From Gordius albopunctatus (lineage: Eukaryota): 64,000 nt of DNA. The notes under the pieces were generated by a model. That model saw nothing but the letters and a program-made list of their open reading frames with translations. It did not search any database and was not told the origin of the DNA. Positions within the stretch are counted from its first letter, which is position 1, and each line of letters opens with the position of its first letter. Both the position numbers and the translations under genes were made by a program. The stretch is taken from assembly GCA_964276515.1 (NCBI GenBank), contig OZ193910.1, positions 4,278,001-4,342,000 of the forward strand, read 5' to 3'. Positions 1 through 64,000 of this stretch are shown here, piece by piece.

Positions 1-962
1 CAATACTGACTCACAGAACAATTAAGGGTGGAAGGATAAGGTGTTTGTTGTCAAAACCTTCAAAAATTGTTGAAAATAAACTCTACTAACAAATGATCGC
101 CTTAAATCAGATTAAAAAATTACATGAAGTCAAAATAGACGACACAAAGTATTGCTTCATGATAATGTACAATTACACAGAGCGCAACTGGTAAAGAAGC
201 GATTGAACGTTTGGCTCGACTAACTCACCACACTTGGCTCCGTCCAAATACTGTTTACACCACAAAACATGCACTTTTTAATTAATTTAAAAAAAAAATT
301 GACAGAGAAATCAATTTTTTGGATATTTTTGTCTAGGCAGCGATGTGCTCTATTTCGAACAAAATGTTTTAATCTTTTAATCATATATATGAAATAAACC
401 TAAATATACTATGCAAGCCGGGTTTTATATTTATATACTTCTAATCCTTTAACATTGCTTTCGCTACTTCTGCATAATATTCAAAAATAAAAAATTTAAT
501 ACCTAAATAAAGCAATATTAATGTGGCTAATAATTGCTATGTATTCAACTTGCATATAAAAAGGCCTATTTTCTGGATAAATATAAAGTCTTCTCTATTA
601 AAGTAAAGGTTAAGTCCTAATAGCTTTAGAGTTTCCTTCCCGAAAATCAAAAGGGTTGATGGGGCTTTGAGGGTGGGGGGACCTAAGTCGTCCTATCTGA
701 ATTTATTTTTTAATAAAAAAATTTAAAAAATCCTAAGCCATTATGTAATTTACATAAATTGTTATCGTGTGAAAATTCGCCCCAAATATCCTTTTTTAGA
801 TACCTATGTTCAAGCGCTATAAAATTTCAATATGTTTATTACCTATTTTTTCTAAAAAAAATTTGCACGGTTCTTCTAATTTTTATATTTGAAATTTTTT
901 CCAATTACACTGTAATCTTTTCTCCCCGCGGACGTATATATTGATATTCATTCATCTAAGCG

Positions 963-980
963 GCTTCTTCCTTGGACAAC
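963..980 (+). promoter_or_regulatory. Pyrimidine tract (TCT/5'TOP-like start region) of RPS11
   Basis: cttcttcctt (964-973) lies just upstream of the RPS11 ATG at 981, as is typical of ribosomal protein gene starts. The TSS itself is not observable. Confidence 0.55.
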
Positions 981-2864
981 ATGGCTGATCAAGTAATATA
1001 TTTATACATCTTGCAAATATATTAAGATAATGCTGCCAGCCCCTAATAAAAATTATATTCAAGAAGTTTATTACTCATTTTCTACTAAAAAAGATAAGAA
1101 ACTTAAGTTGGCTCGTAATTTGGATCACAACACTAATTTCTATATTTCCCCTAGTTTTGATAAATTTCTTTTTGAAGATGCCTTTGATATTGTTCATAAA
1201 TTATCGGAGACTTCTTATAGTGTTGTTTACGAAGTATTGGAAAAAAGCACAGGATTGTTATATGCCCTAAAAATTTCGCATCATTTGCATTTACTAAATG
1301 AGATGCCTTATAAATGCCTGCCTAAACATTATAATTGTGTTACACATTACAAATCATGGTCAGAAAATGGGTTTTATTTTATATTAATGGAATTGTGTGA
1401 AAGAAGCCTTTTATATTATGATAGAAACTTGATAATGTTGAGGCACTTGAAGAAATATGTAATTGACATCATCAAAGGTCTTAATATGGTGCATAATCAC
1501 AGTATATTACATCTTGACATTAAGCCAGAAAATTTATTATTGAAGGACAATATGTGTAAAATAGCAGATTTTGGTATATCCACCCATATAAGTTCAAAGC
1601 ACATAGATGATGATTATGAAATACTGCAAGAAGGAGATAATAAATATATGGCACCAGAATTATTAAATGGAATCTACACACCTGCAGCAGATATTTTTAG
1701 TCTTGGTCTTACTATTTTAGAGATTTCCACAAATTTAGATCTGCCAAATTTTGGTGAATGTTGGCAAAATTTACGTTCTAACTTGCTTCCTAATCAAATT
1801 CTAAAAAATTCAGGTTATCCTGAATATTTTTTTGACCCTATAAGATGGATGGTTCATCCTAACCATAGGTTAAGACCTAGTGCTGCTGATCTTTTGTTTT
1901 CTCTTGATACCTGGATAAAACATGAAAATGAAGGATATTGGAACCTTTTAAAATACAAATTTTATGAAGTCAAACACAAAACAAAGCATTTACATAAAAT
2001 ATTGTCGTCCTTTTTTAAATCTAAGCTTTCTAGTCTATTTCCTAATAAATTATACCAACCAATTGTATCACCCAAAAATCAAATTTTAAATAAATGTTAT
2101 TCACAACCAGTTAAAAAATATAACTTGAGTAATGTTAAAAAAGCTATAAAATTTGAATCACCTGATAGTTATAATGATCTTTCAATCTGTAAAAGTTTAA
2201 TTGATGAATTTGAAATTGCATCCACAATATGATATATTTTTAATTGTATTTTTATGTAGCTTTTTTAAATAAAATTATATCATGTTGGTTATGTTTATTT
2301 GTATATATCCATAATTTTAGACCGAAAGAGCTTTTCAAAAGCAACCTGCCATCTTTCAGAATCATAAGGCTGCAATTAAAAGGAATAAAAAAAGCTTGAG
2401 GTATTATAAAAATATAGGGCTTGGATTTAAAACCCCTCGAGAGGTAACTGAACTCAAACATTATATGATTAATTAATCTTATTTAAAGGCAATTGATGGT
2501 ACCTACATTGATAAAAAATGCCCATTTACTGGCAATGTTCATATACGTGGTAGAATTTTAACTGGCATTGTATTAAAGACAAAAATGCAAAGGACTATTG
2601 TAGTCAGGAGGAATTATTTACACTACATACGTAAATACAACAGATTTGAAAAACGGCACAAAAACATTTCAGTCCACTTGTCACCTTGCTTTAGGTATGA
2701 TTTTTTTTATATATATAACTTAAACAACACTTTTTAGGGATGTGGCAGTTGGTGATTTAGTTACAATTGGGGAATGTAGACCATTAAGCAAAACTGTGCG
2801 TTTCAATGTTCTAAAAGTTACCAAATCAGCTGGTGCCAGGAAGAAAAGATTTCAGAAATTTTAA
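981..2864 (+). CDS. RPS11: 40S ribosomal protein S11 (uS17); exons 981-992, 2321-2443, 2489-2694, 2738-2864
   Basis: Spliced translation [20 protein letters not shown]...[40 protein letters not shown]...[65 protein letters not shown]...FQKF*. All introns are GT-AG (1328, 45 and 43 nt). AATAAA at 2883-2888. Confidence 0.97.
1030..2232 (+). CDS. PKMYT1: Myt1/Wee1-family CDK-inhibitory kinase (PKMYT1-like), uninterrupted ORF nested in RPS11 intron 1
   Basis: 400-aa ORF with [18 protein letters not shown], the Wee1/Myt1 signature [12 protein letters not shown], and the Myt1-like [35 protein letters not shown] at 2268-2273. Confidence 0.88.
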   Translation: MLPAPNKNYIQEVYYSFSTKKDKKLKLARNLDHNTNFYISPSFDKFLFEDAFDIVHKLSETSYSVVYEVLEKSTGLLYALKISHHLHLLNEMPYKCLPKHYNCVTHYKSWSENGFYFILMELCERSLLYYDRNLIMLRHLKKYVIDIIKGLNMVHNHSILHLDIKPENLLLKDNMCKIADFGISTHISSKHIDDDYEILQEGDNKYMAPELLNGIYTPAADIFSLGLTILEISTNLDLPNFGECWQNLRSNLLPNQILKNSGYPEYFFDPIRWMVHPNHRLRPSAADLLFSLDTWIKHENEGYWNLLKYKFYEVKHKTKHLHKILSSFFKSKLSSLFPNKLYQPIVSPKNQILNKCYSQPVKKYNLSNVKKAIKFESPDSYNDLSICKSLIDEFEIASTI

Positions 2865-3240
2865 ATTTTGTCATGATTGATTAATAAATTTGAAAATCAT
2901 GTAGCTTGTCATGATCTTGTTTGATATATGTATATAGATAAGAGCATTTGCCTTAAACCTTATATTCTACTCATTAAAAATATACTTTAAATGCTCTACA
3001 TTTTTTGTTTAAATTAGGATTTAAAACAAGTTTTTTAGATTAAAGAGGAATTATAAATTTAGTGATATTTTAGTTAACTTATTCATTGACCTACCTAATT
3101 GACTAGATATAAGACCTCTCATAAATATTCGTTAAATGACTTACCATATATATTAAATAGAAGTGGATTAATAATAATTTATAAATGTTAATCTAGGGTT
3201 TTTTAAAATTTTAATCCAACTAATAGGTTAAATAATTTTA

Positions 3241-3619
3241 ATTTTTCCTATGTCCTTTGTGGTCAGCACTCAGTCCCTTTAATTATCTTCTCCATATATT
3301 CCTTTTCTTACACCAGCTGCTTCACTTTAGCTCATACCTTTTCAAGTCCATATCTTTTCTATGTTTTAATGTCTGCTTAGGCTTCCCTCTCTTTTGCTTA
3401 CCTTTGCACCTTCTTGATATGCTCGCTCCAAACGGCCATACCATGTCATTATTCTTGCAACCAACTTTCTCGGAATTGACTACATTTAGTTTATCCTATC
3501 TCTTGATTCCTTATATAGCCCTTTTTCCTTATTCCCAAGATCCATCTTAACATTTGCATCTCCATTGTATACAAGCTTTGCTTTTCCTTTGCCTTGATCG
3601 CCCATGTTTTGATCCATAG
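3241..3619 (-). mobile_element. RTE-clade LINE 3' fragment
   Basis: Minus-strand translation YGSKTWAIKAKEKQSLYTMEMQMLRWILGI...WYGRLER is homologous to the 3' end of the LINE at about 10660-11200. Confidence 0.8.
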
Positions 3620-4617
3620 CAGAGGTCAGATTTGTTTGGAATTTTATGCCCGAACCTGGCCTGGTTCAATTTTTTAATCTCATTGCCCGCCCAAACCCTT
3701 CTAGGTGTTCACCCGGGCCCGCCCGAAACATTAGAGCTGCCCGAAATGCCGGGATCTCAAATTCTTTCAACCACTATTAAAAAATAAGCATTAAATTAAT
3801 CGCATCATATTGAATAAAACAAATATAGCAATATTTTTTTCCAGGTCAAAATCTAACTATATTATTTAACAGTCGAATGATTTTTCCAAATAAAACTTAA
3901 GATCTTTGATTTCAATCCTAATGGGTCAAAAGAATGTAGGATTTGGTCTTTCTAAAATATTTAGCCAGAATTTTTTTAAAATATTGTTATCACTGGCAAA
4001 ACCGCTCTAGGTCACAATATTTTAATATATTAATTGCTAATCTATTTAGGTACAAACATGTTTCACGTTTACAAATTATATAACAGCAAAATATTAATTA
4101 AATGCAGCTGATGTCCTTGAAAATATTTATATAGCAATTTTTTAATCAAGTTTAAAGTATACATATTTTATAAATAATCCTACAATAAACAAAATTATAC
4201 TGCCCTTTAGGGTTAACCCATTTAAGTCCCTACCCTATGAATAAACTTCTCAATGAATAATTGTCAATTAGTCAATCTGTGCTCTTAGAATTTGAACTTA
4301 CTTTTGTGATTAAAAACAATTTGAATGTAGCTAAAGCTAGGGATAGGTACTTGATGGAAATAGAGTGGTTCGGGCAAAAATTATAGAAATAACTTGAAGA
4401 CAGATAGAGAAATCATGTTTCTTAACTCTTTTAGCATTTTTATATACAATCAAATAAAAAAGTAACAAAATAATACATTATCTAAAAAATGTTATTAAGC
4501 CCAAATTGCCCGAATCCTATCATCGTGCCCGCCCGAAAATAAAAATTTAGGGCAGCTGCCCGGCTCACGGACCGGGCCGGGCATGTTCGGCCATTCGGCC
4601 GGGAAATCTGGTCTCTG
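3620..4617 (-). mobile_element. Non-autonomous hAT element
   Basis: Imperfect TIRs CAGAGGTCAGATTT / AAATCTGGTCTCTG, 8-bp TSD atccatag/ctccatag (7/8), and subterminal gcccg repeats. Same family as 16269-17641, in the opposite orientation. Confidence 0.85.
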
Positions 4618-4626
4618 CTCCATAGA

Positions 4627-6316
4627 TAGTGATGCGGAAAAACCGAGACGAGACAAGATTTTATAGTCGAGATCTTGGCTTTTTATTTTTAACTATTGAG
4701 ACTTAATTTAGCTAATTAAAATTTTTATTTTATTACATTTAGAATATTAAATGCAAATTAATATGAATTTGAAACTTTTGATACTAAAATTATCCGCTTC
4801 GTGCGAATTTCAAATTTGTAATATAATTTTATTCAATAGACAACACGTGGCCCTTAGAGTATATGAAAAATTAATTATGTATTTATTACTTATTTGTATA
4901 TCATTATTATATAATATAAAAATTTCAGACCTATAATGAATTATGCGCAACAAGTTCATCATCCAACTCAAAAATTTCACAAAATCCAAGGATGAATCAA
5001 ATAAAATGCGGAAGTGTAAATTGTGCTTTAAAGTAGTATGACTGATAGCAATACTTCAGGTCTTCAACGACATCTTAAACGTTTCCATCACGAGGATTAC
5101 TAAAAATTTTACCCTACTCAAGTTAATAAGGAATGAAACTACCCAAAAACTTTTTCCCGCGAACTTAGATGCTTTAGAAATTTTAAGCATTTAACAGCTA
5201 TTATATATCAAACATATTCTTTAAAAATGACTAAATAATTGTATATATATTATATAATTAGTTGATTAAAAATATAATTATCCCAATTTAGCAGTAATGA
5301 CTGGAGATTTTTGAGCACTCCGGCGACCTCGGTGCCTGCCGAAAGATTGTTTTCGAAGGCGTCTCTGACTATTCGAAAGCATCGTAAAATATTAACTCCT
5401 GAATCAGTAAGGAGCTTGCTATGACTAAACTCATGGCACACCTCAACAATTCTCAACCTAACACATTCATTACATTTTACGTCAAAATGTAGGCTTGACA
5501 GATGCATTAAAATCAGCTGATTTTTTTCCAAAATGCTGCAATTTATCAATAAATTAAAATAAATGAACATAAGCTTTATTAGTACGTAATTATTTTATGC
5601 GAAAATTAGTAATAAATGGATTAAGTTAATACTTTGTTATTATATAAAGGGATGTCACACTATAATAGAATTGTTTAAATTCATATTTAACAACTTTGAT
5701 TAAATTATATATGTGCATTTAACGTAAGGTCCTAAAACTTTTATGTTCTTCCAACAATAATGCCTATTTTATTATATTTGCAATGTTCAGATAATTACTT
5801 GTTTTAAATAATGATAATATTTTTAAAAGTTTACCCTCTCATTTTCGTCATTATTTCAAAGCATTATATAAGATTTCGATCCATTCATTATGTTAAAATA
5901 TGATGATATTATTAAACTTTATCCTTTTATTGAGCCTGAGCCAGGAAATAAAACATATATTAATGCTTCCTACCTTAAGTTACTCACCTAGCTTGTGTTT
6001 TGGGGTTTGAGAAAAAAAGTGGTTCCATTATGACCGATTTATATCTTTCTTTTTTTCGAATCTCCTATTTTTTTAAATTAAATGAAACTATAAAAATCAT
6101 ATGCGAGGTAAACATTCGAAAATTGCGATAGCGTTGAAATGACAAATAATGATTCCGATTTTCTGTTTAATGAAAAAGTTTCCCTATCTTACATACTAAT
6201 TTATAAGAGCTAGAAAAAAAATATATTTGTTATAATTATTTTTAAAAGTCGAGACGAGATCGAGATTTTAATGATCGCACCCGAGATGAGATTTTGCTTT
6301 CGAGACCAAAATACTA
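4627..6316 (+). mobile_element. Internally deleted hAT transposon (BED finger and hATC remnants)
   Basis: About 5005-5095 encodes KCKLCFK...NTSGLQRHLKRFH (BED zinc finger). About 5275-5435 encodes YPNLAVMTGDFLSTPATSVPAERLFSKA (hAT dimerisation domain). cgagacgag subterminal repeats at both ends. No TSD found, so the ends are approximate. Confidence 0.75.
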
Positions 6317-7020
6317 CAAGCGTCCCTACCAACAAAGAGGACTAGGAATTCGTCCCCCAGGCAGCATATCGCTAGCCGCTTTTATATTACCCCCTTTTAA
6401 ATCGGTCGAAAATTGGATTTTTAAACTCACAACACATGACTCCGACTTTATGCTAACTCAAGCCTTGGAGCTTTAGAATTTAAATGTCACGCCCGAGACC
6501 ATTCAACCTCTAAGTACGAGACAGAAATATTGGGATTCTAAATTAGTATCGCGCTCCGCTGATTACCTTTTATTGAGTAGAGATGATAGCCAGCATTAAA
6601 AACTTAAGTCCCTCGCCTTTGATGGTTGCGTCACGAGTGGCTTAAAGCTTGTCCCAGCAAACTTCTGGGAATTCTGCTTGACGACTTTGAGCTTACATAT
6701 TACATATCTTTAAGGTTGGGAATCAGTTACACCAAAGAGTTCTCTTGTCGGAATTGTCTTTTCATAGAAGACGAATATGCCAGGCACCTTCTACACTGCC
6801 TTGCAGACAAATTCAAATATGCCAGGCACAATAAATTAAATTAAAGCTACCGTTAAAAAGGCTAAAATTCCCTCAATCCTTGAGCCAATCCATCTCTGGA
6901 AGGTTCCGCCCTGACGGCTCTTCTCTAGTTCCCTGGCAAAATGGCCTATCTCTCAAATGGGATTTTACTAAAATTGACTTATTCGCGTCCTTTTTACTTA
7001 GGCAACAACTAGGGATTCTT
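6317..7020 (+). mobile_element. Decayed non-LTR retrotransposon fragment with restriction-like endonuclease (CRE-like)
   Basis: RGLGIR..SLAAF; WLKACPSK.LG..L...ISLRLG; C-C-H-C knuckle (CRNC..HLLHC); ARHN; then IPSILEP and RPDGSSLVPWQNGLSLKWDFT. Contains stops and frameshifts. Confidence 0.7.
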
Positions 7021-9409
7021 GTTGTGCGATACAAGTTTAAACTTTGCTGACTCTTAACCTATTTTAGAGGACATTGTAGTGGTGGTGGAGCTTGTGTACT
7101 CTCGTGATCCAAGAAGCTATACCTTTGGTAGTCAAACACAATTTTTATGTTTGTTACTGGTGGGGTCACCCTATTGGCAAGGTTCTTGGTGAAGGGTCAG
7201 ACTAAAATTTCTGGGCTTTTTGAGGGAGTACTTAGTGAAAGATAAGTTTAATTCACCAAAATGACTGCATCATAAAGAATAGTAGGTAGTCAAACGCCAA
7301 AATCTAACATAGTTCCGTTAGGCTTGGAAGGCCGGGATATCAATACTCCCTCATTCCATATAAACCAAAATGTATACTACAACAAAGACGCAGAATGAAA
7401 ACCACAGGGCGTCCCCCTTAAACGACGCGCGCATTCTTCGCCTGGAATGTGTGAGAAATAAACGAAGGCTACCGCTCTCTCAACAAACGGAAGCGGTTAA
7501 AGACATTAGTTTGCGTAGGATAAGGTTTGGGTCATGGAATATTGGTACAATGACTAGCAAGAGCAGAGAATTGGCAGACGTTCTAAGGAGGAGAAAAATC
7601 GATATCGCGTGTATACAAGAGACCAAATGGAAGGGCCAAAAAGCAAAATACATAGGGGACGGATACAAATTATATTTTTACGGTACAGAAACTCACCGGA
7701 ATGGCGTCGGTATAGTGCTATCGGAATAATTTCAGCAAACTGTCGTCGACGTTAAAAGAATCAATGATAGAATTATGGCGATATAGCTTTGTTATAAATC
7801 TACTACAATAAACGTTATATCAGCATACGCTCCTCAAAGTGGATGCTCTGAGACGGAAAAAGAGTGTTTTTGGAAGGAGATTAAAGATGTTCTACGCCAA
7901 TTCGGTAAAGAGGGGCTAATAATTATCGGAGCGGACCTCAATGGACACGTGGGCAAATCAAGGGGAGGATTTGAAATAAATCACGGTGGTCGGGGTTACG
8001 GCCTAAGAAATGAAGGAGGTACGGAAATTCTAGAAATTGCTCAAGCTTTTGACCAAGCAATAGGAAATACCTTCTTCAAAAAGAGACAACAGAAACATCT
8101 TATAACGTACAAAAGCGGCAGCCGTACCACTCAGATAGATTTCTTTCTAGTTAACAGAGCGCACTTAAAGATGTTCAAAATGTTAAGGTAATACCGAGTG
8201 AAATATTGGCCTGCCAACACAAGCTGTTGGTGATGGACTTTATATTAAAGGGTCTTAAAGGGCAAAAGGTACAAAGAGTAGCCGCTACTATACAATGGAA
8301 GAAACTAAAAGATAATATTCAACATTTTCAGGAACAAGTAATTAAACATGCTGAATTTAAGGAAAATACTTCATGTGAGGATCAATGGAATGGTATAGCT
8401 GCCACAATGCGAAAAGCGCGACGACAAATACTAGGTGAAAGCAAGCCCAATAAAAGAATTCTCAGAAGTGCAAAAATGTATCAAGGAAAAGAAGAGATTG
8501 TACAGTGTGGTATAAAAGCAATGATAGTAATGATAAGCAAACTTACCAAGTTGCTAAAAGATCGGCTTAAAAATTCGTAGCCAAAGCTAAAAACAAGGTG
8601 TACGACGATATAAATGTAAAACTCAACTCAAAGGAAGAAGAAAGATTGATCTACAAAATCGCAAAGTCAAGGGCCCGAAATTCTAAAGATTACCTAGAAT
8701 GCCGGCTAATCAAGGGTCAAAAGGGAGAAATACTAACACACGACAGCCATATACTACAAAGATGGTACGACTATTATAGCGATTTATCAATTGAAAAGGG
8801 GCCTGTAGTCGAAGACACTAACCAGGAAAATACAATAGGAGAATTAAACACAGCGGACTGGATCACAGAAACGGAAGTCAAAGTTGCTATGGGTAGACTA
8901 AAGTCAGGAAAAGCTCTTGGACCCGACAATATACCAATAGATGGCTTCAAAGCGTTAGGCAATACTGGTGCACAATTCCTCGCTTACCTTTTCAATAATA
9001 TCTTGAAAACGGGTAAAATGCCTAACGAGTGGAGGGATAGCTACATCATCCCAATATACAAGATGAAAGGGGACATTCAGGATTGGATAAAGCTTATGAG
9101 TCACACTTTCAAGTTGTGGGAAAAAGTGATCGAAAAACGGCTTCGGAGTTTGGTTCAAATTCGAGATAACCAATTCGGATTTATGCCTGAGAGGTGTACA
9201 ACAGACGCCCTAAACAGTGTTAGAAGATTAATGGAACGGTTTAAAGAAAGGGAAGAGGATTTGCACATGTGGTTCATCTATCTAGAAAAAGCGTTCAATA
9301 AAGTTCCTCGTAATTTAGTTTGGAAATGTCTTGAAGAAAACAATGTGCCAGAAGTATACGTCAGAGCAATAAAAGATATGTACAAGGGAAATAGAACGTA
9401 CGTTAGAAC

Positions 9410-10172
9410 TGTCAAATCTTCGTAACAATTGAGGGGATTTATATCTCGGAAATGTAACGTGCTAGGGGTAGACGGGGAAACTTTTATGTCCTCTAAAATT
9501 TAGCGAGAGGAGTGCTGTGGGCCAACTAGGGGTTTTATCCTTTATTATCTTTTGCACCTTTATTCCCTTTTTCTGAAATCCTCAAACTACTTTGTTCAAT
9601 TCAATTTTTGTTTATTACAATATCACTCCAGGATTCACTACATAATAATGATAGGTATATTTAACTACGTAATGACGAAATAATTGTGGGAACAACAATT
9701 AGGGTACGGGGATATAATCAGTACTTTGGAAACAGGGGAAATTTTGGTTTTCTAATCGCGTAATTCAGATTCTCTTTTGTATTGATTTTCGTATGGCTTA
9801 TATAGGTCTTATTTTTCTGGCTTGTATCTCTATCCTTGAAACTTCTTTTCTTTTCGACCCATTTTACCGCGCCAACTTTTGATGAATGGCCCTTCACTTC
9901 CAAGGATCTTGGAATTTTCGGCTGACAGTTCTAGTTTTCCCCCTACGTTTCTTGGGCCAATTCTTTATTTATAACCTGGTTTTGCTGTATCCTTGCTTTT
10001 CTCCGCTACTTCCCTCGAGCCATGTTTTGCTGTATCCTTGCTCTATTTCTCTACCAACCCAATCTTCGATAATCTTCCTCCGTCCTTAGCCCGCCTTTCC
10101 TCTTATCACGTGCGCCTCCCTAATAAGGACTGGTTCCCTTTTTGGGAGCGAGGGTCGCATGTATACATGACA
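9410..10172. mobile_element. Solo LTR inserted into the LINE RT
   Basis: Termini TGTCA...TGACA with a perfect 5-bp TSD agaac (9405-9409 and 10173-10177). The RT frame YVRT|SVGITKGF resumes after it. Confidence 0.85.
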
Positions 10173-10944
10173 AGAACATCGGTGGGGATTACAAAGGGCT
10201 TTGCCATTAACACTGGAGTCCATCAAGGTTCAGCTCTTAGTCCCTTCCTATTCATAGTGATAATGGATAATATTACCAAGGATTTGGGCGAGGAAGCTCC
10301 TTGGGCAATAATCTTTGCAGGCGATATAATCCTCTGGGCCAAAAGTTAAAAAGAATCGGCAATACTGTAAATAGATGGGTAAATGCAATAGAAGAAAGTG
10401 GTCTCAAGGTAAATCGAAAGAAAACAGAATATATGAAGAGAAAGTTTAAATCGAATGACAACTTACAAGCGTGGACTCCTTCAAATATTTAGGATCAACA
10501 CTTCAATCGGATGGTGGAATGGATAAAGAAATCCAAGCAAGGATAAATTTAGGATGGCTCAAGTGGAGGGACTTGACAGGTGTTATGTGTGACAAAAACA
10601 TCCTAAGAAGTCTAAAAGGCGCACTGTATAACTCCATCATACAGCCAACAGTCCTGTATAGCTCGGAATCATGGGCTATACGTAAAAGAGAAGAGCAACG
10701 TCTTGCGGCCATGGAGATGAGAATGCTAAGATGGGTGCTAGGAGTAAGCAAAAACGGACATATGCGAAATGAAGAAATAAGAAGAATTGTGGGTACTACA
10801 TCAATTGTGACAAAGCTCCTAACAAATAGACTAAGATAGTATGGCCATGTAGAAAGAAGGGACGATAGCTACGTAGGAAAGAAAATCGAGATGATAAGTT
10901 TCGCAGGAAAACGAAGGAGAGGAAGACCCAAGCTTACCTGGATT

Positions 10945-11080
10945 TAGTGATGATCAAAACCTAGGTTTGTACCAAACCTAAGGTTTGGGTTAAGGTTGGA
11001 AAAACACCTTTAAGGTCTTTTTCCAACCTTAACCCAAAACCCACCTCGGGAAAACCCAACCTAGGTTTTGATCACCACTA
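10945..11080. mobile_element. 136-bp palindromic hAT-type MITE
   Basis: TIRs tagtgatgatcaaaacctagg / cctaggttttgatcaccacta, internal hairpin, and a perfect 8-bp TSD cctggatt (10937-10944 and 11081-11088). Confidence 0.92.
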
Positions 11081-12682
11081 CCTGGATTCATAAAATACGG
11101 CATGATATGAAAGACCACAAGATAAAGAAAGATCTATGTAAACATAGAAACGAATTCTGAAAAGACTGACCACAAGCCTAGGTGAAAAGCAGTCATAGAA
11201 AGAAGAAAATTAATTTAGTCTGTATTTAACCAATATGTATTTTTTTGTATTACAATTATATAAGTAACTTTGTTTTGGTGAAAATAAACTTTTTAACCAT
11301 TAAAAAGATATCTGATGATAATTAGCCACCAAACTTGAATTTAATCTAATTGTAAGCAAAGTTAAAAAATGATTTTACCCTTGGACTACAAGGATTTCGC
11401 TAAATTTGTTGTCAAAAATAGCGGTTTTAGCAAGTCATAAGCTCGACTCGACAAGTATTTTGAAATTAAAATTTTTAAATTATGTCTCTAAATCTGCTTT
11501 TTAAACTCTCATATTATAAATCACTGGTGAATTCAGATTTGCTATGCTTATAGACATAAAAAATCACCTTATATTTTTGTAAATGAAATATAAGAACATT
11601 AATTTTTGTATATTTTTAAGTCGTCAAACTTTTTGGCCCAAATATTTTTGTTTAAGTGAGGGAGAATAAACAAATTTTTAAGATTCCTAAAGCAGTAAAT
11701 TAGTTTTAAAGAACTATAGATCAAAACTAAATATGGTTATAATTTATTTTATTTGTGACGGTACAATGCAGGTTGATTTTATACTCACTAACTTTATTTC
11801 ATGCATATCCCCCCCCCCCCGTATTTATAATATAGGGGCATTCCATGTCAACCCGTCAGATTTTTATGGGATTGTTAAAAATATAGAAACTACTGATTTT
11901 ATGAAATTTTTAGCTCATTCGGACCTTTAATTTTTTGTTTTGGGGGCTCAAAGATCAAAATTCGCTATTTTACGACATTGAGGCAGGACGCTAAATTCGA
12001 TAATTTCTAAAATCTTTACCCTCTAAATATAAAATCTTGCTGCAGTGATAGGCGAGACCTGATCTCCATAAAAAAGTAAATTTCTTTTGTCGATTAGACA
12101 TTTGATAATGGCCGAAATTTCATTTTTACCATTGCCTAGTCCCAAACTTTCTAAAATTTAAAACAAATCTTTTTTACCAGCTATATAACAATAAAAAGTA
12201 GGCATGAGATAAAACTTTCAGAATTTTATTAAAATAAATCGTTTGAGTTAAACTGGAAATTTAACAGGCTGCAAAATTAATTGCAGACTATTAAAAAAAT
12301 TTATTAAGGGTATGCGTTTAATAGGGATGAGGATAGTTTAATTACGAATCTACTTGGATTCGAAGTTACTTTTGAGATTTAAAAGTTTAACTATCTACAA
12401 AACAATTTCCTAGTCTTTAACTCAAAAGTCCTTATGATATGTTTCTAATTTCAAAACACTTGCATATTTATTTTGGGTTAGAAACAATGCTTAATACAAA
12501 GAATTGTATCTAACTATGCATCAAAATGATATACAGTACGTCATCGTCACTGTTTAAGGGTAATGAAAACTTGCTAAATAACCAAGATAAAAGAGGGAGA
12601 TGTACTGAAAAGAAAGGGCATAAGGGAAAATAAAGAATATCTAAAGTCATGAGTGGAGAGAGAACTAAGTTGTGGTGAGTTT

Positions 12683-15600
12683 TTAAGCTGATGATTTGTA
12701 TTCCTTGAGAAAATTCTTGAAGCCTTCGGCATCGCGTTTCAACATGTTTGCGTTGATAGTTATATTTTCCACAGATTGCTGAATTGAACGCTCAGCCGCA
12801 GGAGCTTCGTGAGTTTTGAAGAAAGTCTAAGCAAAAAATATAAACGATTTTAACGTATTGATTTAAGCAAATCAATTTGAGTAACATAAAAACCATAATA
12901 TAATTCGTAATTTTTTCATATTTGGCTACAAGAAAAGGTTAATAATTTACTTCCACATCCTTTGCCATTTCTTCAGAGGCGAAGTTGCTGGTACAGCTCT
13001 GCCGTATAAAAGTATTATAATGTATATTATCAATTATTAAAAAATGTATTTTTTTGGCAATGAATTTCATGGTGAAAATTTTACCTTGACCAATCGAGAC
13101 ATGAGGGTAAGGCCAGAGTACCAAGATAGAACGCGATCCCAATTTTCCTTGAGGTAATCCCAAGTCATTTGACGGCCCAGCTTGTGACCGCACATGCTAC
13201 TAAACACGGATGCCTTGTCTTGTAAACGAATTTCATCCTAATCGCCACGATAATACAATAAAAACTGACACAAAAATTTTAGACGCTACGTCAAGAGATA
13301 ACAAAGAAAAGGAGGCATTTCACCATTAGCTATTTAAATCAAGTTAATTAGTATTTTGTCTCTATACTTGAACCGTTTATATATTTAAATTATAATTATT
13401 GTTGAGTAAATAAACTAAACACAACGCCAACCAACAAAAAATTTTAGGCATGCCGTGTATAATAATTTTAATTTATAAATCGAAAATTTAGGGGTTTAAG
13501 CCGTTATCCATTATTGATCAAAATTTACGTCAGTAAGGAAGATTAGTTTAAAATAAAGACACGCTTACGGTATTCGCCAATTCCAAAGTTTTACGAATCA
13601 ATTTTTCGTCCTCCTTCAGGCCCAAACGCGAATATATGCGTATCTTTTCTTCTTGTTGATCGCTCTTGCGCGCTATCTGATTTGAACCAAAAATTTCATT
13701 ACATTAAATTTAGCAACGTAAAAAATTAAAATATAAGAAATGGGTATAATATATTTTGATGAAATAAACGCAAGATTCCCAATTAAAGATGTGGCAAATT
13801 AGTAAGAATATGAGGGGAACTATGGTAAGGAGTATATTACTTGCAAAAAGCGATCGTACATCTTTTCGTCGGCATCGGATAGCATAGCGGTGTAAACCTG
13901 GAAATAATGTAACTCACTTCAGATTTTTTAGTTTCTTTTATAAATACATGTCTCAAACAAGCTGCAAAGATATAAGCAATTCAACAAAAGCCCTAAAAAC
14001 ATTAATTAACATAATTAGTTAGCCAATTGAAACTTTTTCAGATATCTCCAAAAAACAATAATAAAACGCGATTATATACAAGAAAACGGGGGAAAAAGTA
14101 TAAAAGTCTCCAAAAATCAAGAGCATGGATGAGGCAATTTTTATTACCACAGCCCTCAAGTCACCAGACATTTCGCAGGAGCCTCCGCATAAGGCTTCGA
14201 ACCTGCGAGCCGCCTCTTCCTTTACTTCGGGGTACCCATAACGAGCCAGTCGCGATAGGATGATGACGCGCAACATGGAATTAACGTGATCTATAAGCAT
14301 TTGCACAAGATACGTATAGATCATAACCTCAAACCCATAAATTGCATAGCATTTGATACGGTGTAACTAGTGCTGTGCAGGAGCGCGTCATTTAAGACCA
14401 GCGCTATTAAAGAGGTAAACAGACTTAGTACCATCACCATTATATGTGTCCATTGTGAGATGCGCTTCCCTAATTCCCTTCCCCATGGTCCCAAATCTTA
14501 GAGGGGCGAGCGCTGTTATTTTCATAGCACCGCCGCATGTGCTCTGTTTTTAAACACGGGATAAATAGTCAAATTTTTAGGGGCTATTAGTAAATTTAAC
14601 AGCCATCTAAAATTTTAAAGAAATTTCCCGAAACGCAATTTGAAAAGTATTAAATCGAATCTTACATGCCTATAAACATATATCCTCAAATGACATTCTT
14701 TCAAAGGTTACTATTTTTAACCTCAAACCCAACCCAAAAATAGGAATTATTAATTGAATAAGCGCCAAAAAAGGACCAGAGCTAAACATGAATAACAAGC
14801 AGGAATGTAACCCTCAACTCAACGACCCCGAAATTGTAAAAAAATTTATCTTTAATAAACGACCTTTATCTCGCACACCCGCTGATTCCATGATAAGTTC
14901 ATAGTTATTTTAATTTCGACCCAAGCTTGCCCGACCGTCCATTAAAAACAAGTTAAGCTATATTTGGTTCATTTACTCTCTCCAGGCTTTGGATCCCAGC
15001 CGAGCTTTTTGTAGATGGGGGTCAAGAGGTCGCAAGTGAATTGCTTGTACCGTTTTTGTGTTTCAGATTCGATCCGAGACAAGCTGACTTGAGCACCTTC
15101 CGCGTATTGGGACAAGATGGCTAGGGTACTGAGAGAACCAGAGATGTCGCACCAAACTGCGTAATCCGTTTCATTCTTGTAAGCCTGCAGCAAAGTTAGG
15201 AAGGGAGCCACTGGCAAAACTCCCGCTTGCACCTGAAACAAAAATATGGTGTGGTCGTTTAAGAGCGCGATGAAAAAGCATGAACAAATTTGTTGTATTA
15301 AAGAAATTTTCATAGGCATGGCAGTGGGATAAAATATTTAGCAATTCATTTACAACCAACACCGCCATTATATCCTTAACTTGCAACCTCAACTTATTAA
15401 AAAATGCTAATTTATGTAGTTTACTAATTTCAACATTTTGACATAAGGCAACATTTATAGGAATAGCATATATTTAAATTTCAAAATTTCGATGGAATGC
15501 AATATAGGCGTTTGCGAGTATGATTAGGAGCATAAATCTTCAAAAGGTGAGATACAAGCATACTAGATTTCTAATTAATTTGTTGCAAAAAACGTGTGAT

Positions 15601-18600
15601 TTCAAATAAGGCAACAAGGTAGATGATACCAAAGCAAAGGAATCCGATTCGATCCCATAACGATCCAGGGGAGCTAGAGTGTTATCCTTGATGCCCGACA
15701 TGATAGCAGCCAACATCTCGGGGGAGTAATGGATGCGACAAAAACTGACCGTGTTGCAGTTAAGCTAGAGATTAATAAAAATAAAAATTATTAGAAGCTT
15801 TTTAAGATTCGTTTCATTGTAGGGAAAATTTATTTTTAAATCTTTTCATCTTAATGTTAAAACATATTTTAAATGAAGCTTATAGGTAAACAACATGTTC
15901 AATTCAATATTTTACCAGTAAACATTTCAACTGCCTAAATAAAAAATTTTATCCTTAAAAACGGCACTAAAATAGTGAAAATCTATATTTTCACCGCAAA
16001 TTGAAAGCCAAACATACTTTGATCCAATCCTCGGGCGGTACGTTATCAACCTTGATTTCCATGGACGGTTTGTCAATGAGCGTGGATGTTATGTGCTCTT
16101 TGGGATGACTCTTGGAACAAAACGTCATGGGAATTTCCCACACGGTACCGTCTACATTAAACGAGGTCATGCACAAAATTACCTTCTAATCCACAAAAAT
16201 AGTTCTTTTTATTATATTAAATTGTGGAATGGGGGGCTATTAACTAAGGGCATGCATAATGTATATATCAGAGACCAGAAATGCCCGGCCTCTTAAATTT
16301 TAATTTTCGGGCGGGCCCGGGCGGGCACGCTGATAAGATTCGGGCAATTCGGGCATGCCCAAAATTTTATCAAATTAATTTTCCTTGAAAAAAGAAAAAT
16401 TCGCTTATAAACAATTTTGGGCCATAATAAATGTGACTAGATATTTTTTCATCGCTTAAATCTTCATTGTACGTTTATATAGTGTCCTAATTTCAATTTC
16501 TTCAAAATTAAATTTCATTTCGAATAAATTAGTTTAACTGGTTTGTCTCAAGATCAAAAATTTTTAATTTTCAGATTATATTATAAAAGAATAAAATCAC
16601 AACGATTTTAACTGCCATGGGCGTAGACAAGGGGGGTGGGGGGCAGCTGACCCTCTCTAAACTCAAAAATTGTTAAAATGTATTAAAATTATGGCTAAAT
16701 TTTTAAAAAATGATCATTTTGCCCCTTCCTAAATCATTATTGCCCCCCTCTAATTTTAATGCTGGCTACGCCCATGTAAACTGCTACTCTAATCTAATAC
16801 TATGGAAGAAACCATTTTACTCTCTGGTAGTAAATTATTTTATTACATTTTTATCGCGTTCAGTTAAATCTTTGCCCTACTCCATTATGGAAAGGATTGG
16901 ATTATTTATATTTATGTAGTAGCCAAAGCCATTTCATTGTTCGCAATACACTACACATGTGTGCCGTCTAGACTTAAAACAAAGGCTCATGCCATTTTCT
17001 AACAATGCGCATAATTGTAATTCATTTAATTTCTTAACAACTAAAAAAACAAGATAGAAAAATAAAGCAAACAAGTCACATTAAAGTTATTAAAAATTAT
17101 AACTATTTTAGGTATCCTAAATTAGCAAGGCTTACAAAAATACTCTTTGCCATCTCGGCGACGAGTGCTGCTAGTGAAAGAAGTTTTTCTATCGCAGGAA
17201 GATTAATAGAGGAAAGACGCACAAGATTATCCCCGGAAATTGTCGACGATATGAATAAAATATTGTCATCTTTGTTCGGATCAATATGCCATTGCTTATT
17301 TTGTAATAGTGGCTAAAGATTTTGGGATTGGATAATTTTGGGTCTACCGGGAAAATTTTATTAATCAGGCCGGGCAGCTCTAATGGTTTGGGCATGGCTG
17401 AGCCGACACTTAGAAGGGTTCAGGCGGGCAATTTAGTTAAAATTGGACCGGGCCGGGTTCGGGCAGAAAAATTTAAACTACTCCGACCTCTTTTTGGGAC
17501 CTCATAAATTCGGGACTAACGGGCAAATTTAATATTTCGGGCCGGGAAATTCGGGCAGCTTTAACAATTCGGGCGGGCCCGGCGGGCAATGTTTAGTCGG
17601 GCCGGGTTCGGGCAGAAAATTCCCAACAAATCTGACCTCTGGTATATATTATAGTACCCCCAAATCAAGGGAGGCTTATAGTGAGGCATAAAACCATAAA
17701 CGTAATCGGTTTAATTGCAGATTAATATTGATTTTTCGTTGAATAGAGCAAAAACTCTGGGCCAAGTCTTTGGAACAGTTATGGGGTTGACAAATAATTA
17801 TGTAAATTAGTGCATACCATTAACGGGTCCCTGCAAAAGAAACTTTTTCTGCGACATTTTGATCTTGCGGGTGTTCCCTTCTTTCACCTCCTCAACCTAT
17901 AACCGTAAAAATATATAATACACGTTAACCATTGCCTACGAATTACCAGATTTTAATTAATTTTTACAAAAAGCCATCAAACAAACTACGAAAATACTTT
18001 AATACTCGAGAAAAATTTAAATTTAAACAAATCCCATTTTTGGGATCCAAACTCGATCATAAACTTATTAAAGATACACGCAACCATATAGAATGACCAC
18101 GTCCATAGTAATTCAAAGTTTGACATAAAATCTGCACTAACTATTCAAGGTAAGCCTTTCGCCAAAATCCTCAACAAATTTAAAGTCGGTCATAAGCGAT
18201 TTTTGATTTCCAAACGCAGGGTTTATTGTTTGGGATGACCTTAAATCTACTTTTATATAATGCCAAGTTTTTGATGAGTATTAAGTTACAAGAACATTGG
18301 TGGGTGGGTGGCAATAACAGTACCCCTTAAAACCTTTAAAAATTAAATTTCTCGCAAATTCTAAATAATTTTCATCAGTTAATATACCCAATCCGTAATG
18401 AATCATCCTTATAAAGGTATTTGTCAGAACTTACGCTAACTAGGGGAAACCCAATTTTCTTGTACCAGGTTTCCATGGACTTCAAATTTTTACCACTCGA
18501 TTTTTCTAGCGCCTCCATGAAGTCGTCTATGGTGGCGTTGCTAAACTTGAATTTGTTGAGGTAGATATTGAGAGCCTTCCTGAAAGCCTACCAATAAATA

Positions 18601-21600
18601 AATAAATGCAGGTATAATAATTAATCAACAGCTGTTAGTAGTTTAAATCTTTTCCGAACGAAACACCAATTTTGGATATTTTTCATTAATATTGTAAAAA
18701 TGACAAAAATTGAGTCACAAACTAAATAGTTTAATCTAGATAAGATATTTGTGAATCGATTCCCGACCGCCATAAATGTCTCAAATCAACATAATCAACT
18801 CCGCAATTAACGAATCCAAATAAACCTGATCAGTTTAAAAATGTAAGATTTTAAATCCAATATCTCGATGCTTCCCAATAATTCAGTTTTTGCCTAAAAT
18901 CAGCCATCTGCTAATCATGAAGTAACAACCTGCCGCCCGACCCCTGTGAAATTCAACCAAATCCCGATAACGATAAAGTTTACTAACTTTTACCTATAAT
19001 ATTTTTTAGAGATTAACATATAATTATAAATTCTGTATTTGGCTAAGGGCACTTTAAATCGAATTTCGATACAAAAACATGTACTCAGCCTTTTCACTTC
19101 TCTTTACAGTTTAAGATTAATATAAATCCAACCTCTGGTCCACAATATTCGTTCATCATTCGCAAAAATGAAGCACCCTTTTCGTACGAGATGGCATCAA
19201 AGATTTCATCGATTTCGTGGGGATGCTCCACGGTAACCTTACATAAGTATTAGGAGATTATCATCAATTCACTTCTTTTCCATAATTTAAACGAAATTAA
19301 GCCAAAAGCGGGTGAAAAATCTAGATAAAGCTTAAAAATTTGAAGGCAAAAACAAACGAGCTGGTAAAAATATTAAATCTGTGCAATCAAATGAATGTCG
19401 CTTAAAATAACAACGCTCATAGCAGAGAACATTACTTTAAGGTGTATAAGCTATTAGTATGTAAAAAGGTCACTTAAAATTATCCGCGTCAAAACTGCAT
19501 AAATTGTCAACAAAACTGTGTCATCAATAAGGACGTACGTAGCAATCAAGAATTCAAAGGTTAACATAGGTTTGATAAATTTCGTAAAAATCATCGTTAA
19601 TTTTAGGGCAAAAATTGATAAATAAAAAATCACTGTATAAATGTTAAAGTGTGAACTTCGATGGGATGGCTAGTGGCCAAAGAGTCGAGGGAAATGCCCT
19701 CGTGGAAGCTGGAGGAAACGAATTGAGTCCAAATATCGTATTCCGGGTAGCATTGACTTATGCAATGGAAGGAGACCCAAGTGGCGAAGCCTTCGTTCAA
19801 CCACAAATACGTCCACCATTCCTTTTACATCAAAATAAGAAGCACGAATGTTAAAAAGTTTCAAAGTGATACTAACTTAAATTATTTAATAACGGATTGT
19901 GATGCAAAATAATAGGGATAAAGTTGTTAGATACCTAAATTTACGAAGATTATATATAATTTATTCTTGCTAGCTTTAAAAGCTAAGCTACCACAAAAAA
20001 CTTGAGCGTATCTCGAGGTATAAACATTTAAGCATTCCTTAAAGACAATTTCAGAGTATTGGAGTTACATATATAATTTTATAGGTTCTTATGGTACTGA
20101 GTACAAATCAAACTCACCTCAAAAAGTCATATTAAAGCTCGTGATTCGCAAAAACTTTAAACGAAATATCTTAAAGTTACATATTAAACGCCACGATAAA
20201 AAATATGTGTGTCTTACCATGGTTGCCAGGTTACCGAACCATTGATGTCCCAATTCGTGAGCTATTAAATGAATAATATTATACAAGTTTATTAAAAATA
20301 GTATTCTATCAAACATTTCGTCGAGATATGCAATAGGCGTTGTAGTGGTCTTTGTTAGCCCGCATAATAATTAAAACACATCAGCTAGAGTATATTTATG
20401 ATCTAATTGCACTGTTATGAGACGGTCACTAGCGCAACAAAGTAAAAGGCTATTAAATTTTGCCTATATATTCATCATTTCTCCCATATTTGCAAGTTTA
20501 AAAGTCCCTGTTCATAGACCATAGAATTTTCAACGGAAAATAAAGTAAGACTCTCATTTAAATTTAAAGTAGGGAGATGGAATAAATTCTTCAACTTAGC
20601 GAGGAGCTTTGTCCTAAGATTTGCTTAAAGACTGATAATGCAAGACTCGAATTATCGTTCAGCTTCTAGAAAAACGACCTAACCGAGAATTTTGGACATT
20701 TGACTTTTATAAATATATATGCTTTTTTCCCATTGAAACGGGTGAATGATTCTTGCGATAATTGAAACCAACGCATTAAATCCAATAATATCCCAGCAAC
20801 AAGGTGAAATAGTAAAACTAAACTAAACTTTTAAATCATAATTCTGTGGATTAAGAAGATATTAGCAATCTTACCCACGACTATGGCAATGTAATTTTTG
20901 GTGTTGGTGGATGAGGTCTTCTCGTCTAGCAATATACAAACCTCGCGGAACGTTATCAAACCCCAATTTTCCATGGCGCCTAGGAATAATTAAAAATTAT
21001 TTAATTAACTTAGTGAAAATAAGTTATCATCACTATAATAAATAATTACGTTTGGGTAAAATAATTTGTTATGACCACTACTACTATAAACTTGACAAAA
21101 AAAAGGATACGATTGCAAGTGCTTAACTTTAGTGTATAATTTACCGAAAGCAAAATCGGGGATGGATATCAAATCGCATTTGGGCAATTCGTATTTGATG
21201 CCAAAGTAATCTTCGTAAAAGGCCAAGGACTTGATAGTCACCTAAAGGTATCCGTTTTAAAAGGAAAAATATGGGAAAATGCAATTTTTTGCCTATATAT
21301 AAGGTAACTTGCTAAGGATACCCGCCTCACTTTAGCTATGATGATAATAAAAGCATGACAAATAAATATATGGTATTAGACATATTCCAAACAAGTATAA
21401 TAAATAACACGATAAACTTAATATATCGTAAGTTAGAATGATTTTGTGGTATGGATAAGGATGCGATAGAACTATAATAACCTAGAATATTTTGTTTTGG
21501 CGCTAGCTACTTTTCAAAGAGGTAGACCGTGAAAGTCAAATAAACGCCCCATCAAACCCAAAAAGTACTCGAGACCGTTATGGAGCCAAACACAACTACT

Positions 21601-24600
21601 CAAGTGCTTAAAATGCGTATGCAGAAAGGTTATCATCGCAGCATTGGAACTTTGATCGAGACCTTAAACACTTTAATAACAACACTTTTGAGACGATATA
21701 TAATACTTACTTCTAAGGCAAACTTTCCCTGCTCCTTTTTGCCGATGGGTGTGTAGACGCGGCAAACCACGCCCCGGTCGCTTTTACCCTCCACATAATC
21801 GAATTCCCCGACCACAAAAGCGACGAGATAGGTGGACATGATGGGTGTACACTGAAATTTAACCGTTTTTTCGCCTGCCTTCTCATCCAAATCCTCCTTT
21901 TCAGGTGGCTACTCGTAGGCACATAAATATATATAGTTACGTTGTGATCGGATAGAAAAATAAAAAGTAGCCATTTTTTGTATAACATCTATTTGGTAAA
22001 AATGGATTGAAATCTCGGTACGAGCTTCCCTTAATGGCTGCTTATAGTGTTATAAAAAAGGCGGGGACTCGACTATATACTATACCATTAACGAACCGAA
22101 GGTTTGACAGGCTTGACTAAAGAACCTTAAAGGTATTTTTATGGGACTAAGAAAAGGAGAACAAAAAAGGTCTGCTCATATTTAGTAGACTAAAGCCAAA
22201 GGTCGACCAACAAAACCCCCCGCCGTTTCTACAACGACGCCAGCTGGTTACCATACTTGACACCAGCCCCATTTTAACGTTTTATATCAAAATTATCATG
22301 GAAAATGTGTCGGAATTTCAAAATAACATCGCATGGCTAGTTAATACACTTCACGCCAGGGTGATTTTTTAAATTTTGGATAGAAATCGTGTTAAAATCT
22401 CTCAATAGCATCATCGCCCATTCTCAATTTCAATAATCAAATATAATATTACACCAGGGGGTTTAAAAGGGATGACGTGCTAGAATATGGTATAATAGTA
22501 AAGAAGCGATGTTTTTAATTGGATATTATTCATTCAAAAAAAGCAGGGTTGATAACCCATTAAGCTAGCAGCCGCTCAGGCCATTATTTAGGAAAAAGTC
22601 AATTTTTCATCTACATGATAGTTAGCTCGTGCGATGTAAACAATGGGAAAACGTAAAAAATTATATCCCAAAGCAACTTGTCACTTGAAAATACATGGTA
22701 AACCTGATATTTGCTCTCTCAAAACTTGATTCACGCGGTACATAACACATTATTTATACGAAAAAGCAGGTGGCAAACGCGTAGTTTGGGTAAAAAACAA
22801 AAGTTGTCGCTCTGCCTCGGAGCGCCTAATTTGGCGTATTCGTTCAGGACAAAAAGTGTAAAGATTAGGGGGGGGGGGGGTTAATAAGTGCCAAAAACGT
22901 ATATTTTTACCCCGTTAACCTATTATTGACGCCGATGGATTAAAATCGATTTTGAAATATATAAAACGAAATTCTATTGTGCAAAATTATTGGCAGCGAT
23001 AGACGGCAATTGGCTCTGTGCTTGAGCAAATTTTGATAGGAGGTGCCAAAATTATATTATTTTTAAACCCTCACCTAATCCCCCTCCCCCCTCCCAAGGG
23101 CTTGTGTCTTAATATCGGATTTAGCTGCGCAGCAAAAATCGTTATACGGGTTATAACATAGCCCCGTGTGTCTTAACTTGGAATTCACAGCGGCAGATTT
23201 ACGTTTCAGACGACGCATAACATAGGAGCGATTAATATCAAGAGTTGAAAAAATAAACGGAAAAAGAGTTTTAACTATCAAAAAACAAAATACTAATAAT
23301 TACAACCGAGTTTGAGACATGAAATTGAATCATAGGATATCTGATAAAGATAAATTCGCGCCATTTGAATCTGAATCCGATATTAAGACGTAATATGGCG
23401 CTCAAAAGATTAAATGAATTTAGTTGGATGACCTCAATTGAATAATAGGGGTTAATGGGATTCACCAAGGCTAAAATAAAAATACTGCACCTTGCTAAAA
23501 AATATTATGGGCAAAAGTTATGATTTTTTGTAATTATATTAATGATTGAATCAATATTCATTTTTCATCATCATTTATTCATAGTTATTTGGCATTTGTC
23601 ATTAGTGGATGCAAAAATTTTTGATTTTTTAATATGGTTGAAAACTAGAGAAGCATTGTAACTTTTATATTAGATAAATTTCATTGTGCAAAATGTTTCT
23701 AAAATTATAATTGACAAATATGGGCTTAGCATCAATTCTACAAGTGAACCTAGAATTTGGTTGCTTGTTAGAAGAAATAAAAAACATGTTTCAGATAGAA
23801 GATTATTAACTATTAATATTAGGTTTAAACATGATTGTAAAATATTGATAAAAAAAGAACAGCTAAAATAATAGATTTTTCAAGGTATGAGCTTAAACAA
23901 GTCTTTAGTTAATTTTTACACATTGGCAGGCCAATAAAGCAAAATTTATACGTTTAAGAACTTTCATGGTAAAAAAATAATTAAAATGTGCATGGTAAAA
24001 ACAAATAATAAATTGTTATTAATAACCCTTTGAAAACATATAATAGAGTTTCATGACTTTTTTATAAATTTGTTAAAACAGGTACAAAAAATATATACAT
24101 ATATATAAAATAAATCAGACTTATTAATTATAAATTTAAACAGCGCAACTATAAAATTAAAATAGAATTGTGACTCAAAACTCATTTAAAGCATATTAAA
24201 GTTTAAGAGGTCTTTAAACAATCAACTAAAATATTGTAAATAAAAATAAAAAGCATTAGTGTAATTTTTAAAACAAAATTACCATGTTGGATAGAGCTAC
24301 AAAATCTTTTGGTGCTACAAGGGTTATTGAAAATTTAGATTTGATAGCTGGTTCATCCCAACAAGGAAAAGCACGTCTGGCATCAGTTGACTACCAGAAA
24401 AATTTACCAAACTAAATATAAAATACCTCAAAGTGAGTGGTTGCAGCTATCTTTTCTTTTCCTTCATACAGATATTTAGTGAAGTAAAAGCCTCTCATTT
24501 TATCAGATAGTTTGCCACTAAAGGAAAGATTCAAATCAGCCTTTCCAGGGTCAATAACATTTGGAAATTTTAGTATGGCTTGTTCATTTTCCAAATCATA

Positions 24601-24929
24601 AGAAATTATGGGTTTCAATGTTTCTAATCAAACTTCAAGAAAATGTGTTTTATATTTACCTTTCTTATCATTTGTTAAATAAGCTTCTTTAATATCTAAT
24701 TCAAGCGAGTTCAATACAATTTTATCCACAGCTTCTTTGACCTTTATAAAAAATAGATATACGACTACTATAAAATTACTTCCAAATTGATAGTTTCTGA
24801 GCCATGAAATATTAAGTCTTTGAGGTTTGGCTGAAGTTTTACGTCGTAATGAGTTGGTATCACACTTTTAGGTAAACGTTCAAACTTTTTCTTTTCAACA
24901 AGTCCATGCGAATGATAGCCCATAGTCAT
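12683..24929 (-). CDS. NPEPPS: Puromycin-sensitive aminopeptidase (M1 family), multi-exon; first exons 24929-24780, 24741-24660, 24623-24427, 24390-24283, last exon about 12826-12683
   Basis: [58 protein letters not shown] (about 20960-20980); [15 protein letters not shown] (about 20218-20260); [27 protein letters not shown]-terminus [16 protein letters not shown]...SSA*. Later internal exon boundaries were only partly resolved. Confidence 0.93.
16269..17641 (+). mobile_element. Non-autonomous hAT element in an aminopeptidase intron
   Basis: TIRs CAGAGACCAGA / TCTGACCTCTG with a perfect 8-bp TSD gtatatat. About 17113-17255 encodes [42 protein letters not shown] (hATC). Confidence 0.92.
16616..16776. 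mobile_element. Small hAT-type MITE nested in the hAT element
   Basis: TIRs catgggcgtag / ctacgcccatg with TSD ttaactgc/taaactgc (7/8). Related partial copies at about 48078-48190 (+) and 54037-54187 (-). Confidence 0.85.
23098..23390. mobile_element. PIF/Harbinger-like MITE (degenerate copy)
   Basis: Ends gtcttaatatcggatt / aatccgatattaagac; homologous to 44838-45202. Confidence 0.7.
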
Positions 24930-26887
24930 TATAAATGAATGTAGTCTTTAATAAAAACAGATAATATAATGAGTGTTAAAATGATCTACGATCGATAAAT
25001 AGGTTGGCGTCGCTTCAACAATTATTTTTACTTGGGAAATTTTTGATGTCGGATGTGTGGAAAAACCGCACGTGTTAAGGAAATCGCTTTAATCATATGG
25101 TCTTATAACAAATAGTAAAACATCTTATTTTGTTTAACATATATTTATTAATTCCAGCATGTTAAAAGCATTTAAAAATATTGGTGATAGTGATTTTGAC
25201 ATATTTCTTACAACCTTTTATTTCTTACAGCAATTTAATCGTCTCCTATCATATGAAAATATTTTTCAAGTTTTTTATAATTCCAAATATATATCACAAT
25301 GTTGTGAAAGAGAATGTAAACTTGGCGAAATTTTTTATTGTTTTTTTTGATGATTTTGGCCTTGATATGCATGTTTTAAATTAATTTGAAATTTTTAAAA
25401 ATTCCATGTATCTATGCTACAAAATTATATTAAACATTACTTACTGGATATAATATCAAAATTTGCCATAGATCTTATATGTCATGATAAAATGACTTAA
25501 TATTGGGTTATCAAGTCATAATATTTAATAAGATTGAATTGAGGTCGACATGTTACGGGTATTGCTTTCAAAGGCTAATTAGACGTCATTTGTGACCCTA
25601 TGTTTTACTATTGGTACCTTAAGAGAATACTTTATAATTATATCTCGATTATAGCAAATATATTTAGAGTTACTACTGCTTGCAAGTACTTTGAGTTGAT
25701 GTCTATGATCCGTTTCACTTGAAATTATATGGCTGAAGTGCGTAGTGGTTAAACAACTTTGTCTCTAATAACCCTAATTTAGTTAGAGGCTGAAACACGG
25801 TCACTCAAAACTGGCCTAATATGCCTACTTTTTAAGCTTTATTCCCGCTTGCTGTCAAGTAAAGTGTAATGTAAAATGTGAGAGAAAAAGGGCGGTAGTC
25901 TACACTACACCTCAATATATCTTGTTAAGAGGATATTATAATCATCCCCCTCTCTATCCCATGCTACACATTAAATTGACACAATCAATAAAACTGATTG
26001 GAACAAATCGATGACCTAACAAATATAATACTTGATTGCAATGACCTAGTATCAAAAATGCGACATATGCGCTAACCCACGAGTGACTTCAATACTTAAA
26101 ATTCTAGATTGGGTCTTCAACTTACGACCCCTCTTCGCCCGTGAGTTCATCACCGCAACTAATTTTACGAAAAATTTTGTTTAATACAACGTGTGGACAT
26201 GATAACCAGATAAAAAGTTCTATTTATTAGAAAAGATTCAGATCTATAAAAGAGACTAACAAGTGACAGTAAAAGCATAAACAGATTTGATGTTTAAGGA
26301 TGTTCACCAGCTTACTCAGCAGGTTTATTTAAGGTGGTATCTCGCCAATCATATGCAAAATCCTCTATAACTGTATTTTCTTTGAAGCCGTGCCCTAATA
26401 CCCCCTTTTTATACAAAGTCATTTAGTTAAGAGAATTTATAACGTTATATAAAAGCATTTTTACATGTGAATAGTATCATAAAAGACTTATATAGCAAAA
26501 TAATCATGGATATACATAAATATAAAAGACTCAAATATTTCTCATTTTTTAATAATATTTAAACTCTTAATAAAATCCCTTTAGAGGGCCTGGTGTGTTA
26601 ATAATACTTGCTTTTAAGAATCGTTGAGAAAGAATGGCTAAGATTTAATGCAACAATAAATAAATATTGCGTTGCACAGTCATTTTCAATTGTTAATGCA
26701 TTAAATCAATTGCGGAAAAGATTATAAAGGCAAAGGTTTATGCTTTTTACTAATAAAGTGACTTTTAGGGACTGTTAATAAGGTCCTAAAATTTTTCCCT
26801 TTTTTATACAAATATTGTTTTCTGTAAATATCCCCTCATGTGATAAATCTAACAAACATTTATCAGTTCCTAATCAATTGATCTTCT

Positions 26888-28156
26888 ATGACATCGGGTG
26901 ACCTTGGTAATAAAGCTGATTCAATAATTAATTTGAATGTAGGCGGTCAACAATTTTCTACAAAATTAGCCACTCTAATCGAAGATGCTGCAGTCTCATC
27001 AAAATTTAGAGAATGGCTCTTACCAATTCCAAGTCTTGGAAAAGATACTGATGGGCGCTATTATATTGATCGAGATCCTGAGCCATTTTACTTAATTTTA
27101 GAGTATTTGAGGAGAGGATCATTACCTGCGAATTTAGAAAATTACTTAACTGAAATGCTTATTACAGAGGCTAAATACTACAACATACCATCACTAATAG
27201 ATTTCTTGTTAATCACGAAAGAAAATAAAGTTGGTTTTAAACCCGCACTTTCAACATTTAAAGATAATTCAAGCTTCGTGAAATTCAAAGAAGCCTTTAA
27301 AAATATGATTTTACATAGAGTAGTGGAATGTTTGAAAAATGATTATACAGACGATATCAAACTTTGGATATATTTATCAAGCGACAACGATCAACAAAAT
27401 GTAAATGGCGAAAAGGCAAGTTTATTTTTGTGATTAAATTGAACACTAATTCCCAAAAACAAAGTGGTTCGATTAATTTCTAAAACCGCTTTATTTTTAA
27501 GGTTACTTTAAAATTAATCTTGTGAGCTATTATATTAAAACATTTTGGGTTTATATATAGAAATGTCTTGTAAATAATAATCAACTTTTAAAGCCCATCC
27601 TTTTAAGTATAAAATTCTGTTGTTACAAAAATTGCATTGCTAGAAAATTTTGCAAAAAATGTCAATCATATATGTTTATAAATATTTAATATGAATTTTT
27701 GTTATATTGCGTTGCAAGGAATCTTATGGGATTGACGAAAATTTATTTGCTGAGGCTATTGCAATATCGGAAAGTTTCATAATCTTGTTAATGCACGGAA
27801 TAAATAAGAGCAATCCGACTCCCTTAGATGTCAGTAATGATAAAGATATATTCAAAACCTACAAAAACTTAATTCTAAATTCAGCGTGGGAATTAAGCAT
27901 ATCAGGTTTTTCAATTCGACTTAAAACTCCTATCTTAAAAAGTGGCAATTTAAAAATTCCAAATTCACTAGTAGAAGTATGCTTTCCTTTTATTTCAAAA
28001 CAGAATAGTGAAAGTTTCGATTCAAAGCTTGATATTTTGCGAGACATCGATTCCTTATTAACAGCAATTAGTAACCGAATGAAAATTATAAATTTGGGGG
28101 CTCTAAGATTGCAGAGCGTCTCCGAGCGAGGTGATCTTAATAAAAGCAAAATATGA
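26888..28156 (+). CDS. BTB/POZ-domain (KCTD/T1-type) protein; probable exons 26888-27415 (or -27400) and 27719-28156
   Basis: IINLNVGGQQFSTKLATL...DTDGRYYIDRDPEPFYLILEYLRRG..LITEAKYY is a T1-type BTB domain. Phase-0 donors aat|gtaaat (27401) or aag|gcaagt (27416) join in frame to acceptor gcaag|gaa (27718). The second exon is inferred. Confidence 0.75.
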
Positions 28157-28370
28157 TTTAATGTTTTATATTATATAATAACTTAGTAAAATAAAATATT
28201 TTACCTGTTACAAATACCTCACAACCCAGTAATTTTTCGAAGAGATAAAAGGCATTTTTAACAAAACAAAACGATAAGATTTACCACGTGTTGGTTATAT
28301 TTTAATGTGTTTTAGAGATGCCTCATTTTAATCAAAATTGCTATGTCTTCTATTAATCCCAAAATAAGTA

Positions 28371-31024
28371 TCTATATATATAAAGTAAGGTCTATGTATG
28401 TGTGTATGTATGTATGTAACGGCTAAATTCTGAAACTACCGGCCCGATTCGCGCGAAAATTTAGCCGTAGATGCCCAGGGATGCCAGGAGTAAAATAGCT
28501 TTTTCAGATTCCTAAAATATACCTTTTCGTTTTAAAAATATCGGACATTTACCGGCCACTTTCATTTATAGCATCATATACAATAATGACGTCATACATA
28601 CAAGGCTGAAGTTTTCTCGAATTAGATATTTAAAAGTATAATAAAAATGTTACAGTCTACGGTCAAAATTATTGTGGTATAATCAACTATTTAAATTATT
28701 ATCACGTGGTCGACCATAGAAGCATATTTTTAATAATTATCCATCCTTCAATTAATTATTTTATTATATTAAAGAAAATTGTATTTCAAATAAATCAGCT
28801 AACTAGAAACATAAAATAATGGTATTATTGTATAATAAGTAACAGCATTGATCAGTAATTTTTTCAAAAACATTTAATTTTAGTCGAATTTGATGACTAA
28901 AACAGAATTCGCATTTGGTTTGTCTTATTATATATATACTAAAAATAGTGGGTTCATAAAATCCATGACGTTGTAAAATTCGTGCTCTAAATAAATATTA
29001 TGGATATTTTATTTATTTGAATTATTATTTCATATATGACCCCATTATAGATAAGTCTTATTAATAGGTTATACTAAGTGGCGTAAATACGGGGGGGGGG
29101 GGAACGGGAAATTCCCCCCGGAAAAAAAATTCTTTTAGATCTAATGTTTATATTTTATAGTTGTGCAACGTAACTGACCAAGTAAGACACTTACTAATTG
29201 CTATGCAATGCAATTTATACTTTTTTTTATTTTTGAATCAAATTTCGACAAAAAGACTATTAACTATTATTGTTGTTTTCCTTTTGCGATATGAAACGCT
29301 GCAACTTTGCTCACTGCATTACGACAATGTAAATATATTATTTCCCTTCTATGCCTAAATAAACTCTTTGGCTATACGTCCATATTATGCAAGCAATTGC
29401 AAAAAAAGGACCTAGATCTTCAGCAAGTCACACAGTTAGCCGAAGCTTTAGTAAATCAAATGAAATTAATAAGAAACAATGTTGATGAAGAGTTTCGGGA
29501 AATTTTTTTAGTAGCCGAAGCTTAGGCTAAGTTGTATGATTTTGATCTTAAGAAATCTCGATATGCAAAGAAGCAAACTTGTCGAAGTAATATTTTAACT
29601 GAATCCATTGAGGATTATTAAAAAATCACTATTTTTATACCTTTGCTCGATATGTTCATTCTACAACTCAATGAACTGTTCGTGGACAAGAAACAAGTTT
29701 TGGCAAATTTCCAAATATTATTTCCTTCGAATTCTTTGATTGTTTCGCCAGAAACGCGGATGAAAATAAACTATCTATGGGACTTTTATTCCAATGATCT
29801 TAAGGGGACAAACGAAGACCTTAAATCAGAATTTGATAGTATATGGTATATGGCGTTGTCTCAGACGTCAGAAGAATTTCGTCCAAAGAATCCTTTGGAC
29901 GCCCTATCAGGTTATAAAATATTGGAATCTTTACCCAACATCACAACTCTTCTTTACCTCTTAGCTTGTCTTCCTATCACTACATGCACCAATGAAAGAA
30001 GTTTCTCAACGTTGAGGAGGCTTAAAAAGTATATAAGAAATACTATGTCGAAAAATAGATTAAATGGATTGGCCCTTTTAGCGATTCATCGGGAATTAGC
30101 TCCCACTCCAGATGAAGTTCTTGAGATATTTTCGCTGGGAAAAAGAAAATATAAAATTATTTTATAATGATTTTCTTTATTTAATTTTAATGTTGAAAAG
30201 AAAATGCTATAAAAAGGGCCAATCCATTTAATCTATTTTTTGACATAGTATTTCTTATATAAGAGCTAATAGGCAAAGAAGAGTTGGACGAAATCCTTCT
30301 ATAATTTATTTTCATTCGCGTTTCTGGCAAAACAATCAAAGATTCAGAGGTAATATTATTTAAAAATTTGCCAAAACTTGTTTCTTAAGTTCAAAATCAT
30401 ACAACTTAGCCTAAGGTTCGACTACTAATACTAAAGTTTCTGCTAACTGTCTAACTTGCTGAAGATCTAGAGGTGCTTTAAATTTGCAGCTTCTGTTGCA
30501 ACATCGTAATCATACCAGCTTGCTTCAATTTCTCCTTATTTGGTTTATCTTCCATTTCTGACAACATTTCAACTCATATTTCTGGCTCCATCATATCCCT
30601 TGCCTCTTAACAAATTTATATTTATATTGAGACCTTTTATGCTCTTTATAATTAAGTCGCTTAGCCCTCTTTTATTGTTAATGTAGAAGAGTCAATATAT
30701 CGAGCACACCAATTAGGTAATTATAAATTGATATAATCTCATTTTAAAAGTGAGGACTTAAGTAGTAGCACGGTACCTTAAAAGAGCTCTAAAATTTCCT
30801 TCTCCAGATGACGCTGAGAAAAAGAAAACATGAAATTATTTATAATGACTTTCTTTATGTTTTATACCAGATTTTATAATTTTGATTTTGAAATAAAAAT
30901 GGTATAAAAAATTTTGCAAATTTCACCCCCCCCCCCGCAGAGAAAATCCTGGCTACGCGCCTGGTTATACTTATTTAACCATTTAAGGACTGAGCCAAAG
31001 CAACGCTTGGCCGGGCACAGCTAG
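28371..31024 (+). mobile_element. Non-autonomous Helitron carrying a nested hAT insertion
   Basis: 5' a|TCtatatatataaag with a (tatg)n microsatellite; 3' hairpin gccaaagcaacgcttggc followed by CTAG|t; inserted between A and T. A second copy lies at 63735-64000. Confidence 0.85.
29076..30963. mobile_element. hAT (Tip100/ZMYM/THAP12-like) transposon remnant
   Basis: Perfect 8-bp TSD gttatact (29068-29075 and 30964-30971); ends aagtggcgta / tacgcgcctg. Plus strand 29307-30167 encodes LQKKDLDL...LACLPITTCTNERSFSTLRRLKKYIRNTMSKNRLNGLALLAIH. Minus-strand transposase remnants lie at about 30205-30820. Confidence 0.9.
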
Positions 31025-31142
31025 TATAATATAAAATTGAGTAAAATATGTTGAACTATCGAGCGCAATCATATTCTACATGAAATTAGAACTTAAACTA
31101 TATGTAGGTAATTGATTCAAACCATTTCACAAATAGCTACAA

Positions 31143-31255
31143 CTAGATGAACCCGGAAAACGTTGTTTTGCCATTTACCCTGGTGTATTAAATTATGTTG
31201 GAATTTTAGGGCATGTATGATGATGATAAAGCTAGAAACATATGGTAATTACCAA
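31143..31255 (-). mobile_element. Helitron 3' end fragment
   Basis: Reverse complement of the hairpin + CTAG end at about 56675-56760. Confidence 0.7.
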
Positions 31256-31334
31256 CTCGGATTTGGCTTACAATATTAAAATATATAATTATAGCAATAA
31301 TATAATCTGTAGAAAACGATATACAAATATACGT

Positions 31335-31730
31335 ATTCACTAGAGTTGTTAGATTGCTAACTTTAGCAATGCTAACTATGTGCTATGGTCGAGCACGAAC
31401 AGTAGCTGAGTAATATGCTAGTTTAAAACAATGAGTGCTAACTGCTCGGTGCAATAGTTTTAACAGTAGCACGTAAAAATGCTCGAGAGGTTAGTCGAAG
31501 CAGCCAAATCTGTTAAAAAATTTAGCAGGAGCTCGAGCAGTAAATTCGAGCAGATAGTAGATTGAAATTAATGGATGTCCTAAAGTAATGAATGTGAACT
31601 AATAGAGTTAATAATATTTAACCATGAAGAGCTATTTTTTTATGGTATATGGAGATAATATATCTTGTTAAAATTTAGTAACTTACAATATTTGCTCATA
31701 TTATATATCATAAATAAATTAAGAACTTTG
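31335..31730 (+). repeat. Diverged direct repeat of about 42705-43008 (probable TE end)
   Basis: Shared blocks such as gagtgcta..tcggtgca, agtcgaagca..aatctgtt and gctcatattatat..cataa..taaattaagaa. Confidence 0.7.
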
Positions 31731-31866
31731 CCCCCCCCCCTTATTTTTTATCCTCTTTCTCACCAGAGAGGAGATGGGGGCCCCCGGTGAGAAAGAGGAT
31801 AAAAAATAGGGGGGGGAAGCAAAACACCCTCCCCCCTGGTGAGAAAGAGGGTAAAAAATAGGGGAA
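31731..31866. repeat. Short G/C-run palindrome
   Basis: Arm cccc..ttattttttatcctctttctcacc pairs with ggtgagaaagaggataaaaaatagggg, which is present twice. Confidence 0.7.
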
Positions 31867-33770
31867 TTAGACAGGATTTGCTGCGATTGATAGTCAGGTT
31901 CCAGCATTTGGCTAAGTACAGGAATCTCCTAGTGTCGGCTAAGACCAGTGTGTCGGAGGGCCCATATATTAGAATGTCGTCCAAATATACGTTGTATTTG
32001 GATTTCGTGATAGATTTTTTACATAAGTCTAGCATGATTTTTTGTAACACATATGGGGAGAAACTTGCCCCCATGGGCAGGACCTTGTATGCATATTTGC
32101 GCCGTCGGTACCGGAACCCAAAGAATTTTGCAGAGTCCGTGCTAATGGAATGGAGAAAAAGGCAGCCTTCATATCTATCTTAGTCATGTACTTTGCCTCG
32201 GATAATGAAGAGGCGATGAGCGGAATGGATTTCAGCGAGAAGGGGTATTTCACAAAGTTTTTGGATATTTGAGATAAGTCCGCAATCAATCGTGGTGATC
32301 CATCGCTTTTGGGAATGAAGTACATAGGGGAGGGAATGGTTCCAGGGTTTTCTCGTACGATGTTTGAAAGAATGATCTCGTCAATCAAAGGCTTGTGTTC
32401 CCGTGGGATCGCTTTAACATATCTGGGAATGTGGTATTTGCCCTGGTTGTCAATGATGGCTTTGCGAGAGAGTTTCGGTTTGAATCCATATTTAGCAATC
32501 CTAAGAGTGAAGTTACTTTGCAGTCTATGTGGTTTCAGGATCGTGGTTCGAATGGATAATGGTAAATCAAACCTGGTGAATGAGGAGAGGGGGTGGGATG
32601 GGAAGGAGGGAATATTGGACGGTTCGCTGATGACAGGTGGGCCTTCGCTATCCAAGCCCACTTCCGTCCATTGAGAAGCGAAAAGTCCCGGCACATTTGT
32701 ATGTTCAGGTAGCGACGTGCTGAAGGGATGTGGCAACTCCTTCAGCTCCGGGCCATCGTCGGGAGAAATGGAGTTGATAGCGATGCTTCTGGCAATGGCC
32801 GAGTAGTTGATAAGCCATGTTGGAGCATTTCCATTCCTCACCGACCTTGGCGGGTTATCACCGCTGCCAAGGGTCGCCGCTACTGTCCTTACATATCTAC
32901 GTTCTCTCCGCCCGAAGCAGAGGCGGCCCTTTGGATTGAGAGCCTTTCTTCCTTTGACCATGCCGTGGATCAGGAGCACGAAAAAGCTGGACAGGCTCGG
33001 TGTATTGCCCATGCCCATTTTCTCAGCCCAATCTTTAGACTTTCCGGTGACGGCTTGCCATCCATAGTAGGAAGCCATTGCTAGCGTTCTGACATGGTCA
33101 GAGAATTTGTCAACGGTTTTGTTGAAGTCCTCTATTGAGTCACCCAGACTGAGCAGGAATTCTGCTTCATGTTTTTGGTAAGCAGGCATCGTGTAATTGG
33201 TTTCGATTGACTCACGTAGACCTTTGAGCCGGAGTTTGAGTATCTCAATATTGGAGCTTGGCAGGTTGCTGGGACGTGCTCTTTCCCTTGCTAAGAGCGC
33301 ATCCAGTTCTGCACGTATCATGGTGACGGTGTCCGTGACTTGGGATGGTGCCCAATGTGGTGGGTTATCTACAACCCCGATCGTTTCCTCACTCCTTCCC
33401 AGAAGTCTTCTTTCAATCTTGGCGTCCATAGTCGCTAGCCGATCCAGAATCGTTTTTACCATTGATTCTGATCCTATTGCGTCACAGCTAATAGTAGCAC
33501 CCGTTGAAGATTTATCTGGGGATGACATCGGAGCGTTTTGAAGTGACGAATTTATTTTACTAAGGGACGTCGACTTGGAGAAATATTTATTAAGGGGGGT
33601 GGTATCCGAAATGTTCTTTCTAGAAGAAGTTCTTCTTGGCATAAGCCAATTTAACCACAAAAAGGGGGATTTTTGGAGAAATACTAATAAATTAACACAC
33701 CGACGAGGGCAAGGGTTCAATAAGACACGAGGGGGAAAATAGACAAAAAGGGGATCCTTCTCTCTCTGAC
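31863..33770 (-). mobile_element. 5' half (gag-like + RT) of a DIRS-like retroelement with hepadnavirus-like RT motifs; frameshifted and truncated
   Basis: ORF from the ATG at 33642. Gag-like LAMASYYGWQAV, then SPMYFIPKSDGSPRLIADLSQIS and KIDMKAAFFSIPL. After a frameshift at about 32140: YKVLPMGASFSPYVLQ, VYLDDILI, LTINRSKSCLIP, where it breaks off. Confidence 0.85.
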
Positions 33771-33829
33771 AATTATGGAGGAATCATAACTATAAATAAT
33801 ATATCTAAAATTTACATAAAAATTATCTA

Positions 33830-34100
33830 GAGACGAATTTATCCCTATATTGATAATGACTTACGGACTAACAAAGCCGGTTTCCGAAATTCCAAGACAA
33901 CAACTGAACATATTCAAAACCTCAGGAACATCATCGAAATCTCCTCTAAAGCAAAATCTCCTTTAATCTTGACTTTTGTTGACGCTCACAAAGCCTTCGT
34001 GTCGCTTTCTCGCTTCTACATATGGGAATCCTTATGTCTCATAGGAATCCCAAAAAATTATAATTAGGCTTATCTTCTTTCTCTATGAGGAGAAGGACAT
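33830..34100 (+). mobile_element. LINE reverse transcriptase fragment
   Basis: KAGFRNSKTTTEHIQNLRNIIE...PLILTFVDAHKAFVSLSRFYIWESL. Confidence 0.75.
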
Positions 34101-34734
34101 CCTCACGAATTTCCTCCCCTCCTCTCCTGAAAATGCTAGCTACGCACCTGATATGTACTATATTGAAAAATAGTAAATCTAATGAATAGGCTGCAATCTT
34201 TAACAACCTTTATTCATATTTTAAGTCAACAGTTGATAATTTTTTTTTAAATTATAGAAATACGTACATCATCTAAACGATTCCTTGTAAAAATATTATA
34301 ATCATATTTATATAAAATTGTAAAAATTTGACAATTAGGTCGCGCACAATTAGATGTTATTGTCCGATGATCATTTTTAATTAATAAGTTGATCAAGTAA
34401 GGTAGCTTATTGCAAGGAATTAGATTGTAAAATGCACGGGTGAAGCGGGGTATAATGAGAATCAAATAATAATGGTTTTCGTAAATAGAAGATACGCTCA
34501 TGTGACCAACGAGGTTTGTTGCGTAGGATAGGTGCCCAACTAAAGAGAGTAGTAAATAAAGTCATAATAAAACACTTTTAAATTACATAATATTTTTCCG
34601 AAATCTGAGTAAAAGTAAATAAATATTGTTTAAATACCCCAATAGACCGATCACTTAAATCGCGATTAGATTATTCACGGTCCAATATTTATTGAAAACT
34701 CAGATACCAAATTGCGAAGTTTAATATTACCCGA

Positions 34735-37169
34735 CTATTTGCTGTTCAAGCAAGCCGAGGCGTTAGGCCCTGAGACGTGAAAGAATGCGTAAGTGGTAGG
34801 ATACAACGGGATCAAACCTTCGCTTATCGACAATAAATTTGGTTTGATATGGGGTAAAGAACCGTTGGACAAGAGTTTAAGCGTGCTGTTGTTGAGCTTA
34901 ACAGTGGTGCTGTTTAATCCGTTTGAAGGTGTAAGATAGTAGGCGTAAACGCGTGGAAATTTAACAGTTAATGCTTCCACCTTGATATTAACTAAATAAG
35001 GATTTAAGTTCATCGCGTATAAAACAACGTCACCCGGTGTATAGTGAGGTGCGTTAGGACTCGCGCAATGTGCATACACTCTAACCCTCTTTCCTGTAAA
35101 TTTGCGAAAGTGATACGCCTCTGATGGTTTTTCGTCATGTCCCTTTCTTAGCCGCCTTCCCCTTTGCTGACCTTTTTTTGAGGTTTCATTGACCTCTAGA
35201 TTCCACCGTTTATGAATGAATTTAGCAATGGTTTCATTCGCTTCTGGCCACTTCTTGTATGAATCGCTCACGTAAGATTTAGCCTTCCATTTACCATTAG
35301 AGCGACACTTGGGTGTGCATTCTTTTTTTGCTGACTTAATTTTTAAAACATTCGGTCCCACTAATAATTTATATAAAATAGCTATCCAATAATCTGGGTT
35401 TGGATCATTGTGATTATTAATTAGAGCATAATATCCTGAATACAGCGATTGACGCACTAAAACGGTCAAGCCGTTTTTAGCGCATAGACCAATCTTGTCC
35501 AAAAACATGAAACCAGCGACATAACTAAATAAATTGAAGATTAATAATTTTTTCACATATAAATACATCTTAAATTAAAACCAATATGGAAAGTGTTTAG
35601 TGGTTCTATTACTCTGACTCTCGTCAACTGCTAAATATAAAAATCACGCACTATATGGCCGTTCTAGATAATGTTAGCTTAGTGTTTAATAGAATAATGT
35701 AAAACTGCTTGAAAATTTAATAGTAAAAGCAGAATTTGGTCACCTTAGGGGAGCAGCCATTATTTTTTTATAATCAGCATTTAATTTTTAAAAGCATCAA
35801 CGATTATTTTAATGTACTTTAATTATTTTATTATGTATGGTACCTATAACAACTCTAACGAATCTAATCTAGTGTTGTTGATAGTTCAAAAATCAGTTTG
35901 CGTTCTCTAAATCACTACCAATTCTGCCCTCACAAATTTAAATTCTGGTTACACCCATGTGTATATTTTAAAAACTAAATAAATTGTTTAATCGTTAAAA
36001 TTTGCAATGTCGCTTGATTTAATCAAGTAATTTCAACTTACCGGTAACCCACAATCTTATTATAGAGATAATCATAGTTATATTTACCGATCGGTGTAAT
36101 CATGTGTGCCACCGCCCCACGTGGACCCGCCTTCGCCCAGCCATATATCTTTTTTCATGGGTAAATCATCAAGTATTTGCCTTTTTAGTAGGCGAATTTC
36201 AAAAGCGAATTCATCCAGGAGAAAGGAATCAATAAAATCGGTGAGAACGGATTCCTTTCCACTCTTGTAGTAATGATGCCACGCAAAATGTTTCAAACTT
36301 TTAAGGCAGTTAAGAGAATGCAATCTACTCAAGAAACTTCTTAAAAAAATTTTCGATGGTGGTTTTATTCCCGTAACATCGGGACCTGCTATGGCATCGA
36401 CCTCACCGTTATTATCATCATTGTACAGAGAACAATTTTTCACGAGGTGAGAAAGTGTGGCAAAATCAGAAGCCAATACGTCGGGATCTATACTGACGTT
36501 ATACTTTGATGGAAAGATGTTAGGTTCGTTTCCTAATTCCCAAACCACATTTACTTTTGAATGGCGCTTCGCAGTATAATCCATGAGGGTCGCAGCGTTA
36601 GTCGGATCCCAGCTGCCAACGAAGTCAACAAACTTATTCGTAGCTAGGTCGTTAGGTTTGCGCAGCATAACGTTAAGCCCAAAAATAAGTTTCCAATTAA
36701 TATGATTTACAAAGTTTAATATGATGTCCCACAAATGAGGCGACAGATTAATTAAGCCTTTGACTTTTTGTAGGGAACTTTGTTGAAGTTGGGCATAACA
36801 ATTGTCACTAACGTTGCGATTTTTTCCCGGTCGGTGCTTTTGACTGTATTTCCTTATTGGAACGTGTGAGCAATTAAAGACGATGGAGTCAGAAGCCGTT
36901 CCTCCAATCCTCAAATAAGCGGGCCCGAGATTTCTAACCATCTCCCTGAACACGCGATTGGTCAGTAGGGATTTCATGTAATCGGGCCTTTTAATCATGT
37001 GTGAATCTAGAGCATAGCTCAAAAATCTATCTTCGGTGCGATGAATCACTTTGTCTATGTTAATTATAAAGACATGAGTCTCATTTAGCCCCAAATCATA
37101 ATTTGATTTTATATGAAAACGTCTAGCGAAAAGGAACAATAATAAATTTAGGATATATAACTTAATCAT
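34735..37169 (-). CDS. HPSE: Heparanase (glycoside hydrolase family 79); exons 37169-36088 and 35524-34735, 623 aa
   Basis: Hydrophobic N-terminus; FLSYALD; PAYLRIGGTASD; LIFGLNVMLR; WELGNEPN (acid/base Glu); WHHYY; IWLGEGGSTWGGG (nucleophile Glu); DR|YVAGFMFLDKIG; PNPDYW; RVYAHC. One phase-2 GT-AG intron keeps the frame (1872 nt). Confidence 0.93.
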
Positions 37170-37902
37170 GTAAAAATGTATAAAGTTACACGTTTCACCA
37201 ATTTTGTATAATATATTTTAGCGTCGTTGACTTTGCAAGCGAATATTAAATTGCCAGGAAGGTGATGCCCAAAAGCTTATCATTGGTAAATAGCTAAATG
37301 TTGTTCAACAGTCAGCTCGGGGTAGCAACATTCATAGGACGAATCCATAATAAACACGTACAAATTACGAAGCTGCAGAAATTTTGGCCAAACATTAACT
37401 TTTAAACAAGCATTTAAACGCGGGGAGGGCAGGCCGAATGTTTATTGTTTTTACAAATTACAGCATATTGTAAGATGCCCACTTTACAATTTTTTGTTTT
37501 ATTAATTTTTACAAATATAACGGGTAATTTTAATGTTTTTAAATCACAATTATTGAGGTATATAAAATTTATGGCTCCTTGAATTCTTTATCCTTAATCT
37601 GTTTTTAAAATGTTTATAACTTGGAATAAATGAATTTAAACTGTTTTTATTTTTGACTTTGCGGTTTTTTAATTGCTATGCAATTTATTCTATTAAATTT
37701 TCTCTAATAAAATTCGGGACAAGGTCATTATTCAAGGGGAATTTTTCGGAATTTGTACGAGCAGAATTTATGGAAGAAGCGGTACACCTCAGTATAAAAT
37801 CTACGATATGCTTCATCGCCAACCAAACAGGGACACTAGTGTCATCCCGGTGTAAAATGGCGAACGTCAATTACGAATTGCTATTGGTTAAAAACACGAA
37901 AA

Positions 37903-38560
37903 CATGAGTTTTGACGTTTATCTCGTCTTTTTTTACTAGCAGGGGATTTGGTGGGGATTGGGAAAAAGCATTGTTACTTTTGACGATCCCATTTTTATAT
38001 CAGAGCGTTTTCAAATTTGAACGTCAATTATCCCATATTTGAATTAGATTAGAGATAGATAACTAATACATTTAAATTGATATAATTATATTCATCTTAA
38101 TAACATTTTGTAAGGTAGATGCTAATTGTGTTGTATTAAATATTAAGTTAAATAGAATAATATTATTTTTTACCCTCTTTTTTACCAGGAGGTAGGGGCC
38201 TTATTTTTTACCCTGCACGAAATAATGAGTTTTGACGTTATATCACGTGTTTTTCACTAGCAAAGAAAGCATTGTTACTTTTGACAATCCCATTACCATA
38301 GCGTTTAAAATTTGAACTTCATTTATCCCAAATTTGAATTAGAGATAATTAATACATTAAACAAGAATTTCAGAAAAGTATTATATAAATTTTTATATAT
38401 AATATATTTATATTATTAACAAACAAATACATTAAACAAGACAATTAAAAATTAACATTTTGTAAAAGATAGATTCTGTAAGTTAGATGCTAATTGTTTT
38501 GTATTAAACATCAAGTTTAAATTTGATATCAAATTTATTTTCATGCTAATTGTGAACATT
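37903..38560. repeat. Diverged tandem duplication (two units of about 300 bp)
   Basis: atgagttttgacgtt..ctagca..aaagcattgttactttt..atccc..gatgctaattg occurs at about 37903-38150 and again at about 38225-38520. Confidence 0.65.
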
Positions 38561-40149
38561 AAGTTAAATAACATAATTTATTAATGTGAATCATTGATTT
38601 TATAAAATTTATATCAACGTAATAGGTTAGGGCCATTAATTTATAATATTATAACATATTTATTATTTTTCAGAAATATATAATCTAGCTCTAATAGTAA
38701 AAAATAAATTAATAAAAAATTTACTTAATGTCAAATTTAATATTCATTTCATAAATTAAACATGAAAATAACATAATATTATTGATGATTGACGTTTTTA
38801 TCCGCCAATAAGAACTATTTCAACAATTTTAATAAAAATAATAAATGACGCTTGATTGACATGTTTGACGTTCGATATTTTACAACGTTCGATGAATCCA
38901 ATATTACACCTGACCTTTTCCAATCGTCTAAACGATGACATCCCTTTAGCCACGATACCAATTCCCTCTCGTTTCCTAGAAGTTGCCTCCTATTTCGCCA
39001 CTTTTTTCTCCATCAAGCTTCACAAAATGACCCGACGCTACAATGGATATAAATGATGTATAAAATGCTATCAATCTAAGGTCCTGCCAATGGAAGCCAA
39101 AACATATGTGCGGACCTTACATATTCAGTGCATCCTCTATAGATATATGTAGCGGGCCGTTTTTAGGAAGTCGGTCACTTTTGAAAGCCTTTAGGCCTCA
39201 GGCCCGCTAGTATCAGTTAGAATTTCAAGCTCGCCCAAATGCGTTAGTATTTAATTTCAATTCAATGCTCTTAAAGCCAGGTCCTCTTCTAAGGATTGGC
39301 CCGTAGACCCGGCCCTAAAAAATCGAATGTTTAGGCCACATTTATTTATATTAATTGCTATGCAATTTATGGGCTCGTTTTTTGTTGTCCGTCCGATGTC
39401 TGATATCTACCAAGTTATTTACACCAGCTTCCTGACCTGGGGGTTCGAGTTTTTTTTTAAATTAAATTAATATTTTGTTCTTGTAAATACCATGGATAAT
39501 ATGACTTTTTGGCCGTCCGCTGGCTGCTGACCAATGAAAAAATGACCATTGGCCAAATAAATCGAAATTATTTTTCGTTTTTGAATTGGTACATTAGGTT
39601 GACATTGATAATTACCATATGGCCTCCCCTACAAGGGCTTATAAATAATTAACTAATTATTTTGCATTTAATACCCCCCCCCCCTATAGGCATTCTCGCC
39701 CCTTCCCACCTTTCTCGCCCATAAATTGCATAGCAAATATGCTACTTTTATACGGATTATAGATGAGTTTCGTTCCCCCTTCCCTTCCCCTCCCCTCCTC
39801 CCCCTCCTAGATATACAACATTAAAAACTGAGATATTATGAGGGGTCGTCAAAAAGCATTGCCCACAAACCTTACTTTGGTCAATAAGCTATCAGTGTAC
39901 TCAAATAATTCATAAAAACTTAAAGCAACCGGTATAAGCATGGACGTAGCCAAGTCCTCAAACATTAAGGTCTGTTTTTCTCCCCTGCTTAAATTTCACA
40001 GCAAATGAAATGTTTTTCAACGAAATGTAGAAGAGCTTAGGTTAAAGGATCAACAAAAAACAACACGGGGCTCGGGGGCGCTACCTAACACCAAAGAACA
40101 GAGGACAATAAACTTGTTAGGAGTTAGGGGCGGAGCACTTCTTAGAGGT

Positions 40150-40490
40150 CCGAAGAACTGAGATATTTTCCGCAGAACATGCTTACATTTATCAGACTAC
40201 ACTATCTACACGCATGACGGTCTAGAAAATACTATAAGTGAAGTGATACACTTTTTGTAAAGAACTGTATATTCAAATAACACGATAGATACGCAGTATA
40301 TGTCATGAGGTGGCGTTTGAGTGACATTTTAGTAAACGTCAAAACGTATAAAACTAAATAACATGACCGTCTTGTGACTTAGAAATTTGGAATATAGTTA
40401 AAAACCTAGCCTCAGACCTACCAATCATTCGCAGAAATTTCCATCTAAATCGGTCCAGCCGTTTCGGAGAAGTTTAACCACACACACCGT
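40150..40490 (-). mobile_element. Fragment related to the Helitron at 55714-56760
   Basis: Reverse complement matches about 55800-55920 (gttttatacgttttgacgttt..aaaatgtca..cctcatgac..gataaatgta..gcatg..ctgcggaaaat). Confidence 0.6.
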
Positions 40491-41377
40491 TTGACTGTTA
40501 TAAAAAAACTTTTTGAAGGTTATCATTTATAAAATAAAATGATAATAAGCGTTTAAGATCTTTGTGTAATAGATATCCACGTGTCGATCTTTGAGCATCT
40601 TGCCCTTTCTAGGTGTAATTTTTATTAGTGGAATTTGACAAAAGTCAATTAAGATGAAATAAACTCCTGAAATACTATGTTTAATTAGTTTGAATTTTAT
40701 CCATAAAATTTGAATGCATTATAAATTATATTCAAATGTTATCAGAGAGGCTACTTTAATAAGTTATGTAAAAAAACTATGAGCAAATTGTTTAAAATTA
40801 TTAAAGCATAAAATCCAATATGAATGAATGTGTCAGGAAGGAATATTCCTAAATAAGTGCATTTTGCCATTGTCATATAGGGATTAAGACCATCTAATTT
40901 AAATTTTTTAAATACTAAGAATGCATTTCTTAAAGATTAAAAATTAACCTTTTAATTTTAGGCCCGTTATGAAATTTGTTTAACCGGCCCCAGCCTACTA
41001 TAAAGGTCGTTCGGTCCACCCGAGACAGGCCCGTAAATTTTTTCCTTTTTAAACCCGTCCGTATCCGCGCGCCAGCTGGATTTTTAAGCTCGTCAGTGGG
41101 CAGGCCCTTCCCGTGCAGATTTCCATTGCTCTATAGAACAATTAATAAAATTTGTATATAAGCAATACATTTTTTATTGCTTGTTTTTTGACATCTTTGC
41201 CTTGCATGTTTGTCAATTTAAATTAAAATTTTTTTTAGTTGCGCCCATATCTTTGCAACAGATTCACTTAAAAAATTAGTAGCTGGGTATAAAAGTTTAC
41301 TTTAGAACAAATTTTTTATGTGAGATAATCAAACGGTGCGACGTTGGGTCATCAATTAAAAATATTCAGTCAGATAA

Positions 41378-42600
41378 ATCGCGGCAGATATCCTCTTCCT
41401 CGCACTAACACGTGATGTCCCGACCAACACGCTGCTTGAGGCGCTCGGCATTCTTAATTACTTCTTTTACAATTTAACAGGCATGTCCAAGTTGTTTTCC
41501 AGCTTCTATAGCCTCACAAGAAGCGACCCCCGTGGTTCGATAGGAACTTAGCAGCTAATAAACTCATGGCGATTCTAAAGCTAACACACGAGACCATACC
41601 GCTCTGGGTTAAACCATCCAACATCGTATACGTTGACGCCTCGGGAACACACATAGGGATAATGGATAGCTACGGGTCGCACTCAAACAGCTTCGTAAAT
41701 GCGGCGGCGTCCTTCGGATGGCGATGGAGAGAACCGTATCACATCACCCTATCCGAGACAGTAGCGGTTCTGTATGGCTAAGTTCACTCCTTCCTCAGTG
41801 GCCACAATCACCCTAAACTAATAACCGACTCAGCTACGGCATACTACGTCCTCAAAAAAGGGGGATCAAACTCTCCTATCATCGAGGAAGTAATAGCAAC
41901 GTTCGTTAAAACGTACGGCGTCAAGCACCTGCTCAACATACACTTTAACCTATCATGGATACCGACACACCTCAACCCGGCCGACAAACCATCCCGACAA
42001 TGGGCACCTGACACACCGGATAGCGAACTATCAAACACGGATATTGACTACGTCTTTCAACACGGACTCCCGAATGACGATGACATAGACCTGGCTTTTT
42101 GGGAAAACGAAATACCGGTCGAAATAGTCGATCTAGAACCATAACAAACCCTATGCATCCAATGTATAAATACACCCGTCTGCCCTCCGGGTATCACTTG
42201 TCTTTTTTCCTACGTGACACCCTCCTCACCGTTTTCGCCCAACTTGTCCCCAAGCCTTATTCCCTAAATTTCGTTTTTACCACACACTTACGCGCATTTA
42301 TTCATTTATACGCGATCTCCCTTTACACACGCTTATAATTTTTATATTTTATTGTGCTGCTTCGATACGCGTGAATAAACGCCTCTAGCGAAAGTTTCTT
42401 ACGAAACCGTACCTAGAGGAATCCAGGATCGGGCCTAACCCGTTTTCATAAAATGAGAACAACCCGGGTATGTATGGGACCGTGGGAAGCTGACTGGGCG
42501 TCATCTGCTACCTTCCCTTATATCTCGACTTATTCACCGCAAGTTGGACTGTCAGGAGCTGAGTATGGTGTCACCTAAGAAATTTGGCTTAGTAAGGTAT
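41378..42600 (+). mobile_element. 3' half (RT thumb + RNase H) of a DIRS/hepadna-like retroelement, decayed
   Basis: LLEALGILNYFF, then after a frameshift IVYVDASGTHIGI and HITLSETVAVL, an internal stop at 41779, LITDSATAYYVLKKG and WIPTHLNPADKPSR. The ORF ends at 42144; the right boundary is approximate. Confidence 0.8.
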
Positions 42601-42704
42601 GGCGTCTTCTCAAAAAAGTTTGGTATTTTTATGGTTTCTACCTGAAATCAACGGTAGGCAAATCTGAATGATGCGTAAAATTATGTATTATAAATTTGTA
42701 TATT

Positions 42705-43008
42705 CCCAGGTAGTGTTGTTAAAATACTTTTATGAGCATGGCCCACTAAATGTTTTGCTCAAGCACGCACAGAGTTGTTTAAAAAGCGCGTGTAGCTTAA
42801 TCTGTGAGTGCTACCTAATCGGTGCACGAAGCCGTATTATAGCATATAATAATTCCCGAGAGGCGGAGTCGAAGCATCAAAATCTGTTCAAGCAATGACC
42901 CGAGCAAATACTTGAGCAGATGGCAAGCAGATTTAATAGAAGCAATTGCCACGAGTTGATAACTTAAAAAATCTGCTCATATTATATCATAATTAAATTA
43001 AGAATTTG
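42705..43008 (+). repeat. Second copy of the 31335-31730 repeat, followed by a C/G-run palindrome (to about 43152)
   Basis: Visual alignment to 31335-31730. Confidence 0.7.
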
Positions 43009-43152
43009 TCCTCCTGTCTTTTTGTCCTTCCTTGTCGTCTTTTTGCCCCCTTCCCCCACCCCTTTAGGAAGAACAAAGGGGGGGGGGAAGATTTGCTCCC
43101 CCCTGCTTCTTTGTCCCCTTTTACCCACCACCCCTCAAGAGGGGGGGGGGCA

Positions 43153-43400
43153 ATTACTTCGAAAGGGATAGTGAAAGTTTTGATCCAAAGCTTGACATTA
43201 TGCGAGACATCGATTCCTTGATGACAACATGAATAAATGTTATAAATTAGGGGACTCAAAAATTGCTAAGAAAAATAAAATGTAATTTAATGTCTTGAAC
43301 TATAAAACAATTTAACTAAAATAAAATGCCATATCTGTTACACTTCACAATCCAGTAACTTTTGGGATGTGTTTATAGCACAAGACGATAAAATTTACTT
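43153..43400 (+). pseudogene. Diverged fragment of the 3' end and 3' flank of the BTB gene
   Basis: atagtgaaagttt.gat.caaagcttga.att.tgcgagacatcgattcctt matches 28005-28057. Similarity continues through ttataaatt.gggg and ctgttaca..tcacaa.ccagtaa. Confidence 0.7.
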
Positions 43401-44573
43401 CGTAACGCTGGTTCAATTGCCGAATATTTATTTTAAACACAAATAGTTTTATTCTAATTTCCTCTTAAATATGCCTTAGCAAAGTTGATCAAGTATAAAA
43501 TTTATTATATTGTTTAAATGACCATAAGTATTAAATTAAAATTGTTTAAAATATGATAAACTAGGAACCTTATATAAAATCAACACTTAAGCAGTATTCA
43601 ATTGATTTTATATTTCAAATATTTATAAAGGCCAAATTAGTAGTTTTATCATTTACAAACAATGCGAACAGCATACAAAACATTGATTAAATAATAATCA
43701 TCATTTATATATATTGTGCGCCACGAGGTATATTTTACAAAAAGTAGCTATAATTATATGTATAAATTAGTTTGGAGTAATAATATATATGACATTAGCT
43801 AAAAAGATGGATATAAATGACGAGGGAATTCAAGGGGGAGGGGGATGTCGCATATTGCAATGATTAAGGTGAGGATAGATTGAGACATGCTTTGTCTAAT
43901 TCAAATCCGAAAATAGTAATATGAAGGCTCTTCCCGACATTTTAGAGGAATCTTAAATCTTTGGAGTAAAGTTCAAATATGATTTTAAAATTTATAAAGA
44001 TATGCCATTAAAATGAGAAGAAGAGTTAAATTGTGAGATTCAAGAGTAGACAATCAGTGCATACAAATAACGAATTTTTACGATATGTAATAGGAATTTA
44101 AAATTTTCACTCTTCATCCCGTCATAGATTTGCAAACGTTGAAACTGTCCATAATTAGCTAAAATTCTCAAAATATCTCTGTTTTTTCCCTACCAAATAC
44201 TGCCATGTACTTCCATCGATGATTTCAAGCCTTAGAAGCGACGGCGATTTGCAAAGGGCGTTTGTAATTAAAATCGTGTATTAATTTCGCGATCATACCC
44301 ATTTTTACCGGTAATAAGGCTAGCATCTTTGATGTATCATACATGTAATATTCCATTAAGAATTTCGCAATGGGCCGATGGTGATAAACGTATTGTATAT
44401 GAGTGTCAGCGATCTTAAATATACATTTGGTTGACATTTTTATACGAACGCGACACTTTCACGGGTGACAATGACATTTATAACTACACAAAAGCTTTTT
44501 ATTCCTTATGTAATGTAACCGAATTGAGTTATGCATTCCATGCGGAAAGTTTAGCAAATTAAAGGATTTCTTG

Positions 44574-47500
44574 CTAAAGTTTCATCGGTGGCCAATAGTC
44601 TATATAGTAGCGCTGTACCGTGCCTTCGAACAAGCGATCTAACCAGTCGGGAAAAGCGTTTAATAAATCTTCTACAAACAGCGGATTCACCAAATTTCGG
44701 GGAGTAGAAGTATCGTCAAACGGACCACCATCAGCAATATCGGTGGTAGAGTCATCGGGGTTGGGATCTTTTTGAGAGCGCCTTAATCTTAATATGGTTA
44801 TAAAAATTAACTGTGAACAATTTTGTGAAGAGTGTAAGGGCTTGTCTTAATATCGGATTTTGTTGCGCAGCAAAAATCGTAGTACGGGTTTTAAAATAGC
44901 CCCGCGTCTTAACTTGGAATTCAGGGCAGATTTGCATTTTAGACGGATAACATAACAGCGATTTTGTAAGATGCAAATCTTTCCCTAAGCTTAAATGTTG
45001 TATGTTGTTAAATTCGTAGGTATCAACAAAGTTTAGATTTAATACCAAGAGTTGAAATAAATAATAAAAAAAAAAGTTTTTAACTATCAAAAAACAAAAT
45101 ATTAATGATTACAACCGAGTTTGACTCATGAAAATGAATCGGATATTTAGACAAACATAAATTCGTGCGATTTGAATCTGAATCCGATATTAAGACAATC
45201 CCTAAGGGTGGTCCAAAATAATAAATAATCATGTTTCGAAATAATTCAAATCTGTATCAGTTTTTACATATAGCTTTTAATAGTCACATCCACGTGATAA
45301 GAAATTTTTTATTTGATTCTATGGCATGGTAAATTATTACACAATTTAACGACGGTTTATAAGTTTCAGTGGAATTAATATATCAGTAAATACTGAACCG
45401 AATGTTTTTTTTAAATAAATTCAAAATTTCATATTCGAACAAGCTTCTAAGGTTATTAACTGATTTTAAATGCTTAATATGGCATCGTTTAAATAATTTT
45501 TAGATTTATTAAAATTAATAATTTAGGCATATTCAGACAAAGCTATGAAGAAAACAAATAACACCTTGGTCGTTTATTCTTTTAAAACTCTTACTAATTA
45601 CATAATTAATTGTATAAATGATTTCGAAATACAAGGCCCTCTTGGAGTCTAGTATTTTTATCCCAATAGTTTCCTCCTGTTCAGGATCCTATGGAAAAAT
45701 GGCGTTGGCTTTATTCAAAAAAATAGGTAGGTGATCCCGTCCCTCTAAATATTCCTCCCGCATTTTTATTGAAACAATCAATAGGAATTTTAATCGCAAA
45801 ATTTAATTTCAAATCTCCTTGGATCCCTGGCCTCTGTAAAAATAGGAAGATGAAGACATATCCCTAATATAATGTTTTTTTAAATATTTTTATTCCAAAA
45901 TTGTTGTATTTTATATTATGCTCAGATGTATATGAATGAACCAACTTTTAACCTCAAAACAATTTAGGGGCTAACGTGAAAATGTCCGGTCCTATTCAGT
46001 CCAATGGTAAAAATCTTTAAAAAAATTAAAAGACCCTACCTAACACTCCCCTCAGACCCGTTAGAAGAGCCATCTAAGAGTGGTTCTCGGGCTGTTCCTC
46101 CGAGCGATATGCCGCTATCTCGGTCTTCACCTCTTTTAGGCACCAAGCCCGACCCTGATAAGAGCAGAGAAGAGTAGGAGGGAGGGGGCGGAGTAGTCCG
46201 ACCTTGGTCCTCCCCATCTTCCGAACCCGAATGAGATGGGTCGGGAGCGGGTTGAGAGGAGTGACGGGCGTGATAGATGCAGTAATACTTGCGATAACCA
46301 TTGACGGCCAACACGGTACCGACACAATTTTTGGGATTTATAACGAGTCGACGCCCGTTGCCTATCACCTGTGCTCAAATAAATAACAAGTATTCGCGTG
46401 CTAAAGTTGATGATTTCAAAATGGCGACTTATAATAACTAGTGAATGATAAAATTTTTAGTAGTGTGTGTGACATACGCCGAAATTAATTGTAGTAACGT
46501 AAAATTATAATACATTTATAAACACATGCACCATTTATCAATCTCCGATTATATGTAAATCACGATGAATATAAATTTCAATATACCTCGCTTACCAAGA
46601 GATACCATTTTCATTATCGATTTTGTTACTCTGCGTTACGGATTATTACGTTATGGTTTATCATTATTGAATTATTTTCGTATCGATAATTATGGTTTAA
46701 TTTGACGCGAAAAACATTGGCCCCCTTTTTTTGGGGGGAGGACCTAACAGCAAGAGTTCTTAATAAATAAAATTTTAAAATTGGAGAGTTATAAAACAAA
46801 ACGGATTTCCATAGTAGCTGGGACGGAGGGCGGGAATCTTAATTCGCTTTTTGTAAAAAAAAATTTCCTCGGAGATGTTTGAGATAATGATAATAACTTC
46901 AGTTTAAAAAACGGCAATCTAAAATTCTTTGTCCTATTATGAATGTTATAACCTCATTAATGAAATTACCTAATTTATTTCAAAATGGACAACCCAAATA
47001 TATAAATAGCGTCCGCAGTAATCGATTACCTGCAACAGTAGGCGACGGTACCATGTGATATATTTGTCTATCATGACGAACCCAAACATCAGACTCACAT
47101 TCCTATGCCAAACAAAATAATATAAAATATATCTCGAATCTTTATTAAAGTAATAATTGCAATTTTACCGAATAACAAATTTAATTTGTACATGGTTCCC
47201 CCAAAATGTTACTTAAATTAATATTAGAGTGATCAATAACCATAGAAGTTGTTGGCAAACTAACAAATACCAGGTTTTCCAGAAAAATGGCAACTTTTAC
47301 ATATAGCTTTTGATTATAGAAGGACAAAGCTCAAAACATAATTGACTTTTTTGGCTAGCGGGTCAATATTTAAAATAGATAAAATTGATAATCCTCCAGC
47401 ATCTAAAAAACTTCTTGAAAGAAATGCTGGCATCAATTATTTGTGAGTGATTTCATCTCCACTTCTTTTTAATTTGTTTCCCTGAAGAAAAACCCCTGCA

Positions 47501-50500
47501 AAAATATCGAATCCCTGTTCCTCCTACTCATTTAATCAACCCAACCTTAGCACTTCCTAATAACAAGTATAATTACAAATTTTAAGCAAACTCTACCATA
47601 ATTTTCCCCATTAATGCGAGAAACTTTGGGGAAAAACTTTACATGCAACCAAAAACAAAGTAGCGGATATAGCAAAGTTAGACCCACTTTCTGTAAGGGT
47701 GAACGATGCGAGAAAATTTATTCAGCAATTTATCCTTGGTTTCTTCGTTCAGAAGGATCAATATGGTACGGCAACCAGGCTTGAGTAACCTGATTAACGC
47801 GTTGTACGTCCCAGGCTTTAATTCGTGAAATATCATATCTTGATTTACAATCCTGAAGAATGCAAAAACTTTATATCAATTTTATTGTACAATTTATTAT
47901 AAAAGGTTTTAATGCCAAACTAAGTTAATTATTGCTTTAGAATTTAAAATTTTACAAACTGTTTATTATGATTCCAAACCTATTGGGTAGTTTAGTGGGG
48001 TAATCGCGGTTCTCTTGCGCAATCTTTTCTTCTTCCAACCGTCTATAACAAACCATAAAAAGCATATATATATATACATGGGCGTAATGGCGGGCAGGGA
48101 GGGGCGGCTGCCCCCCTCTAAATTATTTGTTGAAATTTATTAAAATTATGGCTAAAGTTTCAGTAAATGATCATTTTGCCTCTCCCTATCTAATTCAAAA
48201 CAATAAATTAGGCGCAAAATTAAATTAGAGAAAACGAATGGCTACAGATTTAAGTGGACGAAAATTGTATGATCCTAAAATTGTGAAAACTTTTTTGTTA
48301 CCATTTTTACATGTCATGTGCAAAACATCAAAACTATGCACAAAAACGAAGTTTATATTTAACAAATCTATAACGTGAAAGATTAAAGTCTGCTCAAAAA
48401 CATATGAATTACTGATTGATGATTTTTTTATTAAATGCCTCAGAGTTAAGAAAGATTGTCGAGCGCAAAAATTAAATTTACAAAAAGATGAACAAAATAT
48501 CTTAGTGATGATCTCGATATAACGAGACATTCGAAAACCATAATATAGTTAAATACATAGAAAATCATTAATTTAAAGGGAGACGTCGACCGTTCTTCAG
48601 GCCCTCCCCCCTGACGATACAAAAAGGAGCTAAGATAATATCGAGTTAAAGAGAAAATTTATAGACGAATTCGGGCTAAATTTAAGTTATTCTAAATAAC
48701 ATCGACTCTACCTTTTTAGAGTTTTAGAGCAAAGCATATTTAGAATTTTTATGGGTGGAAACGGCATCAATAAATATCATATAAATTGGTATATATTTGA
48801 CTTTTCATAACAACCTTAAGATGTGGTGCGTTCTCACACCAAAAAAGTGCGATCATTAATGAAATGCAAATTAAAAGGAGAGGGGAACCTACACTAAGTA
48901 AGCCATAAAGTATCCCCCGCCTAGGATGAATAGGAAGGAAAACAGGACGGACAAAACCGTGAAGGCGTCATTCCTATCCAAACCACCACCACTAACCCTC
49001 TGGGTCACGTATTCTTTGTAAGTTCCCAACCGATTTAGAGTTCTCTTCAATAGTCCCAATCCAAATTCATCCACTATTCCTCGGTAGGCTATCGCCACTT
49101 TGGGAAGCACAGAATCCAAGTTGATTTCTGTCGAAACGCATATTTTTGCGCGGAAAAACAAATAAGTTTTAAAGGTAATAGTTTGGGGAAATAATTATGG
49201 AAGCATTGAACAGAGGCGCTGGCAAGCATCCCAACATAATATGATTCGACTAATAAAAATTAGGTATATCATGATGATTATTATTAATGGGTCCCCAATC
49301 GAGATGCTTTTGCAATGCTGAGACTTGGAAATTAACTAAACATGCTTTTACGGGGTTTAAGTCGAATAATTTTTCGCCAAAAATGCATACGTCCTATTCG
49401 TAGAGATAAGTTTTCGGGTGATCAAGCAAGTTGTATGAACATTTCTTTGGCAAATGATTCAATTCTAAGGGTGCGAATAGAGAATAGTCCAGCTATGCCA
49501 AGGGTCCGTGCGAATAGGCTTACAAAGCCTCCCAAACGTGCACGTCGTATGTGGTAGTAATGTCGTAAACACGGTTGGGTTTTGCTTGATTGTTTATGTG
49601 CCACCCAAAAACCGTTGGTCTGTACTCGTCCAACACCAAAGGCCAACCAACCGAAATCTAGCACTCTTTACAACACTCCCCTTTAATGTCTGGCTGTATC
49701 GCAAGTTTGCAATTTTCCAGTGACAATCCCCATTACCAAAAATTACAATTTATTTTATTCTATATAAGACTTTGTTGGGCCTATTGCGTCTAGCATGTTT
49801 ACTTCATACCAAACTCGATAAAATTGGAAACTTTATATCTCTATTTTTACAAGCTAAAGGTATATTCTTAAAATTAATAAATGTGCTAATTTTTGTACCA
49901 ATTACAATATGTGTCTTTATTTTCAATCTTCACAATATAAACGAAATTTTACGCATTTATACAAGCATACTTATAGTTTCGCGATTTTCTTCGAGATGTG
50001 TCCTCAATTCGTAATGGTGAAGCCCGAGCGTTTCAGCGTTTTTTCGGAGCGGCGTTTGACGCACCTCAAAATTTTCGGGGTTCAAAATAACGTCTAGCGG
50101 CGATACAATGTTATGACACCAAGGCTCTGAGTCACCCGTGGGGCGCTCGTGTGCAGAACGCCAATGCAGAGCGTCGCTCACGTAACTATAGGCCCGTGAA
50201 TCTTGAAAAGCTATCGCGTGAAGCAATGACTCTTTGGGATGCGCCTAAATGCATTACAAAAACGAAAAATATGTTTATGTATTATAAATATGGACACCTA
50301 GCGATGTTGATTTAAAGTTAAATGATATCTATAAAAAAAGCTTCGGTTAAAATTTCATTGGCTAAAAGCATATCCAAGGTAAGGGGAGCAAAAAGGGTCA
50401 GTTGCTTCCACCCGTAAATCATAAAATGGAATATTTTGCAGTTTCGATAAAAAAAATATATTAAACCCCCTCTTGCCCCCATTTGAACATTAATGATAAA

Positions 50501-53500
50501 CTTGACGGTCCTTATACAGCGTTTCGCAGCTAATCTAAATTAAAACCTCCCTGGAATTTATAACTATTTAGCACACTTCTAAATTTTTAACTAGATACGA
50601 TCACTAGTTAATCTATAATTTAAGTGATACTCACGCCTCGTTCGGATGTTGTATGATGATAAGGGACGACATCTAGCCTGAAGCGTATTTCTTGATAGGG
50701 TAAACGGACCAGCGTTAACAGTGGTATTAGTAGCGTCGTAGTCGATCTCGTTTCCAGCTGAGCCAGCCGGATGGCCGGACCTAGGATTTCCTTCTCGAAA
50801 CTAGATGTGCCCCCAGAATGTAGTTGATCGCCTTGAGAAGTCAAGCTGTCTAAAAATTTAGCTTGCCTCTTCGTTAATATGTAGCCCAAGCGTAGACTAG
50901 AGGTGACGCTCTGACACGAGCGCAAAAGTCTGAGCGCCGTTAAAAGGTTTTGCGTAGTGTTAGCGTCTTTTGATGCCACAGTTAAAGCGTTAAAATCAGA
51001 ATCTCGCACTAACAGAATAGTACAAGCGCGCCAACGCTTGAGCGTAAAGGCGCTATCGCGCTGTTGCAGCTCAGACACGGGCGGACATAGGGCTTCGAAT
51101 ACGTCTTGACTAGAAATCCGAGGTACCAGAGGCAAATAAAGTGATGGTGTAGAGGTATAATAAGCGTTTATACCAGCGATGACTCCTTTGAAGTAAGTAC
51201 TTTTGTAAGCGTTTTTAACGGTAAAATAGGCAGGTTCGGTGGAAGAACTCGCGAATCCTTCGAAATCTCTTAGGAGCGCTATAATATCTCCAGACTCCGA
51301 AGTCGGGTTCGGGTCTAAGCCCAAGCCACGTACTACGTCACGGGTTATTCGTTCGGCGGCGGGACCCTTGTTTGCAAGCAATTTGAGAGTCGTGGGATGT
51401 ATATTGGAGCTTAACCAACCGACCACAGCGTTGGCGCGCAGTCTGTAAGCCAGAACCAAGTGCCTTAGCTTTGGTTTGAGCGTTGCTGAGGTGGGTGTGG
51501 ATGGAGATATGACAAGCAATCGTACGCGATTATCGAGTAAGCGTTGGGATGGTTGTAAAATGGATTTTTCGAAGGAGTCGTGATTTTCTAACAGGGAAAT
51601 TAGAGTTACCCGAGGCCCTATCAGTGTGTCTCGGACGAAGGTGACCAAGCCGGTCGTTGTGGGAATTAGGGTGGGAGATTGATAGGGCACGACCTGAATA
51701 GTTGTGATAGTTTAATTCTAGGTTTAACTTAAAATACTTTGAAATTTTTTAAAATTATCTTTTAAAATTTCAACAACAAAAAAAAATTTTTCGCCCCTTG
51801 ATAAATTTTACTGCCTTTTTTAGTTCATATCTTAGCTTTGCTTATGGTTACGTTAATATAACTTAGGATTTTATAAAGTACCAATAAAAATAATTACAAA
51901 TTATGATACCAATAGCTAAGGTGTCGAACCTATTTAAAAACCTTAAATTGACAAAACATTCAAATCACTGTATTTCAAATTAAAAAATTCTTAATTTTTC
52001 TATCTTGCCAAATTAGTTTTTAATTAAAAAATCAATAATTAATAATAAACTGATTATGTTTTAAATAAATAACTTAGACACCAATAATTATTTATAAATT
52101 TATTAAAAGTTAGTTTTATCCAATTTTGTGAATACATCCAATATTACTTTGACATCTATGATGCCAACGATGGTTGGTTTTCTTTTATCATTTTCGTAAT
52201 CGCTAGAAAAGCTGAAGAATGAATTTGACTCATGCGCTGCGGGTGCATTCAATTTTTTAACCAAAGCTGGTTGGGTACGACTATTAACGGCATATACTTT
52301 TATACCTAATAAATACAAATTGCATATATGAATTTATAAATAGTTGCTTAAAAAAGAACTATAAATTGTGAATTTATAGGGTAGACTTTGAAAGCACAAA
52401 TATGTCTAAGATCAAAACTATTATAAAATCTTAAAGTAGCTCAATTTTACCAAAAAAAACTTGAAATAAACAAATTTCCACCATCAAAATGAATTTGAGT
52501 GATTAGGCAATAATTTAAAAATTGTAGAGTATATAAAGGTAGTATAAAGTCTGAATTAAACCTTTCCTTTTATTAAATTTTAAAATGAATTTTTACCATA
52601 TCTTTCTTCAAGTTGAAATACAATTTGAAATAAAGGAGATTTTTGAGAGTCCTAAGATAATAACTACTATATCTTCAGCAAGTTACATATGCCCAAAAGT
52701 TGTGAAAAATTTAGATTTTAGAAACACTTAGTCTATAAATAATTGAGGTCACAAAAATTACAACTTAAAATCCATCAATTTACCATTGACTTCCAAGTCT
52801 TTTGCCAGATTTTGCATCACTGGCTCAAATTTATAACATAAAACACATGATTCTGCATATATAACTATAAGGATAGGGTATAAAAGACTAGCTGGTAATA
52901 TTTCTTTTTCATATTTCCTGTTATAAAACAACAAATAAGTTATGATATATATTAATCTATAAAATTTAGTTTTAAAAATAAATAAAAAGCATTGATTTGA
53001 TAAAATTTTAAATTAATAAAATATAAACTTATTTTCATATCTGTCAATTACTTCAAATTTATAACATTATCCCTATAAAATCCAGTTGACCAATCAAAAT
53101 CAAATGTAAAATGGGGATAAAATGTAGAAAAATGTTGAGATTGATCCATATTTTTGTGTAATGGAATTCCATTAGGACCATACTCATCATATATTTTTCT
53201 TCTTTCTTCATCCCTCAATATCTTACAATTAAAGTAAATAAATAGAAACCATGGTGAATCATAATGTTCAAATTAAACAAGTTTTATACCCATAATTTAT
53301 GATAATATTTTATTTTTGTTAAAAATTTAGATGTTATAGAGTACAAATAATTACTGCATAGGCTTCATTTAATTCCTCCATATTCTTAGAAGCATCGTTG
53401 TCTTTATTTTTGTCTGGGTGACTATCATATATATATATATTAAGTTGTTTAAAATTGATTACTATTTTAAAGCCTTTTGACGGTATAACTTTTGGATATC

Positions 53501-53617
53501 TTTAAGTGTAGCTTTTTTGTGAGCCCCCAAGATTTTATATGGATCTAAAGATTTAGATCCATTAATAGCATATATTAGCACCAAAATAAGTAAGACATAT
53601 AGACTAGCTAAACCCAT
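44574..53617 (-). CDS. DNAJC16: DnaJ homolog subfamily C member 16 (signal peptide, J domain, thioredoxin-like, TM), multi-exon
   Basis: MGLASLYVLLILVLIYAING..LDPYKILG..Y|HPDKNK; YAESCVLCYKFEPV (CxxC); PRISSQDVFEALCP; TM segment VLSVLFSFLFILGGGYFMAYLV; ELKPGTYNALIRLLKPGCRTILIL; CVGTVLAVNGYRKYYCIY; C-terminus WLDRLFEGTVQRYYIDYWPPMKL*. Exons between about 49100 and 49950 are unresolved. Confidence 0.9.
44838..45202. mobile_element. PIF/Harbinger (Tourist-like) MITE
   Basis: TIRs gggcttgtcttaatatcggatt / aatccgatattaagacaatccc flanked by TAA on both sides. Confidence 0.85.
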
Positions 53618-55713
53618 TTATTGGGGAGTACCAGCTGATGATAAAATCTTTCAAAAGCTAGCGGTCTTTAAAAAATTTACGAAAAATACCTAAGCCTTAT
53701 ATGCATTGCCATGGGCGTAGCCAGGTTTTTTAGCGTTTTGTATAATTTTTTTTTGTCCCGGCTACGCTCATGTGCGTTACTGAGCCTAGACCCCGAAAAA
53801 ATTGCCTTTAATCACTCTGAGTCCGTCCCAAATTCACTTTTTATTTTCAATTTACATAATTTTATAACAAAGACTTTTACATTCAAAAAAAATTTATTCC
53901 ATTGGAGTGTAAGAGTTTATATTAAGTTATAAAGTACTTGCCTAAATCAAGTTTTTAAGCTTATGCTCATATATTTTAATATATTGGAAAATTGCCACAA
54001 TTTAAATTTTTGTGGATTAAAATGCACCTGATAATATGATTGTAGCCAGCATTCAAATTAGAGGGGGGCAATAATGATAGGGATGGGCAAAATGATCATT
54101 TTTAAAATTTTAGCCATAATTTTAATGAATTTTAGTAAATATTTGTATTTAAAGCCCTACCTGTCGCCTTTGACTACGCTCGTGCCTGATAATGCCATCT
54201 TCTTTATTGAATCAAAATGTCCAGCTATCAAATATTCTGGGAATTTGATAGGTTTACCTGGCTCATGAGTTACACTATCATGGTTATTCAGGAAACTGAA
54301 TGCTACGATGATAATTAAGCATGAACAAAAGTCATTGAGGTGCTAAAAATTTTTAGCCATGGTCGCCAAATTTGAATAATAATTTTTATTAATTAGCCAT
54401 CAATATGAAATATCACATTCGACCGAATGATGTAATTGTTGCTAATTCCGAAGATGTCTTAGTGTTATTTACTAGTTCATCTCAACTCATTTTGAGTCAA
54501 AATATTTATATTATTTTCTAAAGATAAGGATAAAATATGCGATAAATATATTATAGATTTATTTAAATGCCCTAGGGGCTACTCATTTTATTAAATAAGC
54601 TAAAATTATTGAAGTTTGGGTTTGCGCGGTGGTGTGCAGTTATTTAGAATCAATTGTATACCAATCATATTCATTTGCATTACACATATTAATTGTAAAT
54701 CACCCACAATAAAGATACACAATCATAATTTATCCTATTATTATTGTATGGTCATTGAAACAAGATAAGACAAAGCCAATAACATTTTCGGTTTTGCGCT
54801 TCACTAATGATAATCAAAGAATATTTGTTTGCTTAATCGAACTTTAAAATTGCGTTTATTATATAAAAGTCTAAAATAAAATGTTTTAAAGTTATTTACT
54901 TATATTATTTTTTGAAGTTACTGTAGCCACCATATATGGTAAAAAAATATCAAGAGAGGAAGAAGGGAAGGATTCTAAAAGCTATATTAAATTAGCGGGA
55001 TTGGGTTATAGATAAAAATTCTTTAATTACACAGCTCTACAAATTTTGACTTTGTCATTATATCCCGCAATCCGACCTATAATTCTGATAGAGAATTTTA
55101 TGCTGAAAAATAATCTGTTTTTAATTTTTTTTCTACAATCACTAGTTATTTAGATATACGAGGTTGAAGGTGCCAAAAAAGCTCTTTTTAAGCCTTTTTG
55201 AGGCTATATTGCCACGGTATTTTTAATATTTAGTGAAAAATAGTAATATATTCATGTAGATTAAAGTTTCATCTATAGGTCCATTTTTTTAATTTTTTGT
55301 TACACCTCTATATTTAAATTTATTCGCGTTTTTGTGAACCCCTTCCCCTTATCAAAATTCGTCCCACTATGTCTGGAAAAAAGAGTACAATAGATTACAT
55401 ACTACGTACTACTCTACCTTTAATAACTTCAAAAATATAAATTTATTAAATAAAAAAAAACATATTTTATTTTAATAATATAAAATAAAATATTTTCTCA
55501 TCTAATAGGTTCCAATATTTTTAATACATTAAATAATCACCTTATTAATTAAGATTTTACACATTTAAAAATCTTAATTAATTTAATTATTTTGAAAAAT
55601 CTTAAAATTCTTTTTAATAATCATTCCAGTAATATAAATCAAAATTTAAGAAATAATTGAATAAAAATGTTTTATTTTTAAGCCAATAATAGTAAATTTA
55701 CCTTTCACACTAA

Positions 55714-56760
55714 TCATATATATAAAAATGAAAATATGTGTGTATGTATGCCGCCACCAATTTTGGATTGAGCCAAATCGGTCCAGTAGTTTTCGAGTTT
55801 GTTTTATACGTTTTGACGTTTAATAAAATGTCAATCAAACGAAACCTCATGACGTACTGCCTATCTAAATGAAACTATGTTAGTGTGATAAATGTAGGCA
55901 TGTGCTGCGGAAAATGGAAATTTTTTACGATTTGAAACATTAAATAAAAGCATGGGCGTACGCAGGTTTTGAATTAGGGGGGGGGGGGGGAGATTAAAAA
56001 AAAAATTTCTCGACTATCCAAAAATTTTCCTCAGAGCAAAAAAAGGTCTTCGACTACTAAATTCCTAAATTTTTCCTGAGACCCGCAGGGGGTAGCCGCC
56101 CTCCCTTGACTAAATAGGGGGGGGGGGGGACAGCCGCCCTTTCTGCTCTTCCCTGGCTAATTAGGGGGGGGGGGGGGCAAAACATAATTTTTAAGGATTT
56201 TTGTATTGAAAAATTATTTTTTTTTAAATTAGGGGGGGGGGGCGGTGCCCCCCCCCCTGGATACGCCCATAAATCAAAGTCATTTTTTTTGCTTATTTTT
56301 CACGTCAATTATTATTATTATAGGACGGTCGTGTCTCCTCCTGCGTGGCTAAATAAATTAAAAAATCTAATTTTGTCATTTTTTGCGCGTTGAATAAGGA
56401 TAAAAATGAAAATACAATTAAGAAAGTGCCAATGAATGTTGATATATCTCAGTTCTTCGGACATTATTAAGTTCAGAATTAAAATTTATATTCAGAAACA
56501 AATCATTATAATATTGTTTCTTAATTACAAAAAAATAAAAATAAAATTGCTTGAAGGGCCAGGGGGCCAAAGATTTTTGGGGCCAGGTTTTCTCTCTTGG
56601 GTGGGCCTGGGCCTTTGACCCTCTTTAACTATTTCTTTAAAAATTATCAAACTTTATTTTTACTTCAATAACCGCTTTATCATCATATATGCCTTAAAAT
56701 TCCAACATAATTTAATACACCCGGGTAAATGGCAAAACAACGTTTGCCGGGGTCATCTAG
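55714..56760 (+). mobile_element. Non-autonomous Helitron (second family)
   Basis: 5' end a|TCatatatataaaaatg..gtgtgtatgtatg; 3' hairpin ggcaaaacaacgtttgcc followed by CTAG|t. Confidence 0.8.
55951..56271. mobile_element. hAT-type MITE with four poly-G tracts, nested in the Helitron
   Basis: Ends catgggcgta / tacgcccata; TSD aataaaag/aatcaaag (7/8). Confidence 0.8.
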
Positions 56761-56888
56761 TTTATAAAAAATTTGAAAGAACGTCAATAAATTAATATTA
56801 TACATAATATAGATGGCGTTATATTTATTAAACAATCATGATATTTATTTTAGAATGCTGTATCTAGTCTATGTTGTTAACACATTTA

Positions 56889-58140
56889 CAGCGTTTTTCT
56901 AAACTTTTGCACTTCGTATTCCTCTCCTGCACACTAGTAGGGGAGAAAGGGGGTAATTCATCATAGCGTTTAACATGAATCGCTCATTCCTTCTCTCCCC
57001 TTCGCATGTAACACACTTCCTCCCCAACCTTACATGTTATTTAGCAGCTCATACACCATATTTTGCACTTTTTTATAAAATGGTCATTTTTTGTATAAAT
57101 TAGTGAATTTTCTTTTCAAATTTTTTCTAGTATAGTTTAAATTAATTAAACTTAAATTTTTTATTGATTAATTTTTTTAATTTGAAGTTTATTCAACCTT
57201 AAAAATGAAATTTTGTCATGTATACATTTATTGTGGAAAAAATAATGTAAAATATAATAAAATATGCGTATATAAAACAAAAGAAATTCATGTAGAATTT
57301 AATAATCAATATTTTCATTATTCAAACACGGGTAAATATATGTTTTTACATGGAAAAAATAGTTTCGACAATCTTCTAAAGTAATCTAACGATTAATGTA
57401 CTATTGTGTATATGAAATGTAAATTACCTCGGATTTATAATTTTCTAGGAGTGTTAATAAATCCCTCTCATTTTGAGGTTCGCCTTTTCTCACGATGAAC
57501 TTCAATTTGCTAAAGACCTCCTCTATAGGATGGTAAATATAAAGCTTTATGACCAAAAGCTGCTAAGGTATTTTTTACTAACAGGGAATGGTGGAATGGA
57601 ACATTTTCCATTACGATCATGCAGTTTTGAATATTTTTATTGGATAGGTATTCAAATAATTCAATTAAAAAGTCGATAAATTAAAATTATTAAAGGCGCA
57701 GGTTCAGTTGCAAGAGTTCCCAAAACACATTTCACGGTTAAAAACGGGGTGAGGTACATGCCACATGCCAAACAGGGAGACGGAAAGAGTTAGTGAAATT
57801 AGATTTTCATCCAGGAAATATTTTTAAGGTTGAATAAACTTTAAATTAAAAAAAATTAATCAATAAAAAATTTAAGTTTAATTAATTTAAACTATACTAG
57901 AAAAAATTTGAAAAAAAAATTCACTAATTTATACAAAAAACGACCATTTTATAAAAAAAAGTGCAAAATATGGTGTATGAGTTGCTAAATAACATGTAAG
58001 GTTGGGGAAGGAGTGTGTTACATGCGAAGGGGAGAGAAGGAATGAGCGATTCATGTTAAACGCTTTGATGGATTACCCCTTTTCTCTCCTAGTAATGTGC
58101 AGGAGATCAATACAAAGTGCAAAAGTTTAGGTAAACGCTG
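56889..58140. mobile_element. Tc1/mariner-type non-autonomous element with about 320-bp TIRs
   Basis: 56889-57206 is the near-identical reverse complement of about 57820-58140. Termini ta|CAGCGTTT...AAACGCTG|ta. Confidence 0.9.
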
Positions 58141-58563
58141 TATGTCTTTTAAGATGGGATGTTCCACCAGATGGTTTGTAGGAAAGATACTTTTTGCAAA
58201 TGCAAATATTAGCAAATACCCAAATGAATATTAATTTACTGTTACTGATATAAAATAATAAGTTTTTAAAATTTGAAAAGTGTACATTATAATAATAGTT
58301 TACTTGATAAGGTAGAATTTTTTAAAACTGGATCATGGTGGTTATCTTTTTTATTATAACTTCTGCTATTAAATTCATTTTTGTATGAATCTGAAAGCCA
58401 ATTAAGTTGTTTGAAAATCTTAGTTATACTTTTATTTTTATGATTGAAATTTTCTAGAATGCCATTTTAAATTAAATTATTAAGACCTTCAGTGTTTTGC
58501 GTCCATTGTCTTAATTGATTTGGAACTTAATTGACACATTTACATTACCTTACTACTTCGCGA

Positions 58564-61500
58564 CGTTAATTGAACAATCAAGCATACCTCACGGATTCAC
58601 CACTAAGTGTAATGGATTTATTTATACATCGCGGAGGCACCACTAAATGTAATTGATTTGTTTATACCTCGCGGAGGCACCACTAAACTTAATGGATTTA
58701 TTCAATTAATTCACGAGTATATAAAGGAGTTTAAAACACTTCTTACTTACTTACTTTTCTCGCAAACAATCAGTAAAGTAATTATTACTTTATTCTTCTG
58801 GTATTTATACTTCCCGAAAGTGGTGACCCACCCTTGTTATATGCCCCCTTCTTCCCTACCCTTACCCAACCCTTGTTATACGTAACCTTGTAAATGGATA
58901 CCAACCAAGTTGATGACGTCCAAATTAAATCGGAAAACGCTATGTTTTTTAAATTGACCCCCTTCAATCGTATAAATCCCCGCTTATGGTTTGTCCAGAT
59001 AGAGGCCCTTTTCACGATTCGATGAATAACATCTGTGTCTAGCAAACTTGGATACGTGATTGAATGCCTCCCACAATAAGTCACAATAGAGATCCAAGAT
59101 TACTCGGAAAATCTACCGGCTGAGGCTCCGTACACTACCATCCGGTCAGCTATCATCGACAGCACATCAAAATCGGACTCAGCACAATTCCATGACCTAA
59201 TTTCCAACGTGGAATTGGGTGATCGTGCACCCTCACAACTCTATAGACACATGAAAAGCCTCCTGGGTACCGCCAAAATGGAAGACATCATTTTAAAACA
59301 ATTATGGTTGGAAAAACTGGACAACAACATGGCCAGCATCTTGGCGATCTATGCAAGTGACCAGAATTTAGTCAAGCTAGCTAAAACAGCTGATAAAATC
59401 ACGGAAACGTATCATACGTCGCAAATATCCAACGTCGCCCCTGCCACACAGAGATCAAGCAACGATATTGAGACGCTCAGAGACATGGTCAATAGACTGA
59501 GTGTGAGTATCGAGACATTACGGTAAGAGGTCAGTCAAAAAAATCGTTTTCGGTCGAGAAGTAGGTCTACAGCAAGGCGATTTCGATCCCCGTTTCAACC
59601 CGACCCAGACGTTCCCCAGGATTAGTGTTTGTATCACCAAAGATATAAGGAAAAGGCCACGAAATGCCGACAACCTTGCAATTATATCCCAACTTTCTTG
59701 TCAAACCCACAGGCCTGCCACAATCCGCGACACCTGGTTTAGGACATAAGATCAGTCGCTTATTTTTTATTTTCGATAAATCAACGAAATTTTGGTTTTT
59801 AATAGATACTGGATCATTATAACCCTCTCGTCGATAAGACTACTTTAAAGTCTTATGGGCGATATATGGATGCCAACTTGTACAATTTACAACTCGCAAT
59901 AAAGATCGATTCACCGCATTTTAAAAATGTTTTAAAAGAGTTTCCCGAGACTTATGCCTCTCCAAATTATAGGTTACGCGTAAGCCACCAAGTAGTCCAC
60001 CAAATACGTACATTAGGACCACCTGTTTATGCCAGATCTAGACGCTTAGACCCTGTTAAGCTAAAAATTGCCAAACAGGAGTTTACTCATATGCTCGAAC
60101 TCAGCATAATTCAACCCTCAGAAAGCTCCTAGAGTCCTCCATTGCACATGGTTCCGAAAAAAACTCCCGAAGAATGGCGACCGTGTGGAGATTACCGAGC
60201 CCTTAACGTTATAACGATACCGGATCGTTACCCCTTGCCACACCTGCAAGATTTCTCACTCAACCTAGCCGGAACAACCATCTATACAAAAATAGATCTA
60301 GCCAGAGCTTACCATCAAATACCCGTAGCCTTGGAAGACATCGCAAAGACTGCAATAACCAGACATTTCGGTCTTTATGAATTTTTGCGAATGCCTTTGT
60401 GTTACGAAATGCTGCTCAAACATTCTAACGCTTCATTGACCAAGCTCTCCGTGGTCTCAATTTCGCCTTCGCGTATTTGGATGATATTTTGATCGCAAGT
60501 ACATCAACTAGTGAACATTTATACCACTTACGTCAAGTTTTTACGCGATTAAGAGATTTTGATATAAAGATCAACCTGGACAAGTGCCAATGGGGACGTT
60601 CGTCTCTGGATTTTCTAGGACATCAAGTTTCCCCACAAGTTTTAACGCCAATACCGGAGAAGATCTCACCTATCAAGAATTTCGCCACCCCGACCACTAT
60701 GACACAACTACGTAGTGCTGTAAACATTTGTAAAAAAATCGAACGCGTTCGCGTTCAACGTTCATTGACAAAAATCAAACGCGTTCACGTTCACGTTCAC
60801 GTTCGTCTAAAAAGAAAAGGAACGCGTTCACTTATGATACATTTTTTTAAAGTTTAATTTAATATAAATAAATGTCTTATATTTTTTAATACAATAAATA
60901 GCCATGATAAAAAATAATAGTTTTATTTCGACAATAGAATTATAAATCAATATAATCTATTTTCTTATTTAATTTTAATAATAATTGTTTTTCAAAATTG
61001 TCTTCTGATAAGCAGGAACGCTTGGCAGTTAATACAGCATTAGCTATACTAAAAACCTGCTCCACAGGGGCAGATGAGGGGATTGGAGTATTATACTTAA
61101 TAAACAAATTTTTTAAAGGAGGAAATTTATTAAAAACTTTTAATGTTTTGTCCCTCGCTTCAAAAAATTGCGACAAGATATCATCCTCCAATGCGCCCTC
61201 TACTTCCTCGCCAAAAATGATATCTCGGAATTGACAGCTCTTTCATTATCAATTCTAGGGATTTCAATCACTTTTTTCAATAACACTAAAAGTTTATTCT
61301 TTATAGGTTCATTTTAATTATTGAATTTGATCTTTTATATGAAACGAGTGAAAAATATTTTTCATATTTTGGCCATGGTAATTTCAATTCATCTGCTGAT
61401 GACGACGATATAATATTATGATTGTCCATATTAACCTATAAATTAAACTATAATTAATAATATCAAACTAATTAACTTTAATCTTATCTTCTTTTGCACG

Positions 61501-63698
61501 TTATATTATGTTAAAAGTATTTCGGAATTGGTAAAAGGAAACAGGAAAAACAGCTGATTAAAAAATATAATACTTTTTTGTTAAAAATTCGAATTGACAT
61601 TAATTTTAAAATAAATAAAAACAAAAAAAGATTTTTAAAATTGAACGAACGTTAAATTTGAACGCGTTCATCAAAAAAGGAACGCGTTCACGTTCAAAGT
61701 TCACCAAAAAATAAAAGAACGCCGTTCGTAAACGCGTTCAATTTGAACGCGTTCACTTACAGCACTACAACTACGTCGTTTTGTGGGAATGGTAAATTTT
61801 TACAGGCGTTTTATACCCAACTGTGCACTCCATCTACAACCACTGACTGATCTCCTCAACGACGCAAAAGGACCTTTGGACATGACGCAGAGCGCACACG
61901 ACGTATTCCACAAGATTAAAATAATGCTCGATGAAATCTCGACCCTTAATCATTTAGTTATGGTGCCAACATCTCTATTACAACCGACGAGTCAAACTCT
62001 GCAATTGGAGCCGTTCTACATCAGATCGTAAAAGGGGAAATTAGTCCTTTATCCTTTTTCTTCCTGAAATTGAGCAACCGAACACATCCCTCACAGAAAG
62101 AATTGCTATGACACAAAAACAAGAGCAATATCAAGTAGAAGAGCTCGAAAGTCTTAAACTGGAACAACGCGTAATTCCAGGTACAAATTTACAAATTTAA
62201 CTATTACGTGCGATATATCTACATCGACTTCAAGACCTTTAGTACCTATGACGCTCCGATGAATATTTTATAATCAACTACATGGTCTTTCTCACCCAGC
62301 CTTACACCCAACACTTAAACTAATTGCCTAAAGTTTCGTCTGGCCGGGAATGAACAAAGATGTACGCGATTGGACAAAGCAATGCATTGAATGCCAAAAA
62401 TGCAAGGTAAATAGACGCGTAATATCAACCCTAGGCACGTTCGCTGAACCAGACGCAAGGTTTAGCCACGTACATGTAGATCTCGTCGGACCCTTACCAC
62501 CTTCTAACCGCCACATTCATATTTTTACTGCCGTTGATTGTTTCACCCGATGGCCGATTGCAATTCCCATTATTGACGCAACAGCCGAAACCGTTGCACG
62601 CACATTTTTGACACACTGAATAGCCAAATTTGGTGTTCCGGCGATATTAACCACGGACCGGGGACCGCAATTCCAATCTGCCCTTTTTAAAAAATTATCT
62701 ATTTTATTAGGGTATCATCATATCACTACGACAGCTTACCATCCACAAGCCAATGGGATGGTAGAGCGATTTCACCGACAGCTCTAACGTTCAATCATGA
62801 CAAAAGGTGACGTTACCTGTTGGTCCGAACTTATTCCCCTTGTACTCCTAGGGATTCGCAACACCGTCAAGGAAGACCTCGCCTGTTCAAGCGCGGAGTT
62901 GGTATACGGTACTTCTTTACGACTCCCAGGAGAATTTTTACAACCGTCGGATTGCGACATAAACGCAGCCGATTACATCCAACGCCTTAGACAGCAGTTC
63001 GATGATGTACGATTTACACCTTCCAGACCATCGAACATCAAACAACAAATGTCCGAAAATTTATTTACATCAACTCATGTTTTTATAAGGACTGATCGGC
63101 TACGCAAAGCTTTGGTTCCCCCCTATGAAGGACCTTTCAAAGTGATTGAAAAACATACTAAATTTTTTATCATAGACCACAATGAGAGAAAAGACACTGT
63201 CTCAATCGATCGATTAAAGCCAGATTTCCTCGAACCTAAGGTTGATAACCCGAATGCATCAGTTGACCCAAATTCATCCAAATCAAACAATCACTCACCG
63301 ACCCAAAATTCAAACCAACCTACAATTGTTTCTTCTACAAAACCTTCCACAAAAGCTAGCGTACTACTTTCCAACCCAACCATTACCAAGTCTGGTCGAC
63401 AAGTTCATTGGCCCAAAAAGTTTGTTAATTTTATAAAGCATACCTCGCGGATTCAACACTAAATGTAATTGATTTATTTATACCTCGCGGAGGCACCACT
63501 AAATGTAATTGATTTGTTTATACCTCGCGGAGGCACCACTAAACTTAAATGATTTACTCAATTAATTCACGAGTATATAAAGGACTTTAAAACACTTCTT
63601 ACTTACTTACTTTTCTCGCAACGATTTACTTTGATTGGTTATACAATAAAGTAATTATTACTTTATCCTTCTGGTATTTACTTCCCGAAAAGTGTAAC
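58564..63698 (+). mobile_element. Decayed Ty3/Gypsy LTR retrotransposon (CsRn1/Kabuki-like)
   Basis: Direct repeats at about 58564-58820 and 63423-63698; PBS-like TGGTGACCC at 58821. Gag [63 protein letters not shown]; integrase CIECQKCK, RFSHVHVDLVGPLP, TTDRG, NGMVERFHR, PYEGPF. Many stops and frameshifts. Confidence 0.93.
60713..61767 (-). mobile_element. Non-autonomous hAT element inserted in the Gypsy pol
   Basis: Perfect 11-bp TIR TAGTGCTGTAA, perfect TSD caactacg, and gaacgcgttc subterminal palindromes. 60940-61191 (-) encodes FPPLKNLFIKYNTPIPSSAPVEQVFS (hATC). The Gypsy frame QLR|RFVGMVNFYRRF resumes after it. Confidence 0.95.
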
Positions 63699-63734
63699 CT
63701 AATTTATGGCTTTGAAATTATTTAATATAATTAA

Positions 63735-64000
63735 CTAGCTGTGCCCGGCCAAGCGTTGCTTTGGCTCAGTCCTTAAGTGGTTAAATAAGTATAAACTATT
63801 AATAAGACTTATCTAAAATGGGGTCATATATGAAATAATAATTCAAATAAATAAAATATCCATAATATTTATTTAGAGCACGAATTTTATCACTTCATGG
63901 ATTTTATGAACCCACTATTTTTAGTATATATATAATAAGACAAACCAAATGCGAATTCTGTTTTAGTCATCAAATTCGACTAAAATTAAATGTTTTTGAA
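63735..64000 (-). mobile_element. Helitron 3' portion (same family as 28371-31024), runs off the window
   Basis: Reverse complement matches about 28865-29075 joined directly to 30972-31024, including the hairpin and CTAG. Confidence 0.9.

Follow-up and report, generated by a model that had tools for sequence, protein, structure and literature searches.

A single-exon Myt1-type kinase lies within intron 1 of the ribosomal protein gene RPS11 in the horsehair worm Gordius albopunctatus and may be expressed as its minor product

The 64,000-nucleotide stretch of Gordius albopunctatus DNA analysed here (hereafter the window) carries the ribosomal protein gene RPS11 on its plus strand, with coding exons at 981-992, 2321-2443, 2489-2694 and 2738-2864, the last including the stop codon, a product of 155 aa and a candidate poly(A) signal, AATAAA, at 2883-2888. 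Introns 2 and 3 are 45 nt (2444-2488) and 43 nt (2695-2737) long. Intron 1 (993-2320, plus strand) measures 1328 nt, opens with GT at 993, closes with AG ending at 2320, and is occupied on the same strand by an uninterrupted open reading frame (ORF) for a Myt1-type kinase (1030-2232; 1203 nt, 400 aa), which begins 37 nt after the RPS11 donor and ends 88 nt before the acceptor. An earlier note on this DNA had described such an arrangement, and its exon and intron coordinates, the position of the kinase and the 43-45 nt length of the other RPS11 introns were all confirmed on the sequence. When intron 1 was shuffled 300 times the longest stop-free run averaged 59 codons and reached at most 114; a kinase frame of 400 codons is far beyond chance.

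The short first coding exon of RPS11, which encodes MADQ and is the candidate first exon shared with the kinase, was assigned by comparison with Gordionus, a nematomorph and the closest named relative of both window genes. Gordionus RPS11 is equal in length to the window protein, both begin MADQTERAFQ, and its identity (94%, over the 68 aa compared in exon 3) is the highest among the 120 matches listed. The pattern ATG-GCN-GAN-CAR-GT occurs a single time in the 64 kb on both strands, at 981. The junction from 992 to 2321, which was carried by no contig in the aligned runs, is placed by homology. An alternative RPS11 first exon after 2232, which the earlier note had named as a finding that would speak against nesting, was not found: the frame ahead of exon 2 closes immediately and no MADQ-like exon lies there. 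A contig of run X5 that ends at 2321 was discarded as evidence on intron 1, as it carries another RPS11 start and comes from another organism.

Eight of the eleven runs listed were aligned to the window (X1, X2, X3, X5, X7, X8, X9 and X10, with X4, X6 and X11 left out), X1 and X2 being possibly the window's own source sample. Contigs of X2 cover 700-1807 and 1828-3100 with zero differences, and in X7, which has a different organism code and study, one contig over 940-1991 carries exon 1 together with the kinase and ends before exon 2. Because single contigs span exon 1 and the kinase in X2 and X7, and the kinase and exons 2-4 in X2, the nested layout is no assembly join. The 45-nt intron is absent from an exon-identical contig in X5 (one contig, depth 2), which supports exon 2, and the 43-nt intron is spliced out in exon-identical contigs of X5, X8 and X10, which support exons 3 and 4. 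The four runs guessed to be RNA gave just short RPS11 contigs of exons 2-4, none reaching upstream of exon 2, and since these are short and of depth about 2-6 they are uninformative on kinase expression; run X3 gave two short AT-rich pieces only. No RNA family was matched in 700-3100 (Rfam, E up to 1), so no snoRNA accounts for RPS11 intron 1.

The nested ORF contains a Pfam Pkinase domain at residues 55-289 (E=1e-33). Its sequence matches in the PDB place Myt1 (E=1.5e-36) ahead of Wee1/Wee2 (6e-21 to 5e-19), Foldseek ranks Myt1 entries ahead of Wee1 for the structure model, and the named top protein matches are Myt1, the best among those listed being Gordionus (E=5e-69). Judged by these similarities, the kinase domain is nearer Myt1 than Wee1. 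In common with Myt1, PKMYT1 and WEE-1.3, which give its best sequence and fold matches, it has the HLD loop (161-163, within HLDIKPEN at residues 161-168, a non-RD catalytic loop), DFG at 180-182, EGD..YMAPE, an N-terminal FSTKK and a C-terminal [RK]xL-type motif; beta-3 Lys81 and helix C Glu91 align with their counterparts in other Myt1 proteins. The C-terminal motif (2191-2211, plus strand) aligns with the terminal [RK]NL motif of other Myt1 proteins, which we take to have a role in cyclin binding. In fly Myt1 the C-terminal motif has been called putative (PMC13398180), and DFG has been given for Myt1 against DLG for Wee1 (PMC6149964). A tree was built from 24 rows, six of the 30 chosen having been dropped by a motif filter, and no animal Wee1 was included. 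In it the window and Gordionus kinases are united at 100/99 on a long stem (1.16) and fall outside the animal Myt1 rows, a set of 18 (88/89, not starred). Myt1 orthology is not confirmed by this tree, and we use the name Myt1-type.

The kinase departs from Myt1, PKMYT1 and WEE-1.3 in several respects: it has no GxGxxG, a 9-residue deletion before helix C, a short tail after the kinase domain, no clear hydrophobic anchor and no introns. The P-loop position (residues 58-65; 1201-1224, plus strand) has lost all its glycines in both the window and the Gordionus kinase. They are present in 117 of the 119 other matches listed, the two exceptions being N-terminally cut, and in a wider set the glycine-rich loop is missing from 7 of 112 proteins (two from Gordionus, four N-terminally cut and one, P0342, of full length). 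The tip of the loop is variable, Tyr63 being replaced by Asn in run X7, and the alignment shows the deletion before helix C in both nematomorph kinases. Myt1 proteins have been described with a transmembrane segment (PMC13398180). The best 19-residue hydropathy of the tail is 0.43 in the window kinase and 1.10 in Gordionus, with a median of 1.49 in 108 others, 6 of which are as low; the test is weak, as a value of 1.6 is reached by only 49 of the 108. There is no clear membrane anchor in the window kinase, which probably lacks one. The earlier note had called the Myt1-like kinase complete; this holds for the unbroken ORF but not for the protein features, which are atypical in the missing glycine-rich loop and the weak membrane-anchor signal, neither of which that note had mentioned. 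The structure model has a kinase fold (mean pLDDT 65, alignment of 8) and is uninformative on activity. Myt1 kinases phosphorylate CDK1 at Thr14 and Tyr15. The window kinase probably continues to hold CDK1 in check, whether it phosphorylates or only binds it, with an altered roof to its ATP site.

Selection on the kinase was assessed against the X7 contig, which over 940-1991 shows 68 differences from the window and no gaps (93.5% identity). Over kinase codons 1-186 dN/dS is about 0.28 (dS 0.18, dN 0.05; 17 synonymous and 22 non-synonymous differences; p=2e-4), the ratio and the difference counts resting on the 40 difference places listed out of 66. A comparison with a relative had been proposed in the earlier note, and the ratio is not near 1; the kinase is therefore under purifying selection on this measure. 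When the region is divided, pN/pS is 0.44 in codons 1-91 (p=0.056, borderline) and 0.15 in codons 92-186 (p=9e-5). These values bear on the reading of the ORF as a decaying or silent processed copy, with a normal intron-containing Myt1 elsewhere in the genome. Such decay could account for the absent P-loop glycines, the loop before helix C being 9 residues shorter, the changed P-loop tip in X7 and the long stem branch, but the frame is intact in the window, in Gordionus at 50% identity and in the listed part of X7, and the ratio in codons 92-186 also opposes it. Furthermore, no second kinase copy at 80% DNA identity was found in X1 or X2, and no other kinase named from Gordionus appeared among the 120 matches listed or the 10 more looked up (some names being incomplete or missing in the former, and 5 missing in the latter). 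We consider a silent copy very improbable. Further nematomorph kinases were sought among near-length proteins, among shorter proteins and with HMMER over 1.84 billion representatives, and only Gordionus was found; a distant metagenome locus, L001 (28% identity), was set aside. The lack of a second copy in X1 and X2 and of a second Gordionus name weakly supports the kinase as the sole Myt1.

The Gordionus RPS11 and Myt1 accessions are consecutive in two annotations, in opposite order (CAK9301164/CAK9301165; XP_065321566/XP_065321565), which shows that the genes are neighbours and is compatible with overlap; nesting and strand are not thereby given. In both annotations the longest contig measures 34,615,747 nt. 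As to the synteny that the earlier note had wished to see checked in related species, exon 1 lies with the kinase on the X7 contig, which stops before exon 2, and the Gordionus genes are placed by their accessions. Taken together, the nested layout is probably shared with other horsehair worms.

Upstream of RPS11 exon 1, a pyrimidine tract at 964-973 on the plus strand (C followed by nine pyrimidines) is a candidate TOP-like start common to both products, and a TATA-like hexamer at 935-940 (plus strand), of a kind common in AT-rich DNA and with a presumed function, lies 29 nt upstream of the candidate start. TOP mRNAs carry a cap-adjacent C followed by pyrimidines, as in the TOP/TCT consensus, and their translation is growth-dependent. 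The tract matches this consensus imperfectly and has no listed difference in X7. We infer that one promoter near 964 serves both RPS11 and the kinase. The X7 alignment breaks just upstream of 940, where 88 nt are replaced by 77. Between 940 and 1029 there is one listed difference in 90 nt (at most two more could fall there), compared with 16% at synonymous sites (p=2e-6), a near-identity which suggests strong constraint on the sequence between the candidate start and the kinase ATG. Within it, 993-1026 likewise has one listed difference in 34 nt (p=0.02 compared with synonymous sites).

At the other end of the kinase, AATAAA at 2268-2273 (plus strand), followed by a GU-rich stretch, is a candidate intronic poly(A) signal of a kinase mRNA; the hexamer arises by chance in the stop-to-acceptor stretch in about 7% of shuffles. 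A hairpin is predicted at 2225-2287 (plus strand) over the kinase stop codon and this AATAAA (-12.4 kcal/mol, z -3.6) and is marginal, being equalled by 6 of 124 matched blocks; both it and the 5' hairpin described below were chosen post hoc from 22 inverted repeats. CPE-like U-rich motifs at 2238 and 2250 were rejected as evidence, since they arise in 22% of shuffles.

The earlier note had proposed that one transcription unit gives two mutually exclusive products, RPS11 or kinase. Counting spliced and unspliced variants together we regard this as likely, because of the 37 nt of room ahead of the kinase, the conserved 940-1029, the AATAAA at 2268, the Gordionus neighbours and an insect precedent (PMC1435931); the proposal is favoured in this form, with the shared transcript deduced from DNA. 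As to how the kinase would be made, we put at about an even chance that it is a minor RPS11 product, using the shared promoter, a splice to the AG at 1026 and a 3' end inside the intron. Transcription of both products would start from one promoter near 964, and in most transcripts the whole 1328 nt would be removed to give RPS11. In a small share the exon 1 donor would pair with the nearby AG at 1026 and not with the distant one at 2320, so that 34 nt are taken out, and this minor RNA would end at the AATAAA at 2268 and encode a 405-aa protein opening with the four first residues of RPS11. The short intron, the donor held in a hairpin and the poly(A) signal held in a hairpin would all be weak signals limiting the minor share, and with that share small a low-abundance regulator could be driven by a strong housekeeping promoter without depleting RPS11.

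The candidate 34-nt intron (993-1026, plus strand) ends in an in-frame AG at 1025-1026, and its removal joins MADQ to the kinase in 405 aa, which would supply a mechanism for two products from one transcript. This AG had been overlooked in the earlier note. An in-frame AG at an intron length of 31, 34 or 37 occurs in 8% of shuffles. An AAG acceptor has a precedent in the contig-supported RPS11 intron 2, which ends in AAG, and X7 retains both the donor and the AG at 1025-1026 and has lost an out-of-frame AG at 1038-1039. Aligned without gaps, the Gordionus kinase shows Lys where the window has its AAG acceptor codon, and its first Met lies four codons off that of the window; AAG makes up 8 of the 40 kinase Lys codons in the window. 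The stretch also contains a perfect 10-bp A-U stem (994-1003/1015-1024); of the window's 335 AT-rich GT..AG stretches 30 to 50 nt long, it alone has a stem of that length. The hairpin it forms is weak (-3.9 kcal/mol, matched by 11 of 200 dinucleotide shuffles). Two further in-frame acceptors, at 1098 and 1107, were discounted, since splicing to them would cost the kinase a conserved N-terminal motif.

Several observations count against splicing to 1026. At 34 nt the intron would be shorter than all seven others measured in the window, namely the two RPS11 introns of 43 and 45 nt and five, identified by eye, of 86-331 nt in an aminopeptidase gene. In both species an in-frame ATG, which splicing would not need, lies just ahead of the conserved N-terminal motif, the Gordionus Lys codon could be AAA, and of the two Gordionus kinase models one starts at its own Met and the other at a Met after helix C, so neither begins MADQ. 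A MADQ start was also found in none of the 146 kinases with the catalytic-loop pattern (from 379 proteins).

The same in-frame ATG, which in both species lies no more than five codons from the conserved motif, favours a kinase mRNA that is made from the same promoter, remains unspliced, keeps 993-1029 and ends at 2268, with the ATG at 1030 reached by leaky scanning or reinitiation. If 993-1026 is retained, an upstream ORF of 14 codons (981-1025, plus strand) would stop 4 nt before the kinase ATG, and in X7 it would close earlier, after 7 codons; the 10-bp stem would hide the donor, the 34-nt intron would be unnecessary, and with a start at 964 the 5' UTR would be about 17 nt, leaving the RPS11 ATG near the cap. 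The RPS11 ATG, however, sits in a strong context, with A at -3 and G at +4, and an unused 5' splice site usually suppresses poly(A) sites nearby. The position of the Met also differs between the species while the Lys column is constant, and we hold the unspliced mRNA to be the chief, but less likely, alternative.

An AG three bases ahead of an ATG would also suit a trans-spliced leader, received at 1026 on the RPS11 pre-mRNA in the style of nematode operons and freeing a kinase mRNA that is read from the ATG at 1030. Nematodes are usually regarded as the sister phylum of nematomorphs, but a competing cis donor lies 34 nt upstream. The string 'trans-splic' is also absent from the available text of the Gordionus genome preprint and of a comparative nematomorph preprint, and this route seems to us highly unlikely.

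The kinase could also have its own start at or inside the intron, for instance a germline promoter overlapping exon 1, and so be an ordinary same-strand nested gene. A TATA-like stretch at 997-1006 is in keeping with this, the conservation of 993-1029 is compatible with promoter elements, and the Gordionus RefSeq model is a separate gene beginning at an internal Met common to both species. FlyBase deems same-strand nesting not unusual enough to flag (PMC4528330). A start 30 nt past 997-1006 would, however, coincide with the ATG, and a later one would drop residues 1-91, which are conserved with Gordionus and have the borderline pN/pS given above. An independent start thus appears rather unlikely, and splicing to the AG at 1026 is retained below as the preferred reading.

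A retrocopy origin of the kinase is plausible because it is a single exon amid intron-rich genes, an argument weakened by the long exon that the heparanase-like gene in the window also has. Nesting itself may suppress intron gain (PMC1435931). No pair of direct repeats flanking the kinase ORF was found, the event being old. The kinase gene would probably have entered the intron in processed form before the window's lineage and Gordionus separated.

The closest parallel is eIF2gamma/Su(var)3-9 of dicondylic insects (PMC1435931, PMC4528330), in which a strongly expressed translation gene likewise carries, within one of its introns and in the same orientation, an unrelated single-exon regulator that has been kept over long times. 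Su(var)3-9 is one exon of more than 1450 bp within an eIF2gamma intron, known from 21 species and about 400 million years old (PMC1435931). The two insect products share a promoter, a start codon and 80 N-terminal residues by 3' alternative splicing, as is proposed here for RPS11 and the kinase; the authors suggested retrotransposition, with the nested gene parasitising a strong host, and read Su(var)3-9 as a weakly expressed passenger (PMC1435931). Candidate signals of the same type are present at the RPS11 locus, namely the in-frame AG at 1025-1026 ahead of the nested exon and the separate AATAAA at 2268. The shared part here would be four codons and not 80, with a donor-acceptor gap of 34 nt, RPS11 as host encodes a ribosomal protein and has a TOP-like start, and splicing that has been shown in insects is deduced here. 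Because the genes and the phylum are different, the origin of the RPS11/kinase pair would be independent.

Two further systems share part of this layout. In C. elegans the first intron of cha-1 houses unc-17, the two genes using one first exon and yielding exclusive products from one pre-mRNA; that exon, however, carries no coding sequence, unc-17 consists of three exons, and both products serve one pathway (PMC3875643). In Drosophila the ribosomal protein gene RpS27A shares its promoter and 5' UTR with the unrelated gene Ip259, but no shared coding sequence is listed in the available section and the partner is not a cell-cycle kinase (PMC4528330, section 8, supplement file 6). The same source counts 130 fly genes whose promoter and 5' exons are shared, and lists coding sequence in common for 10 pairs and one triplet; in its supplement file 6 RpS27A is the sole RpS/RpL symbol and Myt1 is absent, in a search that covered 12 files other than file 1 and 2 of 25 'CDS overlap' rows. 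The accessible part of PMC2246290 holds nothing on nesting. In the available main texts of the Gordionus genome preprint and the comparative preprint the word 'intron' does not occur, and the latter is without Myt1 or Wee1; their supplements could hold intron statistics. No published description of a Myt1-RPS11 pairing was found, nor any literature on nematomorph Myt1/Wee1 evolution or on the glycine-rich loops of Wee1-type pseudokinases, in searches that lay mostly outside subscription journals.

The RPS11/kinase pair is most likely an independent instance of a rare known gene layout, with the unusual extras, read from the sequence, of a host that encodes a ribosomal protein and has a TOP-like start, and of a Myt1-type kinase whose glycine loop is lost. 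Such a repeat of eIF2gamma/Su(var)3-9 would suggest that strong promoters of translation genes repeatedly adopt low-abundance regulators. A coupling of ribosome supply to cell-cycle entry is possible, and precedent favours a passenger. A bolder combination, which we think doubtful, is that the only Myt1 of horsehair worms is a minor RPS11 splice product carrying its TOP leader and first four codons, with an output set by growth signalling and by the choice between a 34-nt and a 1328-nt intron; this protein would be soluble, would lack a glycine-rich loop and may restrain CDK1-cyclin B through binding more than through catalysis. If that were so, a conserved cell-cycle brake would stand under a ribosomal protein promoter, perhaps under TOP translation control, and in this parasite, whose juvenile grows fast and whose reproductive adult does not feed, the supply of ribosomes would be linked to the onset of division or meiosis. 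A Myt1 that selection maintains although its glycine loop is gone would furthermore be a natural test of the catalytic share of Myt1's work, and current nematomorph annotations may split or truncate nested layouts of this kind.

In the Myt1-type kinase encoded by the single-exon ORF within RPS11 intron 1, the Glu of helix C (Glu91) is directly followed by a Met (Met92; 1303-1305 in the window), and the protein alignment places a Met at the same position in P0001, its relative from the nematomorph Gordionus, in a column that holds Val in most of the other Myt1 proteins compared. The RefSeq model of the Gordionus kinase takes the Met matching Met92 as its first residue and as such is without the start of the N-lobe. 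This model may be truncated or may represent a shorter isoform.

U-rich motifs resembling CPEs, which are a feature of maternal cell-cycle mRNAs, lie at 2238-2270 between the kinase stop and AATAAA, the candidate poly(A) signal. Since 22% of shuffled sequences yield such motifs by chance, they were dropped as evidence.

Upstream of RPS11 there is a second pyrimidine tract (914-928), which could be an alternative start of this gene, and it sits in the portion without alignment to run X7, a sequencing run from a different study and under a different organism code.

The minus strand of the window also carries an intron-rich M1 aminopeptidase gene (about 12680-21990), with an ERAP1_C match, GAMEN and HEXXH motifs and five introns of 86-331 nt as read by eye, and a heparanase-like glycosyl hydrolase 79 gene (34738-37217), whose first open frame runs for ~1.1 kb and which seems to contain a single intron. 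An ORF with a BTB/POZ domain lies on the plus strand (26882-27430).

Transposon remains at 7364-10836, 29622-30164 and 32032-33783 comprise fragments of endonuclease and reverse transcriptase, a hAT dimerisation domain and a stretch that matches reverse transcriptase weakly. Two GC-rich stretches amid AT-rich DNA (about 3640-3760 and 4500-4610), with CCCG/CGGG motifs alike in both, are possibly the ends of a small mobile element.

Follow-up and report, generated by a model that had tools for sequence, protein, structure and literature searches.

The window analysed here, a 64,000-nt stretch of DNA from the hairworm Gordius albopunctatus, raises the question of how a kinase reading frame that lies within intron 1 of RPS11, a ribosomal protein gene on the same strand, could be expressed when its own start codon at 1030 sits just 49 nt behind the start codon of its host at 981. 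The features on which the answer depends are collected in Table 1.

Table 1 Features of the RPS11/Myt1 locus, in the order of their positions in the window
Feature	Positions	Strand	Remarks
TCT-type initiator match, predicted; candidate start C917	916..922	+	One of 2 YCTYTYY matches in 601-1100
Second donor-like GT 934; also TATA-like box TATATA 935-940	934..941	+	Donor score 1.74
AG closing a 27-nt AT-rich GT..AG stretch (934-960)	959..960	+	20 nt before RPS11 ATG
RPS11 coding exon 1 (Met-Ala-Asp-Gln)	981..992	+	Gordionus RPS11 (P0122) begins with these four as well
14-codon uORF of the unspliced RNA, stop TAA 1023-1025	981..1025	+	Ends 4 nt before ATG 1030
RPS11 intron 1, 1328 nt, containing the kinase gene	993..2320	+	Inferred from protein match
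Candidate 34-nt intron GT..AAG, first 34 nt of RPS11 intron 1	993..1026	+	GC 0.18; predicted
AAG in the kinase frame	1024..1026	+	Three codons before Leu-Pro-x-Pro; aligns with Lys3 of Gordionus Myt1
Myt1/PKMYT1 ORF, intronless, 400 codons	1030..2232	+	Wholly inside RPS11 intron 1, same strand
Competing acceptor CAG, out of frame; 47-nt intron, 80-codon non-kinase frame	1038..1039	+	Score 2.4 vs -3.1 for AG 1026
AATAAA (2268-2273), then G/U-rich stretch; predicted polyadenylation site of the kinase transcript	2268..2302	+	Just before RPS11 acceptor
RPS11 exon 2	2321..2443	+	Distal acceptor AG 2319-2320
RPS11 exon 3	2489..2694	+	Preceded by 45-nt intron ending AAG; X1 and X5 contigs skip 45 nt GT..AG
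RPS11 exon 4	2738..2864	+	Preceded by 43-nt intron; X1, X2 and X4 contigs skip 43 nt GT..AG

The four exons of the host gene give an RPS11 product of 155 aa, of which 134/155 residues are identical to RPS11 of Gordionus. The start codon stands in a strong context (A at -3, G at +4), and an AATAAA at 2883 lies behind exon 4. Introns 2 (45 nt) and 3 (43 nt) are bridged, without other letters, by contigs of runs that we took to be RNA. These five runs (X1-X5; word shares 0.05-0.12) are represented by contigs only and cover parts of RPS11 exons 2-4; they stop short of exon 1 and of the kinase and are uninformative on expression either way. One X1 contig that extends into exon 2 but differs at its 5' end comes from RPS11 of another organism and was excluded. 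Two other runs, X6 and X7, pass through all introns without joints, which is the behaviour of DNA, and the stretch is covered by two DNA runs for which no substitutions are listed.

Judged by its matches, the 400-codon frame is a Myt1/PKMYT1 kinase, unrelated to the host RPS11. In a comparison with the PDB its closest solved structure was human PKMYT1 (E 1.5e-36), compared to 6e-21 for the best Wee1-family match. The top protein match came from the nematomorph Gordionus sp. (E 4.9e-69, the next match having 2e-48), and the named top matches were nearly all Myt1. Identity to the longer of two Gordionus models is 52% over 325 aligned columns. A tree of 21 proteins joined the hairworm kinase pair at 100/100 with 1.56 changes per site between them; it contained no verified Wee1 outgroup, and it carries a long-branch warning for the pair. 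The catalytic Lys, HLD, DFG and APE are all retained, and the N-terminal Leu-Pro-x-Pro and Phe-Ser-Thr-Lys-Lys motifs are present. The glycine-rich ATP-binding loop (GxGx[FY]G) is found in 114/119 homologues and is absent from the window and Gordionus kinases; in the window it is degenerate or replaced at 1192-1220, corresponding to kinase residues about 55-63. Ahead of helix C, both hairworm kinases also have a segment ~9 residues shorter than that of other Myt1 proteins. The loss of the loop would put kinase activity in question, not descent from Myt1. In the hydrophobic segment behind the kinase domain, the region of the membrane anchor, the best 19-residue hydropathy is 0.32 in the window protein, 1.1 in Gordionus and 0.83-2.21 in nine others. 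The reading frame is complete from its own ATG 1030, which has an A at -3 and is preceded by the same three bases as the start of an aminopeptidase gene elsewhere in the window.

The closest listed relatives of both proteins come from Gordionus, where RPS11 and Myt1 carry consecutive accessions, namely CAK9301164.1/CAK9301165.1 in the submitted annotation and XP_065321566.1/XP_065321565.1 in RefSeq; both pairs are listed with a contig of 34,615,747 bases. Since consecutive accessions in two annotations point to neighbouring genes, the RPS11-Myt1 pairing appears to be old. The order of the accessions is reversed between the two annotations, which would fit, as a faint indication, one gene nested in the other. 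Gordionus Myt1 has a Met five residues before the Leu-Pro-x-Pro motif and a Thr at the position of the Met in the window. Neither Gordionus model starts with RPS11 residues: the submitted one begins at its own Met and the RefSeq one 96 residues further in. The latter (P0001, compared to P0121) thus lacks the first 96 residues, the start of the N-lobe included, which is likely an annotation artefact of a nested 5' end. The two models suggest that the 5' end is not settled there, though very short introns can escape gene finders.

The searches for further hairworm kinases returned distant sequences. An N-terminal HMMER search gave 69 matches, the best at 1.5e-9 and none of them close, and 0/3 candidates among shorter proteins proved to be a further hairworm kinase. 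The metagenome contigs contained one locus at 31% and no hairworm kinase, and the 80 loci kept from prokaryote genomes were all distant kinases, without any hairworm sequence. Among the papers listed in literature searches, which included Gordionus and Nematomorpha, none dealt with a Myt1/RPS11 arrangement.

An earlier note on this DNA had proposed that the RPS11 donor at 993 can be joined to the AG at 1025-1026, which would remove a micro-intron of 34 nt and fuse the beginning of RPS11 to the kinase. All of its coordinates are correct. This AG is the first one after donor GT 993. As the note had described, excision of 993-1026 brings exon 1 into the reading frame of the kinase, with a single Ile codon between it and ATG 1030; the fused frame has 405 codons. 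The note was also right that, with the segment retained, the RPS11 ATG opens a 14-codon uORF closing just ahead of the kinase start. Its estimate that a coincidence of frame has a probability of one in three was too generous. Among 200,000 shuffles of 995-1029, 20.7% contained an AG 30 nt or more behind the donor, 7.2% contained such an AG that was also in frame and open, and 2.7% had one precisely at position 1026. A chance estimate of ~7% for an in-frame AG is suggestive; it favours the splice without settling the matter.

We compared the candidate with the introns annotated in the window. These number 23 in RPS11 and the aminopeptidase gene together and have a minimum length of 36 nt, which puts the candidate 2 nt below the shortest of them. 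The five short ones measure 36, 36, 38, 43 and 45 nt with a GC content of 0.16-0.22, compared to 0.18 in the candidate. No branch points were definable from these five introns. Introns of 36-38 nt, to which the note had pointed, are indeed found in the aminopeptidase gene, and adjoining matches to residues 83-138 and 139-174 of human PSA confirm the second of its 36-nt introns. Its remark on AAG acceptors elsewhere in the window was likewise accurate, as they close 4/23 annotated introns, one of which (the 45-nt intron of RPS11) is bridged by the contigs taken to be RNA. In the main text of two nematomorph genome preprints the word 'intron' is absent; their supplements may hold intron statistics.

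The puromycin-sensitive aminopeptidase gene itself occupies 12680-24929 on the minus strand with 21 exons and 886 codons. Its first three introns (38, 36 and 36 nt) are accompanied by AT-rich exons, and its later exons are GC-richer; GC3 is 0.51 overall in this gene, 0.30 in RPS11 and 0.23 in Myt1. Further along the window there is an ORF at 26888-27433, which we take to be BTB/POZ-like, followed by a second frame of 153 codons at 27695-28156, and a minus-strand gene with apparently one intron at 34735-37169, presumably heparanase-like according to its motifs. A short, GC-rich, MITE-like element with gcccg repeats recurs at 3620-3780, 4495-4625, 16270-16360 and 17320-17650, with two copies in aminopeptidase introns. 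Decayed retroelement frames are located at 7364-10870, 31760-33783, 50620-51711 and 59080-63462; from their motifs we assume them to be RTE-like LINE, DIRS-like and LTR-type pieces.

As an acceptor, AG 1026 has a score of -3.1, which is reached or beaten by 187/356 decoy AGs and by 18/23 true acceptors (leave-one-out). The acceptor matrix derives from 23 introns of two genes, RPS11 and the aminopeptidase gene, and separates true sites poorly from decoys. Because the matrix is weak, the score shows only that the site is not distinctive. In 5/17 long introns an AG 30-45 nt from the donor is left unused by the productive path, and three of these score at least as well.

The triplet that ends the candidate intron may also have a coding history. 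Position -3 relative to the Leu-Pro-x-Pro motif is Lys or Arg in 40/63 Myt1 N-termini and Lys in Gordionus, the 63 being those Myt1 proteins, among 121 examined and with many related mosquitoes, in which the motif matched the pattern. Because a conserved Lys codon AAG automatically yields an in-frame AG, its presence could be explained without selection for splicing. AAG accounts for only 8/40 Lys codons in the kinase ORF, and given this usage and the 1.56 changes per site between the hairworms, a non-coding AAG under no selection should have been lost by now, unless it is a recent relic. We infer that the acceptor at 1026 probably derived from an old Lys codon of the Myt1 N-terminus. Of the 63 proteins, 26 begin four positions ahead of the motif, and a single one (Chironomus, P0038) begins directly before it, with Met-Leu-Pro as in the window. 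Since the window kinase (Met at -1) and the Gordionus kinase (Met at -5) both have an in-frame Met of their own, a fusion to RPS11 is unnecessary for a full kinase. The absence of RPS11 residues from both Gordionus models likewise speaks against the fusion.

The region upstream of exon 1 offers a second donor and more than one possible 5' end. Positions 917-992 consist of alternating blocks, GC-rich at 917-933 (GC 0.65), AT-rich at 934-960 (GC 0.22) and again GC-rich at 961-992. The TCT match in Table 1 follows the initiator consensus YCTYTYY as given in an extract of PMC5580651. The donor score of GT 934 is reached by 19/415 decoy GTs, and 7/23 true donors score lower or equal. The TATATA next to it lies about 30 nt before a pyrimidine run at 964-973. 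These blocks would reflect either an intron of very small size in the 5' UTR or a pyrimidine-rich start with a TATA box ahead of it. Joining 933 to 1027, with 93 nt removed, drops the RPS11 ATG and leaves the full 400-codon kinase to be read from the first ATG.

At the other end of the kinase gene, the AATAAA and its G/U-rich tail fall within the 88 nt that separate the kinase stop from exon 2; the hexamer occurs in 5/95 intronic windows of 88 nt. An acceptor-like AG at 2259, strong with a score of 3.3 over positions 2240-2259, lies between the kinase stop and this poly(A) signal.

Together, these observations lead us to the following explanation. An RNA from the RPS11 promoter must either remove or use ATG 981, because the two start codons lie only 49 nt apart and that of RPS11 is in a strong context. 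The kinase gene is nested on the same strand, has no space for a promoter of its own, is followed by a poly(A) signal and is paired with RPS11 in Gordionus as well. These points support one transcription unit with two outcomes, and the RPS11 promoter is likely shared with the nested Myt1 gene. The AG at 1026 is probably used, whatever the route that leads to it. We tentatively place a 34-nt cis-splice of 993-1026 ahead of every other single route to Myt1. The intact, intronless Myt1 gene would then serve the RPS11 transcript as an alternative last exon. In most RNAs donor 993 would be joined to 2321, making RPS11. In a minority, the same donor would be joined to AG 1026, and these RNAs, with a predicted end at the poly(A) signal at 2268, would encode Myt1 with the four residues of RPS11 in front. 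The weak proximal acceptor would keep Myt1 at a small fraction of the output of a strong promoter. The earlier note had read the choice between the two acceptors as a binary switch, with reinitiation or leaky scanning as the alternative. The part of this reading that finds support is the shared unit with two outcomes; reinitiation is weakened by the strong RPS11 ATG and the 4-nt gap. Four points had been missed in it: the Lys/Arg at position -3, the completeness of the kinase from its own ATG, the better AG at 1039 and the donor at 934. The weights that we give to all routes are a matter of judgement and were not computed.

The same acceptor could be reached from further upstream. Transcription would begin at the TCT-like element at 917, GT 934 would be spliced to AG 1026, and translation of Myt1 would start at its own ATG 1030 after a short leader of pyrimidines, with only a non-coding exon shared. 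We regard this as unlikely, but as the strongest of the rivals. It accounts for both AG 1026 and the kinase's own ATG and is favoured by the well-scored donor, the GC contrast of 0.65 to 0.22 and the full TCT match at 916-922. However, the TATATA at 935 may represent a TATA box that precedes the start, in which case donor 934 would never be transcribed, and the route requires bypassing the stronger donor 993. The matching RPS11 intron 934-960 would moreover be only 27 nt long, and an AG at position 27 is ignored in a 36-nt aminopeptidase intron. Spliced-leader trans-splicing is an improbable further way of using AG 1026, in which the 5' end of RPS11 would be lost as an outron and the leader would be attached 3 nt before ATG 1030. 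In nematodes, the usual sister group of the nematomorphs, trans-splice sites are typically an AG immediately ahead of the start codon, and both this position and this kinship speak for the route. An AG 16-21 nt before the ATG is also found in RPS11 (AG 960), the aminopeptidase gene and the BTB gene, but the heparanase-like gene has no AG within 40 nt before its ATG. A cis donor 34 nt upstream of AG 1026 would compete with the trans-splicing reaction. Furthermore, a literature search joining 'spliced leader' and nematomorph(a) found nothing, so that within the library searched the machinery is undocumented in this phylum.

If 993-1026 were instead kept in an RNA ending at 2268-2290, ATG 1030 would have to be reached by leaky scanning or by reinitiation after the uORF. 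The uORF does close ahead of this ATG, which has its A at -3, and it may be speculated that a small leak from a ribosomal-protein promoter could suffice. This route has a low probability in our judgement: it has to contend with the strong context of the RPS11 ATG, it leaves the in-frame AAG to chance (2.7-7%) or to the status of a recent relic, and the gap between uORF and ATG 1030 is only 4 nt, while ribosomes that have translated a short uORF usually have to cover a minimum distance before they reinitiate, a requirement that some factors might lift (extract of PMC5972666). A comparably small chance is given to a second transcription start between the two ATGs, which would produce a short-leader Myt1 mRNA independently of RPS11 splicing. 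The in-frame Met in both species would suit such a start, as would the fact that both Gordionus annotations give a separate kinase without RPS11 residues. It would have only 46 nt of room, though, matches to Inr, TCT or TATAWA were not found in 984-1029, and the AT-rich run at 997-1006 would put the start at or past the ATG. That the kinase is a dead passenger, an unexpressed retrocopy with an AG that is noise, is very improbable. The missing loop that 114/119 homologues possess would agree with this, but the 400 open codons, the intact catalytic motifs, the 52% identity to a Gordionus kinase sharing the loop loss, and the conserved RPS11-Myt1 pairing in Gordionus all argue against it.

Returning to the 34-nt splice, a more far-reaching version can be drawn. 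In it, hairworm Myt1, a brake on mitotic entry, would be placed under a ribosomal-protein promoter, and a 34-nt intron with an acceptor from an ancient Lys codon would form a binary switch like that of Caenorhabditis elegans unc-60. The uORF would silence the unspliced form, and the arrangement would have persisted across a deep split of the phylum together with the loss of the glycine loop. Taken as a whole, this version is rather doubtful. If it were true, a CDK1-inhibitory kinase would be hard-wired to ribosomal-protein transcription in a little-studied phylum, and the locus would be a compact case of a nested gene that captured the first exon of its host, with an acceptor made from an existing codon and an intron at the lower size limit. 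The analysis also flags an annotation problem, since the two Gordionus models of the kinase differ by 96 N-terminal residues.

The nested architecture with a shared first exon is itself already well precedented. In the cholinergic locus, VAChT lies inside the first intron of ChAT on the same strand and shares 5' sequence with it. The products of VAChT and ChAT act in one pathway, whereas no link in a pathway is established between Myt1 and RPS11. Compared to other Myt1/PKMYT1 genes (wee-1.3-like), the gene in the window is intronless and nested, its glycine loop is degenerate and its hydrophobic segment is weak.

Other relevant systems are described here from extracts of the respective papers. 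RBM12/CPNE1 and other pairs (Yang et al. 2008, PMC2568002) resemble the locus in that unrelated genes share a common promoter and the most 5' exon. The poly(A) signal of the shorter gene was proposed there as one point of control (PMC2568002). Such pairs match the route through the upstream donor at 934. The exons shared by RBM12 and CPNE1 are non-coding (PMC2568002), whereas exon 1 in the window carries the start codon of the host. In C. elegans unc-60, which encodes UNC-60A and UNC-60B, one first exon serves two downstream series, and the binary choice between them depends on whether the proximal intron is removed or kept (Ohno et al. 2012, PMC3469465). Both products of unc-60 are cofilin isoforms and the regulators are ASD-2 and SUP-12 (PMC3469465), unlike the window, where the products are unrelated.

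The closest known system is Su(var)3-9/eIF2gamma of insects (Krauss et al. 2006, PMC1435931). There, too, a single-exon regulatory gene lies in an intron of a strongly expressed gene of the translation machinery, and a small share of the output of the eIF2gamma promoter was proposed for Su(var)3-9 (PMC1435931). The shared promoter, the shared coding 5' exon or exons and the 3' alternative splicing through a weak acceptor (PMC1435931) correspond to the model proposed here. The insect proteins share 80 residues and both mRNAs were shown (PMC1435931). In contrast, the locus in the window would have only four shared residues and a 34-nt intron, and its guest keeps its own Met. With these differences, the RPS11/Myt1 locus would work like the nested genes with a shared first exon and probably is one of them.
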